From: a virus
Lineage: Duplodnaviria > Caudoviricetes
Direction: 5' to 3' (one strand)
IMG/VR virus record: IMGVR_UViG_3300046615_000208
Location: 32,001 to 96,000 of that record
Length of the DNA: 64,000 bases
In this document: positions 1-64,000 of the stretch, in pieces
Layout: each line of letters starts with the position of its first letter
How positions within the stretch are numbered: position 1 is the stretch's first letter
Notes under the pieces: model-generated
What the model saw: only the letters and a program-made list of their open reading frames with translations
What the model was told of the DNA's origin: nothing
Databases searched by the model: none
Position numbers and translations under genes: made by a program

Positions 1-144
1 CTGAAGAATGGCGGTTCGCTTCTGTTCTGCGGGCACCACTTCAACAAGTTCGAAGCCAGTCTGCTCCCGTTCTATGATGGCGATCCGATTGACGAACGCC
101 ACAAGCTTGTGTATGATCGACACACAGGCACGGAAAATTCGTAA
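1..144 (+). CDS. 3' end of small Cys/His Zn-binding actinobacterial-type protein (partial)
   Basis: Frame 1 reads LKNGGSLLFCGHHFNKFEASL...TENS*, stop TAA 142-144; LLFCxHH motif. Confidence 0.55.
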   Translation: MKNGGSLLFCGHHFNKFEASLLPFYDGDPIDERHKLVYDRHTGTENS

Positions 145-164
145 GTAACCAAGAAAGAGACGAA

Positions 165-887
165 ATGACTGACGCAAAACTATATCTAGTAGGAGGTGCA
201 GTACGAGACCACTACCGGGATGCTAAATCCAAAGACATCGATTTCGCCGTAGAGGCGGATTCCTTTGATGCCATGCGTGATTTCCTCAACGAACGAGACT
301 TTGAAATCTTCACCGAGGCCGAGCGCTACTTCACCATCCGGGCACGTGCCCCAAAGGGTAAGTTCCAGTTCGGGAATTTCGATATGTCCAACACCACGTT
401 CGACTTCACCCTGACCCGTAAGGAACGCGACTACACCGATGGTCGGCACCCTGACGTTGTGGAGATGGGAGACATCTACGATGACCTTTCCCGCCGTGAC
501 TTCACCATGAACGCCATAGCCATCAACTCCAAGGGTAAGACACTCGATCCCTTCAATGGTGTGGACGACATCTATTACTCGACCATCAAATGTGTTGGTG
601 GAACCGAACGCCTCATCGAGGATGGACTGCGGATTATCCGTGCACTTCGGTTCCGTGTCCAGCTAGGGTTTAGCTTCGATTCGGAGGTACATGATTTCAT
701 GCTTACCCCGGAAGCCGTAGATGCCCTCAGGAAGGTCTCGCAGGACCGAGTGAGGCAGGAGTTGGCAAAAGCTCTGAAGATCGATCCTATGGCCACTCTA
801 AGGCTTCTGACGACCTATAGCGAGATTGGTGAGCTTATCTTTGACGAGATGGGAATCTGGTTGGAGCCTACAAGTAAAAACAAGTGA
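165..887 (+). CDS. tRNA nucleotidyltransferase (CCA-adding)/poly(A) polymerase family, class II
   Basis: Motifs LVGGAVRD, DIDF, DDLSRRDFTMNAIA, EDGLRIIRALRF. Confidence 0.92.
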   Translation: MTDAKLYLVGGAVRDHYRDAKSKDIDFAVEADSFDAMRDFLNERDFEIFTEAERYFTIRARAPKGKFQFGNFDMSNTTFDFTLTRKERDYTDGRHPDVVEMGDIYDDLSRRDFTMNAIAINSKGKTLDPFNGVDDIYYSTIKCVGGTERLIEDGLRIIRALRFRVQLGFSFDSEVHDFMLTPEAVDALRKVSQDRVRQELAKALKIDPMATLRLLTTYSEIGELIFDEMGIWLEPTSKNK

Positions 888-916
888 AGAGGGGCCTAGG
901 AAACTAGGCCCTCTTT
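888..916 (+). terminator. Intrinsic terminator
   Basis: AGAGGGGCCTAG-GAAA-CTAGGCCCTCT then TT, directly after the stop codon. Confidence 0.8.
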
Positions 917-989
917 GCGTTTGGGTGCTTCTGTGGTAGAATAGAGTGGTAAGGCCTTCACGGTCCCTTCTAGTTTAAGTGAATAACAC

Positions 990-2279
990 ATGAACTTTAC
1001 CACTTACGTACTCGATACAAGCGTTCTTCTATCCGCTGGGAAAAAGGCCCTGTATTCCTTTCCGGAAAATAGGATTGTTATCCCCCTTACGGTGGTCAAG
1101 GAGCTTGAGTCCAAGCGAAATGATCCAGAACTCGGACTAGCCGCAAGGTCTGTCCTCAGGGAACTGGATGATCTCAGGAACAAGGGAGACATTAAAAAGG
1201 GAGTCCGTCTCGGAGATAACTCCGAGGTCCGAATTGAAGTCAATCACATTGACAATATCCCGGACATTCTCCGTGCGTACGCAAGTAATGATGTAAAGAT
1301 CATCACTGTTGCCAAGTATCTATCGGATCAGCCCGAAAACAGGAATGTTGTTCTGGTCTCGAAGGACCTTACTCTAAAGATAACAGCTTCCCTTGTTGAT
1401 GTCAAGACTCAGGACTTTGTCCCAATGGACCTTGAATCTGACCACATCGACAGCATCGGTACAGTTTATGTCGCAGATGACGTAATCAACGAAATCCACG
1501 CTGCGGGCACCACCCGTCTGGACCTCGACGTTCCGATCAATGCCTCGGTAATCCTGCGTTCTATGTCTGATGACAGTAAGACCGCTCTGGCTATCGCCAA
1601 GGCTAACTACGAATTCGTCAAGGTGAACTCCCAGAAGATTTTCAAGCTCGACCCTAAGGGTGCAGAGCAGGGAGTGGCAACCCACTACCTCATGGACCCT
1701 AAGATCAAGATTGTTTCTCTTGGTGGCCGTGCTGGTACCGGTAAGACCTCTCTGGCCCTTGCTGCCGGTCTTGCACAGGTGGACGCAGGCCTTTACAAGA
1801 AGGTGACCGTCTTCCGGTCCATGCACGCCGTTGGCGGCGAAGAGCTTGGCTTCCTGCCGGGAACTGCGGAAGAGAAGCTTTCTCCATGGGAAGCAGCTAT
1901 CTGGGATTCCCTAGGGTCCTTCCTAGACTCCCCTGCCCTCGAACACCACAAGCGTCAGGGTCACATCGAAGTCCTCCCGTTGACCCACATTCGCGGTCGT
2001 AACCTGAATGGCAGGTTTATGCTTCTGGATGAGGCACAGAACCTAGAGCGCTCCACCATCATGACCGCTCTAAGCCGTGCAGGAGCCGGTACCAAGGCCG
2101 TCATGTCGTGGGATGTCTCCCAGCGCGACAACTTCAGGGTTGGCCGTCACGATGGCGTTTACGAGGTCGCCAGCCGTCTCCTAGGTGAGAAGCTGTTCGC
2201 CCACGTTTCCCTCCAGAAGTCCCAGCGCTCCGACGTTGCAGAGCTTGTATCCCGCAAGCTGGACGACTACGGGGTTTAA
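990..2279 (+). CDS. phoH: PIN-PhoH (PhoH2-like) RNase/ATPase
   Basis: N-terminal PIN (YVLDTSVLL, VVKELE, NDVKI, LVSKD); PhoH Walker A GRAGTGKT, LGFLPG, RGRNL, LDEAQN. Confidence 0.92.
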   Translation: MNFTTYVLDTSVLLSAGKKALYSFPENRIVIPLTVVKELESKRNDPELGLAARSVLRELDDLRNKGDIKKGVRLGDNSEVRIEVNHIDNIPDILRAYASNDVKIITVAKYLSDQPENRNVVLVSKDLTLKITASLVDVKTQDFVPMDLESDHIDSIGTVYVADDVINEIHAAGTTRLDLDVPINASVILRSMSDDSKTALAIAKANYEFVKVNSQKIFKLDPKGAEQGVATHYLMDPKIKIVSLGGRAGTGKTSLALAAGLAQVDAGLYKKVTVFRSMHAVGGEELGFLPGTAEEKLSPWEAAIWDSLGSFLDSPALEHHKRQGHIEVLPLTHIRGRNLNGRFMLLDEAQNLERSTIMTALSRAGAGTKAVMSWDVSQRDNFRVGRHDGVYEVASRLLGEKLFAHVSLQKSQRSDVAELVSRKLDDYGV

Positions 2280-2289
2280 TCCTATAGCC

Positions 2290-2349
2290 AAGGCCCCCTC
2301 TTCGGAGGGGGTTCTTGCGTTTTATGGCCGTAAGTGGTAAGCTGTAGGG
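2290..2349 (+). promoter_or_regulatory. Terminator hairpin overlapping a SigA-type leaderless promoter
   Basis: CCCCCTC-TTCG-GAGGGGG hairpin; TTGCGT 2315-2320, 17 bp, TAAGCT 2338-2343, ATG 2350. Confidence 0.7.
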
Positions 2350-3024
2350 ATGACGACTAAAGAGAAAGCACTAGAAAGGGCAGCGCTGATTGCTACCACT
2401 GGCAGTATGGCCTACGGGCTGAACCATGCCAACTCCGATCTGGACCAGATGGGAGTCTTCATTGCGCCCACCGTGGAGGTTGCTGGCCTGAACTGGAACA
2501 CACATTCCGAGTCATGGACAAACACATCCCCGGATGGAGACGACCTGACCATGCACGAGGTTGGTAAGTTCCTGCGTCTGTGCCTCGGTGGTAACCCGAC
2601 ACTGATCGAGTTGCTTTTTATGAACGAGTATAGTATACTTACAGATGATGGCAAAGAGATTGTGGCTATTCGGGATTCAATCATCTCCGAGCGAACTCTT
2701 CGTAAGTCCTACTACGGTTATGCTAAATCCCAGTTTGAGCGAATCAGACAAGACGAGGATAACTTCAAGCACAAGATGGCGCGACACACATTGCGCATCG
2801 CCAGACAGGGTACATCTCTCATTTCAACCGGTGGTTTCGATGTGAAGGTGGACAACCCCCAAGAGTACTTCGATTTGACTACGCTACCTTTTAACGAGAT
2901 GCTGGATGTCATCAGAGATGAACTAAACATTCTGGATACGTGCAAGTCGGTTATCCCTGACGAGCCAGACCGAGAAGCTGTTGCGGAAGTTCTACGAGCT
3001 ATCCGCTTCGAAAACCTCCTGTAG
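2350..3024 (+). CDS. DNA polymerase beta-superfamily nucleotidyltransferase (RlaP/YcgL-like)
   Basis: GSMAYGLNHANSDLDQMGVF (GS...SDxD), GNPTLIELLF, KSYYGYAKSQ, KMARHTLR. Confidence 0.82.
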   Translation: MTTKEKALERAALIATTGSMAYGLNHANSDLDQMGVFIAPTVEVAGLNWNTHSESWTNTSPDGDDLTMHEVGKFLRLCLGGNPTLIELLFMNEYSILTDDGKEIVAIRDSIISERTLRKSYYGYAKSQFERIRQDEDNFKHKMARHTLRIARQGTSLISTGGFDVKVDNPQEYFDLTTLPFNEMLDVIRDELNILDTCKSVIPDEPDREAVAEVLRAIRFENLL

Positions 3025-3031
3025 TAACTTA

Positions 3032-3062
3032 AGATAGGCCCTCACTTTGTGGGGGCCTATCT
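3032..3062 (+). terminator. Hairpin/terminator
   Basis: AGATAGGCCCTCAC-TTT-GTGGGGGCCTATCT. Confidence 0.65.
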
Positions 3063-3086
3063 GCTCCAACGAAAAAGAAAGAGACA

Positions 3087-4469
3087 ATGAACAAATTCCT
3101 AAAGCAGATTCCACGCCCGGTCAAGTCAGACGAAGAAAAGTCGTTTGATTTCGAGCAGGCAGTAAAAGATGTCACCGCACTTATTTCCCTTGTCTCAATT
3201 CCTACTGGCGGTAACCGGCTGGCACGCTCTGTGACTATGGTCTCTGCCGGTCTCACCATTGCCTCACTTGGCAGGAATGTGTACCGCTACGCCCAGAACG
3301 TAGTCCACGGTCGGGACTTCACCTTGAAGATCGAAGAGGATGATTACCTCTACGATGTGGCAGAAAAGTGGCTTATGTCATCCCTCCCGGAGGACAAGAA
3401 ACGTGCTGTATTTGTCCGCACCGTCTGGACCTCGGCCAACGACTACAGCCCCTCCAAGTTCAATTGGAAGATGACTTACGACGGTTCCATCGAACAGGAC
3501 ATCACCATCAACGGCCACACTGTCACGGTCGGTACAGAGAAGGGGGATGGCCCGGAAAAGAAGAAAGATGAGCCTTCCAAGTTCGACAAGTTCGCTACAG
3601 GTCGGACAATCATCTTCAGGTGCCCCTCAGCAGCCGCACGTGACGATGTGAGGGCCGAACTGGTGAAGGAGGGCCAACTACGCACACGCCGCTCTCCGGG
3701 CTTCTACACGAGCCGCTGGGGGTCTTTCCACCGCACCTCTTCAATCGCTCGCCGCGAGAAGGATTCTGTCATTCTCAAGGAAGGTCAGATGGACCGCGTC
3801 ATCGACCACATCCGTCAGTTCCGTCAGAACGAGGAAGAATACGACAAGTTCGGTATCCCGTTCCGAACTGGCATTATGCTCTCGGGCACTCCCGGCTCCG
3901 GTAAGACCTCAACGGCGACTGTAGTTGCCAACGAGCTTGACATGGATGTATACTACCTGTCAATCCTTGCGATGGAAGGAGACTCTGATCTGGAGACCAG
4001 CATCGGTCGTGTTCCGCCGAATGTTATGGTGGTACTGGAAGATATCGATGCTGTACGCGCCACCAAGGACCGCAGCGAAGAGCTAACAGCCGCAGACGTT
4101 CCGAATAACAACGATGTGTCTCTGTCGGCACTTCTGAACGTTCTGGATGGTATGCAGTCTCCGCGTGGTGTTGTGTTCGTTATGACCACCAACCACCCTG
4201 AGAAGCTTGACCCGGCCCTGAAGCGTCCGGGACGCGTGGACCTGCACGAACATCTGACCCATCTGGATCACCACCAGCTTACCCAGATGATCAACTACTA
4301 CTCCGGTGGCACCTATGACGGATTTATCCCGTATGTTGATCCAGAGGATGAGATCACGTCTGCCGAAGTGATGCAGGTCATTCGCAAGAACCTTCCGAAG
4401 CAGGAAGTCTACGGCTCTGAAGTTTCAAGGTACGTCTCAGACAAGCTCTTGACAAAGCTCGAATCCTAG
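3087..4469 (+). CDS. BCS1-like AAA+ ATPase
   Basis: Walker A GTPGSGKT, Walker B VVLEDID, SLSALLNVLDG, MTTNHPEKLDPALKRPGRVD. Confidence 0.88.
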   Translation: MNKFLKQIPRPVKSDEEKSFDFEQAVKDVTALISLVSIPTGGNRLARSVTMVSAGLTIASLGRNVYRYAQNVVHGRDFTLKIEEDDYLYDVAEKWLMSSLPEDKKRAVFVRTVWTSANDYSPSKFNWKMTYDGSIEQDITINGHTVTVGTEKGDGPEKKKDEPSKFDKFATGRTIIFRCPSAAARDDVRAELVKEGQLRTRRSPGFYTSRWGSFHRTSSIARREKDSVILKEGQMDRVIDHIRQFRQNEEEYDKFGIPFRTGIMLSGTPGSGKTSTATVVANELDMDVYYLSILAMEGDSDLETSIGRVPPNVMVVLEDIDAVRATKDRSEELTAADVPNNNDVSLSALLNVLDGMQSPRGVVFVMTTNHPEKLDPALKRPGRVDLHEHLTHLDHHQLTQMINYYSGGTYDGFIPYVDPEDEITSAEVMQVIRKNLPKQEVYGSEVSRYVSDKLLTKLES

Positions 4470-4519
4470 GATACAATGCTGCCGCTTTACTTTTTGCTCT
4501 AACTCGTGTAGAATAGAGA

Positions 4520-4816
4520 GTGTACTACCCACTAGACTTAGGAAATACACTCGTGATTAATATTGTAGTAAACTACGCGTATCAGACATTGGGAGCGGCA
4601 GCATTGCCCGAAGACCAGAAATGGGGCTTTGGAAAGATGCACATGGCCGCAGAACGTTGGCCCGAAACCGCCGAAGAGCTAAAGGAAGTCGCTCGTACTA
4701 TCGGCCTAGAAGGCAAATATGAGGCCGTCGCGATCCAGAACATTCGGTCGGTAGACAAGCTGATCGATGATGGTGACATTGTCATCGAGGGGACTATCGT
4801 TGACGATGCAGAGTAA
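4520..4816 (+). CDS. Hypothetical protein
   Basis: 98-aa ORF after TGTAGAAT; overlaps the whiB start. Confidence 0.55.
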   Translation: MYYPLDLGNTLVINIVVNYAYQTLGAAALPEDQKWGFGKMHMAAERWPETAEELKEVARTIGLEGKYEAVAIQNIRSVDKLIDDGDIVIEGTIVDDAE

Positions 4817-5201
4817 TTGGGCGGAGGACGCCTCCTGCCAGAATACCACGGTGGACTTCTACTCACAAGACACAACTGAAAAGAAACTGGCAAAGGCGAT
4901 CTGCGCCGAATGCCCTGTTAGACAAATCTGCCTCCAGACAGCCCTTGACAACAAGGAACGCTTCGGCATCTGGGGAGGGGCAGATGAAATTGAACTCCGC
5001 AAGGACATGGCTATCAACGCCAAAGGTGAGTCCCACGTATCAACACAAGGCAAGATTCGTTGCCCGTATTGTGGGCCGCTCTCGACCAAATACCTGAAAG
5101 TTGTTGCCCGACATCGTACACGTACTGATATCGAGTGCACCAACTGTGGTACCCATTGGACAGCACGAAAGCTGATCAACAAGCGGGGCACCAACTGGTA
5201 A
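4806..5201 (+). CDS. whiB: WhiB-family transcription factor with C-terminal Zn ribbon
   Basis: W...A.C...AKAICAECPVRQIC...FGIWGG; extra CPYC...CTNC; likely start ATG 4806 (ORF track begins 4767). Confidence 0.88.
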   Translation: MQSNWAEDASCQNTTVDFYSQDTTEKKLAKAICAECPVRQICLQTALDNKERFGIWGGADEIELRKDMAINAKGESHVSTQGKIRCPYCGPLSTKYLKVVARHRTRTDIECTNCGTHWTARKLINKRGTNW

Positions 5202-5271
5202 ATGGACTCAGACCTTTCCTTGTGGTAGAATTCTATACACAAAACAATGAAAACGCAAGGGAAGAAGTTAC

Positions 5272-7380
5272 ATGTCCAAATGGGATGAGCAGTTTGCCCC
5301 GGTTCTAGCACAGGGCCGGGAAGTACGAGAGGGGCAGAGAACCCTCGGCAACGCGATCATCGATGTGGTGGAAAAGGGCGGCAACCTAATTGCCGAAGCA
5401 TCAACAGGCACCGGTAAGTCATTCGCGACTCTGGTGCCTGTGATCGTTGCAGTCCAAAAGGCAAAAAAGAAGAAAGAAGACTACCGTGGTGTTGTCTCTA
5501 CGGAGACCCTAACACTTCAGGACCAGATTTTCAAGAAGGACTTGCCGTTCCTCGCAACCTTGTATCCGGACTTCACCTATGGTAAGCTCATGGGTAGAAG
5601 CAATTATCTCTGCTTCGAGGTCGCAAAAGACAACGCAATCGGTGTCAAGGAACTCGATGCACTGGTAACCTTGCTTGAGACCCGTCAAGCCAACCTTGGC
5701 GATGGCGAAAAGTCTGACGTTGAACGTGTCATCGGGCGTAAACTGGAGAAGGAAGAGTGGAGCAAGCTAGCTGGCTCTTCTACTTTCTGTGGCGAGAACA
5801 AGTGCCTCCCTGATGTCTGCTATGGTGCCAAGGCACGTAAGACTGCCAAAGAGGTCGATATCCTCGTAGTCAACCATGCTGTGCTTGCAACGGACCTCGA
5901 AATCCGCTCCAACGCACTCCCGGAGTCCGGGGCGGAAGATGGTCTCGTGGGTACCTTCGAGACTCTGATTGTTGATGAGGCCCACGAGCTTGCCCCTGTC
6001 CTTGTTGAGCAGGGCACTAAGGAAGTCTCCCTATGGGAACTCTCCGCCATGGGCGGGACCATCATTGCCGGTATTGAGCATGCCCAGCTTGTCCTCGCCA
6101 ATGCCTCTATCGGACGCATTGCTTCTGAAGCTGTGGATGATATTGTAGATGCGTTCAACTCCATCCAGAAGTTCTATCAGCTTCTTGCTGAGAAGTCTGG
6201 AGAGCAGTGGACCAACTACAGCACGGCGGTGTGCATCAAGAACCTCATGATGGGCCAGCCAGCGTACATAATCCACGCCATGGATGTCTATGAGCAGCAG
6301 GTCCCGCAACTCCTTCAGAACGCCCTAGAGACGCTGGAGAAGGTGCAGAAGTACCTCACCAAGGGTGTAGCTGTAGCCTTCGAGGAAAAACTCAAGAAGC
6401 GTGTCAAGATTTCCAAAGCGCTCCGCACTGCGGGAGAGCTTGCCGGTAACGTCCGTATCCTCCAGTCTGCCATGCAGACCAAGGACGGGATCATCTCCGA
6501 GTACGGAATCTATGGTGTCACTGTCCGTGGCTGGGAGAAAAAGAAGGACAACTCCAAGGGCATGACCATGAGGATGAAGCCCATGGATGTGTCTGGACGT
6601 GCACAATACCTCTTCCACAACAAGACCAACATCCTTGTCTCGGCAACCCTCACAGACCTTACAGACGGTACATTCAAGTACGTCAAGACCGCCACAGGGT
6701 TCCCATCCGGTGCCAAGGAACTCCGAGTCACAACCCCGTTCGACCTTGCCACCCAGCAGATGTTCTACATGACTCCTGCCACAGGGACAAAGGTCGGGCA
6801 CCTCCGTGGCGCACAGTTTGACTTCGATGAACTCGTTGACCTCATTATGGCTGCACGTGGCCGGTCCCTTGTCCTGTTTACCTCTCGCGAGGAACTGGAT
6901 TGGGCCTCTGAGGCTGTCAAGGTTCTGCATGCTCAGGGTGTGTTCCCATACAACATCCTAGTACAGGAACGTGACGCTGACAAGGCAGAACTGATGGATA
7001 AGTTCAAGTCAGACACGCACTCGGTATTGTTTGCTACCAAGAGTTTCTTTGTGGGCATCGACGTTCCCGGTGAAGCGCTGTCCGCTGTGTGGATTTGCAA
7101 GTGGCCTAACCCACAGTACAATGCCGAATGCAAGCAGCAGGTCATCTACTGGGGCGGTCGGGGGTTCAAGAAATGGTACGAACGTGAGTCTTTGACAACA
7201 TTCCAACAGGGTGCTGGACGATTGATCCGGTCATCTGGTTGCAGAGGCGTCGTAGGTGTGCTAGACTTTAGAGTCTCCGACGCAAAGCAGAGCGTCTACA
7301 AGTCTGCTCTAACTGGCGTACAGGCCATCGGCTCACCAGTGACAATCAAAATTGATGATGTCAAGACCTTCTTGGCATAA
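5272..7380 (+). CDS. dinG: DinG/YoaA-like SF2 helicase
   Basis: EASTGTGKS, GRSNYLC Fe-S cysteines, VVNHA, IVDEAH, SAT, LVLFTS, QQGAGRLIRS. Confidence 0.9.
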   Translation: MSKWDEQFAPVLAQGREVREGQRTLGNAIIDVVEKGGNLIAEASTGTGKSFATLVPVIVAVQKAKKKKEDYRGVVSTETLTLQDQIFKKDLPFLATLYPDFTYGKLMGRSNYLCFEVAKDNAIGVKELDALVTLLETRQANLGDGEKSDVERVIGRKLEKEEWSKLAGSSTFCGENKCLPDVCYGAKARKTAKEVDILVVNHAVLATDLEIRSNALPESGAEDGLVGTFETLIVDEAHELAPVLVEQGTKEVSLWELSAMGGTIIAGIEHAQLVLANASIGRIASEAVDDIVDAFNSIQKFYQLLAEKSGEQWTNYSTAVCIKNLMMGQPAYIIHAMDVYEQQVPQLLQNALETLEKVQKYLTKGVAVAFEEKLKKRVKISKALRTAGELAGNVRILQSAMQTKDGIISEYGIYGVTVRGWEKKKDNSKGMTMRMKPMDVSGRAQYLFHNKTNILVSATLTDLTDGTFKYVKTATGFPSGAKELRVTTPFDLATQQMFYMTPATGTKVGHLRGAQFDFDELVDLIMAARGRSLVLFTSREELDWASEAVKVLHAQGVFPYNILVQERDADKAELMDKFKSDTHSVLFATKSFFVGIDVPGEALSAVWICKWPNPQYNAECKQQVIYWGGRGFKKWYERESLTTFQQGAGRLIRSSGCRGVVGVLDFRVSDAKQSVYKSALTGVQAIGSPVTIKIDDVKTFLA

Positions 7381-7394
7381 GGAAAAGGAAAACA

Positions 7395-8558
7395 ATGAAA
7401 CTATCTGATTACGCTGGGGAGGTAAGAATCTCTTCCAATGATGCAAAAACCTTTGTCCAGTCATGGTTCAAGGCGGACGACAAGATTTGCATCTCGGGTC
7501 TCCGATCCGAACGTAGCGGCTCCATGGATGCAGTGTCCCAGTCTATGACGGCTAGGGAGTTTGTGTCAACGACCGATGACCAGTCCCTAGAGGATACCGT
7601 CTTCGGTGAAGATGGCAGCATGTGGAATATCTACATCTCTGTCTGCCCGATCAAGGAAGACGTGACCCTGAAGCAGCGCGGAACAAAGTCCAATGTGGAC
7701 TACGTTCCCGGTGTGTGGGCTGATCTCGATGTGAAGGAGGGCGGGTTCTCTTCCCAGAAGGAAATCCTCCAGTGGCTCAACGAGCTTGAACTTCTGCCCA
7801 CGGTTATCTGTTCCTCCGGGTCCAGCGGTGTGCACGCCTACTGGAAGCTACGTTGGGACGAAAAGGGTAACGAAGCGCTGGTCGATAGCTGGTGGTCCTA
7901 CCTTGACGAAATGGCTGGCGAGCGTAAGATTGACAAGCTCATTGACATTACCCGTATCCTCCGACTTCCCGGAACCATCCGGTTCCCTAAGAAGGAAGAG
8001 ACTTCCGGTAAACTGGGTTCTGTCTCCATCATCTCGATCTACCCTGACCGCCGCTACTCTGTGTCACAGATACAGGAAGTATCCGCCGAAGCTATGGCCC
8101 GTAAGGCAACCGAACGAAAGCGGACAATCCAGAAGATTGCAGAACGCCGTGCACAGGTAGACGAGATGGCACGTGGACTTATCGATGTCAACACCCACTG
8201 GGGATACCTTCAGGCCATTGCACACGTCGAGGACTATGTCAATGAGAACTGGCAGTGGGCGCATATTCTGGAGCCGCACGGATGGAAGTACCGCAGGACA
8301 CTCTCTGACGGGTCCAAGGAATGGGCACGTCCGGGCCAGAGTGACCGCTCTGCCGTCGTAGATTACGAAGGTAGCCCGGTTATGTCACTTCTGTCTATGA
8401 GTGAGTCTACGGGCCTTGCAGACCTCAAGGACGCAGGCGTTCCCCTCACCAAGTACACCGTGGCCCTGCGTCTGATGTTCGCTGATGACGAAGCGGCTAT
8501 GACCCAGTACGTTGTCGAAGAGCAGAAAGCTTTGGCGACCGAAGAAGCCCTGCGTTAA
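7395..8558 (+). CDS. RepB-type (AEP superfamily) DNA primase
   Basis: VWADLD, SSGSSGVHAYW, RILRLPGT; C-terminal ILEPHGW...WARPG. Confidence 0.8.
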   Translation: MKLSDYAGEVRISSNDAKTFVQSWFKADDKICISGLRSERSGSMDAVSQSMTAREFVSTTDDQSLEDTVFGEDGSMWNIYISVCPIKEDVTLKQRGTKSNVDYVPGVWADLDVKEGGFSSQKEILQWLNELELLPTVICSSGSSGVHAYWKLRWDEKGNEALVDSWWSYLDEMAGERKIDKLIDITRILRLPGTIRFPKKEETSGKLGSVSIISIYPDRRYSVSQIQEVSAEAMARKATERKRTIQKIAERRAQVDEMARGLIDVNTHWGYLQAIAHVEDYVNENWQWAHILEPHGWKYRRTLSDGSKEWARPGQSDRSAVVDYEGSPVMSLLSMSESTGLADLKDAGVPLTKYTVALRLMFADDEAAMTQYVVEEQKALATEEALR

Positions 8559-8691
8559 AGTAACCATACACACAACCAAGAAAAGGCAATAATGAAGAAA
8601 ATTTACGACACAATCTTCCTCGCTGGCGTACACATCCACATCCTTCTTGACCGAGTTCTCGTGGCCATCGAACACAGGTTTGGGGGTAAGA

Positions 8692-9087
8692 ATGGCAAGA
8701 GGTAAGATCGATAGCAACTGGATATCCAATAACTACCTGTCTTCAACCAACCCTATTACCAGTTTCAGGGGGAGTCTCTACGACAACACAATATACCCTG
8801 CCGTCGATACGTACGCTGATAATGCCGGAATTGACGACCTCACCGGCAGGGAGATGCTGGAGGTTATCCAGAAGGGTGTCTATAAGACTCTGGTGGTCCG
8901 TAGGGACGACGCTAAGGCTCTCTGGGAGGAAGAGGATGATGACGCTTCCTACGGCGAGTACAAGGCCCTGAAGGACGCTGTAGAGCTTCTGGATGCCTTC
9001 TTGAAGCAAGCACCCAACGCCCGATACTCGGGACTGAAGCGTAGGGATGATTACAACCGATATGACGGCTACGGACGACTGTACTAA
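8692..9087 (+). CDS. Hypothetical protein
   Basis: ORF with probable start ATG 8692. Confidence 0.55.
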   Translation: MARGKIDSNWISNNYLSSTNPITSFRGSLYDNTIYPAVDTYADNAGIDDLTGREMLEVIQKGVYKTLVVRRDDAKALWEEEDDDASYGEYKALKDAVELLDAFLKQAPNARYSGLKRRDDYNRYDGYGRLY

Positions 9088-9090
9088 CCT

Positions 9091-9384
9091 ATGGCGACCA
9101 AAAGAGGGACATCAAACTCCAACAGCAGAGGTAGCTCCTATTCCCGGAGAGTCCGCAAGCAGTGGCTTCTGGACAGCTTCGGAGACGGCGAAATCGCACT
9201 TTGTTCATTCGACTGCGGTACAGAACTCACATTTGACACAATCACAGTAGACCGCTACCCGCTCTCGGGTATTGACGGTGGAACGTACAAGCGTGACAAC
9301 ATCCGTCCTGCCTGCGGACCCTGTAATTCTGCTGACGGAGCCGCCATCGGTACTGCACGCAAGCAGGCTAGATTGGCTTCTTAG
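9091..9384 (+). CDS. Small HNH-like endonuclease
   Basis: CxxxC...TITVDRYP..GG.Y.RDNIRPACGPCN. Confidence 0.75.
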   Translation: MATKRGTSNSNSRGSSYSRRVRKQWLLDSFGDGEIALCSFDCGTELTFDTITVDRYPLSGIDGGTYKRDNIRPACGPCNSADGAAIGTARKQARLAS

Positions 9385-9445
9385 CCCAAGTTGTGATATC
9401 ATTGTTGTAGAAACACCCAACCACTAAAAGAAATACCAAGGTAAT

Positions 9446-9823
9446 ATGGAAAACAAAAAGAGAATTGATCCGGACTACGTACCAGACGAAAAGAAGGTAT
9501 GGAGGCCCGTCTCACTGACCCCTTGCGATGCCCCTCCGGGTAAGCCTGCTGGTCTATACTTCATGGGAATCGAAGAGCTTCAGGGCGCTTGGGTCGGTGA
9601 AGGTGATGATAAGTACTGGGAGGAAGCCGAGTGTGGTACCATCGAGTTCGAGATTCCTACCCCGGATGATCTGAAGCGCGAGTACCCCGGTATCGGTGAT
9701 TTTGTAACAAAGCGTGTCGAAGTTCTTCGTGCACGTCGCTATGTCATCAAGAGATTTGAACCTAACGGCAAGGTAAAGAACGCATTCGACGGTGCCTACA
9801 GTGGCCCTCGTAAGTGGTCCTAA
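9446..9823 (+). CDS. Hypothetical protein
   Basis: 125-aa ORF with AAGG RBS. Confidence 0.65.
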   Translation: MENKKRIDPDYVPDEKKVWRPVSLTPCDAPPGKPAGLYFMGIEELQGAWVGEGDDKYWEEAECGTIEFEIPTPDDLKREYPGIGDFVTKRVEVLRARRYVIKRFEPNGKVKNAFDGAYSGPRKWS

Positions 9824-9890
9824 CCTCTCCCTAAACCCAAATGACGAATGACAAAGAAAAATTACAGATCACTATGATAAAAGGTAAAGA

Positions 9891-11579
9891 ATGGGCGAGA
9901 CTCAAATCCTCAACACGCTCTACAAGGAGCTACGTCTAGACAACTGGTGGAAAGACCTACTAGGCCAACCGGCATCCTATGAAGACTTCGATATCTACAA
10001 GGCAATGGAATCCATTCCGCGTACAGAAGCTTCTGCTGCTGCTGCAATTAGTAAGAAACTGGAAAACTACCTATCGTTCGTAGAACTAACGGGTAGATGG
10101 TACATCTGGGATGCCCGTATCCACACACCGTGTGACGGTGAAGGGATCGCGGTCAAAATCGTCAAACTCTTCTACCAGACACTACGTGACGCCTTGGCTT
10201 TTGTCAAGGACTTCATTACGCGTCAGGCACAGGCCGCACGTGTGGCCGGTGGCGACAAGACAGAAGAGAAAGCTGCTGCTATCATGGCAACATACGAAAA
10301 GGGCGAGTTCTCCAAACACCGCAACTTCCGTGACCGTATCGCAACCGATGCCGGAATCTCTGCCGTAGTCCGCATGCTTCGCACTGAGTGTGACGTACCC
10401 AGCGACTACTTCGAGAACGATCAGCGTTGGTTTGTCATGCGTAACTATGTTCTGGACCTTGATGACCTCCGCAAGTCCACCAAGGACAACTTGGTGTTCA
10501 CCTTGCTGGCGCACTCTCCGGAGAGGCCTGTCACCAAGTACTTCGATGCTGAGTACGTCCACGATGCCAACCTGCACCACTGGGACGGCTTCTTGGAACG
10601 CTCAATCCCTAACAGGGCGATGCGCCGGTACTTGCAAAAAGTTACTGGTGCTGCTATGATGGGGACATCGAAACTGAGAACCATTCCTAACCTGTACGGA
10701 CCTCCGGGTTCGGGCAAGTCAGTATTCATCAATACGATGTTCAAGCTGGGTAAGGAAGGTGCTGGATACGCTTGTATGCCTGACTCTAAGGCCATCATCA
10801 AGGTCTCCGGGCAGAACTTCGAGCAGGATGCCATGCGTAGCCGTAGGTTCATTGGCATCTCCGAACCAAGCCACAGCGAGCACATCGATGATGACTTCCT
10901 GAAGAAGTTCACTGGTGACGTGTGGGTTGAGACCCGTACGCTGAATGTGAAGTCCTCAGGCTGGGTTCCGCAGGGTGTAGTATTTGTTGCGTCCAATAAG
11001 CCGCTGCGAATTAACACCCGCGATAAAGCGATTGTCAATCGTGTACAGTTGATCGAATTCCCCATCGAGTTTCAAGCAGAGATGCCCGGAATGTATGTCC
11101 CGGAAGAGCGTCGTATGATTCTGGACCTCGAAGATTTGATCCTTGCAGACCGCAGTCGAATCCTGTCTTGGATTATCCAAGGTATGATTGATTTCGTGCT
11201 GGACGGCCAAAAGCTGTCTCCGCCCGAAGATGTTGTTGCTAAGCGAAATGAAATTGTCACGGACGCATCCACTGCCCTTCGCTGGGTGGATGAGTACGTA
11301 GATGAAGGATACATCCAACTCAACTTTGACGAGGACATGGACCTGAAGCACTGCATCCCTGTGTCAGACGCCTACAGCGCTTACACACTTTGGGCTGCGC
11401 TTGCTGGCGAGCGTAAGCCGCTGAGTAGGAAATTCTTTACTCAGGACATTGAAAACAAGTTCCAAGAGAAGCAAAAGGATGAAGATGGTGTGTGGAGGCT
11501 CACAGGTTTCGTGATGACCGCCAAATACCTGACCCGTTCCGCAGCAGCCCAGTCTCCACAGGCAGTTGCTCGGTTCTAG
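9891..11579 (+). CDS. D5/P4-alpha-like SF3 helicase
   Basis: W.IWD D5-N-like region, YLQKVTG, GPPGSGKS, ISE, LKKFTGD, ASNKPL, RVQLIEF. Confidence 0.88.
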   Translation: MGETQILNTLYKELRLDNWWKDLLGQPASYEDFDIYKAMESIPRTEASAAAAISKKLENYLSFVELTGRWYIWDARIHTPCDGEGIAVKIVKLFYQTLRDALAFVKDFITRQAQAARVAGGDKTEEKAAAIMATYEKGEFSKHRNFRDRIATDAGISAVVRMLRTECDVPSDYFENDQRWFVMRNYVLDLDDLRKSTKDNLVFTLLAHSPERPVTKYFDAEYVHDANLHHWDGFLERSIPNRAMRRYLQKVTGAAMMGTSKLRTIPNLYGPPGSGKSVFINTMFKLGKEGAGYACMPDSKAIIKVSGQNFEQDAMRSRRFIGISEPSHSEHIDDDFLKKFTGDVWVETRTLNVKSSGWVPQGVVFVASNKPLRINTRDKAIVNRVQLIEFPIEFQAEMPGMYVPEERRMILDLEDLILADRSRILSWIIQGMIDFVLDGQKLSPPEDVVAKRNEIVTDASTALRWVDEYVDEGYIQLNFDEDMDLKHCIPVSDAYSAYTLWAALAGERKPLSRKFFTQDIENKFQEKQKDEDGVWRLTGFVMTAKYLTRSAAAQSPQAVARF

Positions 11580-11619
11580 TCATTTTGCTTAACCACCCCC
11601 AAAATGATAGGATATAACC

Positions 11620-11979
11620 ATGAACATCACAGAGAGCGATTCAAACATCGACATTGAAGAAGTCCGCGAAATTGTCACCAATGATTTCAAAGGTGACAAA
11701 ATCGAAAGGCTTCTGTACGAAGCAGGCCTAGATACTGAACATAAGGTTGGCGAAGAAGGAACTACGGTTTTGGAAATCACAGCAGAAAATGTTACAGTCA
11801 TCATGTCAGAAACATGGGAGGCCGATGGTGAGTGGTATATTGATCCCGCAACTGTAATTCTGGACGTACTCGTGAACAGGAACTTCGTCAACACCTCGTT
11901 CCCGGATCGAAAAGAAATCCCCTCGGAGAACGAACTGGTAGCGTACATCACTAACATCTTCGAGGAAGAACTTAACTAG
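11620..11979 (+). CDS. Hypothetical acidic protein
   Basis: 119-aa ORF. Confidence 0.65.
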   Translation: MNITESDSNIDIEEVREIVTNDFKGDKIERLLYEAGLDTEHKVGEEGTTVLEITAENVTVIMSETWEADGEWYIDPATVILDVLVNRNFVNTSFPDRKEIPSENELVAYITNIFEEELN

Positions 11980-11982
11980 GAG

Positions 11983-12011
11983 TTGACAGGGCTTATCTAC
12001 CCCTGTAAGCT
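11983..12011 (+). promoter_or_regulatory. SigA-type promoter
   Basis: TTGACA-17 bp-TAAGCT, then A/C-rich leader and AAGGA RBS. Confidence 0.75.
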
Positions 12012-12055
12012 GTAGATACAAAGCAAGACAAACCCAAACAGAAAAGGAAAATGAA

Positions 12056-12454
12056 ATGGCAACTGCAACCAAGTCTGAGACAAAAGTGACTGCGCCTGCT
12101 CCGGGTCTCACCCCGGAAGAGATCGAAGCGGCTGAGGCGGAACAGGTCTTCCCGATCTCCCGCGAAGGCCTGATCGCCCAGCGTCGGTACCACCGTCTCG
12201 CGAACAAGATCAAGGAACTGAAGGCGGAACAGGATGAGGCACAGGCCTTCCTCGAAGCTGAATGCGCCTCCAAGGGTGCCAAGAAGCTCACCTACAAGGG
12301 TGTCGTGGCTGTGGAGATCGTCGGTACCACCAAGACCACCAACGACTACAAGGGTCTGTGGGCCAAGTTCCCGGCAATCCAGCAGGTCTTCGTGTCTGAG
12401 TTCCAGACCAAGGACACCGACGCTACCCGCTTCGATGCAAAGAAGCCCGTCTAA
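12056..12454 (+). CDS. Hypothetical protein (coiled-coil N-terminus)
   Basis: 132-aa ORF, strong RBS. Confidence 0.75.
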   Translation: MATATKSETKVTAPAPGLTPEEIEAAEAEQVFPISREGLIAQRRYHRLANKIKELKAEQDEAQAFLEAECASKGAKKLTYKGVVAVEIVGTTKTTNDYKGLWAKFPAIQQVFVSEFQTKDTDATRFDAKKPV

Positions 12455-12963
12455 TGAGCGAAATCCAGACAGTAGCGGTTCGGCTCTCAGAAGATGTACG
12501 CGGCAAGACGGCTAGGGCAAGTTCCGTCAGGCACTACGATGAAAATCTGGCCAAGGTCTTCCCGTACTTCATCGTAGGCGATCCGGGACTGATCGGAGAA
12601 TTCTCTGACACCCTCAGTGATGGGTACACCCACGATGGGTATGGCCCATTCTGGCCCAGCTTCGCTTCCGTCAATGATGGTAGGGGAGATGGGAAGGTTC
12701 TGTGGATTTCCGAGGCAGGCCTTGGTTGTCTGCTTACGAAACACCAGAATGATTACATTTTTGACGTACAGGAAAGGCAATAGTATGGCAAAGACAAATG
12801 CACAGGTGGCACTCGAAGCTGCCGCTGAAATTGCTAAAGCAGGGGCGCAGTCGGGAAGCGGAGGAATTGGATGGCTTAGTACTAACGATGTACTAAGAAC
12901 CGCAGATGCTTTCTACAACTGGCTTGAAAGAAAGTAATAGCTTGTGATATAATAATCACATAT

Positions 12964-13052
12964 GCAGAACGGCGGGAAACGTTCTGTCGCTGGTTGAGAT
13001 GAGGCTCCCGGCTGGTGAGTATCCCCGATGCCCCATTCCGGGGATACTCACC
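12964..13052 (+). ncRNA. Candidate structured RNA or 5' leader
   Basis: After TGTGATATAAT (12943-12953): hairpins GCAGAACG...CGTTCTGT and GGTGAGTATCCCC...GGGGATACTCACC (13-bp perfect stem). Confidence 0.35.
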
Positions 13053-13709
13053 CTCTAGTTTCACCAATGAAAACAACAAGAAAGAGAAAATATACATGGA
13101 TAGCGTAGAAGACGACCTTCACTTCAACCGTATCGGACTGCCGGATGCTGATGCAACCAACTGGCGGACTCGTGCAGAGTATTTCATCGGTGAAGAGGAA
13201 GTCGAGTACAAGGGTTTCCGGGTCGAAGAGGGCAAGTTCCCCATCGTCACCATCACGGCCAAGGACAAGGAAACACTGGATCGAGTCTTCGATATGGTGA
13301 TCGCCTACTCTGACTCGCTGGAACCCGCTGCATGACAGAAGACGAAGCCCCCAAGGAATTGGGAGATGGTGAGTGGGAAAATGTGTACACCGCCACTGAA
13401 GTCTCTAAACCATGGGAACCCGTTACCCCTAGAGAGGGGAGCAGGCTCTTCATCCAGATCGCGCAGGGTAAGCTTGCTGAATACCTCTACGAGGATGGCC
13501 GCTACAATCTGGTAGGTGAAGACCCCAATGACTGAATTCGAGAATGTACTGGAAGTTCTTCGATACAACGCCCGATGTCACCGGGTTTCGGTACTGATGG
13601 GAACCAAGGGAGCCTTCGGGGCAACGTACGAGGAAGCCGTGAAGTCTCAAGTACAGCTTGACGAGTACGAGAAAGCTATCGAGATTCTGGAAAACTACAA
13701 GGCATAAGA

Positions 13710-13750
13710 AAAGACCCCCTAGTCTAATTACAGACTGGGGGGTCCTTTTC
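13710..13750. terminator. Bidirectional terminator between convergent units
   Basis: AAAAGACCCCCTAGTCT...AGACTGGGGGGTCCTTTT between the + block and terL. Confidence 0.8.
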
Positions 13751-13751
13751 G

Positions 13752-15215
13752 TTATCCGAATCTGGAGCTTCTGCTGCCAAAACCACCGGCTCTTTGGACC
13801 GGACGCTTGGAGGACACACGACCGGCTCCGCGCCCCTGTGGGAGCCTCAAATCTGCCGGTGAGGTAATCTTGCTCCTGTATGCCCTGAGGCCGGGAGGCG
13901 GGTCAATAAGGGCCGCTATGACCCCCCAAACCATGGCATCCATGCGGTCAGGTGAGGACTTGGTGTTCTCCGGGTCGAAGAACATCATTTGGTCGGTCAA
14001 ATCCGGCATCTCGTCCACGAGCTTGACTCGCTTCTGCTGCATGGCAACGATGACCGGTTCGGCCCTCTTGTGCTTACCATGGTGCGCGTTGACCAAGAAC
14101 ACCTTCAGGTTCGGGTCCTTGGCATTGATGACAGACTGTAGAAGCTGTCGGCCTTGGTTGCCTTCAACCACGATGAACTTGGTTCGATGCTCCTTGGCTG
14201 CGTTTACCACGCGGTCCACCCAGATGTCAACCGATCCCTTGATGGAATAGTCTTCAAGGATGTACGCGGTTCTGTCTCTAGGACGCTGCTCGCCAGTTAC
14301 ACCCACAGCAACAATACCACATTCGTCGGCAGGACGCTCGGCCACAGACGGATCGACTGCAATAAATCGTAGTGGAAGGTGAGGAACTTCCTTGGCACTG
14401 ACCTGTGCATCGTTGATCATGGCTTCGGTGAAGAACAGACCTTCCGCTTCCAGAAGCATTTCCCCGAATAGCTCTTGCTTTGCGAGGTCCGATCCCTCAT
14501 ACTGGGAAGTGATGTCATCGAGGTATGCAGCAGACAGGGATGAGTTGTCATAGGTCGAACCCTTGACAATCTTGATACGCCTTGCTGGGTCCTCAGAGTC
14601 CTTGATGAGGTCTTTCATCAGCTTGGTACGTTTAGGCGTAGTGGTACCGAAGATTTGCGGGTTCTTACCTTCACGAACGGCGAACAGGAGGTTGGCCCAT
14701 GCCGTGGTGCCAGCGTCATCCACTGTAGCCTTCAGAGCCGCTAGCTCGTCTGCCCAACCGTAGTGCGCGGACGGACCACGAAGCTGGTCAGGTTTTTCCG
14801 AGGATGTGCACAGGGCGTAGGAGCCACCCGGCCATTCCAGTCTACGCTTGGATGGGATGTATTCGGGCTTGTTATTTGGTGGGGAACACTCTAGAATAGC
14901 CTTGACCATAACGTCTCGAACGTCAGCGCTGGTTCGGCCAAGCAGTAGGATTTCGATGGGCTTACCGGCAAGGTCAGCCTGTTCCACCTTGGAGCGGACC
15001 CATTCGGCTCCTGCTCTTGATTTACCCCAACCACGCCCAGCGAGTGCAAGGAAGATACGCCAAGAGCCGTCTTCAGGGGGACGCTGTTCCGGCCTGCCCC
15101 AGATCGCCCAGTCATAGGCTAGTGCTTGGGCCTGCTCTTCGGTATAGCCGCCCCAGATTTCTTCTTGCTCTTCGAGAGAAAGCTCTGCGATCTCTTCCGC
15201 TATGGATTTTGACAT
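13752..15215 (-). CDS. terL: Terminase large subunit
   Basis: Walker A LAGRGWGKSR, LRGP...WADE Walker B, TTTP coupling motif, nuclease IAVDPS, VEGNQG, SPDRMDA. Confidence 0.92.
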   Translation of the reverse strand: MSKSIAEEIAELSLEEQEEIWGGYTEEQAQALAYDWAIWGRPEQRPPEDGSWRIFLALAGRGWGKSRAGAEWVRSKVEQADLAGKPIEILLLGRTSADVRDVMVKAILECSPPNNKPEYIPSKRRLEWPGGSYALCTSSEKPDQLRGPSAHYGWADELAALKATVDDAGTTAWANLLFAVREGKNPQIFGTTTPKRTKLMKDLIKDSEDPARRIKIVKGSTYDNSSLSAAYLDDITSQYEGSDLAKQELFGEMLLEAEGLFFTEAMINDAQVSAKEVPHLPLRFIAVDPSVAERPADECGIVAVGVTGEQRPRDRTAYILEDYSIKGSVDIWVDRVVNAAKEHRTKFIVVEGNQGRQLLQSVINAKDPNLKVFLVNAHHGKHKRAEPVIVAMQQKRVKLVDEMPDLTDQMMFFDPENTKSSPDRMDAMVWGVIAALIDPPPGLRAYRSKITSPADLRLPQGRGAGRVSSKRPVQRAGGFGSRSSRFG

Positions 15216-15230
15216 TGGTCTGCCTTAGTG

Positions 15231-15485
15231 CTAGAGTTGGGATGACTCTTCCACCGGAGAGACAATGAGGTATGTGGCACCCACAGGAAGGTCCTTAAGT
15301 GCTGCTGTATACTGGTCTGCCAGATCGACCGGAGTGTTGTCCGGAAGTGTGTTGGTCAGCCGGTACTGGTAGCCTGTATTCGGTGGGAAATACTCCGATG
15401 CAACATCTCTGGAGATATGGTCGGCGGTATCGTCGTCGGGAGTCTCGTTTAGTAGCAGGATAGCCCCGCTGAATTTAGTAGTCAT
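15231..15485 (-). CDS. Hypothetical protein upstream of terL
   Basis: ORF with ATG 7 nt after a minus-strand TATAAT (leaderless geometry). Confidence 0.6.
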   Translation of the reverse strand: MTTKFSGAILLLNETPDDDTADHISRDVASEYFPPNTGYQYRLTNTLPDNTPVDLADQYTAALKDLPVGATYLIVSPVEESSQL

Positions 15486-15492
15486 ATCATCA

Positions 15493-15551
15493 ATTATACC
15501 GTATGTCAAGGTACAAAATGTGTTGACATTGTATCTGTTTACTAGTAAACT
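15493..15551. promoter_or_regulatory. Divergent promoter pair
   Basis: Minus TACGGTATAAT (15503-15493) toward terL; plus TTGACA 15523-15528/17 bp/TAAACT 15546-15551. Confidence 0.7.
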
Positions 15552-15788
15552 GGCATTTCAAAAGGAAAGGAACATGATGAAAATCTATAAAGCACTCTTG
15601 AAGGTCAAGCAAGCCGCTGACCCACTGCGCACTACCCGAGGAATCACGAAAGAAAATCGGGATGAAGCAGTCCAACATCTTGAAACTCTGATGTCCTCGG
15701 TCAAACTCGCCCTTGATGCGGGGGCAACCCGCTATGACATGGTCTGCTCCGTTGCAGGCATGGTCCCCGAGTACCTGAAGGAGGCTTA

Positions 15789-16214
15789 GTGGAGAGCTTC
15801 ATCGAGACCCTAAAGTTCTGGAAGTGGCCCATCTATGGGATGCTTGGAATCACAAGCCTGATTCCTGTGTTCGTCGTGTCGGTTGCAGCACACTCCGCAT
15901 GGATGTGTCTCCCGATCTTTGGGGTTCCTGCTCTGGGCCTCCTGATCGGACTCGGAATCTACAACAACTGTGCAGAACTCTACCTTCTCTCGAAGAAATC
16001 AGGGCCACATTCTGGGGTCAACTACAAGCGCGTACTCCGCCAACTGGAGCGTAGACGTAAAGTCGCAGTACGTAAGATGTGGTCGATGAAGAATTACTCT
16101 TATGATGGCTCAGCCTACTACTCGGATATCATCAAAATCGAGAAGGAGATCGCAGAGCATAAGGGTATCGACTATGTAAGGCCGGAATATCTTCCGTCCA
16201 GTCGGTACTCCTGA
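15789..16214 (+). CDS. Membrane protein (2 TM)
   Basis: Two hydrophobic N-terminal segments. Confidence 0.65.
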   Translation: MESFIETLKFWKWPIYGMLGITSLIPVFVVSVAAHSAWMCLPIFGVPALGLLIGLGIYNNCAELYLLSKKSGPHSGVNYKRVLRQLERRRKVAVRKMWSMKNYSYDGSAYYSDIIKIEKEIAEHKGIDYVRPEYLPSSRYS

Positions 16215-16215
16215 G

Positions 16216-16282
16216 TTGACACTGCCCACTGATGCGTGTAGAGTCAGTGGTGTCGGAAGGGAACCGGCACCACTGACTTTTT
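16216..16282 (+). promoter_or_regulatory. Promoter whose -10/TSS lies in a terminator's left arm
   Basis: TTGACA 16216/17 bp/TAGAGT 16239; stem AGTCAGTGGTGTCGG...CCGGCACCACTGACT + TTTT. Confidence 0.7.
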
Positions 16283-16296
16283 GAAAGGACTTGAAT

Positions 16297-16974
16297 ATGC
16301 GACTCGAAGACGCACGAAAGATTTTCCGCGAAGAGATGAACCTGCACGGACTGGAGGCTTGGAAGCTGGAGGTGGTCAATCTGAAGACCACCGCTGGATG
16401 GTGCCAGACCCGTATGTGGAATGAGAACCCGCGACGTAGCTGGGGGACCATTGCATTGTCCGTCCCCTTCATGGAAGTCTTCGATGAAAAGGAGGTCCGC
16501 GAGACTGCCCGCCACGAAGTGGCTCACGCCCTGAACAACCCCAAGAATGACGCACACGGTGCAGAGTGGCGTAAAATCGCCCGAAGCATCGGCTCCACTG
16601 GGAAGCGTTGCGTCTCTATTGATGCACCCAAGGTTCAGTCCCGCTACACCGGTACCTGCCCTCAGGGCCACCAGTACGCACGTCACCGGGAGACGTGGAA
16701 CATGAAAATCCAGTCGCACTACTGCCCCGGTTGCTGGAAGCAGTACAAAGACAAGCAGCGTGCCTACATCACTTGGTTTGACAACCACACCCGCCGCACG
16801 CTAAACTCGACTACACCGGCCATGCCGAAGACGCTGGACACGTCGGTTCCAGTACGTATTGCCGCACAGAAGGTCTCAACGCCTGTGCGAAGGACTGTTC
16901 CGGTTCCTGCCAAGGAACTGTCATGGAAAGAGAAATTCGACCGGGGAATGGCCTCGTTCGGTGATGACTGGTAA
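16297..16974 (+). CDS. SprT-like zinc metallopeptidase
   Basis: ETARHEVAH (HExxH), HGAEW, Zn ribbon CPQGH...CPGC. Confidence 0.85.
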   Translation: MRLEDARKIFREEMNLHGLEAWKLEVVNLKTTAGWCQTRMWNENPRRSWGTIALSVPFMEVFDEKEVRETARHEVAHALNNPKNDAHGAEWRKIARSIGSTGKRCVSIDAPKVQSRYTGTCPQGHQYARHRETWNMKIQSHYCPGCWKQYKDKQRAYITWFDNHTRRTLNSTTPAMPKTLDTSVPVRIAAQKVSTPVRRTVPVPAKELSWKEKFDRGMASFGDDW

Positions 16975-17004
16975 GAAAGATCACAAACAAGTAAAGGAGA
17001 ACAT

Positions 17005-17799
17005 ATGGTGAAGACAGCAGAAGAGCTAGAGGCCAAAGTAACCGAACTCAAGCAGATCGGATCGCCCAGCGCCCTCTCTAAGGCCCGAGAACTGGAATGG
17101 GCACTGGGACATGAGGTAGAGGCTGATGAGGACGCAGACCGCATCACAGACGCTCTCTTGGGCAGTGTGAAGACACAGGAGCCTGACCTGATTGAGCAGG
17201 TCCCGGAGTTTGCCCGGACCCACAATCTCTACACCTTCTCCAAGCAGAAGGAAGCCACAGACAAGTTCAAGGACCTGACGTGGCCCGGACATGGTGCTTC
17301 CAAGGAAGAGCTTGATGAGTACTTTAAGATGCAACAGGAGAGGGAAAAGACAGAGCAGGAACGCACCCTCGGTAAGTCCTTCAAGTGGGAGAAGCTTCTG
17401 GGAACGGAACTTCTTAAGTCCACGCAGAAGCTCCTGAAGAAGAACAAGTCTGAAGACACCTACGACGAGGGTTTCTACACCAAGATTCCGGATGAGGCCG
17501 CAGGCATTTCGGATGCTGAACTGATCGCTTCGCTGAACCCTACCGGCAAGCACCGCCCCCTTCTGGACATCGATTTTCCAGCGGCTGTGATCCCTTCCTC
17601 CACGGAAGGCCATTGCCACCTGTACATCGACAAGGAACTGGAGTGGAAGGAATACAAGAAGCTCTTGAATGTTCTGGCTGACCTCGGCATCATTGAACAT
17701 GGATATCGTGGAGCCTCCTTGGCTCGTGGATATTCGGCACTAAGACTTCCTTGGATCAAGAAAGACGAAGAGGACAAGGTCGTAACTCAAAAATTCTAG
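17005..17799 (+). CDS. Hypothetical protein with AEP/PrimPol-like C-terminal motifs
   Basis: HRPLLDID, SSTEGHCHLY, ALRLPW. Confidence 0.5.
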   Translation: MVKTAEELEAKVTELKQIGSPSALSKARELEWALGHEVEADEDADRITDALLGSVKTQEPDLIEQVPEFARTHNLYTFSKQKEATDKFKDLTWPGHGASKEELDEYFKMQQEREKTEQERTLGKSFKWEKLLGTELLKSTQKLLKKNKSEDTYDEGFYTKIPDEAAGISDAELIASLNPTGKHRPLLDIDFPAAVIPSSTEGHCHLYIDKELEWKEYKKLLNVLADLGIIEHGYRGASLARGYSALRLPWIKKDEEDKVVTQKF

Positions 17800-17810
17800 A
17801 AAGGAACATA

Positions 17811-18536
17811 ATGTGGACTAAGGTCCTGAACTGGGTCAAGACCTTATTTATTGGACAGCCGCCAAAGCCGCCCATTGAATATATACCTGAATATAAGACT
17901 CCGGAAGTGTGGCCGTACGATTCTCCGAGACCACCTAACGAGGTCATCCATAAACTGAATATGGGGCTGGAAACAGTCAACGACCACATCATGTACCGTT
18001 CTCAGGATACCGGAAGGTTTGCTGGACAGATTCAGTGGGAGGGCGAAGTATGGCTTGTCAAGCACTTGACCTACTGGCTCGCCGGTGGTACACTGTTAGA
18101 AGGCCACAAGTTCGAGACGATCCGGGCCACCTGTGATTGGCAGAAATGTTGCCGACCAGATCACCTGAAGCCTAAATACGCTCCTTCGAAGAAGGTAGAG
18201 GAAAAGCCTAAGCCAAAGCAGCGCAAGCCTAAGCTCGATGTGAATATGGTGGCTGGACCTCCGGAGTACAAAACCAAACCGCAGGCGATCCGTCCGCACT
18301 CCAAGACGGAAGACGATCTACTGGGTGGAGACCGGACAAAATGCGTAAGTTCCAAGGTCTACTTCCCGGATGAGCCTGAAGCCAAAGAGGTTGCTGCTGA
18401 GTGGAACAGACGTTTCCGAACACCCGGAGGCCGTAAACTTTACGGATACACCTGTGACTGGTGTGCTGGTGGTCACCTGACCAAACAGAACCCGGAAACA
18501 CGCCCGAAGTACAAACACAAAGGCTCTTGGAGCTAG
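17811..18536 (+). CDS. Zn-binding protein, degenerate His-Me (HNH_3-like) domain
   Basis: TCDWQKCCRPDHL loop; C-terminal C..K.YF...YTCDWCAGGHLT. Confidence 0.5.
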   Translation: MWTKVLNWVKTLFIGQPPKPPIEYIPEYKTPEVWPYDSPRPPNEVIHKLNMGLETVNDHIMYRSQDTGRFAGQIQWEGEVWLVKHLTYWLAGGTLLEGHKFETIRATCDWQKCCRPDHLKPKYAPSKKVEEKPKPKQRKPKLDVNMVAGPPEYKTKPQAIRPHSKTEDDLLGGDRTKCVSSKVYFPDEPEAKEVAAEWNRRFRTPGGRKLYGYTCDWCAGGHLTKQNPETRPKYKHKGSWS

Positions 18537-18552
18537 ATTGAAAGGAAAATGA

Positions 18553-19077
18553 ATGACAACGATTATCGCAAAAGAGCATAATGGAGAGGTCATCATTGGA
18601 TTCGATTCACTCGTATCCGGTGGGGAGTCCTTCGAAATGGAACAGGACAAGGTCTTTGTCAACAATGGGGTAATCTACGGCGTTGCCGGGAGACTGTTGC
18701 TCTCCACTGAAATCAAGCACGCCCATATGCCTTCGCCCCCAACTGAGGTCTCGGATACAGATGGTTGGGTCTCAAGCACCCTGTCTCCGAAGATTCGGCA
18801 CATCCTCAACACTGTCAACCCACGTCGTGGTCAGGACGAATTCGGCATGCAGATTCTGGTTGTCGCGAACAACAGAATCTATGAGATCGGCTGTGACACC
18901 GCGTGGTACCGCAAAGTGGACGGAGTCTATGCAATCGGCTCCGGGAGTCCTTATGCCTCTGGTGCCCTGTCTCATGGTGCGACCATCAAGGACGCATTGG
19001 CAATTGCGGCAGAACGCGACTCGCACACTGGCGGACGGCTCACGGTCACCACTGCACGCAAACTGCTGAGCAAGTAA
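18553..19077 (+). CDS. HslV/proteasome-beta-like Ntn-hydrolase peptidase
   Basis: N-terminal M-T-T-I-I, GFDS, DKVF, YGVAG, AIGSGSPYASGAL, RDSHTGG. Confidence 0.85.
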   Translation: MTTIIAKEHNGEVIIGFDSLVSGGESFEMEQDKVFVNNGVIYGVAGRLLLSTEIKHAHMPSPPTEVSDTDGWVSSTLSPKIRHILNTVNPRRGQDEFGMQILVVANNRIYEIGCDTAWYRKVDGVYAIGSGSPYASGALSHGATIKDALAIAAERDSHTGGRLTVTTARKLLSK

Positions 19078-19779
19078 TGCAGAGCCTGCTCAAACGCCTC
19101 AGGAAGGCCTCTGACGACCTCTACATCTTCCGCAAGACCCGCAGTGACATCCGTAGCGCGGAAGCCCGTCTATCGGCCATACACTCCGCGTGGAACGATG
19201 CTGGGCCTGTGCCCGACTACCATGAGCATATGAAGAACAAACTGCGCCGCGACTGGCCCACCCTTGCAGGTGCTTTGGACGAAGCTACCAAGTAGTTTGA
19301 CGGAGCCACCCAAGTAGTGGTAGTATCGAGGGACCGAAAGCAAGCTGGGGAAAGAAAAAGAAAGGTCTGAATAACTTAATGGAAGATGCGATTGGAATTG
19401 ATGATTTCATTCTGGAGTGCTGGTCTATTGATGATTCTGGTTGGAAGTTCACGCTTTTCTCCGACCTTTGGTGGGAAATCAAAGCTGAGTCTGAGGACCT
19501 TGGTGAATTCAGGGCACACTCGTTGTACCACGATGATGTCGAAGTAACTCTGGCTAGGATGCTGGATCAAATCCGTAAGACCGCAGACGCGGTTCTCTAA
19601 CAAAGAAAGAACACTATGACTAGTATTACTGACAAGATTCTCAAGCAGCTTGAAGAGTACAAGCTGAAGTCCATCATCAACACCAAGACCAAGAAGGAAC
19701 GCTTCGCCAAGGCCCGCAAGGCTGGCTATAGCGTCGAGTTCGCGGTCATCTTCGCTACCCAGAAGTAGCCGACAAAAGG

Positions 19780-19827
19780 AAGGACCCAGTACTTGACAGG
19801 TGCTGGGTCCTTCTGTATGCTGTAGGT
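19780..19827 (+). promoter_or_regulatory. Hairpin with -35 in loop, leaderless promoter
   Basis: AAGGACCCAGTAC-TTGACA-GGTGCTGGGTCCTT, TATGCT, ATG 19828. Confidence 0.75.
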
Positions 19828-22800
19828 ATGAACAACGACGACTTTGATCCGATCACGGAGAGCCTACTCGCCTTACTGCCGTACAACTCGGAGATCATCT
19901 TCCCGGACGGGAAAACGTACCGTAAGGAGTTCTCTGCCGAAGACCTCGAATGGACGGAACTGGACGGAAGATGGAGGGACTCCCCTCGGAAAGCAAGTGC
20001 TAGGCTGACTGCTGAGTACTCCGAAGCGCAAATCTGGGCTGGAGACCACAAAAATACCAACCACAAGTACGTCACTGGAGACCGGCTCGACCATATCGAA
20101 GCTGAAGCGAAGAGGCTGGTGGGACAGTCCCAGCAGTCTTTTAGCACAGCACGGACACAGGATGATCTTCTCAATGCAAAGATGCAGGCCGTACGTGCAC
20201 AAGGAATGAATGAAGCACTCCGGATGGTCCGGGGATACCACGAAGGGATTTAGCAATGACATCACACTATGAAACTAAAGACACTTGGGGCGCTAAGATC
20301 AGCCTCGAACATAACAACAGCCGCTCTGGTGCTTCTGGTCACAATGTGCTGGTCACGGCTGAAGCAACGTTCCGGGATGACATTGTCTATGCCAGCGTGA
20401 AGGGCGAGAAGACAATTCGGGAGTTCCTCTACAACTTCGCCGTTATCGGTGGTATTATCAAAGAAGGTGAAACCCTCTCCATTGATGAACCATCCGACAG
20501 AGATGTACCTAACGATGGTACGTACAAGCTCACTGGAGCATCGGAGTCTCGCCAGATCGCAATCGTTCAGGGTGGCCGGGTTATGGTTCCACAGCCAGAG
20601 GATGGCACCATCATCGACTACACGGATGTCTACCTGTCCAAGTACTCGCAATGGGAACTGACCCCTCTGGAGAAGGCAGAGCGGAGCGTCCGGACCAATG
20701 CCTAACTGGCCTACACCCCTTGACCTACAGGAGCGCTATGACCACGCTGAGAAGATGCTCAGCGCCGCGTCACAGGTCCATGATTCCGTGGCGGTCCAGT
20801 TTTACGCCGGTCAGCTTTCTGTGTTAGGCTTGTTCGTAGAAGATGATGTACTGATCCCGGAAAAGGAGATAGCCGTCTACTCGCCCAACTCTAGGGTCCA
20901 TGACACCATGAAGGTGATCAACACAGGTAACCCGGAGGAAGATATCGAATACGCGAACAAATTCGCAGATTCGTACAAAGAACAGGCCCGAGAGGGTGGC
21001 ATTCATGCTGACAAAGATGCTACAGTGGTATATCGATATGTCACGGAGTGGCAGAAGCTAGAGGAAAGGAACAAGTAAATGGAGATTGCACTCGCAATTT
21101 TCCTCGGTACCGTATTTAGTATCGGAGGTCTCGGGACACTGATCTACGTGAAGGCAAAGGACGACTGGAACGCGCTCTTCAGCCGTGCCGCACAGATCGG
21201 TAGAGCCAACCTTGGCACCAAGTCTTCCCGGTTGGGGCTGGAGTTTCAGAAAAAGCCGGTAAGCAATGAACTGGCTGTACGGGACTGGCAGGCGGAATAT
21301 GAGGGCCGTAAGGAACTGGCACTGGTCAACAAGGAATTCCATGTCATCGTCCGTTCGTGGAACGAAATCAACGACAATTACTACGATGGTATCGAAGAGC
21401 GTTGGTTCTGGGAGTGCGCCTGTGGCGAAAAGCAGCACCGCAAGAACAGGGAAGCTGGCCGCAACTCTGCACGTCGCCACCTTGAACTGATGGGTGGTCG
21501 CAACGAAGAGGGCGTACGGGACGAAGGCTGGCTCCGGGGGAAAGGATTCTAATGCCAGATGAAAAGGAAACCATTGAGGCCAGTAAAATCACTGTCGGGG
21601 ATTTGAAGGCGGCAGATATAGAGGCAGGTCACATTGCCATCGGGATCATCAACATGGAGACCGGTAAGCAGGGCGTAAGACACCTGTACAGTGATCGGTA
21701 CCGCGAGCGCTGGCCTCAGGATCAGTACCCGGAGAAGTACGAAGAGGATGGTCCTGTTGAGTAAACATCGCAGGGAGGGTGCAAATCTTACTTGCACCCT
21801 CCAAGGCCATACTTGGGTAAAGAACGGCTGGACAGGCCGGTCCTACCCGTACTGGGAGACTGACGCATTTAAAACCGGTGAGGAATACCCTCTCCACCTT
21901 GACGAGGTCCGACAGTGGTACTGCAAACGTAGCTGCGGGTCGCACCGCTACACGTTCGAGAACTGGGACCACGAGTTGTCCCGCGAAGAAAAGGCCCTGC
22001 TTAGAATTAGGGATCGCGCCACAGTAGCTGCTATGATGTGGTTACTAGACGGAGAGGATGAAGATGAACCAGAACAATCTTGACGTGCTGAAGGCACGCG
22101 TGAAGGCCGCTGAAGGGCACGGAGTGCCTACACTGGTGGTGGCGACAGTGGAGCTTCGTGAAGCCCTAGACCGGCTGGAGAAGCTGGAGGAACTGGTGAA
22201 GGAGGTTACCTTCAAGGTCGGGGATGTGGTCCGCGAGGTGGGAGATGACGAGCCGACCGGTGAGATCATCCAGATCAAGGAAGGCCGGGACGAGAAGGCG
22301 TACGTCGTGAATCTGTACAGCCCGCCGCCAACGGCTGGGTTCACGTCCATCACCTACTACGCGGACGAGATCGAACTGATTGAGAGGCCGAGCAAGTGAA
22401 AACCCGTACTGTATTGACAAATTGATGCGTAACGACTAAACTGTAGGTATGACTGAAGTAATCCACAGATACATCGGGACGGTATCCAAAACCAAGGCAA
22501 CGGATTTGACAGAAGCCTCCATCGTATGGTTTGATGGTGAGTACCGGAGCCTCGCAGCTATTGCCTATGAAGGCAACAAGGTTCGTCTCCGTTTCAACTG
22601 GCTCTCCCAAGAATGGGATCGAAGTTTGACAACGAAGGAAACGGTACGTACGCTGGGTACGTACCGAGTTACAGGAATCAAAGAAGGGGAGTAAATGATC
22701 GTTTACAGTGTCGGAGAAAAGATCAAGATCAAGGAAACCACCTCTGCCCTCGGGGTAAAGCTGGAGAAGGGTATGAAGGGGATCGTCGTGTACACACTCC

Positions 22801-25800
22801 CCGAACGGGTTGAAGCCGTGTTCGAAGGGCTAGGTCTGGTGTCGGTGGGCCATGACCTCATCAAGAAAAAGGTGCGCAAGACCGAACGCCTTGTTAAGGC
22901 CAAGAACCTCAAGCTCAGCGACGAGGTGCATATCCCCGGATCAGGTGAGTATAACAAAATCGGAAACATTTACCGTAACAACTACGACTCCGACGAGACT
23001 ACCATCACGGTCGAGACTGTAGAATACGACAGCAAGGACTACGGCTACAACGATCTGGTGGAGGTACGTCGATGAGCTACCTGCTTCTCGGAATCGCAGT
23101 CGCTGCGGCCTTCACAGCACTGGTCCACCTTATCCTCGCAATCCGCGCTGTAGCTTTTGGCGGTGGCTTTGACGGATTTGGGGCACAGTTCTACTACACG
23201 GGTGTCATCGCGGTCAGCGTCGTCCTTGCCATTTGGCTTGGACCGCTCGCCCTCGCAGGGATTGGACTCCTGTGATGAGCCGCACAGCAAAGCACCGCTA
23301 CTCCCAGAAGGAAGAGGACCTCATCTGGAAGCTCTACACAGCGGAAGAAAAAGAACAACACAACAAATTTGTCATGGGCTATGGGGAGTTCACGGCGAAC
23401 ACACAATTCATCGATTCTCTGCGGAGTACGGTGATGACACGAAAGGGACAAGATGACACAGTTTGAAAAGTTTGAAGTAGGGGACCTCGTATTTGCCAAT
23501 GAGGACCACCCGTATCTGGATGTGGACGGCGAAAGCCCCGGTATTGTGACCGAGGTCATGGAGGACTCCTTCGGCGTGCAGGTCGAGGTTGGCGTGGAGT
23601 TCTATCCGGACAACAATGAAGTCCGGTTCACCCCGCAGGAGTTGACCATTGTCGGTCGCGATGGTGAGCTTGCCACCTTCGAGGACATCAAGGAAGGTGA
23701 CCGGATCATGATGATCAGTCCTGATGACGAGTTGGTCAAGGTTGTGGTGGAGGATATCTACCATAAGGGTGGGATTGCTGACATCTACGGGGTATACTCG
23801 GAGAACACTGATGAATCCGTCACCTTCGCGCTTCCCGCTGATACTGATGTCTTCAAGGTATCTGCTTGAATATGAACATCACGCATACTGCTGTTGCTAC
23901 GGGTAACACCCGTCTTACTGCGGGGGACCTAGCAAGCTTTGCAAAAGGCATCCCCGCAGAATCCACCGTGCGAATTGATACGCACAACCCTGTTGACCAG
24001 CGGGACAACCACCGCTGGACTATCGAAGCCGAATGGGACGAAGTTGCCCAGAAGAATTGGACGAGGCCACAAACACGATGAACGACAATAATGTAACGGA
24101 TATGCTGAAGGAAGCCCTCTTGAAGTCGCATGACCAAGGTTATGCCAAGGGCAGGGTGGACGCTATAAAGGCACTGTCCGTCTCCCTGCATTTCGTCTAC
24201 GATCTTGGTATCCTTACTGAGGAAGAGAAGAAGGGGTACAAGATTACCCTTGACACCGTAGACGCGACACTGAGGATTCTCGAACAGAACAATGAGGAAA
24301 ACGGTTTCTAGTGGAAAATGAAGATGAACTGTTCGCCAGATGGGAGCAGGAAATGGCAGCCATGCCCTGCGAATCTGACGCACATGATTCTTCGCCAGCA
24401 CATGCGGGGCCGGGTGAATGGTATATATCGTTTGCCTGCCCCCGCTGTAAAAAAGTGAGCACCATCCTACTGGTATGTGACCGGTACAACAGTTTCCTGC
24501 CGTCTATGATGATCATAGCTGGTGCGTCTGTGGTAGAATGTGGTAAGTGTAGCCAGCAATTTTTATATCGGGAGACCATAATTGTCTCCGAGAGAAGGCA
24601 AGTGTGACCGACCTATTGGCCCTGCTTCTGGGAGTACTCTTCCTTGTCTTCTGGGTTTGCGTAATGATCTATTGGAATTCGCTGACTAGAGCCTATGACT
24701 TAGGGGAGGAAGACTACTCGCGGCGAAAGAATCGGCTGGTGGAGTATAACGGTCTTGCGCGTATCGCCTACACCCGGGGCCGAAGATGTGCAGCCTGTAC
24801 AGGTAACGCAAAACTGAAGAACAGACTTAAAGGCCGTAGGTTGACAATTTAAGTGTAAGGGGCTAGACTATTCGTAGTTTAGCCCCTTACCTGTGAAAGG
24901 ACAAAATAAATGAGTAAACTCAAAACAGCAAAAGCCATCCGGAAATCCTTCACCATAGCTGGTGCGATCCTCAAATGGGTCGGTATCACTGCCCTCCTTG
25001 TGGGTATTGGTTTAGGTCTATGGGCTTGGGCCAATGCACACTTCCTCAGCTTCGCTGTTGTCATCGGGATTGTCGTCACGTTCTCCATGATCGGCGGTAT
25101 CTTCGAGGCGTGGGACTGGAGCGAGAAAACAATTGAAAAAGCTGAAGAGGAAGAGCGCGAAGCACAGGAACGTGGTCGCGCTGAGAAGAGGCGGGAAGAG
25201 ATGCCTTCCCCTAAACCTATTCGCACTCCTGACTTCGACTTCGACTCCACTGACCCGTACGGGCACTACCGGTAATTTTGACAAACCCCGAACTAGCTGA
25301 TAGGTTATACACATGAAACTTGAACACGTGCTGGAGGTCGAGCAGACCATCCATGAAATCGAAGAACGATCCAACCGCAACCGTCTCGGAATGCTGGTGA
25401 CACAGGAGGTTGCCGACTACCGCGCACATGGTGCTAAGAAGGACGTAGAGACCCTTCTGGCGGTCGTAAACGCGGTGATGGACAAGCTGGCGGATTCCGG
25501 TGATTCCGTCCGCTCAGAAGACATTCTGGCGGTCATCCACGAGGCAATGGAAGAATCTAAGGAGGTTGCGAATGTCTAGGTTCAAGAACCAAGAACGCGT
25601 TCAGGTCATTGCTAATCCTTCTGGCTACCACCTCAAGTACGGTACGGTAGTCGAGACAGACACTGCCTCGGTTCGGGTGCGTGTTGACGGAGAAGGCAGG
25701 GGGATGAGGTTCTGGGATACAGAGCTTGTGCCTGCCCCGCATGCTCCTGCACCGGAAAAGGAACTCACCCAGACCCAGAAGTACATCCGGGAACTGGATG

Positions 25801-27495
25801 AGGACACCAAGCTACTGTTCGATGCTGCTGGCCTCTACCCGCAGGGTACAAGCGTCCAGAAGGACCTGCAAGCCTTCGCAAGCCATCAGGCAAAGATCGT
25901 CTACAACCTGAAGCTCGTACTGAGTCAGGACGGCGTAACGCTCTGGGAGGCTGAAGATGGCGGTAAGTGAGGATTGGTCGCCCGGAAACACTGGCAATCT
26001 TGAGGATGATCTGATAGAGTTGATCATGTTCGGCTGCTCTGACGGGTACGTGACGGATGAGAATATTGAAGCATGTAGAGAAGAACCCGGTACCTATGGG
26101 TACGCGGCAGACTTGGTAATTAATTACCTCCGAGAGAAGGGAGTTGTTTTAGATGGGTAGCAAGGTTTGGCCTGAAGCACGAAATGGATACGGTGAAGAC
26201 ATCGTAGCGGTTCGTAAGGCAGAGCGTACCGTAAAGGTGTTCCGCGTAATCCTGACCGTACTGGTTTCGGTGGCGGTGGTGGCAGGGGCGATGTTCATCC
26301 CGCCGGTAGTACTGATGTGGATCGGCGGTGTGATCCTCGGTGTGGGCGGAAGCTACCTGCTGGGAGGCGCAATCGGTCTGGGTCTCTACGCACGCAAGGA
26401 AGCTGTCAAGACCCTGCAACGGGCAAAACAGCGCGGAGTCTCCGCGAGTTGACATACTGGGCCACCCAGTGTTAAGGTAAGTATATGTCCTAGAGGAAGA
26501 GAAGAAAGCAAATGGAGGCGTACATGTCCGACGAGATCAACAAGGCCCACACGGTCTACATGAAGAGCCAGTGGACTGACCCGGAACCGGACACCTTCCG
26601 GATGTCTGTGGAGGCCGCAAACCCTCACGGACCCAAGTTCGTGGTCATGAGCGGCTGTGCCACATGGCTGTCGCTGAAGCAGGCCCGAGAAGTCTACGAG
26701 ACTCTGGGCCGGTACATCGCGTTTATGGAACGCAGAGACAAACGTCGAAGCAGGGCCGAGAACGCCGGTGGCTGACTGGATGGATGAGATGCGTAAGTGG
26801 ACCAAGGACTACTACAGGACGCAGGAGAGAGTGAACATAACCCAGTTGCTGTTCGGCAACGAGAAGGGCTGGACATGGCCTGACATGTGGGTACCCTACT
26901 TCGGCGGTGACCCTGTCAAGGAAGTGGTAGGGAATCCCAACTGGAAGAACAACGTGGTCAAGGAACCCTACACCCTGCACTTTATCTCTACCGGAAAATG
27001 GATCACCTACCAGAAGTTCGGAACCCGCTGGATGGCATCCTTCGATCCGGGTGGAAACGTTCCGACTGAAGTTGACATCAGGACTGCGGTGCAGTATGCT
27101 GAAGACAGACACAAAGACGATGTAGCAACAATGAAAAAGAAATGGAAATATCTATGAACGTACAGGAACGTATCGCCATTGCCCTCTTCGAGGACTGGAA
27201 GACCTCTGACCGGGAACTCACACTGACGTGGGAGACCGCAGGGGCAACGCTCCAGCGCGTCTTCCTCCGGAAGGCTGAGGTGGCTCTGGAGGCCCTGTCC
27301 CTGCCGCTGGAGCACATGGTGAGCTTCTTGCACACTGCCGATGCTTTGGACATCGCAACGGAGGACTACCCCCTCTCGTGGCACTTGGAGAACTACCTCA
27401 CTGACCGTGGTCTGACAGCCTGACTTGCATCTGGCGGTAAGCACTGCTAGACTGATTACAACGAACATGAACAAGAACAAAGAAAGGCACTAAAA

Positions 27496-28419
27496 ATGAC
27501 TTTTGCAAAGGGAACCAAGGTACGCTACAGGGCAACCATCTCTCCGCTCGAAGGACTTAACGGGCTTGAGGGGATCGTCAGTGAATCTCGCCCCTACGAC
27601 ACGACGATGATCAAGGTCACCAAGGGTTCGGACAGTGGCGACAATGACCACATCATCGGCAAGGTGGAGGGCTTCAGCACGTCTGCCTTGGTTGAGGTGG
27701 TTGATGAACCGAAGGAATTCAAGGTGGGAGACCGGGTGAAGGTCAATGATCCGGACGGTCTCAGCCATCATGGACTCATTGGGGTCATCACGGAAGTCGG
27801 CTCTGTGTACGGCGGGGGCACCGTCAAGGCGGATGTCGATGAGTCCTGTGAGGCTTTCCAGACGCTCCGGAGGTGGAACCGCGAGCTTGACGGTAAGGAC
27901 TTTTTCCTGAAGGCCTCCACACTCGAACTCGTTGAGGAAGAGAAGCTGAAAGAAGGCGGGGCGATCAGCTACGAGCAGGTCGAACGCGGCCAGCGTATCC
28001 GGGTCTCCTACGAGAGCAAGGGTGTTGTCCACAGCCGCGAGGGCATCGTGGGCAAGGTCGCCAAGTACAAGAACGCCTACGGAACCAAGCTCAAGGACAA
28101 CTGGACCATTAACGTACAGGACGATGAGGCCGAGCGCTACGGCGGCAAGGGCCAGCGTCTGAACTGGGGCAGCGAGAAGAATAAGGAAACGATTGTTCTT
28201 CTGGAGGCGGCTCCTGAGGTTGACGCAGTGCTGGAACGTCTGCTAGAGTCCAAGGGTGGTACAGTGGTTCGGGCATTCGCCCACCGGTTCTTGGTCCGTG
28301 ATGCCTTCTCTGACACGTGGCGTGACTACTCCAGCGGGAAGTCCTATTCGTCCGAGACCCTGCGTCGTGAAGCTGGCGACAAGATCGCATTCTTTGTAGA
28401 AGACATGGAAGGAAACTAA
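27496..28419 (+). CDS. Multi-SH3/KOW-like domain protein
   Basis: FAKGTKVRY, FKVGDRVKV, ERGQRIRV repeats; paralog of 28419-29444. Confidence 0.6.
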   Translation: MTFAKGTKVRYRATISPLEGLNGLEGIVSESRPYDTTMIKVTKGSDSGDNDHIIGKVEGFSTSALVEVVDEPKEFKVGDRVKVNDPDGLSHHGLIGVITEVGSVYGGGTVKADVDESCEAFQTLRRWNRELDGKDFFLKASTLELVEEEKLKEGGAISYEQVERGQRIRVSYESKGVVHSREGIVGKVAKYKNAYGTKLKDNWTINVQDDEAERYGGKGQRLNWGSEKNKETIVLLEAAPEVDAVLERLLESKGGTVVRAFAHRFLVRDAFSDTWRDYSSGKSYSSETLRREAGDKIAFFVEDMEGN

Positions 28420-29444
28420 TGACGGTTCGTAAGAACAGTATCGTGGTCCGTAAGAACTCTGAGGGTTGGTCCACCAACTTCCGGGTTGAGGCTGTGGACG
28501 GGCGTACAGCCAAATTGCGAAGCTTGGACAGCTACCTACTCTCGGAAGAGGATGTGGATGATCTTGCGGTACGCTACCATGTGGATACCTTCGATCCGGG
28601 CGACACCGTCCGTATCCTTCGGGAATACGCTGACCGGTACAATGAAGCCGATGGTGAGAACGAACTGACGGTGGTACTTCAGAAGTCGAGTAGCACCCCT
28701 GTCACTACGGTGGAGAACAACATCGGGCACCAGTTCAATATCCTCAACGAACGTCTCTACCTTGTACGTCCCGCCAAGGCGTTCAAGGCGGGGGACAGGG
28801 TTGTGGTGGACCTCGACCTTGTGACGAAGTACGACAACGATGGTATCTCTGATTACTGGACTAATGTCGGCGTCCTTGTCCTGACTGAGGACAGCGGCAG
28901 TCGTGCGGTCAAAACCACCAGCCACGTCCGGTACGAGAAACAAGATGGCATGACTAACAACGTCCCTACGCGCTGGCTGAAGCTCTATGAAGAGCCTGCC
29001 AAGCGTGTAGTTGGTTCGGCTATCCGGTCAGGGGATGTTAAGGTTGGTGACACCATTCGAGCGACATATACCCACATGGGCATGAATGTTAGCTCGGAGG
29101 GAATGGTGAGCCGACTCCAACAACTCGGCAATGATGAGCAAGCCCTCTTTGCTGTCGGTGGCGCAAGGTTCCCACTACAGATTTTGGACACCGTCTACAC
29201 TCTGCTGGAGGAAGCTCCTGAACCTGTGGACGAGAACCTTCAGCGTCTTCTGGATGCTGAGATCGGGGACATCGCCCACAGCACCTACGCTGATGAGTAC
29301 TGGAAGAAGGTTGGGGACGACGCATGGCAGAAGCTTCATGAGGGCTTCGGCTGGACTCGTACGGCAGAGCAGGTGTTCGGCTCGTTCTACAAGCTGAAGT
29401 ATGGGGAACTGTTCATCTACAGGAAGGTAAACGATGCTGACTAA
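28419..29444 (+). CDS. Multi-SH3/KOW-like domain protein
   Basis: FDPGDTVRI, FKAGDRVVV, VKVGDTIRA; shares LLE.APE...L.RLL with the preceding gene. Confidence 0.6.
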   Translation: MTVRKNSIVVRKNSEGWSTNFRVEAVDGRTAKLRSLDSYLLSEEDVDDLAVRYHVDTFDPGDTVRILREYADRYNEADGENELTVVLQKSSSTPVTTVENNIGHQFNILNERLYLVRPAKAFKAGDRVVVDLDLVTKYDNDGISDYWTNVGVLVLTEDSGSRAVKTTSHVRYEKQDGMTNNVPTRWLKLYEEPAKRVVGSAIRSGDVKVGDTIRATYTHMGMNVSSEGMVSRLQQLGNDEQALFAVGGARFPLQILDTVYTLLEEAPEPVDENLQRLLDAEIGDIAHSTYADEYWKKVGDDAWQKLHEGFGWTRTAEQVFGSFYKLKYGELFIYRKVNDAD

Positions 29445-32400
29445 GGAAGAGTTTCTGGCCCTGCTACCGGGAGAGGAATTCCTCTCTGAGGGCCTACGGG
29501 CCTTCAAGATGGCCGATGATGCGTTCGCCTTCTTGGAGGGCGGCAGAGGCATCGTCTGGGGCCAGCCAGCAGGTATCTAAAAAGGAAGGGACTCGGGGTT
29601 GATACTCCGGGTCCTTTCTGGTATGCTGAAGCCATGACAAAGAACGAAGTAAACAACAAGAGACGTGTACAGCAGTTGCGTGCCGGTGGCTCGGAGGACT
29701 TGAAAGAGTTCTACACCCACTACAGAGACACGTGCTACGGCAGTGGGTCCGTCTCCCTTACATGGGCGAGAGAGGCCTCAGAACTGATCCTGACCCTTCT
29801 GGAAGAGCGGGAGTCATTCAAGGACAGGGCGCGGTCCTCGGGGCCTAAGATCGTCCTGAGACTGATGAAGAACGGACATATCTGGGACTACACCAAGCAC
29901 GTCGAGGACGTAACCGCGTGGTCCCGAAAGATTCTGGCGGAAGAGCCGGATGCAAGAATTGAAGTAGAGTACGCCTCTGAAGAGGAAATGTACCAATGGA
30001 AAACGGGAGGATTGTAGAATGTCAGTATTTATCCCTTTTTATGTCGCGGGGGTTGTTATTCCTATGGTGTTCGCCTTCTTCGTCTATCTGGGTGAGGGGC
30101 GTGAAGCAACCCGCACAGGGGCGCGTATTATCCTGCTTGCTCCCATCTGGCCGTTACTGATTCCGGTGGCCCTTACGCGGGGCGTCAAGTGGCTCTGGAA
30201 GACGGCAGACTGGCGGGGCGTAGAAGAGGAAGAGGCGACCCTTCGGGCGCAACGATTTGGGCGTGCACGTGGTTGGTAACTATCGGAAAGGAAAACAGTG
30301 GGGTTTGGTCTGAAGCCGAACAAGAATCGGATTCGGTTTGAAGATGTTCAGGAGGGAGACCGCCTGAGGGTCCGCTACACAGAGGGAGACCGCTGGGAGG
30401 ATCAAGACATGTGGAAGCCTCCGGGGGCCGCTGTAGGCCGTAGCATTGGCGTCCTACGCACCATTGTGTCTGAAGCCAAGATGCGTCCGCTGGAGAACGT
30501 CTGGCTGTCTTCAGACGGGCGCACAGTGGTACACAAGGACTGGGCAGAGTTGGAGATCATTCGGCTTGACAAGATGCACGAGAGGGGTTAGGCTTCAGGT
30601 ATGACAAAGAAACGAGACCCCCGAGTGGTAGCTGTCGCGGAGAAGCTGGTGGAGGTTCAGCCCTACGGGAAGGACTTCCGCAAGACCGAACCCAGCGTTG
30701 CTGACTACCACGCTGCCCTGATCGCTGTCCGGACACTGGACGAAATGGGCGAGTACGAGTACAACATCGAAACCTTGGACCTCGTAACTGGGCATACACA
30801 CATGTGGCGTGAGCGGTGGGAGCATGACACCGAATGGCTCCAGCGGAAGCTCGATGAGAGACACGCGTACGACCGGAAGCTACTCAACATTCCCGGTGGT
30901 GGACCGGTGGAGTACACGCATAGGCTGGTCAAACGCCGGAAGGCAGGAAGGATCGAAGATGTCTAAGTTCGAGGTAGGACAAGAGGTAATCTTCAGCCAT
31001 GGGGACCTGAAGGATGTGAAGGGCGTGGTACTTAACCCTCACTTTCAAATCAGTCAGTCAGACTGGCCCGAGGTTGTGGTACAGTACGGTGACAACCATC
31101 GCTTCTTCGTGGACATGGACAAGGTCCGTCCTGCTGAGGACCCGTACGAGTACGGTGCCACGTGGGCATCTCCCTTTGCGGATGAACCGTACTTCCCGTA
31201 CTTCGAGATTTTCGAGAACGAGTGGGGCACCCTTGAAGAAGCTAAGCAGTCTGCCCAAGAGGCTGAGAGTGTGGGCAACACTGACATCAAAATCATGCGC
31301 CGCCTGAAGGCTGGGGAACCGGAGGACTACAATGTCTAAGTTCATCAAAGGACACCGAAGCATCACGCAGACGTACACGGTGGTGGACGGGCCGGTGGTC
31401 GAAACAGAGCCGGGACACCTGACGCAGGGCAAGTTCAAGGTGGACTATCTGGCCGTCTCGTGGATGGACGGCGAGGTGCAGTCAGTGTATCTCAAGGGAC
31501 AGGGGCTGAAGGCAGACGGAAGTCTCGGGAAGTACGCACGCTCGCGCAGGCTCGTCGGGTCACATATCCCGGACTGGGTTGAAGAGCTACTGGACATTAC
31601 CCTGTAACTCTGGTAGTCTTTAGCTAACAGGTCAACGACAACGGAAGGAAACCATGAGCAACGCACGAAAGAATTCCACGTCAGTCTCTCTGACTGAGGA
31701 TGAACTGGTGAAGCTGGACGCACTGTACCGGGTTGCTTGGGGCAGTTCCTACAATCCGGACCGGACCCAGAAGAAGCTTGCGAAGGCGTTGGCCCGGATC
31801 GAGAGCCAGCGGGAGGACTCTGGTGAGTAAGAAAGCAAGGGACCACCGCGCACGCGCACGCAGGGACGAGCGGTATCTGACCGGACGGGCCAAGCCGGAT
31901 GACATGGACATCCACCTGTACGGCTGGAACCGTGCGAGGGTACGCAACCTGCGCAAGTGGGAGAGACAGGAGGGTCAGCTATTGTTCCAGAACAAGATGA
32001 CGTACCTGAACTGGCTACACTACGGACTGTGGCGACCACTAGTGAAAGGGGACAAATGAAATGGATGAATTGAAAGCTTTTATCGAGAATGAAATCAAGG
32101 TGGCTGAAAATGCAGGGGCCTTCTTCGAATTCGCACAGGGGTACGCGGCGGGTTGTGAGACAATTCTAAAGCACGTTGAGACTATGGAAAAAGAGAAGGC
32201 AGAGAAATCCAAGGTAATGCCAAACTTCGGGTTCGACGGTCAATTCTAATGGAACAGGGAAGAAACGAATGAGCGTAGGAAATACACACAGGCTCTATCT
32301 GGTGGGACCAACACCGGAGAGCGCAATCAAAAACAGCGAGGTCTTCACGGAAGAGAAGTCTGTACAGGAAGGTGTGATCGATGGGTTCAACATTTACTCC

Positions 32401-33192
32401 ATTGATGCTACACTGTTCGCTTCGAGGCTGAAGCCGGTAGAGAAATGGGATTGACATGGAAGGTGACTCTTGTCCATGGTCCGGACAATGAGGACGTAGA
32501 GACCCTTGGGAATCTACACGCCGCTATGGAGTGGGCAAGAATGAAGAGTGCAGAATACCACGACTATGGGGTGGATTGCCTTGGGCTGATGATGAACAAC
32601 TTCGTCAAGGAGGACTTCACGGACGGTGCTTCGTTCCAGTACGGGATGAACTACCATTGGGTAACCTTTGAGAAATTGTCCGAGGACAAGCCCGTACCTG
32701 CCGCTGTGACGCTCCCGGAAACGACGAGGGGGGTGGAACTGGACGTACTCTACCCTGCCAAGCCCGGAGAGGACGCGTCAGCGCATACGGACCGGCTTCT
32801 CAAGCACGCACGCGAACATGGAACCAACCGGCAGTGTTCCATCGGCTGGCATGATGAATGCTCTGAGATAGACCGTGGAGACGACGCTGATTGTAACTGC
32901 CTTTGTCATGCAGACGGTGCTGAGGTATACTCAGTGGAAGGACACGCTGAAGGCGGAGAGGTGACTGTGATCCGCGCAGAGCGTGGCAAGCACCACTGGC
33001 CCCCACAGAAGGGTGAGCCGAAAACCATGTGGGCTTGGTGGGTTCTGGGCAGGTCAGAGGTAGAGGCGGCGCTCAATGGTGCTGAGAAGGAAAGGAACAG
33101 ACTGGCATGACGAATGGGCTACAGCTACAGAAGACAGTTGAGCAGGCAATCATTGAGACGCTGACCAATCTGGAGGACGGGGCAGGCAAGCC

Positions 33193-33507
33193 TTGACAGA
33201 CTGGACGTACGTTCCGGAGTACTGGGACATCGGGACGGTGGAGGAACGTATCCACCGTCTTCGGCGTATTGTCCTGCTGCACTCTGTACTCTACTACAGC
33301 ATGGGTGAGACTCTAGTCCCTGATGCACAGTTTGACAAGTGGGCGTATGAACTTGTGGAGTTACAAAAAACGCATCCTGAAGCTTCGGGACGTGTCTACT
33401 ACCACAGGGACGCGTTCGCTGACTTTACGGGAGAGACAGGCTTTGACCTACCCCTGACAGATGCAGGAGCGATCAGGGCGGCAGAGAGGATGAAGCTTTA
33501 CACATAG
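33193..33507 (+). CDS. Stand-alone NAD-dependent DNA ligase domain Ia-like protein
   Basis: HSVLYYSMGETLVPDAQFDKWAYELVELQKTHPE matches LigA N-terminal H..YY....ISDAEYD....EL..LE..HPE; no adenylation domain. Confidence 0.72.
   Translation: MTDWTYVPEYWDIGTVEERIHRLRRIVLLHSVLYYSMGETLVPDAQFDKWAYELVELQKTHPEASGRVYYHRDAFADFTGETGFDLPLTDAGAIRAAERMKLYT
33360..33375 (+). repeat. Isolated intragenic copy of the GTTACA motif
   Basis: GTTACAAAAAACGCAT, identical to array copies. Confidence 0.65.
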
Positions 33508-34612
33508 CCAACGTAGTGCTAGAGTTCTGGAAGAACACAGGGTACAACGACAATGAAGGAGTAGATTCCAATGAAAGCGACCATGAGCCGTGACCGGGAA
33601 TACCGCACCAACCTCAGGGTTGAATTCCGGCTGGACAAGGCAGAGGTGGCGAACCTGCTAGCGATCTACGCCACGACCTATGGTGAAGAGCATGAGGAAC
33701 TGTCCGAGAAGAAGCTGCTGGAGATGGTCAAGAAGCAGTTGATGTATCAGGGTCTGGACGTGCTCGAATTCGGAGCCAACGTGGACACCGACGATGCTGT
33801 ATTCGACTGGGCCAAGGAGCAGGTAGCGAAGTACTGGAAGGCCGCTTGACACCAGCCTATCCATCGGGTAGGCTTTTGTTCTGTCAGGAAGAAACGTACA
33901 CCACCTAAAAGGAGAAGCCATGAAACTCAAGCGCAAGAAGATCGGTGACCGGAACTACAACCTCGTGGATGCTGTGACGGGAGAGGTGATTGCCAACGCC
34001 GTCAAGACCGGGGAAGACGGACGGGACAACTACCCGTGGGAGTGGCATCTGGAGACTGGACTGATCTTCAACTCCATGCGTACGTCCGCCGGTAAGAGCG
34101 AGGAATCGCTCAAGGCGTGCGTGGAATACATTGAGGCACAGGCTAGCCGTCTGGGCATCCTCCGGTACGTCGGACCCATCGACCCGTACACCGTGACAGC
34201 CGGTCAGTTCTTCCGCTACGGCGGGGACTACTACCGGGCCGATTCGGACGCGTATGGCGAACACAACACCTACATACCCGTACTGAACTACAAGGAACAG
34301 CGCTCCGAGATCGTCGTGGCGCACGGAAACACGGTGAGCCTCTATGCTTGAGGGTAATGTTTTCATCCAGTACAAGGGCACTGATCTGTGCGCGGACATC
34401 TACTGCGAATGCGGGAAGCATCTGCACGTGGATGCTGGCTTTGCATACGCCGTCCAGTGCGGACACTGCCAGACCATCTACGAACTGCCCCAGATGGTAA
34501 CAGCAGTCAAAGTTGAGAGCACCCAGTACACTGTGCTGGTGCTGGAGGACGAAGACTAGAGATTGACACGGCGGGCATAGGCGTGTAACGTAGTCTATGA
34601 GAAAGGTGAATC

Positions 34613-34966
34613 ATGCCATACAAGAATGAGAAGCCGGGGAACTACATCAAGCCCAAGGATGACCGACGACGCAAGCTGAGCGAGGCGGACAAGGAACGGA
34701 TACGGGAACTGTATAAGCTTCCCGACTGGTCCCAGCGCCGACTTGCCGGGGAGTTCGGGGTGAGCCGCAGGCTGATCCAGTTCGTCGTGGACCCTGACAA
34801 GGAAGCCAGAAACAAGGAAGCCTTTGCCGAACGCCAGAAGGACGGCAGATACTACGACCGTGAGACGCACAACGAGGCCGTAAAGCAGACACGCCGACAC
34901 CGGCAGGAGCTTTACCTCAAGGGCGAGTTGGAGAGTCCGCTTGACACTGACGGACCTGTGCCATAG
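34613..34966 (+). CDS. Helix-turn-helix DNA-binding protein
   Basis: KLSEADKERIRELY...WSQRRLAGEFGVSRRLIQFVV. Confidence 0.8.
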   Translation: MPYKNEKPGNYIKPKDDRRRKLSEADKERIRELYKLPDWSQRRLAGEFGVSRRLIQFVVDPDKEARNKEAFAERQKDGRYYDRETHNEAVKQTRRHRQELYLKGELESPLDTDGPVP

Positions 34967-37900
34967 ACTATCTACGTAAGCAAGACCGACAAGCAAAGGA
35001 GAAGGACATGAGCTTCAACGAAGGCGACAAGGTGAAGGTTCTCACCAAGAACTCCATCCACGAGGGTAAGACTGGAGGGGTCACCCGCGTCTTCAGTGAC
35101 GAGAAAACATGCACCGTTCAACTCGATGGAGACCCTGTAGGTCTGGTCGTAGGGTTCTTCTTCAGCGAACTGGAGCTTGTTGATGTCGAGCGCGAGGCGC
35201 TGATCGAACTGGCCGAGACGCTGGACAAGGCACGGCTACAGGCGAACGCGATTCCGGCCATGGCCCCTCAGTCCGGTGTCTACGGGGACGTGTCCGAAGC
35301 CCTGAAGCGTGCGCTAGCATACGAGTTCGGTGTCTGGGTTGCAAATAAAATCTACGCTTCCCTGCTCGATGGCAACACCGTCCGTGAAGCAATCGCTGCG
35401 GTGGTGAAGAAGTGATCAGCGACGACGAACCAATGGACTGGGATGCCCGGAGTAAACTCTGGGATAAGTACTACAGGCCCGACACCAACGACTGGGGCAT
35501 GCCTACGCGGGAGAGTCCACTGCGTGGCGTGGAAGTCTGCCAGCGCTGTAGCGCGTTGGTGGATGACACATGGAAGCATCTGGACTGGCACACGGCCCTA
35601 CAGGGAGAGGATTGGGAACGATGAACAAGAAATGCACTAACGGACACGAGATGGTGGGTATTGACCTGCCCCAGTTTACTGAGATAGTCTGGTACTGTCT
35701 CGTGGAGGACTGTGCCGGGATAGAGGTATTTGATGACTGACAAGTATATTCTCGTAAAGGTGCGGGACGCGACCAGCGAAATGCCCCCTAACGTTGTGGT
35801 GGCGAGAGGTAAGGTTATCATGCCGACAACGCCAATCGCTCATGTCCGTAAGGCCATCCACAAGGTGGCCGAGGACCAGTTCCTGAGCATAGCGGACATG
35901 GTGACGCACACGCGTTTCATGACGCAGGAAGAATCAGATACTGTGGCACGTGTATTCGAGAAGGCAATGAAACGAGCGAAGGAGAGACGTGGCTGAGACT
36001 ACTGGTGACCCCGGAGTGGGTGGACCGAAGATGTCCAAGTCCGGAGACAACGGGGCGGAAGAACGCAACAAGTCCTATAACAAGGTGCTTGACTTGCAGG
36101 CCACGTACATCCGTCGAGTGCAGTCCGGACAGTTTGACGAGATTCCCAATGCACTCTTCCGCTGGAAAAGCAAATCAGAGTGGCACGAGAAAACATACGG
36201 CTGGTAAGAAAGGAAAAGCATGAGCGAAGGTAAGTGGGTAAAGGTAAAGCATGGAGAGATCGAAGAGGGGGACGTTGTACGCGTCATCAGCAAGGATGGT
36301 CCGCAGACGATCACCACCGAGGGCAAGGTGACCTCGATTATTGTCCATCGGGACGGAGAAAAGGTCTGGAGTATCGAGAACTTCGAGAGCTTCTACTCAC
36401 GCGAATTCATCCCTGATGAGGACGGGAACTTCGCTACGCTGGAGCGTATCGTTCCACCGTTCAAGTGGCCTACCAAGCTGGGGGCTGTGGTGCGTGGCGA
36501 GAATGAGGACGAGGATGTGTACGCGGTTCTGGTCGAAGAGGCCAAGAGCAAGGATGACATTCCTGTCTTCTATACCAAGGAATGGGGAGTCGTCAACATG
36601 TATGACATCGAAGGTCTGGAGGATTTGACAGTGGTCTTCGAAGGTGTTACAGTAGAGGCATGACAACAGACGCGGAAGTTAAGTGGGAAGAGATCGGCTC
36701 GCTGGAGCAGTTGAATCTCGGTGATGAAGTCGAGTACAGGTGTACAGGTGACAACAAGGAGTTCAAGTACTGGGGCAAGGTGCTTGAGGTTGCGAAGAAC
36801 TTCCGGGATGAGGTGGTGGTCGTCCGGATGGAGGGGGACTGGAATCTGCTCCCCTCCTCACTGACCGCCTGCGGGGCGAAGAATAAGGTCACCCGTAAGG
36901 TGGTCTCGTTCGTCTGGCCTAAGTACGTAGGAGCGTGCGTGCTAGCAACGAAGGATGACTCTGTATACCACTACGTGCGTGTGGCTGAATCCGGGCGCAA
37001 CGAGTGGGTCCTTGCGGAGACCGGTGAATTCTTCGCTATGTGGGAACTGGACCTGATCAGTACCGGCGTCACACACCGTGTCCTCGGCAGAGGGTACTAA
37101 ACGAGAAGAGCTTAGCGCACAGGAATTGTATAAACGGTCCCTGCGTGTTAGGCTTACTCGTGCTGGGCTGGTGAAGATCATGGAAGCCAATGAGGCTAGG
37201 GAAAGGGAAAAGAATGAACTACAAGGAAAAGATTCTGGAACACGCGATAACGAACGTTCTGACTAACGCTCTGAACTATCCGGGCAATGTCACCCCGCAC
37301 GTGCTGGGTACGGACATGGCTAAAACCATCGGCGCTGTCAAGGAGGCTGTGACGAACACCGGCCTGTACATCATCGACAACGACTACATGCTGGCGCACG
37401 AACGGGTGAACCGCGTGGAACTGATCGACAACTCCGGACGCGCCTACGTGAAGTACGGCGTGGGGGATGTTATCACCCACTTGCAGGATGATGGACGCAC
37501 CCTGAAGCTCTTCCTTAGGGGTGGATAATGGGGCGCGAGTCGGCAGAGTTGGTAGTCGCTACGTGGGAGGTTTCGACCTACCTGCTGGCTGAGGACCCTC
37601 TGTTGAGATATCTGGACTCTGGGCTGGACGCACAGCTTATCGCGGACTGTGTGCCGGGAGTAACACCGGAGGAACTACGTGAGGCTGTTGTACACCTGTT
37701 CGAGCGCCTTAGGATGGGGGCTGATACGGAGTACGCCGGTGAGTATGTGGTGATGTTTCATCCGGCCCTTGTGGATTTCTTCTGGGTGACGCACAGGTTT
37801 GTCTTTGACAGGGAGTATCCGGGAAAGGTGAACCACCCGCTGGAGTCCATGGGTCTGCCTTATTACGTGGCGCTGTGGGGTCTGGTGGAGCGGATTCGTA

Positions 37901-39964
37901 TCTGGAACAACAACGCTGTTCGAATTGAATACACAGCACCTTCGCTGTGAACGGAAAGGATTAATATGCTAGGATGGACAGTAGCGGTTGACGAGGTCGA
38001 GAAGACAGAGCGGGGTCCTAGCATTGCCTACTGGTATGCTGACCCGGAGTTCCTGACCGAGATGGAGAATCTGGTCGAGGCAGGGGATGCGTTTCTTGTA
38101 GAAAGCAACGGGGGTTACCCCTACAGGTTCGAGGCCTACTCGGACATCCTGCGGGAGTGGCTGGAGGAAGACGACTCGCGTCTGCACCGGAAGTACCGGT
38201 TCTCGGACCTGTACAAATTTCACCTAGACTATGATAGGCTGGACAAAGTTCCAGACGGGGTCCTCCTGTCTGTTGTAATGTGGGACCAGTCCTAGAGGAA
38301 GGAAAAGATATGACCAAGACAAGGATTGCATTCGAAGACGTCAAGGCAGGGGACCTGCTGGAGGTCGTGGTGGTGAACAGTGGCGTGAAAAGCGTCATTA
38401 CCGCCATAGCGTTCCAGCGTGAAGAACTGGTAACTGGCCGGGACTGGAAAGGGAACGAAGAACGTCAGGTTCTCTGGAACACCTCCGAGGGTGGTATGAT
38501 CGTGGCAAACGGAGAAGAGGCAGTGATCTACCGGATTGACGTGGCTGAGGCCGAGTTCAAGGACATCCGGAAGGGTGACCGAGTGCGCGTCACCGAAGAA
38601 GATTACCGTGGTCGCAAGACCACCACCGAAGATATGGTCGGCACTTTCGTGGACGGCATGAACCCGTTCTGGTTGAACGTGCAGGGCAGTGAGGTGGTTA
38701 TTTTCCAGAGGTACGAACACAAGGGCGTGGACCGCGTCATCGAGATTCTGGAACGGGGCGAGTGAAGAAGTAATGTTCAACTGCCTGAGGGATAAGGACC
38801 GGGACCGGGAGATTCGGCGGCAGTCGCTGAAGGACCGGAAGCAATCGCTGGAACAGCGGATCAAGCTGATCAACGAGATTCTGGATGTGAAGTGCGTGCG
38901 CGTGAACAAGCTACTGGACGAACGCGCTCTGGACATCGCCACTATGCTGTATGAAGGTTCGGAGATTACTAAGAAGATGACGCGTCTGCGTGAACTGGAA
39001 GATGAGCTTGTGGAAGTGATTAAGGAACAAGAGGCTATGGAGGAAGCCAAAGAATGATTGCCTATGTGGTGGCGCTGGCGTTTGTGCTGGCGTTTGTACT
39101 GGGCATGCTCGCGCTGGTGGTCTCTGTCGTAGTGGGAGCAATGTCTGTAGGTAACCTATGGGTGTTGCTCCCTTTGGCGTCGTATGCTCTGGTGTTCTGG
39201 ATGCTTGCGCGATTGGCCAAAGACACTATGTAAATGTAATATGAAAGTACAACACAATTGAAAGGATGTAATGAGCAATTTCGCTGGGGATGAAGAAAAA
39301 ATCACTTACACTGAGCCGGAAGGTGCCCTGATCTATCGCGGGGAGATCATACTGGCCTCTGAGTATAAAGATGACCGTGTGGGCCTGTGCGTGACTATGC
39401 ACGGTGGTGGGGACGCTGTTGCTGTGGGTATCGGGGATGAGGGTGATATCCAGCAGTTCCTCTATGAGGCGGCTGTACGGTCGAAGCTGATCAAGGACGG
39501 CGAGCCTCTGATCCTGATGAAGCGTGTTAGTGCTGACGCGGAAGATGTCGCGTGAGGTACGGAATCATGAGGTACAAAAAGGGGGACATGGTCGAGATCG
39601 ATGATCCCGGCTCTCCCTTCTATGGGCGGATCGGCAAGGTGATCTACACGGACCACGAGGCCCTGAGGGTGGATGTCGCGCCCAAGTGGTACTGGGGTGA
39701 GGGCGATGTCAGGGAAGCCATGTGGGAGTCCCAGACGAGCCTGATGGCGCTTCCGATGGGTACCATCGTGGAGGACAAGACAGGAGTCGAGTGGGTGAAG
39801 ATCGGGAGTGACATTTGGGCCACGACGCAACTGGGCAGTAACGGCAGTACACTGACCGGAGTCGAGTCCTTGAACCTCGCAGGTCGCTACGTAAAGCGTA
39901 CGTTTTTGGGGAAACTGGATTAGTATGCTAAGCTGGGGCTAAGCAAACAAAGGAAGGGACAAAG

Positions 39965-41215
39965 ATGAGTATATTGAGGGGTCGGACGGAACGTCTGTCG
40001 ATCTATGGCATGGCCGGGATGCTGTTCTTCTTCGCTGGCTGTGCGGCTGTCGTACTGGCTGCTGCGCTGTCGGTGGAGTGGCTGCTGGTCCTGTGGGGCG
40101 TGTCGTGGGTTGCCTCTGTGGTCATGGCTGTGGTAGGGTCGGTGAAGAGTGACTGAGTTCTTCAAGGACAGGAACAACCACAACCTGATCCGCTACGTGG
40201 GATTCTCCATGGCAGTGGTGGGGATACTGGTAGCAATCGGAGCGGCAATTTTTGCCGGGGTTATCGGGTCTGGGGGCTTGGGGTTCGGCGCGGCAGGAAT
40301 GTTTGTGCTGAGCTTTGCATTGTTGCCTGTGACCGATATCAACTTCTCGAAGTGGAACTGATATGTGGGTCTATAAGCTGGTGGCGAAACTGCTGACGCA
40401 CACGGTACTGTATGGACTTGCAAACATCATGATCTTTGGCGGGATGCTTCTGTGTGTCGTGGGAGGGTTATTGTTTGTGGTCACGCCATGGGTCACGTGG
40501 ATCGGTATGGCGGTGTTTATTGGCGGACTCTGTGTGCTGGGCTGGTCGGACCAGTATCTGCCATCGGAGGAAAAGAAAAGGAGTGAGAATGGAAATGGGT
40601 AAGTTGGTGACCCGGTTCGCGGACTGGGTGGACTCGCACGGTGAAGGTGCTGATGACCACATGGTGGCCGGGATGGTCATTGGCGCAATGGTGGCGGGGG
40701 TTCTCGGCGTTGTGGCCGCTGTGGCACTGGAGTCTGGCCCGCTGTTGATTCTGGGGTTTGTGGTGTTCACCGTGCACATGATCTATGCAATGGCGGTGCT
40801 GTGATGGTGAAGTGGATTAAGGGTAAGTTTGGGGAGGGTGCTGTGCCGTGGTTCTTCCTCTGCGCCCCCATTGTCTTGGGTGTGGCGGGGATTGCGGGGA
40901 CCATCTTCTTCGCTGTGACAGGGATCGTGGCTGGCCTGTGGGTGAGTGTGCCTGCCATTGTCGTGGGTCTTGTTGGAGTCCCGGTCACCGGGATGATTCT
41001 GGAGGATAAGAACTATGTCTGAGTGGTGGGCTGCGTTGGGTCGCGAGAGACTGGGCTGGTTTCTTCTGTCGGGGTTTCTGGCACTGATCGTGGTAGGAAT
41101 GGCTGTCGGGATCGTGGCACTTAACTGTGTGCCTTTTGTGGAACCTCTGGTGCATCTGGGCTTTGCCACAGCGGTCTTGGGGTTTGTGGGTGCGTTGGTG
41201 GCGGTTATATGGTGA
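39965..41215 (+). other. Tandem cluster of six ~63-79 aa two-TM membrane microproteins
   Basis: 39965-40156, 40149-40361, 40363-40602, 40589-40804, 40801-41022, 41015-41215; all hydrophobic, abutting or overlapping. Confidence 0.7.
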
Positions 41216-42042
41216 GGATGTGATGGTGGAGTACACGACGGACTACACGGCGCTGGAGTTGGCTCTGGCGGCTGTGTTTGACGAGGAACAGGCCTGTGAG
41301 TCTTCGGAACATTTGACGCGCCCTGAGGGCCACGCAGGGGCTGCTGAGTGGTATGTGCATGTGAAGCACGAGTGCGGGCATGACGTGGTGAGGGCGTACT
41401 GTGACAAATTTAAAGGCATGATTACGTTGCCTACCTCTCTTGCAATCTGTGGCGGGTGTGGTGTAGAGTTGGTGGCATCGGAAGTTGTACAGAGTACTAC
41501 AAGGATTGGAGCGTAATGGACAAGGAAACGGAACGTTTGGGGAAGTCTGCGGCAGAGTGGCTACAGAGTGAGGTGGACGGCGGTGAGCTTGTGCGTATGC
41601 TGGTGGACCGCTCGGACCTACAGGATTTGCTGGACTACGTCAAGGCTCTGGAGGAACCGCCTGTGAAGGTGACCACAGATGTTTACCTGATGGGGGAGTG
41701 GTACAAGACGATTCTGAAGGTGGACCTGACGAGGGACCAGAAGGAACTCTTGAAGGGACTGGAAGAGCGATGCGGAGAGTGGAGTACTAGGCTGGAAGTG
41801 CGTGACCACAACCCGGACTACCCCCTGCCCAACTGGAAAGGATACACAAGGAAGTGATGCCTAAGTTCTTGCGTAGAGTGTCTGCCATTCTGCTCTACCT
41901 GCTCTTTACTGTGTTGGCAGGGATCGGCGGCGGGCTGATTATACACCTCGGACTGGGGCTGTATGTACTGTACCTGCTGTTCTTGTTCTTCGTGGCGGGC
42001 CGTATTTTGACGGAGACTTGCATGACATTGTGGGAAATGTAG

Positions 42043-42790
42043 GCAAGTCTGACTCGGTCGGATTCGTTTTTCGAGGGGTGTTTTCGGGGTGTTTTGGGGT
42101 CAAAATCTTATCAAACTGCTCTCTCTGGCTGGTGTCGGAGGGGGCAGTTTTTCTATAGTATTAGTGTAACAAGTAGGTAACGGGGCCAGTACTGGGGCGG
42201 CAGGATGGGGCAAAAATTTATAGTGTTTGTGAGACACGAACGGTTCTGGCTGGAGGGCTGGTTGACGCTTAAATGTGTAGGTTGAGGGGTGTTTCTTACT
42301 ACAATAAGGGTGTTTACCATGTCTAACATGGTTTGCTAGAGTAGGTGAGTAGTGAGTTAAACATCTTTTAAAGTATGTAGGTTTGAGGGGATGTTAGAGT
42401 CGTTTTGAGAAGCTCGGAAGTAAGGTCGTTTCCTACTAAATCAAAGGGTTTTGGATCGGTTGACCCTCTGGTTTGGGGCCAAAAACCCTCTAATTCTCTA
42501 CTATTACTTACTACTATTTTTTACTAACTCTTACTTAGTAAGTAGTAAGAAGTATGTATATACTTCTTACTAGGTGGGTTTACGTTGGGACCTCTTATAA
42601 ACGTATTTTCGTCTCTTTTTGTATGCCACGGCTGTCGGGCTTGAAACCACTTAGTAAGACTGGGTGGTTGAGGGAGTGAGGGGTTGACAAGTGAGTGACG
42701 GAGTGACATACTAGGAAACTGGGTGATTTGCTTTCGGTCCTCTCTTGTGGTAGAATTGATCTATAAGTTAAGGAACAAGAGATTGGAGGC
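42043..42790. other. Long non-coding region, candidate replication origin
   Basis: Only large gene-free gap; direct repeats, AT-rich tract 42491-42572, 13-bp inverted repeat TAGTAAGAAGTAT/ATACTTCTTACTA. Confidence 0.5.
42113..42152 (+). terminator. Intrinsic terminator
   Basis: AAACTGCTCTCTCTGGC...GTCGGAGGGGGCAGTTT-TT. Confidence 0.65.
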
Positions 42791-44279
42791 TGTTGTGGCC
42801 GAAGAGAACAAATATGTAGAAGGCAAGAAGAATTCCCGAGCCACTAAGACAGCCCGTAAGCTGTGGGTTGAGGACAAGATTCGTACCTACCAGCGTGAGC
42901 TTGAAGGGCTGGACATCGAGATTGGTTCGGACGACAAGGTTATCACAAAGCTGGAGAGGTTGGACTCGGAACGTTCCTCTTTGCTGGAGAGTCAGGCATC
43001 TGCACAGCGACGGATGACGGAGTTGGAGGGTGAAGCATTCGATGCTACACTGGACACCTACATGGCTATCAAGTCCAAGGTTGCGAAGGTTGAAGCTGAG
43101 ATGAGGTCAGCCTACTATGGACGATAGGGAAGCACTCGCACGCGTTGCCAAGATGAAGGCCGACAAGGAAGCCGCCAAAGCTAAGAAGGAAGCAGACCGT
43201 AAGACTTTCCTGAGCTTTGATCTCCCTCTCGAAGAGATGCTGAGGCAGAGCAGGGCACGTAAGAACTACATGGCCTCCCACCGGTTTGATATGAGTATCC
43301 CGGATACACTGGAGTGGGGGCTACCTGCGAGAGCGGCCTCACGTCACCAACAGTTTGAAGATAACATCAGGCAGTATGAACAAGCCGAGGCTTTGTATCA
43401 GGCGGCTCTGAGAAACGGAGACCCAGACCTGATCAAGGAACATCGTAAGGAAGCTGACAAGCGTTTGTCAATTTGTCTGTTCGCTTCCTACGCTGTTGGA
43501 ATGTTGTACAGACAGTTTGTTGACGGTGCACAAAGGAGAGCAGGTTTGGATGGATGACGACGAAGAACAGGTGACAGGGTTTGCTCGCGGAGCGGGTGTT
43601 GTGATAACCTGTGATGTTCCGGAGGGTACCGAGAAGTACATCGGGTATGTGATTGGGATGGACGACCTGTATCTCTACGCTCGGGTGACCCACACGTGGG
43701 GTGAGCGGGTGGCTGAGGTTACCGAGGAAAGTGTATCGGTACTGAAGGGCATGCTCATGCAGAGGCCGGTATGGTTGCTTCGGGTGCAGGTTCTGTCTAA
43801 GGGGATTATGCCCCTGTGGTTGAACAAGGAACAACTGGTTGAGGTGTTGTCGGATGTGATGCAGGGAGAGGCTGTGAGACAGGCTGGACCGCAGGGAGGA
43901 TTCATTGCTGAAGTGTTGCCTACGGAAATGAGTCTGCCGCACTTCTCGGTTCGGAACATCAAGTCTTTGGCGGATGTGATGGCGGGATCGGTTTTGACCA
44001 GTCTTGACTTTGCACCGGAACTAACGTATACTGAAGAGTCGGACGTAGAGGAAGGTGACCATGGAGACAAAGGCACAGAAGGCCCTGCGAGTGGTGACTA
44101 ACATCAACTGGTTCATCTTCGGGGCGGTGTTCGGGAGCGTAGGAATGTTTCTCATCACCGGAGGTACAGGCTGGGCGGTAGTCGGATTCGTGTCGGCGTT
44201 CCTGTTTGGAATGGGAACCGCCGCCGTATCTGGGGCCAAATCAATTGTAAGCAGAGAAGAAGTCAAGGAAAGGTAGAGC

Positions 44280-45119
44280 ATGGAATTTGAAATCGGAGAT
44301 AAGGTAAAGACCATCACAGGCCTGTACATGTCTGGAGCATGGCGCGAGGCGGGTCTGAAGGGTAAGGTTCTCGAAAGCCCGAACGAGTACGGATCGCTGA
44401 CCGTGAAGTTCAAGGGCATGGACGAGCATCGTCTCATCCGTCCGGAGTACGTCGTCCTTCGGAAGAAGGCGGCAGAGACGGACACTGAAGCTGTGGCGGA
44501 AGAGGAATCGGAAGACCTAAAGGCCTATTACGACGCTCACCGTTTTGTTGAGGATGAGTCGAAGATTACCCCCGGAGCAACGGTAGTGGTGGTCGGAGAT
44601 GTGGAGACCAATGACAACTATATCGAAGAGCTTACTACCGGGGTTATCAAGTCCGTTGACACCACGGATAGGACGGCTGTTGTGAAACTCACGGATGAGG
44701 GCGCGGACTTCCACTACACTGATACCCTGAAGTTTGACGAGTTCACGGTTGTGGATGCTGCATCGGAGGCCGGGTATTCCCCTGAGGTTGTCGAGGCGCT
44801 GAATCAGATTCTGGCGAACATCGAAGAGATCAAGGAACTGCTGACCACCAAGCCGCAGAACGAGTTCCACATCTACACGTCCGAAGCGTCTTTTGTAACT
44901 CCTGAGAAGGAGGAAGAGCCAGCACCGGAGCCTGTCTTCAAGAAGGCTAAGGAAGTCAAGGTGGGCGATATGCTGTACACCGACGAGGGTGCGTACGATA
45001 AGGTGCACCGCGTTGAGACCAAGTCCAGCGGGTATACGTCGCTGTTCGGGGCATTCGGGAACAAGATCGTTCAGGTACCTTCGGCCCGACCGCTGAGGGT
45101 TCTGGAAGAAGTTTCGTAA
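44280..45119 (+). CDS. Multi-SH3/KOW-like domain protein
   Basis: FEIGDKVK, TPGATVVV, VKVGDMLY. Confidence 0.55.
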   Translation: MEFEIGDKVKTITGLYMSGAWREAGLKGKVLESPNEYGSLTVKFKGMDEHRLIRPEYVVLRKKAAETDTEAVAEEESEDLKAYYDAHRFVEDESKITPGATVVVVGDVETNDNYIEELTTGVIKSVDTTDRTAVVKLTDEGADFHYTDTLKFDEFTVVDAASEAGYSPEVVEALNQILANIEEIKELLTTKPQNEFHIYTSEASFVTPEKEEEPAPEPVFKKAKEVKVGDMLYTDEGAYDKVHRVETKSSGYTSLFGAFGNKIVQVPSARPLRVLEEVS

Positions 45120-46630
45120 GGACTTGACAGAAGGGCCGTGAGCAGGTAAAGTTACATACATGGAAATCATTTTGAGCCTCATGTTTGTTACACCGTTGCT
45201 CACGGCCCTTCTTCTTGCTTTGGGGGCCATTGGCAAGCCAACCCGCAAGCGCCTGTACAAGGTGGCACGAGCGCACTGGGCACCCAAGTTCAAGCGAAAG
45301 TCTCTGGCACCTTCCATCGTCCCGGAAGGACTGGTGAAGCTCGAACCCCGCAACAAGGACTGGGGTCCGGACGGGCGGCTGACCCAGATGTGGAATGACG
45401 CGTTCGAGTACTGGCAGTTGGAGGACCCGAAGGGTACACTGGAATCGTACCGGATCAAACAGCACGAGTGGGAACAGAAGCGGCTCGCGTTGCAGCAAAG
45501 GATCAGCGTGGGGGAAGCGGCCTACAACCTGTACGTCAATGGACGCGGACGCGGAAACCTTAATGACGCTGTGGAGGGCAAGATGAAGGCCGACAAGGCA
45601 CGAGACGACCTGCGCTCCCATGGTACTGGGCCTAAGTCTCTTACCTCAGCCGAGCGTGTTGTGGCTGGGCTTGCGAAGCGCTACGGTGCTGAGGTATTCT
45701 ACAACAACGACATGGTCCGACTGTCTGCACAGAAGAACATGCCGACATTTGACTACATCGCACTGACTAGTGTATGATGGTTACACCAACGAACAAGAAA
45801 AGGAAACACATGACTAACGCAACTGGTAGCAACAACATCGTAGGACTTCTCGGAGGTCTGGCGGATGTCATCGAGACGGTGGTGGAGATTGCAGAGCAGA
45901 AGCTCTCGGACTTCATGGAGGGCGAAGAGACCGACAAGTCGATGATGGAAGAGCCGGGGGAGCGTGTCACCTATAAGCACGTGGCAGAGCTTGGTCTGGC
46001 TGACGCACTGATTCTCGATGACGGAAGCTGGCAGGTCATGGGTGTCCAGAGTGACGGGTTCGATCATGACATCGTGTCGGTGACGCTGGAGAACGGTGAA
46101 AGCTACGACCTGATCCGTTCGTCTCTGGTGCGTGTGGTGTGAGCGCACGGAAGTTTGCAGACGGCGACCGGGTCATTGTCTCACAGACGGTGGACGACTC
46201 GGACAAGCAGTACTCCGGTAAGATCGGTACCGTGACCTCCCTAAGCCACCGGAACAGGGATATGGATGTCTACTACGTGGCGTTGGATGATAGGGCGGCG
46301 GAGGGCTACGAGCTTGCCTTCTACGATCAGGACCTGCTCCCGTATGACGGACTGGAAGCACTCCGGGAAGAGCTTGCACAGGCAGAGGCCAAGGTGGTAT
46401 CCTTGAAAGAGGCGATCAAGCTGAAGGAGCGGAACGCCGCAGAGCTTCCCGTTGCCTCTGTGGTGTCCTACAAGGACACCTATGGTCCTGCGGCCATGAC
46501 CAAGCAGTCGGATGATATCTGGCTGAACATCTTCCCGACCCAGCACGGTAATGCGAATACGGAGTATCTGAGCGACTACAAGGTCACCCAGTTGCTCATC
46601 AACAATGCGAGTGCTGTAGTCCGAAAGCCC

Positions 46631-46843
46631 TAGACAAAACCACCGAGAGGTGGTAAACTAGAGAATGTAAACGAAGGAACTTATCGTTAAGCGAAGGGAG
46701 GAATCATGTAGATGAACTGAAACCGCTGGAAAGACTGCATGGCGCAGGGGCGGAGCAAGACAACTAATAATAGGCTTACCTTAATGTAACGGTTTGACGG
46801 ACGAGGCACCTAGGCTAGTGGAATCCATGGCCTAAGGTGCCTC
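46631..46843 (+). ncRNA. Promoter-driven ~180-nt non-coding leader with start-stop minigene and 3' hairpin
   Basis: TAGACA/17 bp/TAAACT; AAGGGAGG-AATC-ATG-TAG at 46694-46711; hairpin GAGGCACCTAGGC...GCCTAAGGTGCCTC. Confidence 0.35.
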
Positions 46844-48721
46844 TCCCATTTGGAAGGAAGAGGATGAAGAGAAACACTATTTCAATGTTGCTGGCAATAC
46901 TGCTGGTTATCCCTATCGCACCAGTACTGTATGCACTTCTGGGTGGCGGATTGGTGGGAAGCGTGGCGTGTCTCCTGCTGGGTGTAGTGACTGCCGCATG
47001 CATGATCAGAGCAGTCAACGGGACGGTAGAGGTCTATAACTGGATCAAGCACCGTAACGTACACATAGAAGAGCCTAAGCCTATGCCTGTACCCCAGCAC
47101 ACTGCCTATGAGATCGACTGGACAAAGATCACCAAGGATGATAGACTGTAGTCATGGAAACAGTAGACAAGAGGACCGAAGAGCAGGAAGGCTTTCTTCA
47201 CCTTCAGGAACCGACCAAGTTCGTTGTGGATGACCGCGTGAGCATGTTCGTACAGGATGGGGAGGTTACCTTCATCGACCACGAGACGGGTGATTCCGTC
47301 ACCATGTCCGAATGGAACTTCTCGGAGGTTGACCTCGCCTATCTTTATGTTAGGCTTGAGGAAAAGAATCCAACGCTCAAGGCCAACCGTCTTGAGCGCG
47401 AGGCGTACGAAGCAGAACAGGAGCAGAACAATGATTAGTGCATCGCGCAAGTATGAACTGGAAATGATCGCGGACAATGAGATTCGGTACCGAGGATTCA
47501 ACTCCGGTGAGGCGTACCTCAAGAAGACCTACGCCATCTACGACCTGACGGACGGAGAGGCGCAGGCTGTCAGCTTCCTCATCCGGAACGCAGTCATTGA
47601 TTTCCCGCCATTCCCCCAGCACTTGGTCTGACAACCGCCCACAAGAAAGGTATTACATTTAATGGCAGAACACCTATTGACAGAAAAAGAAGTAACGGGA
47701 TTCCAGACGGGTGACTACGTAGAGTCCTACTACAACGGCTCACGGTACACAGGTGTGTTGGGTGAGATCAACACCCAATGGATGTTCGCACAGTTGCGTA
47801 TGTCTCCGGGAGTTGATATGATCCTCCCGCTGAGTACGATGGCCGTCATCCCGGAAGAGGAATTTGATGAACTGGACGGATAGCGAGAAGAAGCATGCCG
47901 ATGAGGTAGCATGGGACATGGACCTCATGGAACGGGCACGTAAGCTTGTGGACATGGACGATACGGCTTACGACACGCAGACCGTGTTGGAGACAGTGCA
48001 CGAGACTTATCAGGGTGGCATTGTCCAGTTCCACTTGCAGAACCGGTTCTAATGCGTTACCTTGTAAAGAGCAGGATCGTAATAGTAGACCCGTTCGAGG
48101 ACACGCCGGTTATTGCATCAGCCCACCGGTTCAAGTTCTCAGCCCTAGCACAGTCTAGGATGATGAACAAGCTCAACAAAGAGTTCATTATCCAGTGGTA
48201 CGTACTTGACACAAAGACTATGAAGAAGTATGTTTAAGTAACAAGCCAACGCAAAGGAAAGGGACATCATGTTCGTAGCAGGAGACGTAGTAAAGAACAA
48301 GCTCAACAGCAAGCTCGCCACCGTCACTGACGTACTGAAGGGTGACATGATCCGGGTCCGGTTCGATGGGGACACTGGCACGGTCGAACTCCACGCGTCC
48401 CGGTTCCAAGCACATACGGGTCCGAACTTCGAACAGCCGTTCGAACACGTTGATCCCGAGACCTTCAAGAAGGGTGACTACATTCAGGTCACAGACGGCA
48501 ATGGGGTGACCGTCAAGGGTGCCGCTCTTACCGAACTGAACACGTCCGGGTATGCGACCTTCGACCTGCTGACCGATGACGGACGGTACCTTGACTTCAA
48601 CAACAACTACGTCAACGTCAACGTCTTGTTCCGTGCAGACATCGCACGCGGTCAGATGCCTGCGTACTGAGGTTACAAAAAGCGCATATGGTATCATGGT
48701 ATAAGCCTACTAAGGAGAACC

Positions 48722-49390
48722 ATGGTACGACACCGCGCAAACCTACGAGACCGAGTAAGGACATGGTGGGACAAGAAGCCTGTGTCCCCTGTAGTTCTTC
48801 CGATTGTAGGAGGGGTATTGTCAGTCCTGTTGTTGATAGGGCTGGCATTAACCATTCCTCCGATCATCCACGACATCATCACGCCCAAGGTACCGGAGAA
48901 GACTACCCAACAGACGACGCCCACACCGGAGCAGAGTCTTCCGCCTGTGTTGCAGGTGCCTACTACACAGCCAAGCCCTAAGGCCACACAGGAACCTGTA
49001 CCTGTTCAGGCACCACAACCGGTAGCACCGGGGCCTCAGAACATTCCAGAGCCTGTAGCTCCACAGCCAGTGCCCGTACAGCCGGTGCAACCCTTCCAGC
49101 CGCAACCTGTACCGCAGAAACCACAGCCGGTACCTGTACAACCACCGCAGGTACCACAGGTGCCACACCTACCACCGCTACCGCCTCTGTTGCCAGTACC
49201 ACAGCCACTGCCGTTGCCATTACCATTGCCAAGTCTTCCAGAGGTCCTAGAGCCTGTTGTACCACCTATCCTAGGTCCGGTATTGGAGAAGCCACTGGAC
49301 ACACTAGATAAGGCTGTGGGAGGCACGCTGGACACAGTTGATAAGACAGTGGACGGTGTCACCGGAATCGTCGGAGGATTACTTCCATAG
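48722..49390 (+). CDS. Membrane-anchored Pro/Gln-rich protein
   Basis: Single N-terminal TM, long PQPVP low-complexity stalk, C-terminal LD...GG repeats. Confidence 0.7.
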   Translation: MVRHRANLRDRVRTWWDKKPVSPVVLPIVGGVLSVLLLIGLALTIPPIIHDIITPKVPEKTTQQTTPTPEQSLPPVLQVPTTQPSPKATQEPVPVQAPQPVAPGPQNIPEPVAPQPVPVQPVQPFQPQPVPQKPQPVPVQPPQVPQVPHLPPLPPLLPVPQPLPLPLPLPSLPEVLEPVVPPILGPVLEKPLDTLDKAVGGTLDTVDKTVDGVTGIVGGLLP

Positions 49391-49452
49391 TTACAAGAAA
49401 CGCTTAGAGGCATCAGCTTGCGTAGCTGGTGCCTCTTTGCTATTCTAGAGGC

Positions 49453-49986
49453 ATGAGAACGAAATGCGTACTTTGTAACTGTCGGATCAAAGACCGCCAC
49501 GCGGAACGTAAGACCTGCTCTACCGAATGCCGAAGCTCGTACAAGTGGAAGATGCGGACCATGGCTAAACACCACGACCGAAGCACTTCCGGTCAGCGCC
49601 CCAGCTTCAAGCCCGAAGACTGGACAAGCATCCTGAACAGGCATGGCAGGCGTTGTGCGTACTGCGGTACCAAGAAGGGGAAGATGACAATGGACCATGT
49701 CCTACCGCTCTCACGTGGCGGACGACACTGTGTCTCCAACGTCGTCCCTGCTTGCGGCCAGTGCAACAAGACCAAGGCTGACATGACCCTCATGGAGTGG
49801 AAGCGGAAGAACCTGTACGATCTGCGTCCGTGGACCATGACCACCAACGGGATCAAGATGAAGCGAGCCAAGTCTGGTAAGCTGAACTCCACTCCGCTCT
49901 TCGAGCAGATGCTGAGGGAGATGGCTGACAGGGCGCTTCTGGAGAAGTACCCGCTGACAGTTGACTACACTGACATACTGGTGTAA
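49453..49986 (+). CDS. HNH endonuclease
   Basis: CAYCG...MTMDHVLPLSRGG...SNVVPACGQCNKTK; N-terminal CxxC...CSTEC; leaderless ATG 49453 after TTGCGT/17 bp/TATTCT. Confidence 0.85.
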   Translation: MRTKCVLCNCRIKDRHAERKTCSTECRSSYKWKMRTMAKHHDRSTSGQRPSFKPEDWTSILNRHGRRCAYCGTKKGKMTMDHVLPLSRGGRHCVSNVVPACGQCNKTKADMTLMEWKRKNLYDLRPWTMTTNGIKMKRAKSGKLNSTPLFEQMLREMADRALLEKYPLTVDYTDILV

Positions 49987-51036
49987 GCTGGAGGTAAGAC
50001 TAGAGAAAGGACAACTTATGTTCGGGCGCAACAAGGGTAGGGGTTCCTATCCTGACCCGCCACAGGAGGCACCACGCCAGCGTATGCGGGCCTCATTCGG
50101 TGGCAGTAGGGGAGAGGATGTAATCTCCCGTAGGCTGGACCGACAGGACCCGGTACCGACTCCAGAAGAAAAGTCTGCGGCACTGGAAGCAATCATCAAC
50201 GCTGTACGTACAGCACAGGAACTGGGAGCATCACCGCACGAGGTTGACTCCGCTGTTCGTGGGTTCAACGTAGCAGTTACAAGAAACGCACAGGAAGGAT
50301 ATAACAATGGCGGACTACTACCCGAAGAGCCGTACGGATCACATCGCCAAGGCGATGAAGCTGGACCCCATCAAGGAGGAAATGGCTTCTAAGATTTACG
50401 CCGAACGGTACTCCGACTGCTTCTGCCGAGAGGATCACGACATCAATCCGCCGTGCGGGTCTGTGGTGTGGGCACGAAAAAAGGTGGATGAAATCTTGGC
50501 AATCGCAGAGAAAGCTGGTATGCTGAAGTCATGAAACAGCGAGTAGTAATCCAAGACCTGCACAGTGCCACCATGCCAGTGATCACAGAAATGATCGTGT
50601 CTGACGTCCAAGCCATAACAGGAGACCTGATCCGGTTCGAGCATGATAATGGTAGCGTTACCATCATCAACATCGCTTCGGGCTGGAATGTCTCCATCTC
50701 CGAATATGATGAAGACTGATATGAAGATCATGCGGAGCAACTACGACAAGGCGCACCGTTGTCCCGGATGGGCAGGCCCAGCCCTCAAGGGCATCGAGCC
50801 GTCCATCTGCGCCAGTGGGTCCTTTGCCAAAGAGTTCCACATCCAGCAGTACTGGTATAACAAGGACCCGTACTGGCGCTTCCATAAGTGCCGCACGTGT
50901 GGTACGGTTGTACTCCCCAGCAACTTCCGTAAGTTCGATCCGGTGTGGTGGAAGTTCGCCGCTCAACGGAAGTGGGACAACTGGAAGTACGAACGAGAAC
51001 TTGACAAACGGAACAAGAACAACCTAGAATAGGAAC

Positions 51037-51423
51037 ATGATGAAGAAACTTATTATTGCAGGCGTTATCGCCATTGCCGCTTTCTCGCTGACCGGCTGTC
51101 AGAACCTCGTCCAGAACGAACCGGTTGTGTGTACGGTGGTGGACAAGGACCGATCAACCGAATCCTCGAAGAACGGTTCCAAGTCCGTCTTCCGTATCTA
51201 CACCGAGAACTGTGGTGAGGACAACGAGACGCTGGGTCTTGCCGACAACATCTTGCAGGGCAACTTGCGCTCGTCGGACATGTACGCCAAGATCAAGGTA
51301 GGCGAGACCTACCGGTTCGAGACCGTAGGTATCCGTAACGGAGCCTTCTCATCCTTCCGCGAGATCGTACGGTTCACCAAGGTGTCGGCACCAGTGCCGG
51401 GAATGACGGAGCCTGCCAAGTGA
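51037..51423 (+). CDS. Lipoprotein
   Basis: MKK-hydrophobic-LTGC lipobox. Confidence 0.75.
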   Translation: MMKKLIIAGVIAIAAFSLTGCQNLVQNEPVVCTVVDKDRSTESSKNGSKSVFRIYTENCGEDNETLGLADNILQGNLRSSDMYAKIKVGETYRFETVGIRNGAFSSFREIVRFTKVSAPVPGMTEPAK

Positions 51424-51644
51424 CCAAGCTCCAGAAGATCATCAGCCTTACGGCGGCGTTCGTCCTCATGGTAGGCTTGAGTGCCTGTGCCACTGACGGG
51501 ACAGTATACAACGCGGACAAGACGTACGAGTTTACAATGACCATGAATGATGGTACGGTTGTACCATGCATCAAGCACGAGGACTTCTACGGGTTCGCTT
51601 GCAACTTCGACAAGGCAGTCCGGTCCAACACACCGAAGCCATGA
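51420..51644 (+). CDS. Small lipoprotein
   Basis: Signal peptide with LSAC lipobox. Confidence 0.65.
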   Translation: MTKLQKIISLTAAFVLMVGLSACATDGTVYNADKTYEFTMTMNDGTVVPCIKHEDFYGFACNFDKAVRSNTPKP

Positions 51645-54342
51645 CCGAAGACGGGACTTTCGAAAAGGGAGACCGTGTCAAGATCAACGCTCCGAAGGAG
51701 ACCTGCCACGGACGGACTGGCGTAGTTGACAACTACACCGAGTCTGGTAAGCTCATCTACGTAACCACTCAGACCGGCAGGGTCTGGGTGTATCCGTGGG
51801 AGATAGCCCTACACAAGGAGAGGTAGCAATGTACAAAGAAGGCGACAAGGTCCGCATCATTGCCAAGGATGATTCCGAGTACGGCAGGGTATGTCCTGTT
51901 CACGGTATGTCCGGAGACCACACCGTGTGGGTCAACGTAGGGTTCGGTATGGCTTGGCGCTACCGACCCGATGAAGTAGAAGCAGTAACCGACAACCAAG
52001 AAGGAGAATAGACAATGGCACGATTCAATGGTAAGCAGTACAAGGGTGCGCAGAAGGCACTCAAGGAAATCCGCCGAGAAGAGGCAGAGAAGCGTGACGC
52101 GCAGACCCTGCCCGAGAACCGCCGTCAGGCGCGTCTTACAAAAGACGCATAGCTCGACCTCATGCGGCTACCGTGTTGACAGCAGCACGGTGGCCGTATA
52201 AGCTTTAGCTACAAGATCAAATCAAACCGAAAGGGAAGATCATGAAGTTTGCAGTCGGAGACAAGGTAACCATCAAATCCGCGAGCAAGACGTGGAGCGG
52301 GGTACGTGCCGTGGTTAAGGAGCATGATTCCGAAGAGAAGATGTACCCGTACACGCTGACCCTGATCGATGATACCAGTACCGGATCGTACAAGAGCGGC
52401 GATACCGCCGAGGCATTCCGAGAGGATGAACTGGTGGCGATGGCTGACGTGGTTGCGGCAGACATCGAGAAGGCCAAGCAACTGCTCCAGAAGCACGGTA
52501 TCCCCTTCCGCATCTACTCTCGCGAGGACGTGGACAAGATGCTGAACGTGTACGAACAGGACCCGAACGATCCACTGGATACCCGTACGTTCCGCAGTGA
52601 GATCGCCGCCTTCATCATGGAGGGGCAGGACTGGAAGAATCTCTCTGACAAGGGGCAGGACGACGAGGCCGCTATCTGGGACATGGTAGAGGGTGCACGT
52701 AACGATCACCCGGAATGGTTCGTGAACTGATGGCACGGATGAGTTTCACGGTTGAGGCCGTGGGTGAGAAAGTACGACTAAAGCAGGAGGACGGTACCTA
52801 CACGGACTTCTCCCCTGCTCCTGCCAACCAGATGGCAGGAGGTTTAATTAAGGCGGCGATGGAAGCAAACGGGCAGATACCCCCGAAGGCACTTACGATC
52901 ACGTTTCACTTCGAATAGTTACAAGAAACGCATTTGACACCCCCGACCGAGGAAGGTAGGCTGTAGGTATGAAGACAGACGGAACACCAGAGACCGAGTT
53001 CGAAGAGGCCATGCCGCTGCTCGCCGCTATCGTAGGGCAGAACGCACGTGACCTCCAGTGGACTAACGACCAACTGCTGGCAAGCAAGGAGCGACAGCTT
53101 CGCCAGATGCAACAGGACTACGTGAAGCTGTACGCGTCCATGCAGAAGGTGGCAGAACGTACCGACTCCGCCACTGCCTACAGCGCACTGGACAGGTTCT
53201 GGCACGTGAACGAAGATGCCAAGAAAGAACTTGCCAAACCGGATGATGTGTACTAGACTGGTATTACACCAAGCGAAAGGAAAAGAACATGTGGCAAGAT
53301 AAGCTTAAGTTCAGCGTCGGAGACACCGTCAAGATCGTCCGGGACAACAAGGTCTGGAACGGATCGGTGGCAAAGATCGCGGCAATCACCAACGACGCAC
53401 GGTACCCCTACCTGCTTCACTTCATTTCCTCATCGCGGCCCAACACCGTGGGCGAGAAGTTTGAGTGGGACGAGGAATCGCTCGACCGCCATGACATGAA
53501 CCAGCGTGTCAAGCTGGAGCGGATCATTGCGGAGAAGTTCTCCCATCCGGTAGATGTGTTCTACTCACCGACTACCGGCTGTGCGGTAGTCATGGCACCG
53601 AACGGATACCTGTTCCGTATCCTTGCCGATGGGACCATCGACAAGTGATGTGTAATGAATGCAAGTTAGACAACGGCTGGCACCACGTAGAGTGTAGTCA
53701 AAAGGTATCCATACTCTGGACCACTACACTCACCAAATAAATAGAACCGACCCGAAGGGCCATCCACTTGACAGTGAGTGGCCCTTTGTGTATGCTAGAG
53801 ATATGAAGAAAGCATGGCAGTACCGTAAAGGTGTAGTCCTCATTAAGGGAGACACCGACCCGCTGTTGTCCGCTACGCTGACCAAGGTGGGCTGGAACAA
53901 GTGGCGGCATCACTACTACAGGCAGACCGACCCCAACCTAGACGGCTGGGAGATACGGACTGACAAGCATGTTCAGACACTAATTGACAACAGAGCAGTG
54001 GAGAGGGTAGTGTAGAGATATGAAGAAGCCAAGCAGATACCGTGTCGGATCAGTGTTCATCTACAACGCAGGTCACCCGATGTTCGAAGCCACTTTGTCC
54101 AAGGTAGGACCGGACCACTGGATGAAGGTCAACCACAAGAGCAAGGTCCGCCAGTACTACAGTAACAAAACGGTAGAGGACCTGTTCGCTACCAAGCTGT
54201 TGACTCTGATTCATGACTCTGGTAAGGTGGAGCGGTAGGTTGACAAGGGTGCGGTAAGTGTGTATATTATCTACTTCCAAGGTTTACGGTATAATAGAGG
54301 TAGAAGCACAATCCTCTAGATACTAAAGCACTAGGAACTAAG

Positions 54343-54942
54343 ATGTCAGAAAATCCCTTCCTGTCACCCCCACCGCCCCCTCCGTTCAACCCCGAGGACA
54401 CTACCGTTGTGTCCCGAAGTGCCGGAAAGAACTCTGCCGCAGAGCAGGGCCAGAACATCCCAATGGGATGGAAACCGACAGCCGCAGAACCCGTTGCCGT
54501 AATTCGTTGCACCGGTACCGCCAGCACTACGGGTGAGCAGTGCAAGCGTTGGAGCCTACGTGGCACCAACGTCTGCACTAAGCACGGTGGACAGCTACCG
54601 TCAGTCCGTGAGCACGCCGAGGCGGTGGTGGAATCAGCCCGCATGAGGTTGATGGGAATGGCTGACGATGCCGTAGACGGACTGGAAGACCTCATTGCTA
54701 TCGGCACTGCGCCACAGATTCGGCTTGCCGCTATCAAGGAAGTTCTGGACCGCTCAGGCGTGAAGGGTGGACCCGACCTATCCGTTGAGGTCACGCACTC
54801 CGTATCATACAAAGACGAAATCTTCAACCGCCTCAAGGAAATCAAAGAGCGCAAGGAAGCCATGGAGAAAGAGAAGGCTGCAATCCTTGGAGAAGATATT
54901 GTTGATGCCGAGGTAGTTGACGAAGCCGAAGAAACCGAGTAA
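54343..54942 (+). CDS. Probable terminase small subunit (HGG-type Zn finger)
   Basis: RCTG..STTGEQCKR...GTNVCTKHGG, then helical RLAAIKEVLDRSG, C-terminal DIVDAEVV. Confidence 0.6.
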   Translation: MSENPFLSPPPPPPFNPEDTTVVSRSAGKNSAAEQGQNIPMGWKPTAAEPVAVIRCTGTASTTGEQCKRWSLRGTNVCTKHGGQLPSVREHAEAVVESARMRLMGMADDAVDGLEDLIAIGTAPQIRLAAIKEVLDRSGVKGGPDLSVEVTHSVSYKDEIFNRLKEIKERKEAMEKEKAAILGEDIVDAEVVDEAEETE

Positions 54943-55330
54943 GCTGTAGCCATGGAAGATAATGTAGAGGATGGGACCGAGGGCGGCTACACCGCTTCTG
55001 CGGAAATCCCACCAGAAGAGCTAGAGAAGATGCGGCGAATGCGCCCGCAGTTTTTCACCGACAACATTGACGAGCAATACGACGAGGCCATGGAACTCTT
55101 CGGAGGCAAACCGATCCCCAAGATCGGAGAGCCTGCCGAGTACATCATCACCGACCGAAACATGGTGCCGTCCCTCTCCGAGGCCTACCGTAAGGCCCTC
55201 ATCGAGAAGTACGGGCACATCCCCGAACTGAACGAAATGGTTGCGGTGGACGAGGAACCCGACGACTAGTTACAAGAAACGCACAGCGGCTCCACTTGAC
55301 GGTGGGGCCGTTTGCATGTAAGCTGTAACC

Positions 55331-55957
55331 ATGAACACATTCAAAGAAGGCGACCGTGTCTCCCACCCGAACTACGGAGAGGGTACCGTTACCAGTCCTT
55401 ACCCCGGAACCGGATGGCCTACCGTTCGGTTCGACACCGATGGATTGATCTCGACCGATGCTTCCCTGCTGACACCGGTACGGGCAACTCCTGCCCCACT
55501 TTTCAAGACAGGCGACCGCGTCATTCATCCGCTCCATGGTCCCGCTGGTGTTCTCGGATACGATGCGGCCCGTAAGCTGGTGGAGATCGTGCCGAACACG
55601 TACGGTGGGAACTCCACTCACGTCCATCCGTCCAGCTTGACACTGGCCGAACCGCCCACTAAGTTCAAGGTAGGAGACCGAGTCTCCCACCGCATCCACC
55701 GTGACGGTACCGTGGAAGACATACAGGCCAACGGGTTGCATGTCGTGAACATCGGCGGTAACCGTGTCTACATGGCACTGGAACACCAGATCAGCCATGC
55801 GGTACCGGAACCGACCTACCACATCTGCATCGAAGAGATTACCGGTGCCGCTCATGTTCCCGGTAGCCTTACCGCAAAAGAAGTTGCCAACTACATCGAG
55901 CATGCGCTAGACTGGCGGGTAGCTAAGGAAATCACGATCACCAAGGAAGGAAACTAA
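55331..55957 (+). CDS. Triple Tudor-like (CarD-RID/PcrA-CTD-like) repeat protein
   Basis: FKEGDRVSHPNYGEGTV, FKTGDRVIHPLHGPAGV, FKVGDRVSHRIHRDGTV. Confidence 0.6.
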   Translation: MNTFKEGDRVSHPNYGEGTVTSPYPGTGWPTVRFDTDGLISTDASLLTPVRATPAPLFKTGDRVIHPLHGPAGVLGYDAARKLVEIVPNTYGGNSTHVHPSSLTLAEPPTKFKVGDRVSHRIHRDGTVEDIQANGLHVVNIGGNRVYMALEHQISHAVPEPTYHICIEEITGAAHVPGSLTAKEVANYIEHALDWRVAKEITITKEGN

Positions 55958-57595
55958 TGACCGTCTTCCACAACCCTCCGAAGCCCGGAGACGAGGTCAC
56001 CCTGCTGGCCTACGTCAACACCGCCATCAACGACTTCGAACTCTCTCCCGGTGATACCGCTACCGTGTCCCGTATCGACGGGGACGAAATCTACCTTGAC
56101 GTGGTCTACACCTCAGCACACGCCAACTCACCCTATGCCGGTGAACATGAGGACTGGTTCACGGTCCCGTTTGACGAGGCCGACGAATACTTCGCAGGCA
56201 TCATCCGGATCGAAGAGTAGAGTTACAAAAAACGCATAGAAAGGAACAGCATGGAAAATGAATTTGGAGAGAACCCGTCCTTCTACATCTGGCCCGAGGG
56301 CCACGAGGAAGGCACCGCCTATCCGGAGGACTTCGATGAGCGGCTAGCCCGAGCGCTCGCGACTGAAGGTCTGGACTACGAACGGGTCTAGTTACAAAAA
56401 ACGCATAGCGGTCACGGTTTACATCGTGGCCGCTTTTGTGTATATTAGAGGCATGGAGACATTCAAAGTAGGAGACAGAGTTATCTTCCGTCCGTCACAG
56501 GGCGAGGCGCTAGACGCTACCGTGACAGATGTATTCGGTACCGCCGAAGCGTTCGGCGGATCATACGGAATCAATCTGGACGAACCGTGGGCGGTCATTG
56601 GTGGCGAGACCGAGACAGCCGCTCACGGTATGGAACTTACAAAAAACGCATAGTTGACTTAACCGACCCGAGAGGCTAGACTCAAACCATGGACATCAAG
56701 ACAACCGCAGTATGGATCAATCCCGACGACGAGTTCACCGATGAGATGGGCCACCGCCACAAGGCGCTACGGATCGACCGTGTCGAACGGACGGACGGGT
56801 ACTACGTCTACGTGGAAGGTCAGGGCTACCCTGAATTCTACCTGCGCACGCATGCGGTCACCATCCACGTCCCCGATACCAAGTTCCAACCGGGTGACTG
56901 GGTCACCGCCCGATCCGGTAAGGGTGACGTGTACCAGATCAGCCGTGCCTTCAAGGATCGTTGGGGGAAGACCTACTACGTGTTCGACAACGGATCGGTG
57001 GATATCCGCAAGCGGAACCGCTCCGGTTGGCACGAGGCAGAACGGGCCAACAAAGGTTACAAAAAACTCTTAGACTCGTAAGTTGCATTCCACCGACCGA
57101 GAGGGTAAGCTAGAACCATGACACATTACCTAGACCCTACGGGTGCCGTGTACTGCGGTGCGGTACTGGGACCGGATGACACCCCGGACACCATTGATTC
57201 TCCGCTTCCCGCTCACGAGGTCTGCCGCGAGTGCGACCGTCTAGCCTCCGCTTAGTTACAAAAACCGCTTAGGAAGGAGCAACATGAGTAAGAAACGGGC
57301 ACCGTTCAGTCTGGACCTGAACCTGAAGCTAGCAACCGTCAACCGGGATACGGATACGTCTATGTCCATTGACTTCTGGGACCGCAACGATGAGCAGGTG
57401 GCTGTGATCAATTCCAGCCCCGCCCAGCTTCAGGCGTTCGCTCTTCGCATCCTCCAGCAGGTCCAGTACAACCTAGAGGACCGGGAGAAGTAGTTACAAA
57501 AAACTCTTAGACCGATAGGGTTGACAAATTTAATACGGGTGCCGTAGTGTTGTCCTCATCAACCGAAAGGATAGCACTACCGAAAGGACCCCGAA

Positions 57596-57976
57596 ATGTC
57601 AACTCCACTCCCTCCCCAGTACGCACCGTTCCAGTCCCAGCCTCAGCCTCCCGCACCGAAGAAGCGGTTCAACTGGAAGCTGGCGCTGGCCATCTTCGCC
57701 GCCGTCCTCATTGGCGGGGTCATCGGGTCCGTGTCCAATCCCGCACCGCCCCCGGTGGTGCAGGTACAGGAGAAGGAAGTGGAGGTGGAGAAGGAAGTCA
57801 CCCCGGCCTCCTGTCTTGAGGCTCTGGACCTCAACGAGGAAGCTTTCAGCTACCTGTCCGACTCATTGAGTTCCACCGCAGATCAGAATTACACCGCCGC
57901 ACGCCGATCAACCGACAAGGTGGTGGCACTGGTACCCAAGGTCAACGCCGCAAAGGCCGCTTGCCGAGCCAAGTAG
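57596..57976 (+). CDS. Single-TM membrane protein with paired Cys
   Basis: Pro-rich N-terminus, KKR + TM segment, TPASC...AAC. Confidence 0.65.
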   Translation: MSTPLPPQYAPFQSQPQPPAPKKRFNWKLALAIFAAVLIGGVIGSVSNPAPPPVVQVQEKEVEVEKEVTPASCLEALDLNEEAFSYLSDSLSSTADQNYTAARRSTDKVVALVPKVNAAKAACRAK

Positions 57977-58686
57977 TTACAAGAAACGCTTAGCTCTCCT
58001 GACTTGCACCGACCGCACCGATGCGGTAAGCTGTAATCACAAGCCAAACGGAAAGGTTCACATCATGTCAAACACCACACCGCAGGAACTGAACGAAGCC
58101 TACGAGGCAATCACCGCATCCGACAACCGTGCCAACGTTGGCCGTTCAGACGCGATCTACCACGTCGGGAAGCTCATGACCGGAGATTGGGCACCGGAGT
58201 TCGTGTCCGACCTTCAGGCCGGGATCGCGGACACCGCCGACTACGACTACGATGCACGGTACCACTACGGCTACCTGACCGCGTGGAACACCGTCGCCGG
58301 TCTGCTCAAGGGCGAACCGCTCAAGACCATTGCCAAGAACCACGGCTAGGGGAAACCGATGCTTATTTCCAAGGAACTCGAAGGGGCCACCGTAGAGCGT
58401 ATCTACTGGGCCGTACCGCCCAACACATGGATTCCTACCATCGGTGAGAAGTTCGACAGCTTCCGGGAGGCAGGAGACCACGCGCTCAAGATGGTCGATG
58501 GAGGCCGTGACGCCCTTATCATCAATCGTGTGGTCTTTCGGAAGCCGAACGGTACCACCGTTGACATGGAAGTCGGACGGGAACGACGGTTCGCGTAGTT
58601 ACAAAAACCGCTTAGCTCACAGGACTTGCAGCCGAACCGCTGATGCGGTAAGCTGGTAACACAAGCCAACCAGAAGGAGAAACAAA

Positions 58687-59004
58687 ATGGCAAATCTCAA
58701 GTTCACCCCCCAGTCCCACGAAGAAGCTGCTAAGGTCCTGTCGTTCCGGGACTCGCTGATCATCGGCCACAACACCGAACTCCGCCGTCTAGGGGATGGT
58801 TCCATCGTTGCCACGTACCACGGCAACAGCATCGTACGGTACACCACTGAAGGTGTGTTCGCCACGTACGCAGGATGGGCCACCTCCACCACCACGAACC
58901 GCCTGAACCAGCTTGCACCGGCACGGTTCAACATCAAGAACCGGGAGCCGCAGATCAACGGTAAGACGCTGGAAGACTGGTCCGAATGGGTCAAGGTCAG
59001 CTAG
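58687..59004 (+). CDS. Hypothetical protein (cassette cargo)
   Basis: AAGGAG RBS; TAG stop fused to motif copy 59004. Confidence 0.75.
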   Translation: MANLKFTPQSHEEAAKVLSFRDSLIIGHNTELRRLGDGSIVATYHGNSIVRYTTEGVFATYAGWATSTTTNRLNQLAPARFNIKNREPQINGKTLEDWSEWVKVS

Positions 59005-60953
59005 TTACAAAAAACGCTTACCGTATCCGTTTGCTTCCCGCTTACGGATGCGGTAAGCTTGTTTTATCAGCCCAACCGATCCGAAAGGCACACAATGCAA
59101 ACCGACACACCGTCACCGTTCACCGTAGTAGGTGCCGCCGTATACGATGCGGCTACGGATACATTGGAGGAACCGAACCGATGGGAGTCAGCCGGTAAGC
59201 TTCCCGCCGACCGTGCCCTCCACGTCACGCACGAGTACCGGGACACGCTGTGAACCAGAAACAGCGGGACGAGTTCTGGAAGGATGCGGCAGAGTATACC
59301 GGAGCGATACCGTACTACCGTTTCCACGACGAGTGGTATTACCTTGTCACCGATAGCGGATACACGCCGGTAGACGAGTACACGCTACGGGAGGCGCTGG
59401 ACCTGTTCCACGACGTTACGGACGGCGAGAACTGCGCCGTCTACCTCTACCGTGGCGGTGACCATCTGGCCACCTACAACGGCGGACAGTCCGATCCGGA
59501 GGGTGAAACCACCTACCACGTTACAAAAAGCGCATTGCCGGAATGGCTTGCGGCGCTGGCCGGAAGAGTGTAGGCTGTAGGTATGAGGATAGGAAAAGCC
59601 ATCCTGAAGGAACGGATCGAAACCAAGATCGAAGAGTACCGTGAGTCTAGGGTACAGAACTATGATCCCTATCTGGATGGCATCATGGACGGTCTGGAAT
59701 TGGCTCTCGATATTCTCGAAGAGTCCTGACTACTGAGAGGTAACACCATGTTCAAGAAAAGCAAGATCACCATCTGGACTGACGGACGGTTCGCACGCAC
59801 GGAGTTGGGCGAGTTGGAAAGCGTGGAGGACGTACAGTCCGACATGACGCATGACCGCCAGTCGCATGCCATGTACCCGTCTACTCTCGCCATCGAAGAG
59901 ACCGCTACCACTCTCGTTGTGGTCAAGGAGTCCGGGACGGTTCACGTCTACAACTGGTCCAAGGACTAGTTACAAAACACGCTTAGCATCCATCTTGCAT
60001 CTGGTGCGGATGGGTGCTAAGCTTGTGTTAACAGCCAATCGAAAGGGCATCCAATGATCCGTCCAGTCGCACCGTCCGTTCCCGCAGACTCCACCAAGCC
60101 GGAAGACATCAAGGCATGGGACGACTACTACGCCGCTTGCGAAACCTATGCGGACATGTTGAAGCCTTGCATGGATCGTAGTTGGGATGGCGGCTGGTAG
60201 TTACAAAAAGCGCATCACCGCTAGGTTTGACAGCCTAGCGGTGATGCCGTAAGCTTTAGTTATCAGCCAAACCAACCGGGAGGAAAAGAAATGATGCAGT
60301 TCTCGAAAACCACCATCCAATCCGCAGCCGATGACGTAGCACGATCCGCAGACATTGAACTGGTGTTCAACCAGTCCGACCTTTTCGTGATCGCGGATAG
60401 CTCGGAAGCGATCAACGAGTTTGAGACGCGTCTCGCGGCTCACACGGTAGTCTGGGAGGGTCCGACCGCCTTGGACGCCGCAGGCATGTTGCGGACGCTT
60501 ACGGACTTGCAGGGCGAGCGTGCCGAGTTCCGTCCCCGCCACACCGAGGGGTGGCAAGCCCGATACAACATCGTGGCCCGGTAGTTACAAAAGACGCATA
60601 GCGGATCGCCTTGACAGGTGGTCCGCTGTGCCATAGACTGGAGTCACCAACAAGCCAAGGAGGCCACAATGTCTTTCCCGTTCACAGCAACCGCCGTAAC
60701 AACCGTCATCATGGGTGACAACATACCCGCCCACGACGAGACGCTAGACCTTGCCGAGACCATCGGCCAAAAGCTGGACGAGTTCCGCGAGTACATCACC
60801 AGCGTACGGGACGCGGAACAGGCCCACGATGCGGTAAAGGAACTCCTAGCGGCTCTGCTGGAAGAGGCCAGCAAGTAGTTACAAAACACGCATAGCGGTC
60901 CCAGTTGACACTGGGGCCGCAGGTGTGTATACTGGTAGTAGATGGTAAGCCAT

Positions 60954-61026
60954 TGATATCGGCCCTGTAGCGGGGTCGGGGGGAAGGCCCACCCTAAACG
61001 CGTTTCGGCCCATTATTTTTGGGGTC
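60954..61026 (+). ncRNA. Structured non-coding element, copy A
   Basis: Downstream of TTGACA 60905/TATACT 60928, no plausible ORF; homologous to 63269-63327(-). Confidence 0.5.
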
Positions 61027-61215
61027 TCCCGGTGACCCTGCCCCGCTCCTTTGCGGCTCCGCTTCATACCTTGATTCTTTCACATTTTTGCGCCGGATGC
61101 AAGTCCGGAGCGTTACAAGAAACGCATTGTGATTTGGGTTTGCATGTGGCGTACGTATGCCGTAGAGTATTCATATCGGGTTCATCCGGAACCCCTCAAG
61201 CCTTGGAGGTCTCCC

Positions 61216-61845
61216 GTGGGCGCACCCCGTATCGGTAACGTTCTGAACGTTCCCACTAAGCGTGTTTATGCCGCTAACCCTAACTCGGCCCGTATCGTGG
61301 ACGTATGGCGGCAGGCTACCGTCTCTGAGCTTGTGGAGGGTATGGAATGGTACAAAGACGCGCACGCGCTCGCCGTCCGTCTCTCCCCTGCTGATCCGGC
61401 GCAGGCCGCTGGCGTTATCGCCGCGCTGTCTCCCATGATGGCATGGGGACAGAATGTCAATCTCGCCGTACGTGCCTATGCGGACGGTAAAGCATCCGGT
61501 GCGCTCTTTAGCAACGTTGCTAAAGCCAACCGTATCCTGTCCGGTGAGCGTCCGGAGGACGTACTGGGCGGCGATAAAGTACGCGCATTCTATGGCGTGA
61601 TCGCTAACCCTACGTCGGATGCGGTTGTCGTTGACCGGCACGCGTTTGACATCGCTGTAGGCCGCGTGACTAACAATGAGACGCGGCAGGCACTGGGCCG
61701 TAAGGGTGTCTATGAATCATTCGCTAGCGCCTATGTGCGGGCAGCTAAGACCATTGCACGTGAGACTGGCATGGATGTATCCGCCAGTCAGGTGCAGGCC
61801 GTTACGTGGACGGTATGGCGCAGGCTCAAGGGACTGGCCGAGTAG
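61216..61845 (+). CDS. Phage protein with HhH-GPD/EndoIII-like motif
   Basis: GGAGG RBS + GTG 61216; EWY, IAALSP..W..N, GDKVRAF, VVVDRH, QVQAVTW. Confidence 0.5.
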   Translation: MGAPRIGNVLNVPTKRVYAANPNSARIVDVWRQATVSELVEGMEWYKDAHALAVRLSPADPAQAAGVIAALSPMMAWGQNVNLAVRAYADGKASGALFSNVAKANRILSGERPEDVLGGDKVRAFYGVIANPTSDAVVVDRHAFDIAVGRVTNNETRQALGRKGVYESFASAYVRAAKTIARETGMDVSASQVQAVTWTVWRRLKGLAE

Positions 61846-61940
61846 TTACAAGAAACGCATAGGCGGCAGGACTAGACACCCTGCCGCTTATGCCATAGAC
61901 TTTATTCATCGGAACAATCCGAATCACTTAGGAGGCCACC

Positions 61941-62300
61941 ATGGCAAGCATCGCAGAAACTCTTCTCACTCGCACGGCACGCGACGGCGGCGTGACTGTC
62001 TCACTCGTTAGCGGCGACGTTGCCGCCCACACATCGGGCTTCTACGTCGGCGGACGCGTCACTGAGACGCTGGTGACGGACCCCTCAGACATCGGTGACT
62101 ACCTGTCTGCCGTCTCCACCATTACGCGGCGTGCTGGCGGCGTAGGCTACATCGGCGCATGGAAGAACCACGAAACGGGTATGGTGCACGTGGATGCATC
62201 GGATCACGTGGAAGACTTCGGTTCCGCCGTACGGATCGCGCAGGAGCGCGGCGAACTGGCGATTTGGGAGATCGCTGGCGGGACCGAATTCCGGCTCTAG
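61941..62300 (+). CDS. Hypothetical protein (cassette cargo)
   Basis: AGGAGG RBS; TAG stop fused to motif copy 62300. Confidence 0.75.
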   Translation: MASIAETLLTRTARDGGVTVSLVSGDVAAHTSGFYVGGRVTETLVTDPSDIGDYLSAVSTITRRAGGVGYIGAWKNHETGMVHVDASDHVEDFGSAVRIAQERGELAIWEIAGGTEFRL

Positions 62301-63224
62301 TTACAAGAAACGCATAGCGGGTTGGCTTGCGGACGGTAAGCCAACCTGCTAATCTTGAACCATAAGCAAGGCCCAACAAACCAAAAGGGAGTTACAAAAT
62401 GCGCGTTGTAAAAGAAACTGCACTCATTGGGGAAGCCATGTTTTTTCTGGCCGCTCGCTCCAAGGCTGTCGGCGGCGTTACGGCAGGCGTGGAGTCTGCC
62501 AGTAACGACAAGGTACCGGCCAAATTCCACGGCGAGTACGTGGTGACGGGCAACGGCGGACGTTGGGAGTGTACCAACCTTGTTCGGGCCGTGGTGACGC
62601 TTAGGAGCGTCCGGAATGCCGAGAACCTGTGGCAGATCAAGGACGGCAAGCGGACGCGTCTGGCGTACAGCTAGCGGTTACAAAAAACGCATACGGGCAG
62701 GACTAGACACCCTGCCCGTATGCGGGTAAGCTTGGACCATACCAACCGAAAGGAACACAATGAAAGACTTTTCTGAGCTTATGGTTGCAGTTCTTGCCAT
62801 ATTCCCCGAAGCTACGGTGGAACAGGATCGATACGGGCAGATAGTGATCCACACTAACCTTACCGAAGACGGTAAGGGTGGTTTCGCACCGTTTCAGGTA
62901 CTGGAAGAGTACGGCGACTAACTACAAAAAACGCTTAGGGATAGGACTTGCATCTAGCGGTCCCATCCCCTAGAATTGAAGTATCAGCCAAACAACGGGA
63001 GAGGAACCCAAAATGGATTGGATCACTGTAACACCGGCTTACGGACGCGACTACAAGAACCAGAAGGACGCGGCGGCAGACTGGAACGCCAATCTCGATT
63101 TCCGCGAAACATCCACCGGCCAGTACACAAACAAGGCCGACTGCCAGCGGATGGGAAAGAAGGTCATCATCCGCTACGGGAAGCTCATGAAGACCATGCA
63201 GGCCCCAATGAAGTAGCCGACTTA

Positions 63225-63260
63225 CAAAAGACGCTTAGCCGAAAGGCTAAGCGTCTTTTG
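63225..63260. terminator. Bidirectional terminator built from two head-to-head motif copies
   Basis: CAAAAGACGCTTAGCC-GAAA-GGCTAAGCGTCTTTTG, perfect 16-bp stem. Confidence 0.8.
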
Positions 63261-63268
63261 CGTGTTGC

Positions 63269-63327
63269 GGCCTAAAAAATAAGGCCAGACTCGGCCTTCC
63301 CCGCCACCCGTCTCAGGGCGGCTATCA
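63269..63327 (-). ncRNA. Structured non-coding element (or 18-aa mini-ORF), copy B
   Basis: Downstream of minus-strand TTGCAT (63379-63374)/17 bp/TAAGCT (63356-63351); homologous to 60954-61026. Confidence 0.5.
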
Positions 63328-63624
63328 TGTGGGCCTTCCGGCTTAATACAAGCTTAGCACCTATCGGATGCGGATGCAAGCCTACAAAAAACGCATTGGG
63401 TGTTGCGGATGCGCTCGCATGCGTGTACGCTTAGGGTATGGCAACCCAACTAGACATGGTACAGCGTATGTTCGCTAATGGCGGCGTGACCTGTCCCATC
63501 AGTGGCGACAGGATCGCTACGGCTAAGTCTGACCCTCCCAAGCTGTCAGAGATAGTTGACTGGGAAGCGGATTCATACTACCGTGGAGTAGGGCAACCCA
63601 AAGAGACAGTTAGGAGCTAGGACA

Positions 63625-63909
63625 ATGGCAAACTACACGCGGACCCAGTTTACTCGACTCGGAGACTTCGGAGTCTCGGAGGAATGGCGTACGGAGACAC
63701 AGCCCAGCGCCACGCTGGCGTACGTGGATCACTACAACGGCGCTATCAGTACCGCGCAGGTTTTCGACCCCGCTACGGGTCACACGCGGACGTACCCGTT
63801 CCGTTCCAAGGATCGGGCAATGGCCATTGTGGAGCGTCACCTAGAACGCAATGGTTACAAAAAATGCGTAGAGTTCCGCGACTTGACAGGCAATGTCTCG
63901 GAGTACTAA
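63625..63909 (+). CDS. Hypothetical protein whose C-terminus reads through motif and next promoter
   Basis: GYKKCVEFRDLTGNVSEY* spans motif 63854 and TTGACA 63883. Confidence 0.7.
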   Translation: MANYTRTQFTRLGDFGVSEEWRTETQPSATLAYVDHYNGAISTAQVFDPATGHTRTYPFRSKDRAMAIVERHLERNGYKKCVEFRDLTGNVSEY

Positions 63910-64000
63910 GCTCTAAGTGACAACCACCTAGGAGGCGGACCATGGCACGCAAACCACGCGCTAGCGAAGTAGCTACAAGAAACGCATTCTTGGATTATTT

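Follow-up and report, generated by a model that had tools for sequence, protein, structure and literature searches.

What are the short repeated motifs that punctuate the small genes of this phage, and do they serve the expression of those genes, their exchange, or both? The window analyzed here is a 64,000-nt stretch of a 171.7-kb genome (99% complete). The phage is a large soil actinobacterial siphophage, apparently lytic, that is related to Arthrobacter phages Racecar and Atuin; we call it G000 and a close uncultured relative G001. A first-pass annotation had described about 29 co-oriented motifs between 48672 and 63987 that separate single small genes, and had proposed a phage regulon that might also serve for modular gene capture.

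Searching for the 17-nt box GTTACAARAAACGCWTAG with up to 3 mismatches, we found 31 matches in the window, 30 of them on the + strand, whereas dinucleotide shuffles averaged 0.13 and never exceeded 2. The interval 48672-63989 holds 29 + strand copies, as originally counted, the last of them cut by the window end. The box contains about 27 bits of information, with invariant positions TACAA, C, G, C and T. The 16 reported overlaps with stop codons all coincide with ORF ends in the ORF list. When the search was extended to the whole genome, as the annotation had advised, it recovered 58 copies in a single 27-kb array at genome 80.6-107.5 kb (window 48.7 kb to 11.5 kb past the window end). Thus, the earlier limits hold inside the window, but the whole array is longer and flips to the - strand at approximately 102.7 kb of the genome, with box orientation tracking gene strand. 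Two outlier copies, 33360 (+) and 44882 (-), lie outside the array in a context with neither promoter nor hairpin. The array comprises approximately 55 tiny genes, one per standardized expression unit, and its dense part starts at window 55270. Its features in the window are listed below, with promoters written as -35, spacer length and -10.

48673..64000 (+): window portion of the cassette array, from box matches and promoter and hairpin calls
48673..48689 (+): box copy from the motif search with 2 mismatches and no called promoter; followed by ORF 48722-49390
49388..49446 (+): TAG, box 49391-49407, hairpin (ΔG -27.7), TTGCGT-17-TATTCT; leaderless start 49453, HNH endonuclease ORF to 49986
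50277..50293 (+): box only, no hairpin or promoter; RBS and ATG 50307 directly 3'
52136..52204 (+): box-terminal TAG ends ORF 52015-52152; hairpin (ΔG -27.5) 13 nt downstream, TTGACA-17-TAAGCT; ORF 52242-52730
52916..52968 (+): TAG, box 52919-52935; -35 TTGACA overlaps box end, 17 nt, TAGGCT, 6 nt, leaderless ATG 52969 (sequence reading)
55267..55324 (+): TAG, box, hairpin (ΔG -24.1), TTGACG-17-TAAGCT; leaderless ATG 55331, 208-aa CarD/TRCF-RID-type repeat protein
56223..56239 (+): box only, directly 5' of RBS, ORF 56251-56391; box-only copy at the matching G001 place
56389..56446 (+): TAG, box, hairpin (ΔG -24.7), then TTTTGTGT, TTTACA-17-TATATT; leaderless ATG 56453
56637..56682 (+): box-terminal TAG stops ORF 56426-56653; hairpin-less unit, -35 TTGACT abutting the box; leaderless ATG 56689
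57057..57111 (+): CTC-variant box without hairpin; 9 nt to TTGCAT-17-TAAGCT; leaderless ATG 57118
57253..57272 (+): TAG, box-only copy, then RBS GAAGGAG and ATG 57284
57491..57550 (+): TAG, CTC-variant box without a strong hairpin; TTGACA-18-TAGTGT; ORF 57596-57976
57974..58032 (+): TAG, box, TTGCAC-17-TAAGCT; two-gene unit, ORFs 58065-58349 and 58359-58598
58596..58654 (+): TAG, box, TTGCAG-17-TAAGCT; ORF 58687-59004
59002..59059 (+): TAG, box, hairpin (ΔG -30.7), TTGCTT-17-TAAGCT; exact site of two extra G001 units
59521..59576 (+): box within end of ORF 59250-59573; TTGCGG-17-TAGGCT; leaderless ATG 59583
59967..60023 (+): TAG, box, hairpin (ΔG -29.2), TTGCAT-17-TAAGCT; ORF 60054-60200
60198..60255 (+): TAG, box, hairpin (ΔG -30.1), TTGACA-17-TAAGCT; ORF 60291-60584
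60582..60639 (+): TAG, box, hairpin (ΔG -30.8), TTGACA-17-TAGACT; ORF 60669-60878
60876..61112 (+): TAG, box, hairpin (ΔG -28.5), TTGACA-17-TATACT; ORF-less unit, approximately 180 nt without a convincing ORF
61113..61168 (+): box without hairpin, TTTGCA-18-TAGAGT; DUF7178 gene, ending at 61845
61843..61901 (+): TAG, box, hairpin (ΔG -26.8), TAGACA-17-TAGACT; ORF 61941-62300
62298..62355 (+): TAG, box, hairpin (ΔG -29.0), TTGCGG-17-TAATCT; ORF 62399-62674
62678..62732 (+): box, hairpin (ΔG -31; CGCATAC pairs GTATGCG), TAGACA-17-TAAGCT; ORF 62760-62921
62919..62976 (+): TAA, box, hairpin (ΔG -18), TTGCAT-17-TAGAAT; ORF 63013-63216
63222..63381 (+): perfect terminator (GAAA loop, T-run) with the box as its 5' arm, then approximately 120 nt ORF-less; 90% identity in G001
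63382..63431 (+): box, TTGCGG-17-TACGCT at 4 nt; leaderless ATG 63438
63855..63912 (+): box within end of ORF 63625-63909, then TTGACA-18-TAAGCT
63973..63989 (+): TAG, box copy with 3 mismatches; unit cut by window end
ORF ends overlapping a box (+): TAG at 49390, 52918, 55269, 56391, 57255, 57493, 57976, 58598, 59004, 59969, 60200, 60584, 60878, 61845, 62300; TAA at 62921

The joints have a composite structure in which the upstream stop codon, usually TAG, is followed by a 10-nt A-rich, unstructured spacer, TTACAAAAAA, and then by a hairpin of 14-18 bp. Its 5' arm begins with the 3' half of the box (CGCWTAG), its loop contains the -35 element of the following sigma-A promoter, and its 3' arm is that promoter's 17-nt spacer, running up to the -10 (TANNNT). 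Therefore, the 17-nt motif is a stop-proximal spacer plus the base of a hairpin, not a free-standing operator. Thirty-two copies fold at ΔG -18 to -34; z lies mostly at -4 to -10, in a few cases near -2.5 to -3.5. Base pairing joins the box 3' half to the bases immediately 5' of the -10, and the partners covary within genomes and between lineages (CGCATAC/GTATGCG, CGCATAT/ATATGCG, GAATAG/CTATTC, GCATAG/CTATGC). Between orthologous hairpins of G000 and G001, which are non-independent samples, ΔG is kept despite 10 double and 32 single changes that preserve pairing, and despite replacement of whole stems.

The pairing is strongly strand-biased. Internal G-T pairs account for 178 of 1355 on the gene strand versus 16 of 932 on the opposite strand, and the sense fold is more stable than the antisense fold in 93 of 100 hairpins. 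Wobble pairs are thus eight times commoner on the gene strand, which shows that selection acts on the hairpin in the sense transcript. Only seven of the 32 strong hairpins have at least five T within 10 nt of their 3' side in the sense direction, which makes them leaky intrinsic terminators at most; the 63222 copy is a perfect terminator stem in its own right. In compact hairpins the box keeps its place at the hairpin base and the -35 shifts 19-23 nt away. Hairpin geometry accounts for the distance from box to -35.

A -35/17/-10 promoter accompanies 45-46 of the 58 box copies, mostly 8-11 nt 3' of the box. The distance from -10 to start codon is bimodal: either exactly 6 nt (leaderless) or 23-47 nt with an RBS leader. 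The 6-nt class includes 8 of 45 cases in G000, 7 of 47 in G001 and 3 of 25 in Racecar, and about one unit in five is leaderless. This spacing is an actinobacterial leaderless signature, which argues that the -10s are real. As first proposed, the genes would be independently transcribed, in single-gene units with their own predicted sigma-70/sigma-A-type promoters. The proposed order of motif, optional hairpin, promoter, leader, ORF and next motif describes approximately 22 of 28 window copies but not three box-only copies, and the leader is missing from the leaderless fifth. Box-free sigma-A-type promoters are also present nearby.

The same joint architecture fills the direct terminal repeats of the cultured phages Racecar and Atuin (20,468 bp and 17,312 bp), where the boxes are the variants TAGTTACAAAA[C/A]TTGAATAG and TAACAAAAAYTTCGGTAG. 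It is thus common to three lineages, each with its own box and its own -10 hexamer (TAAGCT, TAGTCT, TAGACT). By synteny, the array probably occupies the terminal-repeat position in this metagenomic genome as well.

Alignment with relatives, also advised at first pass, showed that gene order is not conserved and that indels are bounded by box or promoter, although break points do not fall exactly at the motif throughout. Only 62% of the dense arm is alignable with G001, compared to 96% of the replication block. Alignment gaps extend from +14 to +86 3' of one box to -1 to -8 5' of the next, and one G000 box (the 59002..59059 joint) is where G001 carries two additional units. Racecar gene 18, with box and promoter repeats on both sides, is absent from Mimi and Talia1610. 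Approximately 12 cargo ORFs are common to the array and Racecar, in scrambled order and with one on the other arm, and each bears the local box type. These whole-unit gains and losses bear out the idea of modular cargo in part. However, a box-free small-gene region is also plastic (73% alignable with G001), and at least one unit deletion was joined at a CATGGA microhomology of start codons rather than at a box, so box-mediated recombination is not the sole route. Breaks at the box are also partly expected from alignment, because unrelated genes share the repeated joint. Unit turnover is highest within the array but not exclusive to it.

In approximately 14 hairpin-less copies the box still lies 9-10 nt from the -35, and three or four copies across the array lack both hairpin and promoter; those in the window (50277, 56223 and 57256) have an RBS directly 3', and box-only copies sit 12-14 nt 5' of start codons. 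For this reason, the box may carry a function of its own. It could be a DNA site, at about -62 to -46 of the early promoters, for a sequence-specific protein such as a phage-encoded repressor that shuts off early genes, or an activator, in the manner of stoperators or phi29 p4, or else a strong UP-like element for the alpha subunit. The information content and invariant positions of the box fit such a site, as do the consensus kept in box-only copies (one at the same G001 place), boxes that are uniform per genome yet lineage-specific, consistent with a co-evolving factor, and the encoded WhiB and HTH proteins. Distal UP subsites lie where the A-run of the array lies. Against this, pairing with a covarying partner accounts for the lineage-specific 3' half, the box follows the hairpin when the -35 moves, and no candidate binder was found. 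The -10, which is read by a host sigma factor, is equally lineage-specific, pointing to homogenization by recombination rather than factor co-evolution. We regard a protein site as possible but doubtful, and it may coexist with a role for the hairpin. The stand-alone, stoperator-like site suggested initially is not needed, since the 3' half of the box belongs to a sense-strand RNA hairpin, whose covarying base it forms. The A-run, 5' of 31 of 32 hairpins, would also be a canonical U-tract on the other strand, where the element reads as a hairpin followed by TTTTTTGTAA and where a terminator scan calls such sites. An antisense terminator is nonetheless very unlikely: wobble pairs and fold stability favor the sense strand, and the A-run is kept in hairpin-less and box-only copies.

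An integron-like capture system, with box and hairpin as an attC-like folded site for a dedicated recombinase, would explain the strand-specific hairpin with conserved base and variable center, the stop codon fused to the site, and the differing unit content and order of relatives; G-T tolerance is also compatible with a single folded DNA strand. Yet the first-pass report of no integrase beside the array extends to the 99%-complete genome, which has neither tyrosine integrase nor serine recombinase or resolvase, and the annotation of the 150 kb of Racecar examined lists none. Moreover, integron cassettes do not bring a promoter each, as every unit does here, break points spread from box to start codon, and RecA-like, Cas4, RuvC and Mre11 genes would suffice for homology-driven exchange. 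We therefore give this reading little credence. T7-group promoters resemble the box in length, asymmetry and terminal ATAG, raising the idea of promoters for a phage single-subunit RNA polymerase; box-only copies 12-14 nt from starts would suit it, and promoter parts enclosed by hairpins recall cruciform or N4-type promoters or supercoil switches. This is the least probable account. A PF00940 (T7-type RNA polymerase) search gave no match, with its control likewise silent, Racecar has no annotated RNA polymerase, and canonical -35/17/-10 promoters with leaderless spacing account for expression. A cruciform needs pairing on both strands, so the sense/antisense asymmetry opposes it. No sigma factor was found in the phage.

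Among known systems, the comparison with the promoter-early stem-loops (PeSLs) of T4-type phages RB49/phi1, PST/T4 and nt-1/KVP40 (Arbiol et al. 2010, PMC2839356; Comeau et al. 2014, PMC4122927), already drawn at first pass, holds for shared architecture and unit-wise turnover. In both, a repeated composite joint spans stop codon to next start, an AT-rich stretch lies 5' of a sigma-70-type early promoter whose -35 the stem-loop can overlap, joints cluster where the genome is most plastic, between small ORFan genes, and bound indels or replacements between close relatives, and consensus variants are lineage-specific. The array differs in the phage that carries it, an unrelated actinobacterial siphophage that has a long direct terminal repeat, rather than a T4-like myovirus; in a far sharper box (17-20 nt, stop codon included); in a hairpin systematically built from the promoter's two sequence-neutral flanks; in its leaderless class; and in its approximately 55 copies in one contiguous block. 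Promoter activity, terminator activity and mini-circles have been measured for PeSLs (PMC2839356, PMC4122927), whereas the array's promoters and terminators are predicted from sequence.

Many small genes behind strong host-type early promoters in the Racecar/Atuin terminal repeat, some array cargo plausibly targeting host machinery, recall the host-takeover module of Bacillus phage SPO1, the original work on which is reportedly that of Stewart et al. in 1998. That module lies in the terminal redundancy and has approximately 24-26 genes in about a dozen operons (PMC10531801, PMC6873191). A uniform box-hairpin joint is not reported for it, and our array is placed in a terminal repeat by synteny. 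Stoperators of mycobacteriophage L5/Cluster A and Rhodococcus Cluster CA are likewise short and asymmetric, share one orientation with respect to transcription, and lie in the gaps between genes or across gene ends, but they are spread through temperate genomes and bound by the immunity repressor (PMC13313380). The box copies are instead confined to one array and tied to hairpin and promoter, with no integrase or repressor found. Integron attC arrays also consist of co-oriented small single genes between strand-specific folded sites, with conserved ends and variable centers; the phage array has no integrase, gives each unit its own promoter, and does not break at a single nucleotide.

Overall, we consider it likely that the array is a bank of approximately 55 single-gene units with PeSL-like composite joints that combine terminator and early promoter. 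In the upstream gene's transcript, the hairpin would act as a terminator or attenuator or as a 3'-end stabilizer, and host RNA polymerase would read the unit promoters early in infection, perhaps aided by the A-run as an UP-like upstream element. The repeated 60-100 nt joints would offer homology to phage recombination enzymes, allowing units to be deleted, inserted and shuffled, and the same recombination would homogenize the joints of each genome by concerted evolution. That the genes are early, host-takeover genes is suggested by the host-type promoters, by the position of the Racecar and Atuin arrays in the terminal repeat, and by one cargo protein, the 208-aa product with CarD/TRCF RNA-polymerase-interaction-type repeats (start 55331). 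The kind of system is already known; the array would extend the PeSL pattern of T4-type phages to an actinobacterial phage group.

The first-pass annotation had described a recurring motif in one orientation, and the window bears this out. It holds 31 matches to the 18-mer at up to three mismatches, 30 of them on the + strand, whereas dinucleotide shuffles gave a mean of 0.13 and never more than two. Across the whole IMG/VR virus record (171,752 bp, judged 99% complete, with the window at bases 32001-96000), we counted 62 copies at the same threshold. Fifty-eight of them fall in a single stretch of approximately 27 kb, whose + arm spans 80.6-102.3 kb and whose − arm spans 102.9-107.5 kb in genome (whole-record) coordinates. 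The two arms of this array converge, and the motif copies, which we call boxes, run with the gene sense on both; the sole exception is a − copy at genome 97039, inside the + arm.

The information content of the box is sharply limited to positions −3 to +16, TAG-TTACAARAAACGCWTAG, with TACAA, C10, G11, C12 and T14 near-invariant. All 16 overlaps between a stop codon and the motif that the annotation had named coincide with ORF ends in a mechanical ORF list, and over the whole array the stop before the box is TAG in 28 of 57 cases and TAA in one. Outside the array, the stop codons of long ORFs are TAA (41), TAG (22) or TGA (13). Because TAG dominates at boxes and TAA mostly elsewhere, we regard the stop codon as part of the element. 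Some copies consist of the box only, directly before a ribosome-binding site (window 50277, 56223 and 57256 and, past the window end, 64409 on the same scale). A box-like copy with two mismatches also lies outside the array, at window 33360-33377, without a promoter or hairpin behind it; this variant recurs at 20297 in G001, a close uncultured relative. Besides G001, a scan of IMG/VR with the generic pattern TAGTTACAAAANNNNNATAG returned chance single matches only, among the matches listed, and the pattern scan of bacterial genomes likewise gave chance single matches and no box array among those listed. No paper in the literature on these phages describes such an array.

Behind the box, 45-46 of the 58 array copies carry a −35/−10 pair with the elements 16-18 nt apart. 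The −35 is of the TTGACA or TTGCAT type (TTGNNN) and mostly begins 8-11 nt past the box, the −10 is TANNNT, chiefly TAAGCT or TAGACT, and an A-run lies upstream of the −35 at about −58 to −53. Counts of boxes lacking a promoter are slightly high, since the scan misses −35 elements that overlap the box end, such as that of an extra promoter at window 52933 read from the sequence. A loose promoter pattern counted genome-wide was too unspecific for use. The first long-ORF start follows the −10 at a bimodal spacing, either exactly 6 nt or 23-47 nt with a ribosome-binding site. Units of the 6-nt class number 8 out of 45 in our genome, 7 out of 47 in G001 and 3 out of 25 in the cultured Arthrobacter phage Racecar. 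With a 6-nt gap the transcript would start on the ATG itself, and leaderless transcripts are common in Actinobacteria. Because this exact spacing is independent evidence, we take the predicted −10 elements to be functional. In several units of both lineages, despite their differing boxes, we also observed a 5′-leader family with a small stem-loop (ATCGGAACAATCCGAA; genome 100475-100560 and Racecar, L034, 15318-15400), which is possibly a 5′-end stabilizer.

In 32 copies, the joint between genes folds into a hairpin of −18 to −34 kcal/mol, with z mostly between −4 and −10 and a few values nearer −2.5 to −3.5; approximately 14 copies have the promoter and no hairpin. The 5′ arm opens with CGCWTAG of the box, the −35 sits in the loop, and the 3′ arm is the promoter spacer, ending 0-4 nt short of the −10. 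The distance from box to −35 is constant because the 5′ arm, in which 7 box nt are followed by 9-10 variable nt, matches the 17-nt spacer in length. Compact tetraloop terminators that use the box itself as their 5′ arm occur at window 63222 and at genome 102918 and 103391. At window 63222-63381, which is 90% identical in G001, the box and its own complement form a perfect GAAA-loop terminator, followed by approximately 120 nt without an ORF.

To which strand the fold belongs can be read from its wobble pairs. We pooled stem pairs over our genome, G001, Racecar and Atuin, a second cultured Arthrobacter phage, and folded the opposite strand in the same way. Internal G-T oppositions, which are G-U pairs in RNA, make up 178 of the 1355 gene-strand pairs compared with 16 of 932 on the opposite strand, and 123 of 850 compared with 16 of 562 in the variable part of the stem past the box. 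The sense fold is the more stable one in 93 of 100 hairpins. Base composition is not the cause of the bias, because the gene strand is A-rich rather than T-rich. We rejected a cruciform, which would need pairing of both strands and is contradicted by this asymmetry, and also an antisense terminator, which would give the reverse wobble bias. The asymmetry argues that the hairpin is selected in the sense strand; most simply, the folding molecule would be the transcript arriving from the upstream gene.

Between our genome and G001, the folding energy of orthologous hairpins is preserved despite 10 double and 32 single changes that maintain pairing, and in several orthologue pairs (for example 97532 vs 51616) even with the whole stem replaced. 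Only 7 of the 32 hairpins are followed by five or more T within 10 nt of the stem; an A-run precedes the stem in 31 of 32. As sense terminators the hairpins would be imperfect, and from these features we infer leaky terminators or attenuators, or else 3′-end stabilizers.

Neither the array nor a core block had a nucleotide match in the phage collection by megablast, and relatives were found through protein searches and motif scans only. The helicase is 52% identical to its homologues in Talia1610, Racecar, Mimi and Atuin, Arthrobacter globiformis phages of 192-194 kb, and the nearest relatives are Arthrobacter siphophages. They carry genes for a tape-measure protein, WhiB, RecA-like, Cas4, RuvC and Mre11 proteins and approximately 35 tRNAs; no RNA polymerase, sigma factor or integrase is annotated in them, the coverage for Racecar being 150 kb. 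Racecar and Atuin have direct terminal repeats of 20,468 and 17,312 bp, and each repeat holds the same joint architecture, a + arm and then a short − arm that ends within approximately 200 bp of the repeat boundary. Their boxes read TAGTTACAAAA[C/A]TTGAATAG in Racecar and TAACAAAAAYTTCGGTAG in Atuin. All three lineages share the stop, a T(T/A)ACAAAA run, the TAG at the box end and a length of 17 nt. The middle of the box varies by lineage, and the segment that it pairs with changes in step (GAATAG/CTATTC, AATAT/ATATT and GCATAG/CTATGC in Racecar; GGTAC/GTACC in Atuin), and each lineage prefers its own −10 (TAAGCT, TAGTCT or TAGACT).

By synteny with Racecar gene 1, the terminal repeat of our collapsed contig would start near window 54.2 kb, which is also the onset of the dense part of the array; the similarity to the Racecar left end is weak and lies upstream of window 54343. 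Beyond the window, at the outer end of the − arm, four boxes are tightly stacked at genome 107252-107468, three of them with TTGACA promoters. By analogy with Racecar and Atuin, they may adjoin the repeat boundary. Right of the array lies a ParB-like nuclease gene (genome 113914-115419), on the strand opposite to that of its Racecar counterpart, which lies within the left portion of the terminal repeat.

Comparison with G001 shows how the units turn over. This 95-kb sequence, a single IMG/VR contig, has the identical box in 52 copies (up to two mismatches) and is collinear with genome 47-141 kb at approximately 80-87% identity. The alignable share is 96% in the replication block, 91% right of the array, 73% in the box-free small-gene region and 62% in the dense + arm. 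Homology usually ends 14-86 nt past a box start and returns 1-8 nt before the next box, so the exchanged piece is the leader and ORF, with or without the hairpin. Two additional G001 units lie exactly at our single box 91005. Similarly, Racecar gene 18 is bordered by box-plus-promoter repeats and is absent from Mimi and Talia1610, whose joint at this site is a third, mosaic version. The Racecar repeat contains homologues of approximately 12 array ORFs, in scrambled order and one on the opposite arm, and the shared cargo in each genome carries the local box type. This pattern points to shuffling of units combined with concerted evolution of the joints, box and −10 alike. The suggestion that genes are gained and lost at the motif therefore holds for the unit-bounded gaps and gene 18, but not throughout: one G001 deletion fused two units where their start codons share CATGGA microhomology and not at a box, and plasticity extends to the box-free region. 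Apparent breaks at boxes also call for caution, as unrelated genes sharing a repeated joint always align at the joint alone.

Most array products match no family. The exceptions in the window are as follows.

Window 49453-49986: HNH endonuclease, carried as cargo by a unit whose box and leaderless promoter immediately precede it
Window 55331-55957: 208-aa protein with three repeats of CarD/TRCF RNA-polymerase-interaction (tudor) type (E 7e-8)
Window 61216-61845: DUF7178 family match

The three tandem repeats of the 208-aa protein each begin with FKxGDRV, and the next small ORF (window 56453-56653) begins with the same type of repeat; both products are candidate binders of host RNA polymerase. 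The unit at window 60934-61112, 89% identical in G001, has a strong promoter and no convincing ORF. Its RNA has no significant fold (z +0.3), no Rfam match and no tRNA. Rfam at E≤1 gave nothing relevant in window 44-64 kb, and no tRNAs were found. DUF7178 genes also occur in other actinophage contigs. In one of 65% GC, L174 (IMGVR_UViG_3300022891_000006), positions 5400-9900 hold nine copies of a standard cassette of its own, one with the DUF7178 gene. The cassette consists of TTGACAA, 14 nt, GTGCAATGATTGCACC and then ATGACGACGAC, and looks like a leaderless promoter accompanied by a palindromic box and an N-terminus common to the copies. In the contig L173 (IMGVR_UViG_3300049927_000070), two iteron-like repeat fields at 2900-3750 lie near a DUF7178 gene (GATGCGGTGCGGT, approximately five times; GACATACCCTC, approximately 7-9 times, spaced 25-30 nt apart) and may mark an origin or partition site.

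Which known system does the array resemble? PeSLs, the promoter-early stem-loop cassettes of T4-type phages, combine strong sigma-70-like early promoters with AT-rich sequence upstream and a stem-loop, which can overlap the −35. They occupy the interval between a stop codon and the next start codon, are concentrated in hyperplastic regions and flank indels, and their promoter activity, terminator activity and mini-circles have been measured (PMC2839356, PMC4122927). The proposed likeness to PeSLs extends to every sequence-level feature: a sigma-70-type promoter below an AT-rich stretch in 45-46 of 58 array copies, a stable stem-loop in the joint (32 copies, with compensatory changes and the sense G-U bias of 178 to 16), and clustering in a hyperplastic region (62% alignable vs 96% in the core) with unit-bounded gaps and the gene 18 case. 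However, this phage is unrelated to T4. We suggest that the array works like a PeSL system without being its homologue, the likeness being functional rather than by descent.

The stoperator comparison stands in part. Stoperators are also asymmetric sites (13-14 bp) in one orientation to transcription, as are 57 of 58 array boxes, but they are spread over a temperate genome and bound by the immunity repressor, whereas our boxes are confined to 27 kb. As the annotation had noted for the array surroundings, we found no integrase: PF00589 had no match in the genome with all 14 controls positive, and no resolvase was found. An integron has an adjacent tyrosine integrase, IntI, and promoterless cassettes; these units have their own promoters. 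On these defining features we assign the array to neither system. An SPO1-type host-takeover module lies in the direct terminal repeat, a position seen for the arrays of Racecar and Atuin and one that our array may have, judging by the gene 1 synteny. Among products that might shut off or redirect host functions, the one candidate is the protein with CarD/TRCF-RID-type repeats, most cargo being without a family. A T7-type promoter reading of the box was dropped, as PF00940 had no match, a weak result given that the control was also silent. Sigma region 2 was not found in the genome; a WhiB gene is present. We consider it unlikely that the box is the address of a dedicated phage factor, either a regulator or a helper in recombination that works on the sense strand in its folded form, and the terminal repeat an integrase-free platform for gene capture. 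If it were so, any ORF placed behind a box would automatically gain a stop, a terminator and a promoter.

Both PeSLs and the array consist of self-contained units in which the joint would be terminator, promoter and recombination homology at once. The form seen here is unusually clean, with approximately 55 copies, a fixed stop-spacer-hairpin geometry, leaderless and leadered classes, and promoters whose sequence-neutral flanks double as hairpin arms. With Racecar and Atuin both in culture on Arthrobacter globiformis, the model is directly testable. The joints may be usable as they stand as insulated expression parts in Actinobacteria, and the array may serve as a map of likely early anti-host genes. 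On this evidence, a PeSL-style organization of disposable early genes would have arisen independently in actinobacterial phages.

Follow-up and report, generated by a model that had tools for sequence, protein, structure and literature searches.

A putative PeSL-like terminator-promoter joint carrying a near-invariant upstream box between small early genes of an Arthrobacter-type phage

The box array and its units

Examination of the window (i.e., the whole stretch of 64,000 nucleotides that was analyzed) revealed an array of boxes that separate small early genes in a large phage of the Arthrobacter type, whose genome comprises 171,752 bp. In the Arthrobacter phage Racecar, a cultured relative, the same array occupies the 20.5-kb terminal repeat. 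Thirty boxes are found on the plus strand of the window, with 23 of these, as well as 47 of the 61 boxes in the genome, being linked to a host sigma-70-type -35/-10 pair. Fifty of the 82 same-type promoters in the genome are without a box; the box is not required by the promoter type. In 28 of the 61 copies, the upstream gene ends in a TAG stop codon, the G of which is base 1 of the box. TA likewise precedes this G in 28 of 54 copies in one related genome (G001) and in 23 of 35 copies in another (G003), and across the 80 box-linked promoter copies of the present genome and G001, T and A occupy the bases before the box in 61% and 69%, respectively. No stop-codon TA precedes the box at the promoters found at the start of the array (genome positions 107269, 107366, and 107441).

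The original prediction had placed the first base of the -35 hexamer 26–29 bp from base 1 of the box in 19 copies, and at 16, 18, and 22 bp in three others. Upon re-measuring, the distances were right for all 22 listed copies, each of which has a -35 hexamer of the TTGnnn or TAGACA kind and a TAnnnT -10 hexamer 17–18 bp further on. All units are on the plus strand. At 49390–49453 (28 bp), a hairpin surrounds TTGCGT, with the -10 hexamer TATTCT and a leaderless ATG at 49453 following. At 55269–55331 (27 bp; orthologue in G001 at 25 bp), the hairpin surrounds TTGACG, the -10 hexamer is TAAGCT, and the leaderless ATG lies at 55331. At 56391–56453 (27 bp), the hairpin AGCGGTCACGG/TCGTGGCCGCT around TTTACA is followed by TTTTGTG, with TATATT as -10 hexamer. 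The unit at 60200–60262 (27 bp) presents a 14-bp hairpin, GCATCACCGCTAGG/CCTAGCGGTGATGC, enclosing TTGACA (-10 TAAGCT), while that at 61845–61908 (28 bp; TAGACA/TAGACT) presents the hairpin GGCGGCAGG/CCTGCCGC. At 62677–62739 (27 bp; -10 TAAGCT), a 16-bp hairpin, CGCATACGGGCAGG.../...CCTGCCCGTATGCG, spans from box nucleotide 12 to 2 nt before the -10 hexamer. In the unit at 59969–60030 (26 bp; TTGCAT/TAAGCT), the 3' arm extends into the -10 hexamer, where CTAAGC, as read from the sequence, pairs with GCTTAG of the box. Hairpins are also seen at 59004–59066 (27 bp; TTGCTT/TAAGCT), 60584–60646 (27 bp; TTGACA/TAGACT), 60878–60940 (27 bp; TTGACA/TATACT, followed by ~170 nt devoid of an ORF), 62300–62362 (27 bp; TTGCGG/TAATCT), and 62921–62983 (27 bp; TTGCAT/TAGAAT; compensatory changes relative to G001). 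A further unit lies at 58598–58661 (28 bp; TTGCAG/TAAGCT).

No significant hairpin is seen at 57056–57118 (27 bp; TTGCAT/TAAGCT; leaderless ATG at 57118), 57493–57557 (28 bp; TTGACA, 18-bp spacer, TAGTGT), 57976–58039 (28 bp; TTGCAC/TAAGCT), 59520–59583 (28 bp; TTGCGG/TAGGCT; leaderless ATG at 59583), 61112–61175 (27 bp; TTTGCA/TAGAGT; upstream of a DUF7178 gene), and 63854–63919 (29 bp; TTGACA, 18-bp spacer, TAAGCT). The class previously described as 'one turn less' comprises only two copies, both hairpin-less, namely, 52918–52969 (16 bp, the box adjoining TTGACA; -10 TAGGCT; leaderless ATG at 52969) and 56636–56689 (18 bp; TTGACT/TAGACT; leaderless ATG at 56689). Also off the peak are 63381–63438 (22 bp; TTGCGG/TACGCT; leaderless ATG at 63438) and 52135–52211 (41 bp; TTGACA/TAAGCT), a good promoter absent from the original list.

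That list also did not include the seven promoterless plus-strand copies (48672, 50276, 56222, 57255, 62391, 63221, and 63972), at some of which the box is followed by nothing more than a terminator or a ribosome site. The first array box in the window (48672–48724) has no -35 hexamer and is followed by a TATAAG -10-like hexamer and an ATG at 48722. Three boxes directly precede a ribosome site and an ATG, i.e., those at 50276–50309 (ATG at 50307), 56222–56253 (ATG at 56251), and 57255–57286 (ATG at 57284), with the latter two also lacking a hairpin. At 63221–63262, a canonical terminator, CAAAAGACGCTTAGCC-GAAA-GGCTAAGCGTCTTTTG, has the box as its 5' arm. Finally, the box GCTACAAGAAACGC at the window edge (63972–63989) has no promoter downstream in the genome. 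The modules of the unit are separable.

Distance between the box and the promoter

When box-promoter pairs from five related phage genomes were considered (n = 153), 72% were found at 27–28 bp and 86% at 26–29 bp; such a promoter was encountered at offsets 25–30 from a random genome position in 1.9% of trials. Of the 47 box-linked promoters in the present genome, 39 are found at 26–29 bp. The box-to--35 spacing is real, is conserved in five diverged phage genomes and obeys a fixed-distance rule. An A is found 12 nt past the first base of the -10 hexamer in 121 of the 153 units, and in 26 of the 153, the ATG or GTG of a leaderless gene lies exactly at this predicted start A. Because the start A sits at this point, base 1 of the box is assigned to -62/-63 and the A-run to about -57 to -52, bearing out the earlier placement of the latter.

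It had, moreover, been proposed that the box is an activator or alpha-CTD site in helical phase with the -35 hexamer; taken strictly, such a site would work at 27–28 bp or whole turns away and fail at half turns. While the fixed distance and the position (-63 to -46) are conserved in the five diverged genomes, no phase rule could be established, given that the 10.5-bp periodicity of the off-peak copies was not significant in a V-test (p = 0.20, n = 22; p = 0.10, n = 15). Off-peak copies do form two small clusters about one turn from the peak (16, 18, and 18 bp, and 36, 37, 37, 38, and 39 bp), yet equally good promoters are found at 21, 22, 32, 35, and 41 bp, with 21, 22, 32, and 41 bp being half-turn offsets. 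In addition, insertion of a compact hairpin between the box and the -35 hexamer accounts for the copies at 37–38 bp in the present genome and G001, and the distance varies by 1–2 bp between orthologous joints.

UP subsites correspond to A/T runs, with the proximal subsite lying at -46 to -38. In the region in which a UP element would be expected (about -38 to -59), box nucleotides 6–11 offer an AT-rich core at -57 to -52, the place of the distal subsite. Likeness to a UP subsite goes no further: among the box-linked copies of the genome, 46% retain the complete A6 run and the other 54% have it interrupted, and in three other lineages it is no longer than A4. The stretch at -46 to -38, where a proximal subsite would lie, is a stem arm, with the linker at -45 to -36 being 67% G+C. 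Box-linked promoters do have weaker -35 hexamers than do box-less promoters, with TTGACA being used by 12.5% and 38%, respectively. No UP elements documented for Arthrobacter were found in the literature. T4 early promoters, also of the host type, pair UP elements with extra conserved positions (PMC2988021).

As a docking site for an activator or alpha-CTD, the box is well positioned, keeps its distance in copies devoid of a hairpin, and belongs to promoters with weaker -35 hexamers; the non-significant periodicity, the box-less promoters, the promoterless boxes, and the missing proximal subsite speak against such a site. A helically phased site is, as such, unlikely. A role of the box as an upstream element read in DNA is nonetheless plausible, since hairpin-less copies keep the spacing and box-linked -35 hexamers are weaker. 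Indeed, 23 copies with no significant hairpin, including the array-start promoters at genome positions 107269, 107366, and 107441, still lie at 26–30 bp, although this spacing could have been inherited from hairpin-bearing ancestors rather than having been selected.

The hairpin and the two halves of the box

Nucleotides 1–9 of the box are identical in all five genomes, whereas nucleotides 10–18 vary by lineage. The only part of the box common to all lineages is GTTACAAAA; the lineage-specific half, AACGCWTAG in the present genome, corresponds to the 5' foot of the hairpin. Conservation is highest at TTACAA, A9, and CGC rather than at the A-run, a pattern more in keeping with a sequence-specific reader than with generic docking at an A-tract. 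The CGC flank, cited earlier in favor of such a protein, is lineage-specific and belongs to the stem foot of the RNA hairpin.

The spacers between box and promoter had been described as unrelated in sequence. Although this is so when copies are compared, each spacer is complementary to the -35/-10 spacer of its own promoter, the two pairing into a hairpin of ~16 bp with the -35 hexamer in the loop and the 5' foot within the box. A folding z-score below -2 was obtained for 79% of the main-class copies (mean, -22.6 kcal/mol), and pairing was lost in chimeras joining the 5' arm of one copy to the 3' arm of another. The hairpins have a median stem of 16 bp, a median loop of 5 nt, and a median energy of -27 kcal/mol. 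In 89 of 91 hairpins (98%), the 5' foot lies within box nucleotides 9–18, with the 3' foot of these hairpins lying within -10 to +4 of the start of the -10 hexamer. Box nucleotides 12–18 pair at six or seven of seven positions with the bases just before the -10 hexamer in about one-third of the copies in the present genome and G001; for Racecar, the count is 5 of 25. Compensatory changes are seen between orthologous joints, some of which have had the whole hairpin replaced while retaining the spacing. Because wobble pairs in the variable part of the stem are strand-specific (109 G.T as opposed to 2 A.C; p = 5e-30), the hairpin is read as sense-strand RNA. Termination is not assured, since at least five T within the 9 nt after the stem were found in only 22 of the 91 hairpins (24%), with clear cases at 56391 and 63221.

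This selection of the hairpin on the sense strand could also mean that the box itself acts in RNA, with single-stranded UUACAAAA just 5' of the hairpin being recognized by a nuclease or RNA-binding protein that would determine where early messages end, how stable they are, or how far they are read through. The box is always immediately 5' of the hairpin, even at a plain terminator (63221), and boxes occur within operons directly before ribosome sites (56222 and 57255). Such a role would, however, leave unexplained both the fixed distance to the -35 hexamer in hairpin-less units and the boxes before the first promoters of the array, where scant upstream transcription is expected; moreover, no match to an Rfam family was found in the region. 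Such an RNA site is improbable.

Comparison of the present genome with G001 revealed that 25% of homology ends (n = 48) fall within -5 to +20 of the box, as compared to 5% at random, a five-fold enrichment. Upstream flanks are unrelated at orthologous joints, with identity being 51% over the 20 nt upstream as compared to ~95% in the box and promoter. As judged from sequence comparison, the box marks homology breakpoints between relatives. Neighboring boxes are, furthermore, more alike than random pairs, both in the present genome (a likeness that none of 5,000 shuffles attained) and in G001 (p = 0.004). These observations lend themselves to a reading in which the box has no transcriptional role, being a homology patch and the stem foot of mobile cassettes, with its distance to the -35 hexamer simply following from the geometry of the hairpin and from shared ancestry. 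The presence of the box at joints lacking promoters and of the hairpin foot in the box would agree, as would the box staying at the foot where the hairpin has left the -35 hexamer (genome positions 101603 and 101919; window position 63221). Yet GTTACAAAA is invariant across lineages with helicases only ~52% identical, while the adjoining stems have fully diverged, which implies sequence-specific selection beyond homology. Likewise, the hairpin-less array-start promoters hold 27–28 bp, and RecA, RecT, and integrase, representing three common recombinase families, were sought in the genome and not found. A box devoid of a transcriptional role is, as such, rather unlikely.

In its asymmetry, its length of 18 nt, its orientation along the genes, and its terminal ATAG, the box resembles T7-type promoters. 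Were it the promoter of a phage RNA polymerase or sigma factor, with transcripts beginning at its 3' end and carrying the hairpin at their 5' end, the boxes directly before ribosome sites would be explained. No T7-type RNA polymerase family was matched, in a search in which the control also went unmatched, and neither was sigma region 2. In addition, the DxDGD motif is absent from all ORFs of at least 250 aa, the large ORFs scanned include no such polymerase, and host-type promoters are found across the whole genome. Such a promoter is highly improbable.

Comparison with known systems and the proposed joint

Promoter-early stem-loops (PeSLs) of T4-type phages, described in RB49/phi1, T4/PST, and KVP40/nt-1, consist of a sigma-70 promoter and a terminating stem-loop that overlaps it, the stop codon of the upstream gene being embedded in AT-rich sequence, with indels between relatives occurring at the units; experiments have demonstrated promoter and terminator activity as well as mini-circles (Arbiol et al., 2010, PMC2839356; Comeau et al., 2014, PMC4122927). 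The joints considered here share the stop codon within AT-rich sequence ahead of the -35 hexamer, a host sigma-70-type early promoter in each unit, a stable stem-loop with G.T pairs overlapping that promoter, a location between small genes of unknown function, and insertions, deletions, and gene replacements at the units between close relatives. In contrast to PeSLs, they are found in DNA of 55% G+C and in a phage of an actinobacterial host, their AT-rich part is a discrete, near-invariant box at a fixed 27–28 bp, and many downstream genes are leaderless. Whereas the stem-loop of a PeSL may occupy any of five positions with respect to its promoter, the present hairpin is long (~16 bp) and centered on the -35 hexamer.

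The temperate mycobacteriophages of cluster A carry repressor sites known as stoperators, i.e., asymmetric sites of 13–14 bp that recur many times in short gaps between genes, close to stop codons; they are co-oriented with transcription and are not known to be tied to the -35 hexamer at a fixed distance. The array resembles these in its many co-oriented, asymmetric sites in short gaps near stop codons; the box is, however, tied to the -35 distance, and neither a repressor nor an integrase was found in the genome. Integron attC arrays offer co-oriented single-gene cassettes, variable-sequence hairpins in between, and strand-specific folding. By contrast, each unit here has its own promoter, the strand bias fits coding-strand RNA, and the box does not fit the attC core, GTTRRRY. 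Nor was a match to tyrosine integrase (PF00589) found in the genome, the controls having been matched, which speaks against an attC site. The box resembles the UP element of T4 'UP/-35/TGn/-10' early promoters (PMC2988021) in being AT-rich at about -57 to -52 of very good host-type early promoters and in offering conserved positions beyond the standard elements. It differs in having no T-run, in having a G+C-rich stem arm in place of a proximal subsite, and in being best conserved at TTACAA.

On balance, the motif is probably the upstream box of a composite, PeSL-like terminator-promoter joint separating small early genes. In such a joint, the upstream stop codon would be followed by the universal half-box, the lineage-specific half-box serving as 5' foot of the hairpin, and the ~16-bp hairpin itself, with the -35 hexamer in its loop and its 3' arm being the 17-bp promoter spacer; the -10 hexamer TAnnCT and the start at A, 12 nt after the first -10 base, would complete the unit. 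The hairpin would fold in sense-strand RNA that enters from the gene upstream, most likely stopping or attenuating the incoming transcript, with the host sigma-A promoter around it restarting transcription for the next gene. The distance of 27–28 bp may then reflect slack-free packing of 11–12 unpaired box bases and a 5' arm mirroring the 17-bp spacer. Over evolutionary time, cassettes would be exchanged between phages at the box; against this, a box of 9–18 bp is short for homologous recombination, and neither RecA nor RecT nor an integrase was found.

Because the distance holds without a hairpin too, the universal half-box is probably also read as DNA together with the promoter, and may be an upstream promoter element recognized by alpha-CTD or by a factor marking the early class. 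The DNA-binding candidates in the genome comprise only a WhiB-like protein (window positions 4767–5201) and a weak HTH-like match, neither being linked to the box. In T4, the ADP-ribosyltransferase Alt, which enters the cell from the phage head, modifies the alpha subunit of RNA polymerase and thereby boosts the early promoters (PMC2988021). It is possible, although put forward only tentatively, that GTTACAAAA at -63 to -54 is the docking site of a dedicated reader defining an immediate-early promoter class in Arthrobacter-type phages of 170–195 kb, with candidates being a modified alpha-CTD, a phage protein made very early, or a factor that is injected along with the DNA. If so, this reader would work at a set distance over an RNA-terminator hairpin and would represent an actinobacterial counterpart of the relationship between Alt and the early promoters of T4.

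Spacing between the box and the -35 hexamer

The window corresponds to positions 32001-96000 of a viral record spanning 171,752 bp, at an estimated completeness of 99%. In a protein search, the helicase encoded in this genome shared 52% identity with the helicases of Racecar, Mimi, Talia1610, and Atuin, Arthrobacter globiformis phages with genomes of roughly 194 kb each; a nucleotide-level search for near-identity matches between the region and cultured phages returned none. When up to two mismatches to the 14-mer GTTACAAAAAACGC[A/T]TAG were allowed, 61 copies of this motif, part of an 18-nt box upstream of the -35 hexamer, were found in the genome, as compared to 0 matches with the reversed-pattern control. 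Nearly all of them map to genome positions 80.6-107.5 kb, occupying the + strand as far as 102 kb and the - strand beyond, always in the orientation of the small genes. The same array is carried by four relatives, namely, Racecar, G001 (a 95-kb viral contig), G003 (168.6 kb), and G004 (35.5 kb); the G003 and G004 lineages emerged when viral contigs were scanned with a broad pattern of box plus TTGAC, most matches to which were due to chance. In Racecar (194,177 bp), matches to the box pattern repeat with an unvarying offset of 173,709 bp, and the entire cassette array sits inside a direct terminal repeat of roughly 20.5 kb (1-20468 and 173710-194177), an arrangement reminiscent of the host-takeover module in the Bacillus phage SPO1. 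In the genome under study, a T4-type large terminase gene (window 13752-15215, - strand) was noted on the opposite strand, amid replication genes (PhoH/PIN, AAA ATPase, helicase, and primase-like).

Using a simple -35/-10 scorer, all of the listed distances between box and -35 hexamer were reproduced, 19 of them falling at 26-29 bp and the other three at 16, 18, and 22 bp; an off-peak promoter (52135, 41 bp) and seven + strand boxes in the window without a promoter had not been listed. Genome-wide, a good promoter was detected at 47 of the 61 boxes, at 26-29 bp in 39 of the 47, while 1.9% of randomly drawn genome positions had such a promoter at an offset of 25-30. Of the 153 box-promoter pairs pooled from five genomes, 86% had a spacing of 26-29 bp and 72% a spacing of 27-28 bp. 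The spacing is real and selected. The predicted promoters are credible because an A is found 12 nt past the first base of the -10 hexamer in 121 of the 153 units, because in 26 units a leaderless gene begins with ATG or GTG at exactly this position (such starts being found at window 52969, 55331, 56689, 57118, 59583, and 63438), and because, with transcription starting at this point, box nt 6-11 fall at about -57 to -52 and base 1 at -62/-63, the placement of the A-tract originally inferred.

Helical phasing of the box to the -35 hexamer, as had also been proposed, fared less well. The 22 pairs outside 26-29 bp are spaced by 16, 18, 18, 21, 22, 24, 24, 25, 30, 30, 30, 31, 32, 35, 36, 37, 37, 38, 39, 41, 41, and 50 bp, for which a V-test with a 10.5-bp period centred on 27.5 gave p = 0.20, or p = 0.10 once the shoulder of the main peak was dropped (n = 15). 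Small clusters lie about one turn to each side of the peak, and half-turn offsets are also occupied by good promoters. In the copies at 37-38 bp, in both the genome under study and G001, box and -35 hexamer are separated by an inserted compact hairpin, and orthologous joints differ in spacing by 1-2 bp (27 vs. 25; 27 vs. 28). The distance is fixed; phasing is not demonstrated.

A hairpin around the -35 hexamer

The spacers had been described as unrelated in sequence. Indeed, the 9-10 nt following the box differ among copies, yet in each case pair with the first part of the copy's own -35/-10 spacer, creating a hairpin overlooked in the original prediction. In 59% of copies (5% expected), an ungapped helix enclosing the -35 hexamer scored above the 95th percentile of chimeric controls, and RNAfold assigned z < -2 to 79%. 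The hairpins have a median stem of 16 bp, loop of 5 nt, and energy of -27 kcal/mol; of 91 hairpins, 89 have the 5' foot inside box nt 9-18, and the 3' foot lies at -10 to +4 relative to the first base of the -10 hexamer.

When G.T and A.C were given the same score, the variable portions of the stems contained 796 Watson-Crick, 109 G.T, and 2 A.C pairs (p = 5e-30). The vast excess of G.T over A.C means that the fold is selected in a single strand and with sense polarity. The fold is that of read-through RNA from the upstream gene, rather than a DNA cruciform or protein-bound inverted repeat, both of which were rejected given the 109:2 ratio and stems that are different in each copy. The same ratio speaks against an antisense terminator as the selected function: two matches to a hairpin followed by TTTTTTGTAAC were found on the opposite strand, where A.C mismatches would be present. 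A programmed -1 frameshift, suggested by the A_AAA_AAC run, 6-nt spacer, and hairpin, was likewise rejected, since in the 28 of 61 copies in which stop codon and box overlap, the upstream stop lies 5' of the slippery run, which is out of frame with that stop.

The lineage-specific half of the box (nt 10-18) can pair with the bases immediately before the -10 hexamer of its own lineage, with CGCATAG pairing with CTATGCG in the genome under study and TTGAATAG with CTATTTGA in Racecar, two wobble pairs included. At least six of seven such foot pairs are formed in roughly one-third of the copies of the genome under study and of G001, as well as in 5 of the 25 Racecar copies. Among orthologous joints, compensatory substitutions were seen and, in one instance, the entire hairpin was replaced with the spacing retained. 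The spacing sits within a rigid joint of probable terminator and promoter, with hairpin geometry alone yielding 27-28 bp: 11-12 unpaired box bases are followed by a 5' arm mirroring the 17-bp spacer.

Promoters without a box but with the -35 hexamer in a hairpin loop were also observed at window 19793, 29599, and 53768 (genome 51793, 61599, and 85768), outside the array or at its edge, the hairpin feet being A-rich on the 5' side and T-rich on the 3' side. A hairpin built around the promoter is, therefore, a genome-wide design that does not depend on the box.

Separable parts and possible readers of the box

In 23 of 105 copies, box and promoter occur without a significant hairpin, the spacing of 26-30 bp being retained. 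Among them are the promoters at genome 107269, 107366, and 107441, at which the stop-codon TA before the box is absent. Genome 107269-107469, beyond the window, is the start of the leftward array and holds four tandem boxes, three each with its own promoter (-10 hexamer GATAAT, GACAAT, or GAGGAT; no significant hairpin). Elsewhere, the box is accompanied only by a terminator (window 63221; genome 102336 and 103408) or directly precedes a ribosome site (window 50276, 56222, and 57255). Same-type promoters lacking a box accounted for 50 of 82 rule-based candidates (7 expected in a shuffled genome) and 40 of 76 position weight matrix matches, with TTGACA serving as -35 hexamer in 38% of box-less vs. 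12.5% of box-linked promoters.

Two non-coding stretches were noted. In the gap of some 200 nt at window 63221-63440, the box itself is used to build a canonical terminator, which is followed by a second hairpin (63281-63298), whose T-run is on the - strand, and then by another box with a promoter at 63381. Between the box-linked promoter at 60878 (TTGACA/TATACT) and the next box, at 61112, lie about 170 nt without a plausible ORF (60940-61110); this stretch may be a small non-coding RNA. Rfam yielded no matches in window 48000-64000.

The conserved GTTAC and CGC flanks had been taken to favour a sequence-specific protein. The part of the box shared by all lineages is limited to nt 1-9, GTTACAAAA; nt 10-18 vary, reading AACGCATAG in the genome under study, CTTGAATAG in Racecar, CTTCACTAG in G003, and GTTTCTAGG in G004. 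The A-run is intact in just 46% of box-linked copies in the genome under study and is A4 in three other lineages, while TTACAA, A9, and CGC are the most strongly conserved positions. This speaks for a reading of specific bases, whether by a protein or not, and against plain docking at the A-tract. A promoter of a phage RNA polymerase or sigma factor was rejected, as no such gene was found in searches covering the T7-type RNA polymerase family, sigma region 2, and the DxDGD motif in ORFs of at least 250 aa. A WhiB-like protein (window 4767-5201; Pfam Whib, E = 2e-19), which adjoins the helicase as in Racecar and bears an extra C-terminal CxxC...CxxC zinc-ribbon-like tail, showed no link to the box. 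A putative role for GTTACAAAA as an upstream element at the DNA level is the most plausible additional function, because hairpin-less units hold the distance and box-linked -35 hexamers are weaker. The original observation is confirmed and its interpretation partly supported. Outside the array, a perfect 14-mer copy at window 33360-33377, within ORF 33193-33507 and also present in G001, encodes ELQKTHPE and is probably a chance match within coding sequence.

Cassette boundaries and implications

Syntenic blocks shared by the genome under study and G001 are 74-92% identical. A quarter (25%) of block ends (n = 48) fall within -5 to +20 of a box, as opposed to 5% at random, and block starts concentrate at -3 to +2. 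Across ten orthologous joints, the upstream 20 nt are 51% identical, while box, -35 hexamer, spacer, and -10 hexamer are 94-97% identical; in both genomes, neighbouring boxes are more similar than are random pairs. These comparisons indicate that the box is a cassette boundary, matching the PeSL (promoter-early stem-loop) cassettes of T4-type phages. An integron-like site-specific system was rejected, as no tyrosine integrase was found in the genome; the phage recombinases RecA and RecT were also sought there and not found.

The finding on its own reveals no new mechanism. It shows precisely, from more than 150 examples, how early transcription units are built in little-studied large actinobacterial phages. 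The PeSL idea, namely, that regulatory joints also serve as sites of gene shuffling, was developed for T4-type phages infecting Gram-negative hosts and is here extended to Arthrobacter-type phages. Whether the RNA polymerase of actinobacteria makes use of upstream elements set at a fixed distance could be asked with the hairpin-less units, which are natural constructs for this purpose. Finally, a 9-nt element is singled out, and the question of what reads it is directly addressable in a cultured relative, the A. globiformis phage Racecar.

Follow-up and report, generated by a model that had tools for sequence, protein, structure and literature searches.

A candidate family of paired, structured small RNAs in large actinobacterial phages of soil

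Why does a soil phage carry two homologous, hairpin-forming elements in inverted orientation, each with a promoter-like sequence ahead of it, at either end of a 2.3-kb segment? The elements, copies A and B, lie in a stretch of 64,000 nucleotides (64 kb, hereafter the window), for which the initial annotation offered two answers: a phage small-RNA family, or inverted DNA signals such as DNA entry, terminus or inversion sites. Here we propose, with a probability of roughly 60% for the explanation as a whole, that A and B are paralogues, each encoding a structured small RNA of ~70-80 nt that stands alone. That a real small-RNA gene family underlies them is, judging from the comparison of sequences, very probable.

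The two copies and their relatives

Every sequence feature first quoted for copies A and B is present in the DNA, and a repeat search of the window returns the two as an inverted pair. Exactly two copies of the 17-nt core occur in the genome (171,752 bp), both inside the window. Compared in the same sense, A and B are homologues, mutually non-complementary, and their likeness is more than chance. The features are listed below; promoters and terminators, here and throughout, are consensus matches.

60905..60933, plus strand: promoter of RNA A, TTGACA-17-TATACT (promoter scan, 11/12)
~60941..61020, plus strand: RNA A, type A, ~80 nt, without a start codon (sequence; covariance model R1)
60942-60953, plus strand: hairpin P0 of RNA A
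60954, plus strand: TGATA of RNA A
60955-60958, plus strand: linker GAUA of RNA A
60959-60979, plus strand: P1 of RNA A, arms 60959-60965 and 60973-60979
60980-60989, plus strand: purine block of RNA A
60986-61010, plus strand: irregular P2 of RNA A, with an 11-nt insert in the loop
61013-61020, plus strand: U-run of RNA A
61030..61102, minus strand: u1, a unit of a different small family, convergent with RNA A (comparison with three other genome copies)
61102-61074, minus strand: promoter of u1, TTGCAT-17-AAGAAT (sequence comparison)
61216..61845, plus strand: DUF7178 gene (Pfam PF23802, E 6e-52)
63351..63379, minus strand: promoter of RNA B, TTGCAT-17-TAAGCT (read from the sequence)
~63346..63274, minus strand: RNA B, type B, ~73 nt (sequence; covariance model R1)
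63342-63333, minus strand: P0 of RNA B, with a GGAA loop
63332-63323, minus strand: linker of RNA B, with the AUG
63327, minus strand: TGATA of RNA B
63322-63303, minus strand: P1 of RNA B, arms 63322-63316 and 63309-63303
63302-63293, minus strand: purine block of RNA B
63298-63281, minus strand: terminator stem of RNA B
63280-63274, minus strand: U-run of RNA B

The canonical promoter initially assigned to each copy holds for A, whose -35 and -10 boxes recur identically and at equal distance in the relatives G002 and L018. The boxes of copy B are weaker, matching at 8 of 12 positions and thus falling under the promoter-scan threshold; they are nonetheless kept in L006/G002, L008 and L018, and are divergent from the promoter of the next plus-strand cassette. 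At the other end, the terminator scan calls a clear terminator-like site for RNA B and none at the 3' end of RNA A, which is poorly defined. The u1 RNA, with a predicted start near 61067, extends into the 3' flank of RNA A, and G002, L018, L013 and the phages Mimi and Racecar all keep an antisense hairpin on the downstream side of the type A copy.

Homologues were located by structure-aware pattern scans of viral and metagenome collections and then with the covariance model R1, which scores RNA A at 58.5 bits and RNA B at 81.6 bits. The model finds two matches each in G000, G001, G002 and G003, one true match in G004 (a fragment), the second copy in L018, and a single locus in Mimi that is duplicated in the terminal repeat of that phage. 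Weak matches in Atuin and Cece were dropped, the one in Atuin sitting within coding sequence, and the pattern matches L005, L009, L012, L014/L015, L019 and L021-L023 were set aside as chance (no promoter, no P0 or complementary stem, or coding). The resulting family comprises 19 loci, or 20 sequences counting Racecar, carried by three Arthrobacter globiformis phages in culture (Mimi, Talia1610 and Racecar) and by at least seven contigs of uncultured soil phages. It is conserved across a clade of large, Arthrobacter-type actinobacterial phages of soil. Most genomes have two copies. The copies fall into two subtypes, A without a start codon and B with a Shine-Dalgarno (SD)-like site, an AUG and an unconserved open reading frame (ORF), and the subtypes swap: L017 carries two type A copies, and G004 has type B where G001 has type A.

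Searches against known sequences and families gave no counterpart. Comparison of the region with 50,697 phage records by blastn, in both 'near' and 'distant' modes, gave no match. Rfam 15 had none at the gathering score across the 64-kb window and none at E<=1 for four related loci; at E<=10 over 60800-63500 it gave two chance-level matches, neither over the RNAs. ARAGORN finds no tRNA or tmRNA in the window, so that neither RNA A nor RNA B passes as one; its recovery of 42 tRNAs and one tmRNA from the rest of the genome indicates that the method works on this phage. Our literature search found no description of the family, and small RNAs of actinobacterial phages are, to our knowledge, almost unstudied. 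The A/B RNA family was previously uncatalogued.

The genomic setting of these copies bears on what kind of unit they are. Those of the window's own clade (G000, G002 and L018) are inverted and bracket 2.3 kb; those of G001, G003 and L017 are direct repeats. Both RNAs of G001 lie on the minus strand in gaps among plus-strand genes, back-to-back with the terminators of those genes, and the RNAs of G003, G004 and L017 are likewise oriented against all neighbouring genes. Such an antisense position between protein genes argues that the RNAs stand alone and are not leaders; each unit is self-contained, and it often faces against the genes that flank it. The view of the elements as cargo behind a promoter suits copy A. 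As for copy B and most relatives, they form units of their own, facing against their neighbours. By synteny, no gene adjoins the RNA genes of related phages more often than the DUF7178 gene, whose predicted model has a DNA-glycosylase-like fold. Distant DUF7178 loci (L054-L057) have no RNA within 4 kb, no DUF7178 relatives were found in bacterial genomes, and Pfam and PHROG returned nothing informative for the small proteins nearby. The records of Mimi, Talia1610 and Racecar annotate the locus only as a small hypothetical protein, the gene in Mimi and Racecar being on the opposite strand to the RNA.

Structure, covariation and coding potential

All members follow a common plan: a 5' hairpin (P0), a GAYA linker, a 7-bp hairpin (P1) with a loop of 6-7 nt, a purine block GGGGAAGG with the consensus GGGRWAGR, and a terminator hairpin (P2), the core spanning 33-34 nt. 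Homologues with identical architecture and compensatory stem changes are present in other phages. Covariation of the first stem, already noticed between the two copies, extends to the whole alignment, in which P1 is paired in 19 of 19 sequences (133/133 cells, 100%), with double compensatory changes at four of its seven pairs, six stem variants and one invariant G.U pair. All members belong to one fairly narrow phage clade, so these compensatory changes amount to perhaps 6-8 independent events. One such change separates Mimi from Racecar: the two are 93% identical at the locus, yet a C-G pair in P1 is flipped to A-U. For the P1 and P2 structure taken together (11 pairs), the covariation score is 0.34 versus 0.10 in shuffles, and none of 500 shuffles, a control that ignores relatedness among members, reaches 0.34; covariation collapses when the 3' partner is slid by 1-3 columns. 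RNAalifold independently predicts P1.

For P0, at least nine different sequences all form hairpins that start ~8 nt past the -10 box (folding, mean z -2.2, combined p 8e-10). In 17 of 19 copies, the spacing between promoter-like boxes and the RNA is constant. Folded singly, the two copies have unremarkable energies, with z of -1.3 for B and +0.8 for A; support for the predicted structure comes from the comparison of sequences, not from thermodynamics. P0 and P1 are maintained through compensatory changes. The 3' end is more variable. P2 is irregular in copy A and in its near relatives; in G003 and L003, an extra 50-60 nt precede a strong terminator. Kissing between the P1 and P2 loops of type B (AGAC with GUCU) is possible in some members; the pairing is not conserved across the alignment, and we rejected it as a family feature.

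Could the elements instead be genes for tiny proteins? The ORF of copy B, and the TAG that interrupts the same frame in copy A, are as the initial annotation described them; the ORF has 18 codons, with its stop codon after the U-run. In each of the eight type B copies the P0 loop remains SD-like, an AUG follows 5-7 nt further on, and the frame stays open for 18 codons or more; the phage also invests in translation, with its 42 tRNAs and own tmRNA. This would suit a reading in which type B comprises tiny protein genes, or mini-mRNAs deliberately left without a stop, and type A their decayed paralogues. Against it, the ORFs have 18, 18, 24, 24, 54, 76, 18 and >80 codons, with the stop always at or past the terminator U-run, and only the first 12 codons are common to all, coinciding with the RNA core. 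Changes within that core are compensatory stem changes that alter amino acids (A to G, A to P). Furthermore, conservation is no weaker in type A copies, which have no start codon (four lack any) and can take the position of type B. We therefore regard tiny genes as highly improbable, and the family as a whole is not protein-coding, although a purely non-coding model does not explain the SD-like loop and AUG retained in eight of eight type B copies. A type I toxin-antitoxin pair was also considered and rejected: the ORF occurs in type B only and varies in length and sequence past codon 12, type A has no start codons, and A and B are not complementary.

The earlier suggestion that conservation acts at the level of nucleotides and structure, in a phage small-RNA family, is borne out and extended by 19 aligned members with covariation in two hairpins and a fixed promoter distance, in a family that Rfam does not match.

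Possible modes of action

If these are small RNAs, what do they act on? They might be trans-acting base-pairing RNAs that change the translation or stability of mRNAs from host or phage by pairing through the purine block or the single-stranded linker, which reads ACAUGAUA in type B and AGAUA in type A. The linker is conserved across type B lineages, and the architecture resembles that of many bacterial small RNAs, which have a 5' hairpin, conserved single-stranded stretches and an intrinsic terminator. We nevertheless consider base pairing unlikely. Apart from the two RNA genes, no stretch of the phage genome is complementary to the 10-nt purine block. Single strands common to the members are very short, with 4-5 nt in type A, and neither the invariant upper P1 helix nor its G.U pair is required for seed pairing. 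Host rRNA was tried as a target and rejected, complementarity to the rRNA operons of Microbacterium and Brachybacterium being at most 9 nt, the level of chance. As to a role as a sponge for the actinobacterial 6C small RNA, the RF01066 model gave no match in four Micrococcales genomes and barely registered in control genomes.

Perhaps, then, it is the DNA or the act of transcription that matters. Two homologous promoter-proximal hairpin elements per genome recall putL/putR and nutL/nutR, the pair brackets a small gene block in most genomes, and copy A lies upstream of the DUF7178 block on the same strand, all of which would fit action in cis, whether by antitermination or as convergent units, roadblock or antisense, by which the bracketed block is insulated or silenced. 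Yet where the RNAs oppose all their neighbours, back-to-back with the neighbours' terminators (G001, G003, G004 and L017), there is no co-directional operon to antiterminate; a strong terminator ends each RNA of G003, and selection on the structure of P0 and P1 indicates a function of the RNA product and not of transcription alone. Action in cis is improbable on these grounds. Signals at the DNA level, be they inversion sites, termini or packaging sites, or origins primed by short G-rich transcripts, fare worse still. In their favour are the inverted copies that bracket 2.3 kb in the window's clade and a G-rich transcript followed by an A/T-rich run, superficially like R-loop origins. However, the relative orientation of the copies changes between genomes, from inverted to direct (G001, G003 and L017), which rules out inversion or terminus sites; the inverted DNA signals of the initial annotation are not supported. 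The positions are also internal: ~49-50 kb in G003, whose genome is complete with direct terminal repeats (DTR), and ~10 kb inside the terminal repeat of Mimi rather than at the genome end. No change of composition marks the site, and compensatory hairpin changes with a fixed promoter distance favour a transcript. A role as DNA signals is barely credible.

We favour a protein-recognised, trans-acting RNA, an assignment drawn from patterns of conservation. Host RNA polymerase would initiate at the sigma-70-type promoter, and the transcript would begin 1-3 nt ahead of P0, continue through the GAYA linker, P1 with its invariant G.U pair and the purine block, and end at P2 and the U-run. P0 may protect the 5' end and P2 would terminate transcription, leaving as the putative functional module P1 and its purine flanks, together with the upper stem, which is invariant, and the two leading bases of the loop. 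Because the sequence of the helix is conserved as well as the single strands, a protein of phage or host is the likeliest reader of this module, a suggestion to which we give somewhat less than even odds. Such an RNA would act in trans, as a regulator or decoy in early infection, rather than via long antisense pairing. The RNAs may more specifically be early decoys, mistaken by an RNA-binding protein of host or phage for its natural hairpin substrate, although this is a doubtful refinement; the substrate could be the RNA of a defence system (CRISPR-repeat-like, or another of guide or antitoxin type). If true, the decoys would be the first RNA-based counter-defence or takeover factor in phages of Actinobacteria, with subtypes A and B covering two target variants.

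The presence of the family in three cultured SEA-PHAGES isolates, Mimi, Talia1610 and Racecar, makes its function directly testable, and the annotation of their genomes is corrected by it. It also offers a concrete entry point to the use of RNA by large lytic soil phages in host takeover.

Comparison with known systems

A class 1 CRISPR repeat consists of a few nucleotides, a 7-bp hairpin and an 8-nt handle, and the A/B core, with a few nucleotides, a 7-bp hairpin and an 8-nt purine handle, has the same layout. In Camara-Wilpert et al. (2023, PMC10651486), Racr are RNA anti-CRISPRs made of solitary CRISPR repeat units. Like Racr, A and B are solitary promoter-driven units in a phage genome, present in one or two copies, and the conservation of the helix sequence would fit recognition by a protein. 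Unlike them, the A/B core of 33-34 nt comes with two extra hairpins, P0 and P2, and no acr genes were recognised near the RNAs. A strict core pattern had no match in 185,579 species genomes, and a tandem-unit, CRISPR-array-like pattern gave only single, chance-like matches among the 120 matches listed for bacterial genomes; within that scope, no CRISPR repeat like the core came to light.

Cis-acting antitermination RNAs, putL/putR of HK022 and nutL/nutR of lambda, likewise come as homologous hairpin elements, two to a phage genome, both lying a short way past an early promoter, and the copies have opposite orientation in lambda, HK022 and this window. However, put and nut precede long operons and act on their own polymerase, whereas the A/B unit stops at its own terminator and faces convergent genes in most relatives. 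P1 has a 7-bp stem and a 6-7-nt loop, where boxB has a 5-bp stem and a GNRA-like pentaloop, and no boxA was seen on reading the A and B sequences; put RNA has two stems with defined bulges. The arrangement in G001 speaks against a put/nut-type site, since each RNA there runs antisense to every flanking gene and adjoins the terminators of those genes.

Further parallels are the stand-alone phage small RNAs with a promoter and intrinsic terminator of their own, for example lambda OOP RNA and the T4 'species 1 and 2' or band C and D RNAs, the latter still of unknown function. As with these, the A/B RNAs would be short transcripts that host polymerase starts at a phage promoter and that stop at a hairpin and U-run, abundant-looking, among early genes and sometimes antisense to their neighbours. 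There is no sequence or Rfam relationship between them. OOP is a cis-antisense RNA on cII, whereas the A/B RNAs are intergenic and overlap no gene, except for the 3' overlap of type A with u1 in one clade. With a promoter, a covarying body, a terminator and no conserved ORF, the family has what would be expected of a generic terminator-ended, trans-acting small RNA, and it differs from the lambda and T4 examples in having two paralogous forms per genome, in phages of Actinobacteria.

The paired putative RNA genes and their genomic setting

RNA A and RNA B, two homologous putative small-RNA genes, lie inside an array of small plus-strand genes that begins at ~48.6 kb in the window (GC ~53-57%) and is built from units in which a small gene precedes a TTACAARAAACGC box, a hairpin and a promoter. 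Against an expectation of 1.7, the box matched 34 times, and it sits 3' of the stop codon in most small plus-strand genes (48673-63985). Read on the minus strand, the hairpin and reverse-complemented box of a joint score as an intrinsic terminator whose 16-bp stem is followed by TTTTTTG (for example, 62688-62724); the joints could thus block transcription in the antisense direction yet be permissive in the sense direction. The source record is 99% complete by CheckV (171,752 bp, the window being bases 32001-96000); judged by terminase, the closest phages in culture are the Arthrobacter globiformis phages Mimi, Racecar, Talia1610 and Atuin (192-194 kb, ~52% amino-acid identity), followed by Microbacterium phages of ~190 kb. 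A set of 42 tRNAs and a tmRNA (tag AKNDFALAA) occupies the first 24 kb of the genome, outside the window (genome 1703-23993).

All of the sequence features quoted for the two copies in the initial annotation are present at their positions, and each gene can be divided into a 5' hairpin (P0), a linker, a 7-bp hairpin (P1), a purine block and a terminator hairpin (P2):

Features of RNA A and RNA B, read from the sequence unless another basis is named
60905-60933 (+), RNA A promoter, TTGACA-17-TATACT; 11/12 in promoter scan
60942-60953 (+), RNA A P0
between P0 and P1 (+), RNA A linker, GAUA
60959-60979 (+), RNA A P1
60980-60989 (+), RNA A purine block
61013-61020 (+), RNA A U-run
63379-63351 (-), RNA B promoter, TTGCAT-17-TAAGCT
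63342-63333 (-), RNA B P0
between P0 and P1 (-), RNA B linker, containing AUG
63322-63303 (-), RNA B P1
63302-63293 (-), RNA B purine block
63298-63281 (-), RNA B terminator stem, with U-run; called by terminator scan

Both genes contain a 17-nt core that has no further copy in the window or elsewhere in the genome. Folded one at a time, neither sequence stands out (z of -1.3 for RNA B and +0.8 for RNA A), so the evidence is comparative. The P2 loop of RNA A (60994-61008) holds an 11-nt palindromic insert, AAACGCGTTTC, shared with its orthologues in the related genome G002 and locus L018; half of it is complementary to GAAACGC of the cassette box, and it may either be left over from recombination at a box or serve to pair with one.

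A family within one narrow phage clade

Megablast and blastn gave no match among 50,697 phage records, and Rfam 15 holds no matching RNA family. Relatives were found with degenerate patterns on the P1 top and purine block in IMG/VR and JGI metagenome contigs; chance matches were removed before searching with a family covariance model, R1. By R1, the copies are inverted in the source genome and G002 (A + / B - in both) and in L018 (B - / divergent A +), and direct in G001 (B - / A -) and the DTR-complete G003 (B + / A +); the fragment G004 has one true match, close to the contig end. Locus L017 carries two direct, same-strand copies, both of type A, and L003, L008, L011, L013 and L016 have a single copy apiece. 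Among cultured Arthrobacter globiformis phages, Mimi has a single locus, 10128-10196 (-), with an identical repeat at 182788-182856 in the terminal repeat (R1, 45.8 bits); at this locus Talia1610 is identical to Mimi and Racecar 93% identical. Small hypothetical proteins are annotated there on the opposite strand, Mimi gene 21 (MN234211.2, 10137-10286) and Racecar gene 22 (MN234206.2, 10692-10844), each spanning the RNA gene plus the unit that converges on it; Talia1610 gene 21 also underlies the RNA match, and all three are probably over-calls. The family was not found in Atuin, DSL-LC01, Cece or Big4, nor in four more distant DUF7178-bearing contigs, and its strict pattern had 0 matches in 185,579 bacterial and archaeal genomes; every member belongs to one narrow phage clade.

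The syntenic genes accompanying the RNAs encode a DUF7178 protein (61216-61845), a 105-aa protein (58687-59004) and a 67-aa protein (63013-63216). The DUF7178 protein, also seen on many further contigs, has a confident predicted fold (pLDDT 91); its top-ranking structural matches all belong to the HhH-GPD DNA glycosylases, led by the 8-oxoG glycosylase Tm1821 (Z 11.3, 170 residues aligned), with MagIII, Mag1, AGOG, EndoIII, OGG1, MutY and the queuine-salvage enzyme DUF2419 as further matches; its D-R-H motif (residues 140-142) is invariant, and the protein is probably an enzyme that excises bases or hydrolyses nucleosides. Another family of small promoter-driven units, the u-units, is found at 61030-61102 (-) in the window and at genome 103312 (-), 105629 (+) and 106258 (-). 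These begin AUGAAGC and share a conserved GGGUC-loop-GACCCC hairpin with an A-rich run downstream; u1 (promoter 61102-61074, -) converges on RNA A and overlaps its 3' flank, and a unit of this kind likewise converges on the 3' flank of type A RNAs throughout the RNA A clade and in L013, Mimi (whose unit has no AUG) and Racecar.

Conserved structure

P1 is paired in 19/19 sequences of model alignment A4, with both-sided changes in 4/7 pairs across six stem variants (UCGGCCC/GGGUCGG, GCCGCCC/GGGUGGC, GGGGCCC/GGGUCCC, GGCGCCC/GGGUGCC, UCGGCCA/UGGUCGG and GUAGCCG/CGGUUAC); G.U is the fourth pair throughout (19/19), and the innermost pair flips from C-G to A-U between Mimi and Racecar. RNAalifold predicted P1 independently. 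The 11-pair P1 + P2 structure has a covariation score of 0.34 vs 0.10 in shuffles (0/500 reach 0.34), and sliding the 3' partner by 1-3 columns lowers pairing to 23-59%. Together with the homologues in other phages, this pairing supports the initial suggestion of a phage small-RNA family.

P0 comprises at least nine unrelated sequences, all folding to a hairpin of 3-6 bp whose loop is often of GNRA type (mean z -2.2; Fisher combined p 8e-10 over 16 leaders that are not fully independent). It starts ~8 nt downstream of the -10 box, placing it at the extreme 5' end of the predicted transcript. The 3' part of most members is a short G+C hairpin using the end of the purine block, then a U-run. Exceptions are the RNA A clade, with its insert; G003 and L003, with a 50-60-nt extension ending in a strong terminator; and L008 and L018, where the hairpin adjoins a neighbouring box whose reverse complement is the U-run. 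In the G001/G003/L017 clade, the palindrome TTGCAAAAATTGCAA lies directly past each RNA 3' end (L035, 6213-6227 and 7456-7470; L017, 342 and 1875; L037, 6922), in G001 inside the terminator T-run of the convergent gene, and is otherwise rare in these loci.

Proposed mode of action and known systems

Our preferred reading, at a probability of about 0.4, is a trans-acting small RNA that would be made early by the host polymerase and recognised by a protein, serving as regulator or decoy. P0 may protect the 5' terminus and P2 with its U-run may terminate transcription, roles that the sequence supports. The conserved middle (GAYA, the upper four P1 pairs including G.U, loop bases 1 and 2, and GGGRWAGR) covers both helix sequence and single strands, a pattern more typical of hairpins bound by protein than of antisense seeds. 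Regulation by base-pairing is a rather unlikely alternative. No complement of the purine block was found in the phage genome, and rRNA complementarity did not exceed 9 nt. For a CRISPR-array-like counterpart, the strict pattern gave none in 185,579 genomes and the tandem pattern none among the matches listed. This conservation, together with these negative results and the lack of an Rfam match, is why we favour protein recognition in trans.

Cis-acting control of transcription is less probable still. Protein genes of the G001 region are all plus-strand and both RNAs minus-strand, in intergenic gaps, their promoters divergent from that of the next gene and their 3' ends back-to-back with the previous gene's terminator. 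With the same opposition in G003, G004 and L017, this layout indicates that the RNAs are self-contained units, not leaders; only RNA A and its orthologues in G002 and L018 are co-directional with their neighbours. A peptide or stop-less mini-mRNA seems highly improbable. Type B copies (6-nt P1 loop UGAGAC, longer linker ending AUGAUA) do have an SD-like P0 loop and AUG in 8/8 cases, with frames of 18, 18, 24, 24, 76, 18, >80 and 54 codons. The in-frame stop always falls at or past the terminator U-run (window copy 63274-63329, -), so the terminated transcript, if translated, would be a stop-less mini-mRNA. The frames share only their first 12 codons, which are the RNA core and vary by compensatory stem changes; four type A copies (7-nt loop UGNNGCG, linker directly GAYA) have no ATG, GTG or TTG within the first 45 bases examined; and the types swap positions, with two type A copies in L017 and type B in G004 at the G001 type A site. 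We therefore read the family as a whole as non-coding, even if type B copies might also be translated. Least credible are DNA-level signals, proposed initially as inverted entry, terminus or inversion sites and contradicted by orientations that vary between genomes and by internal positions.

The family lacks the defining features of an Rfam family, a tRNA or type I TA, its copies lack those of inversion sites, and its genomic context differs from that required for put/nut antitermination; a literature search found no description of it. The closest parallels are lambda OOP and the T4 species 1 and 2 RNAs in kind, as stand-alone phage small RNAs; the Racr RNAs in layout of the conserved core; and put and nut pairs in arrangement, with two copies behind early promoters. 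We rate the family as phage small RNAs rather than a new kind of system.
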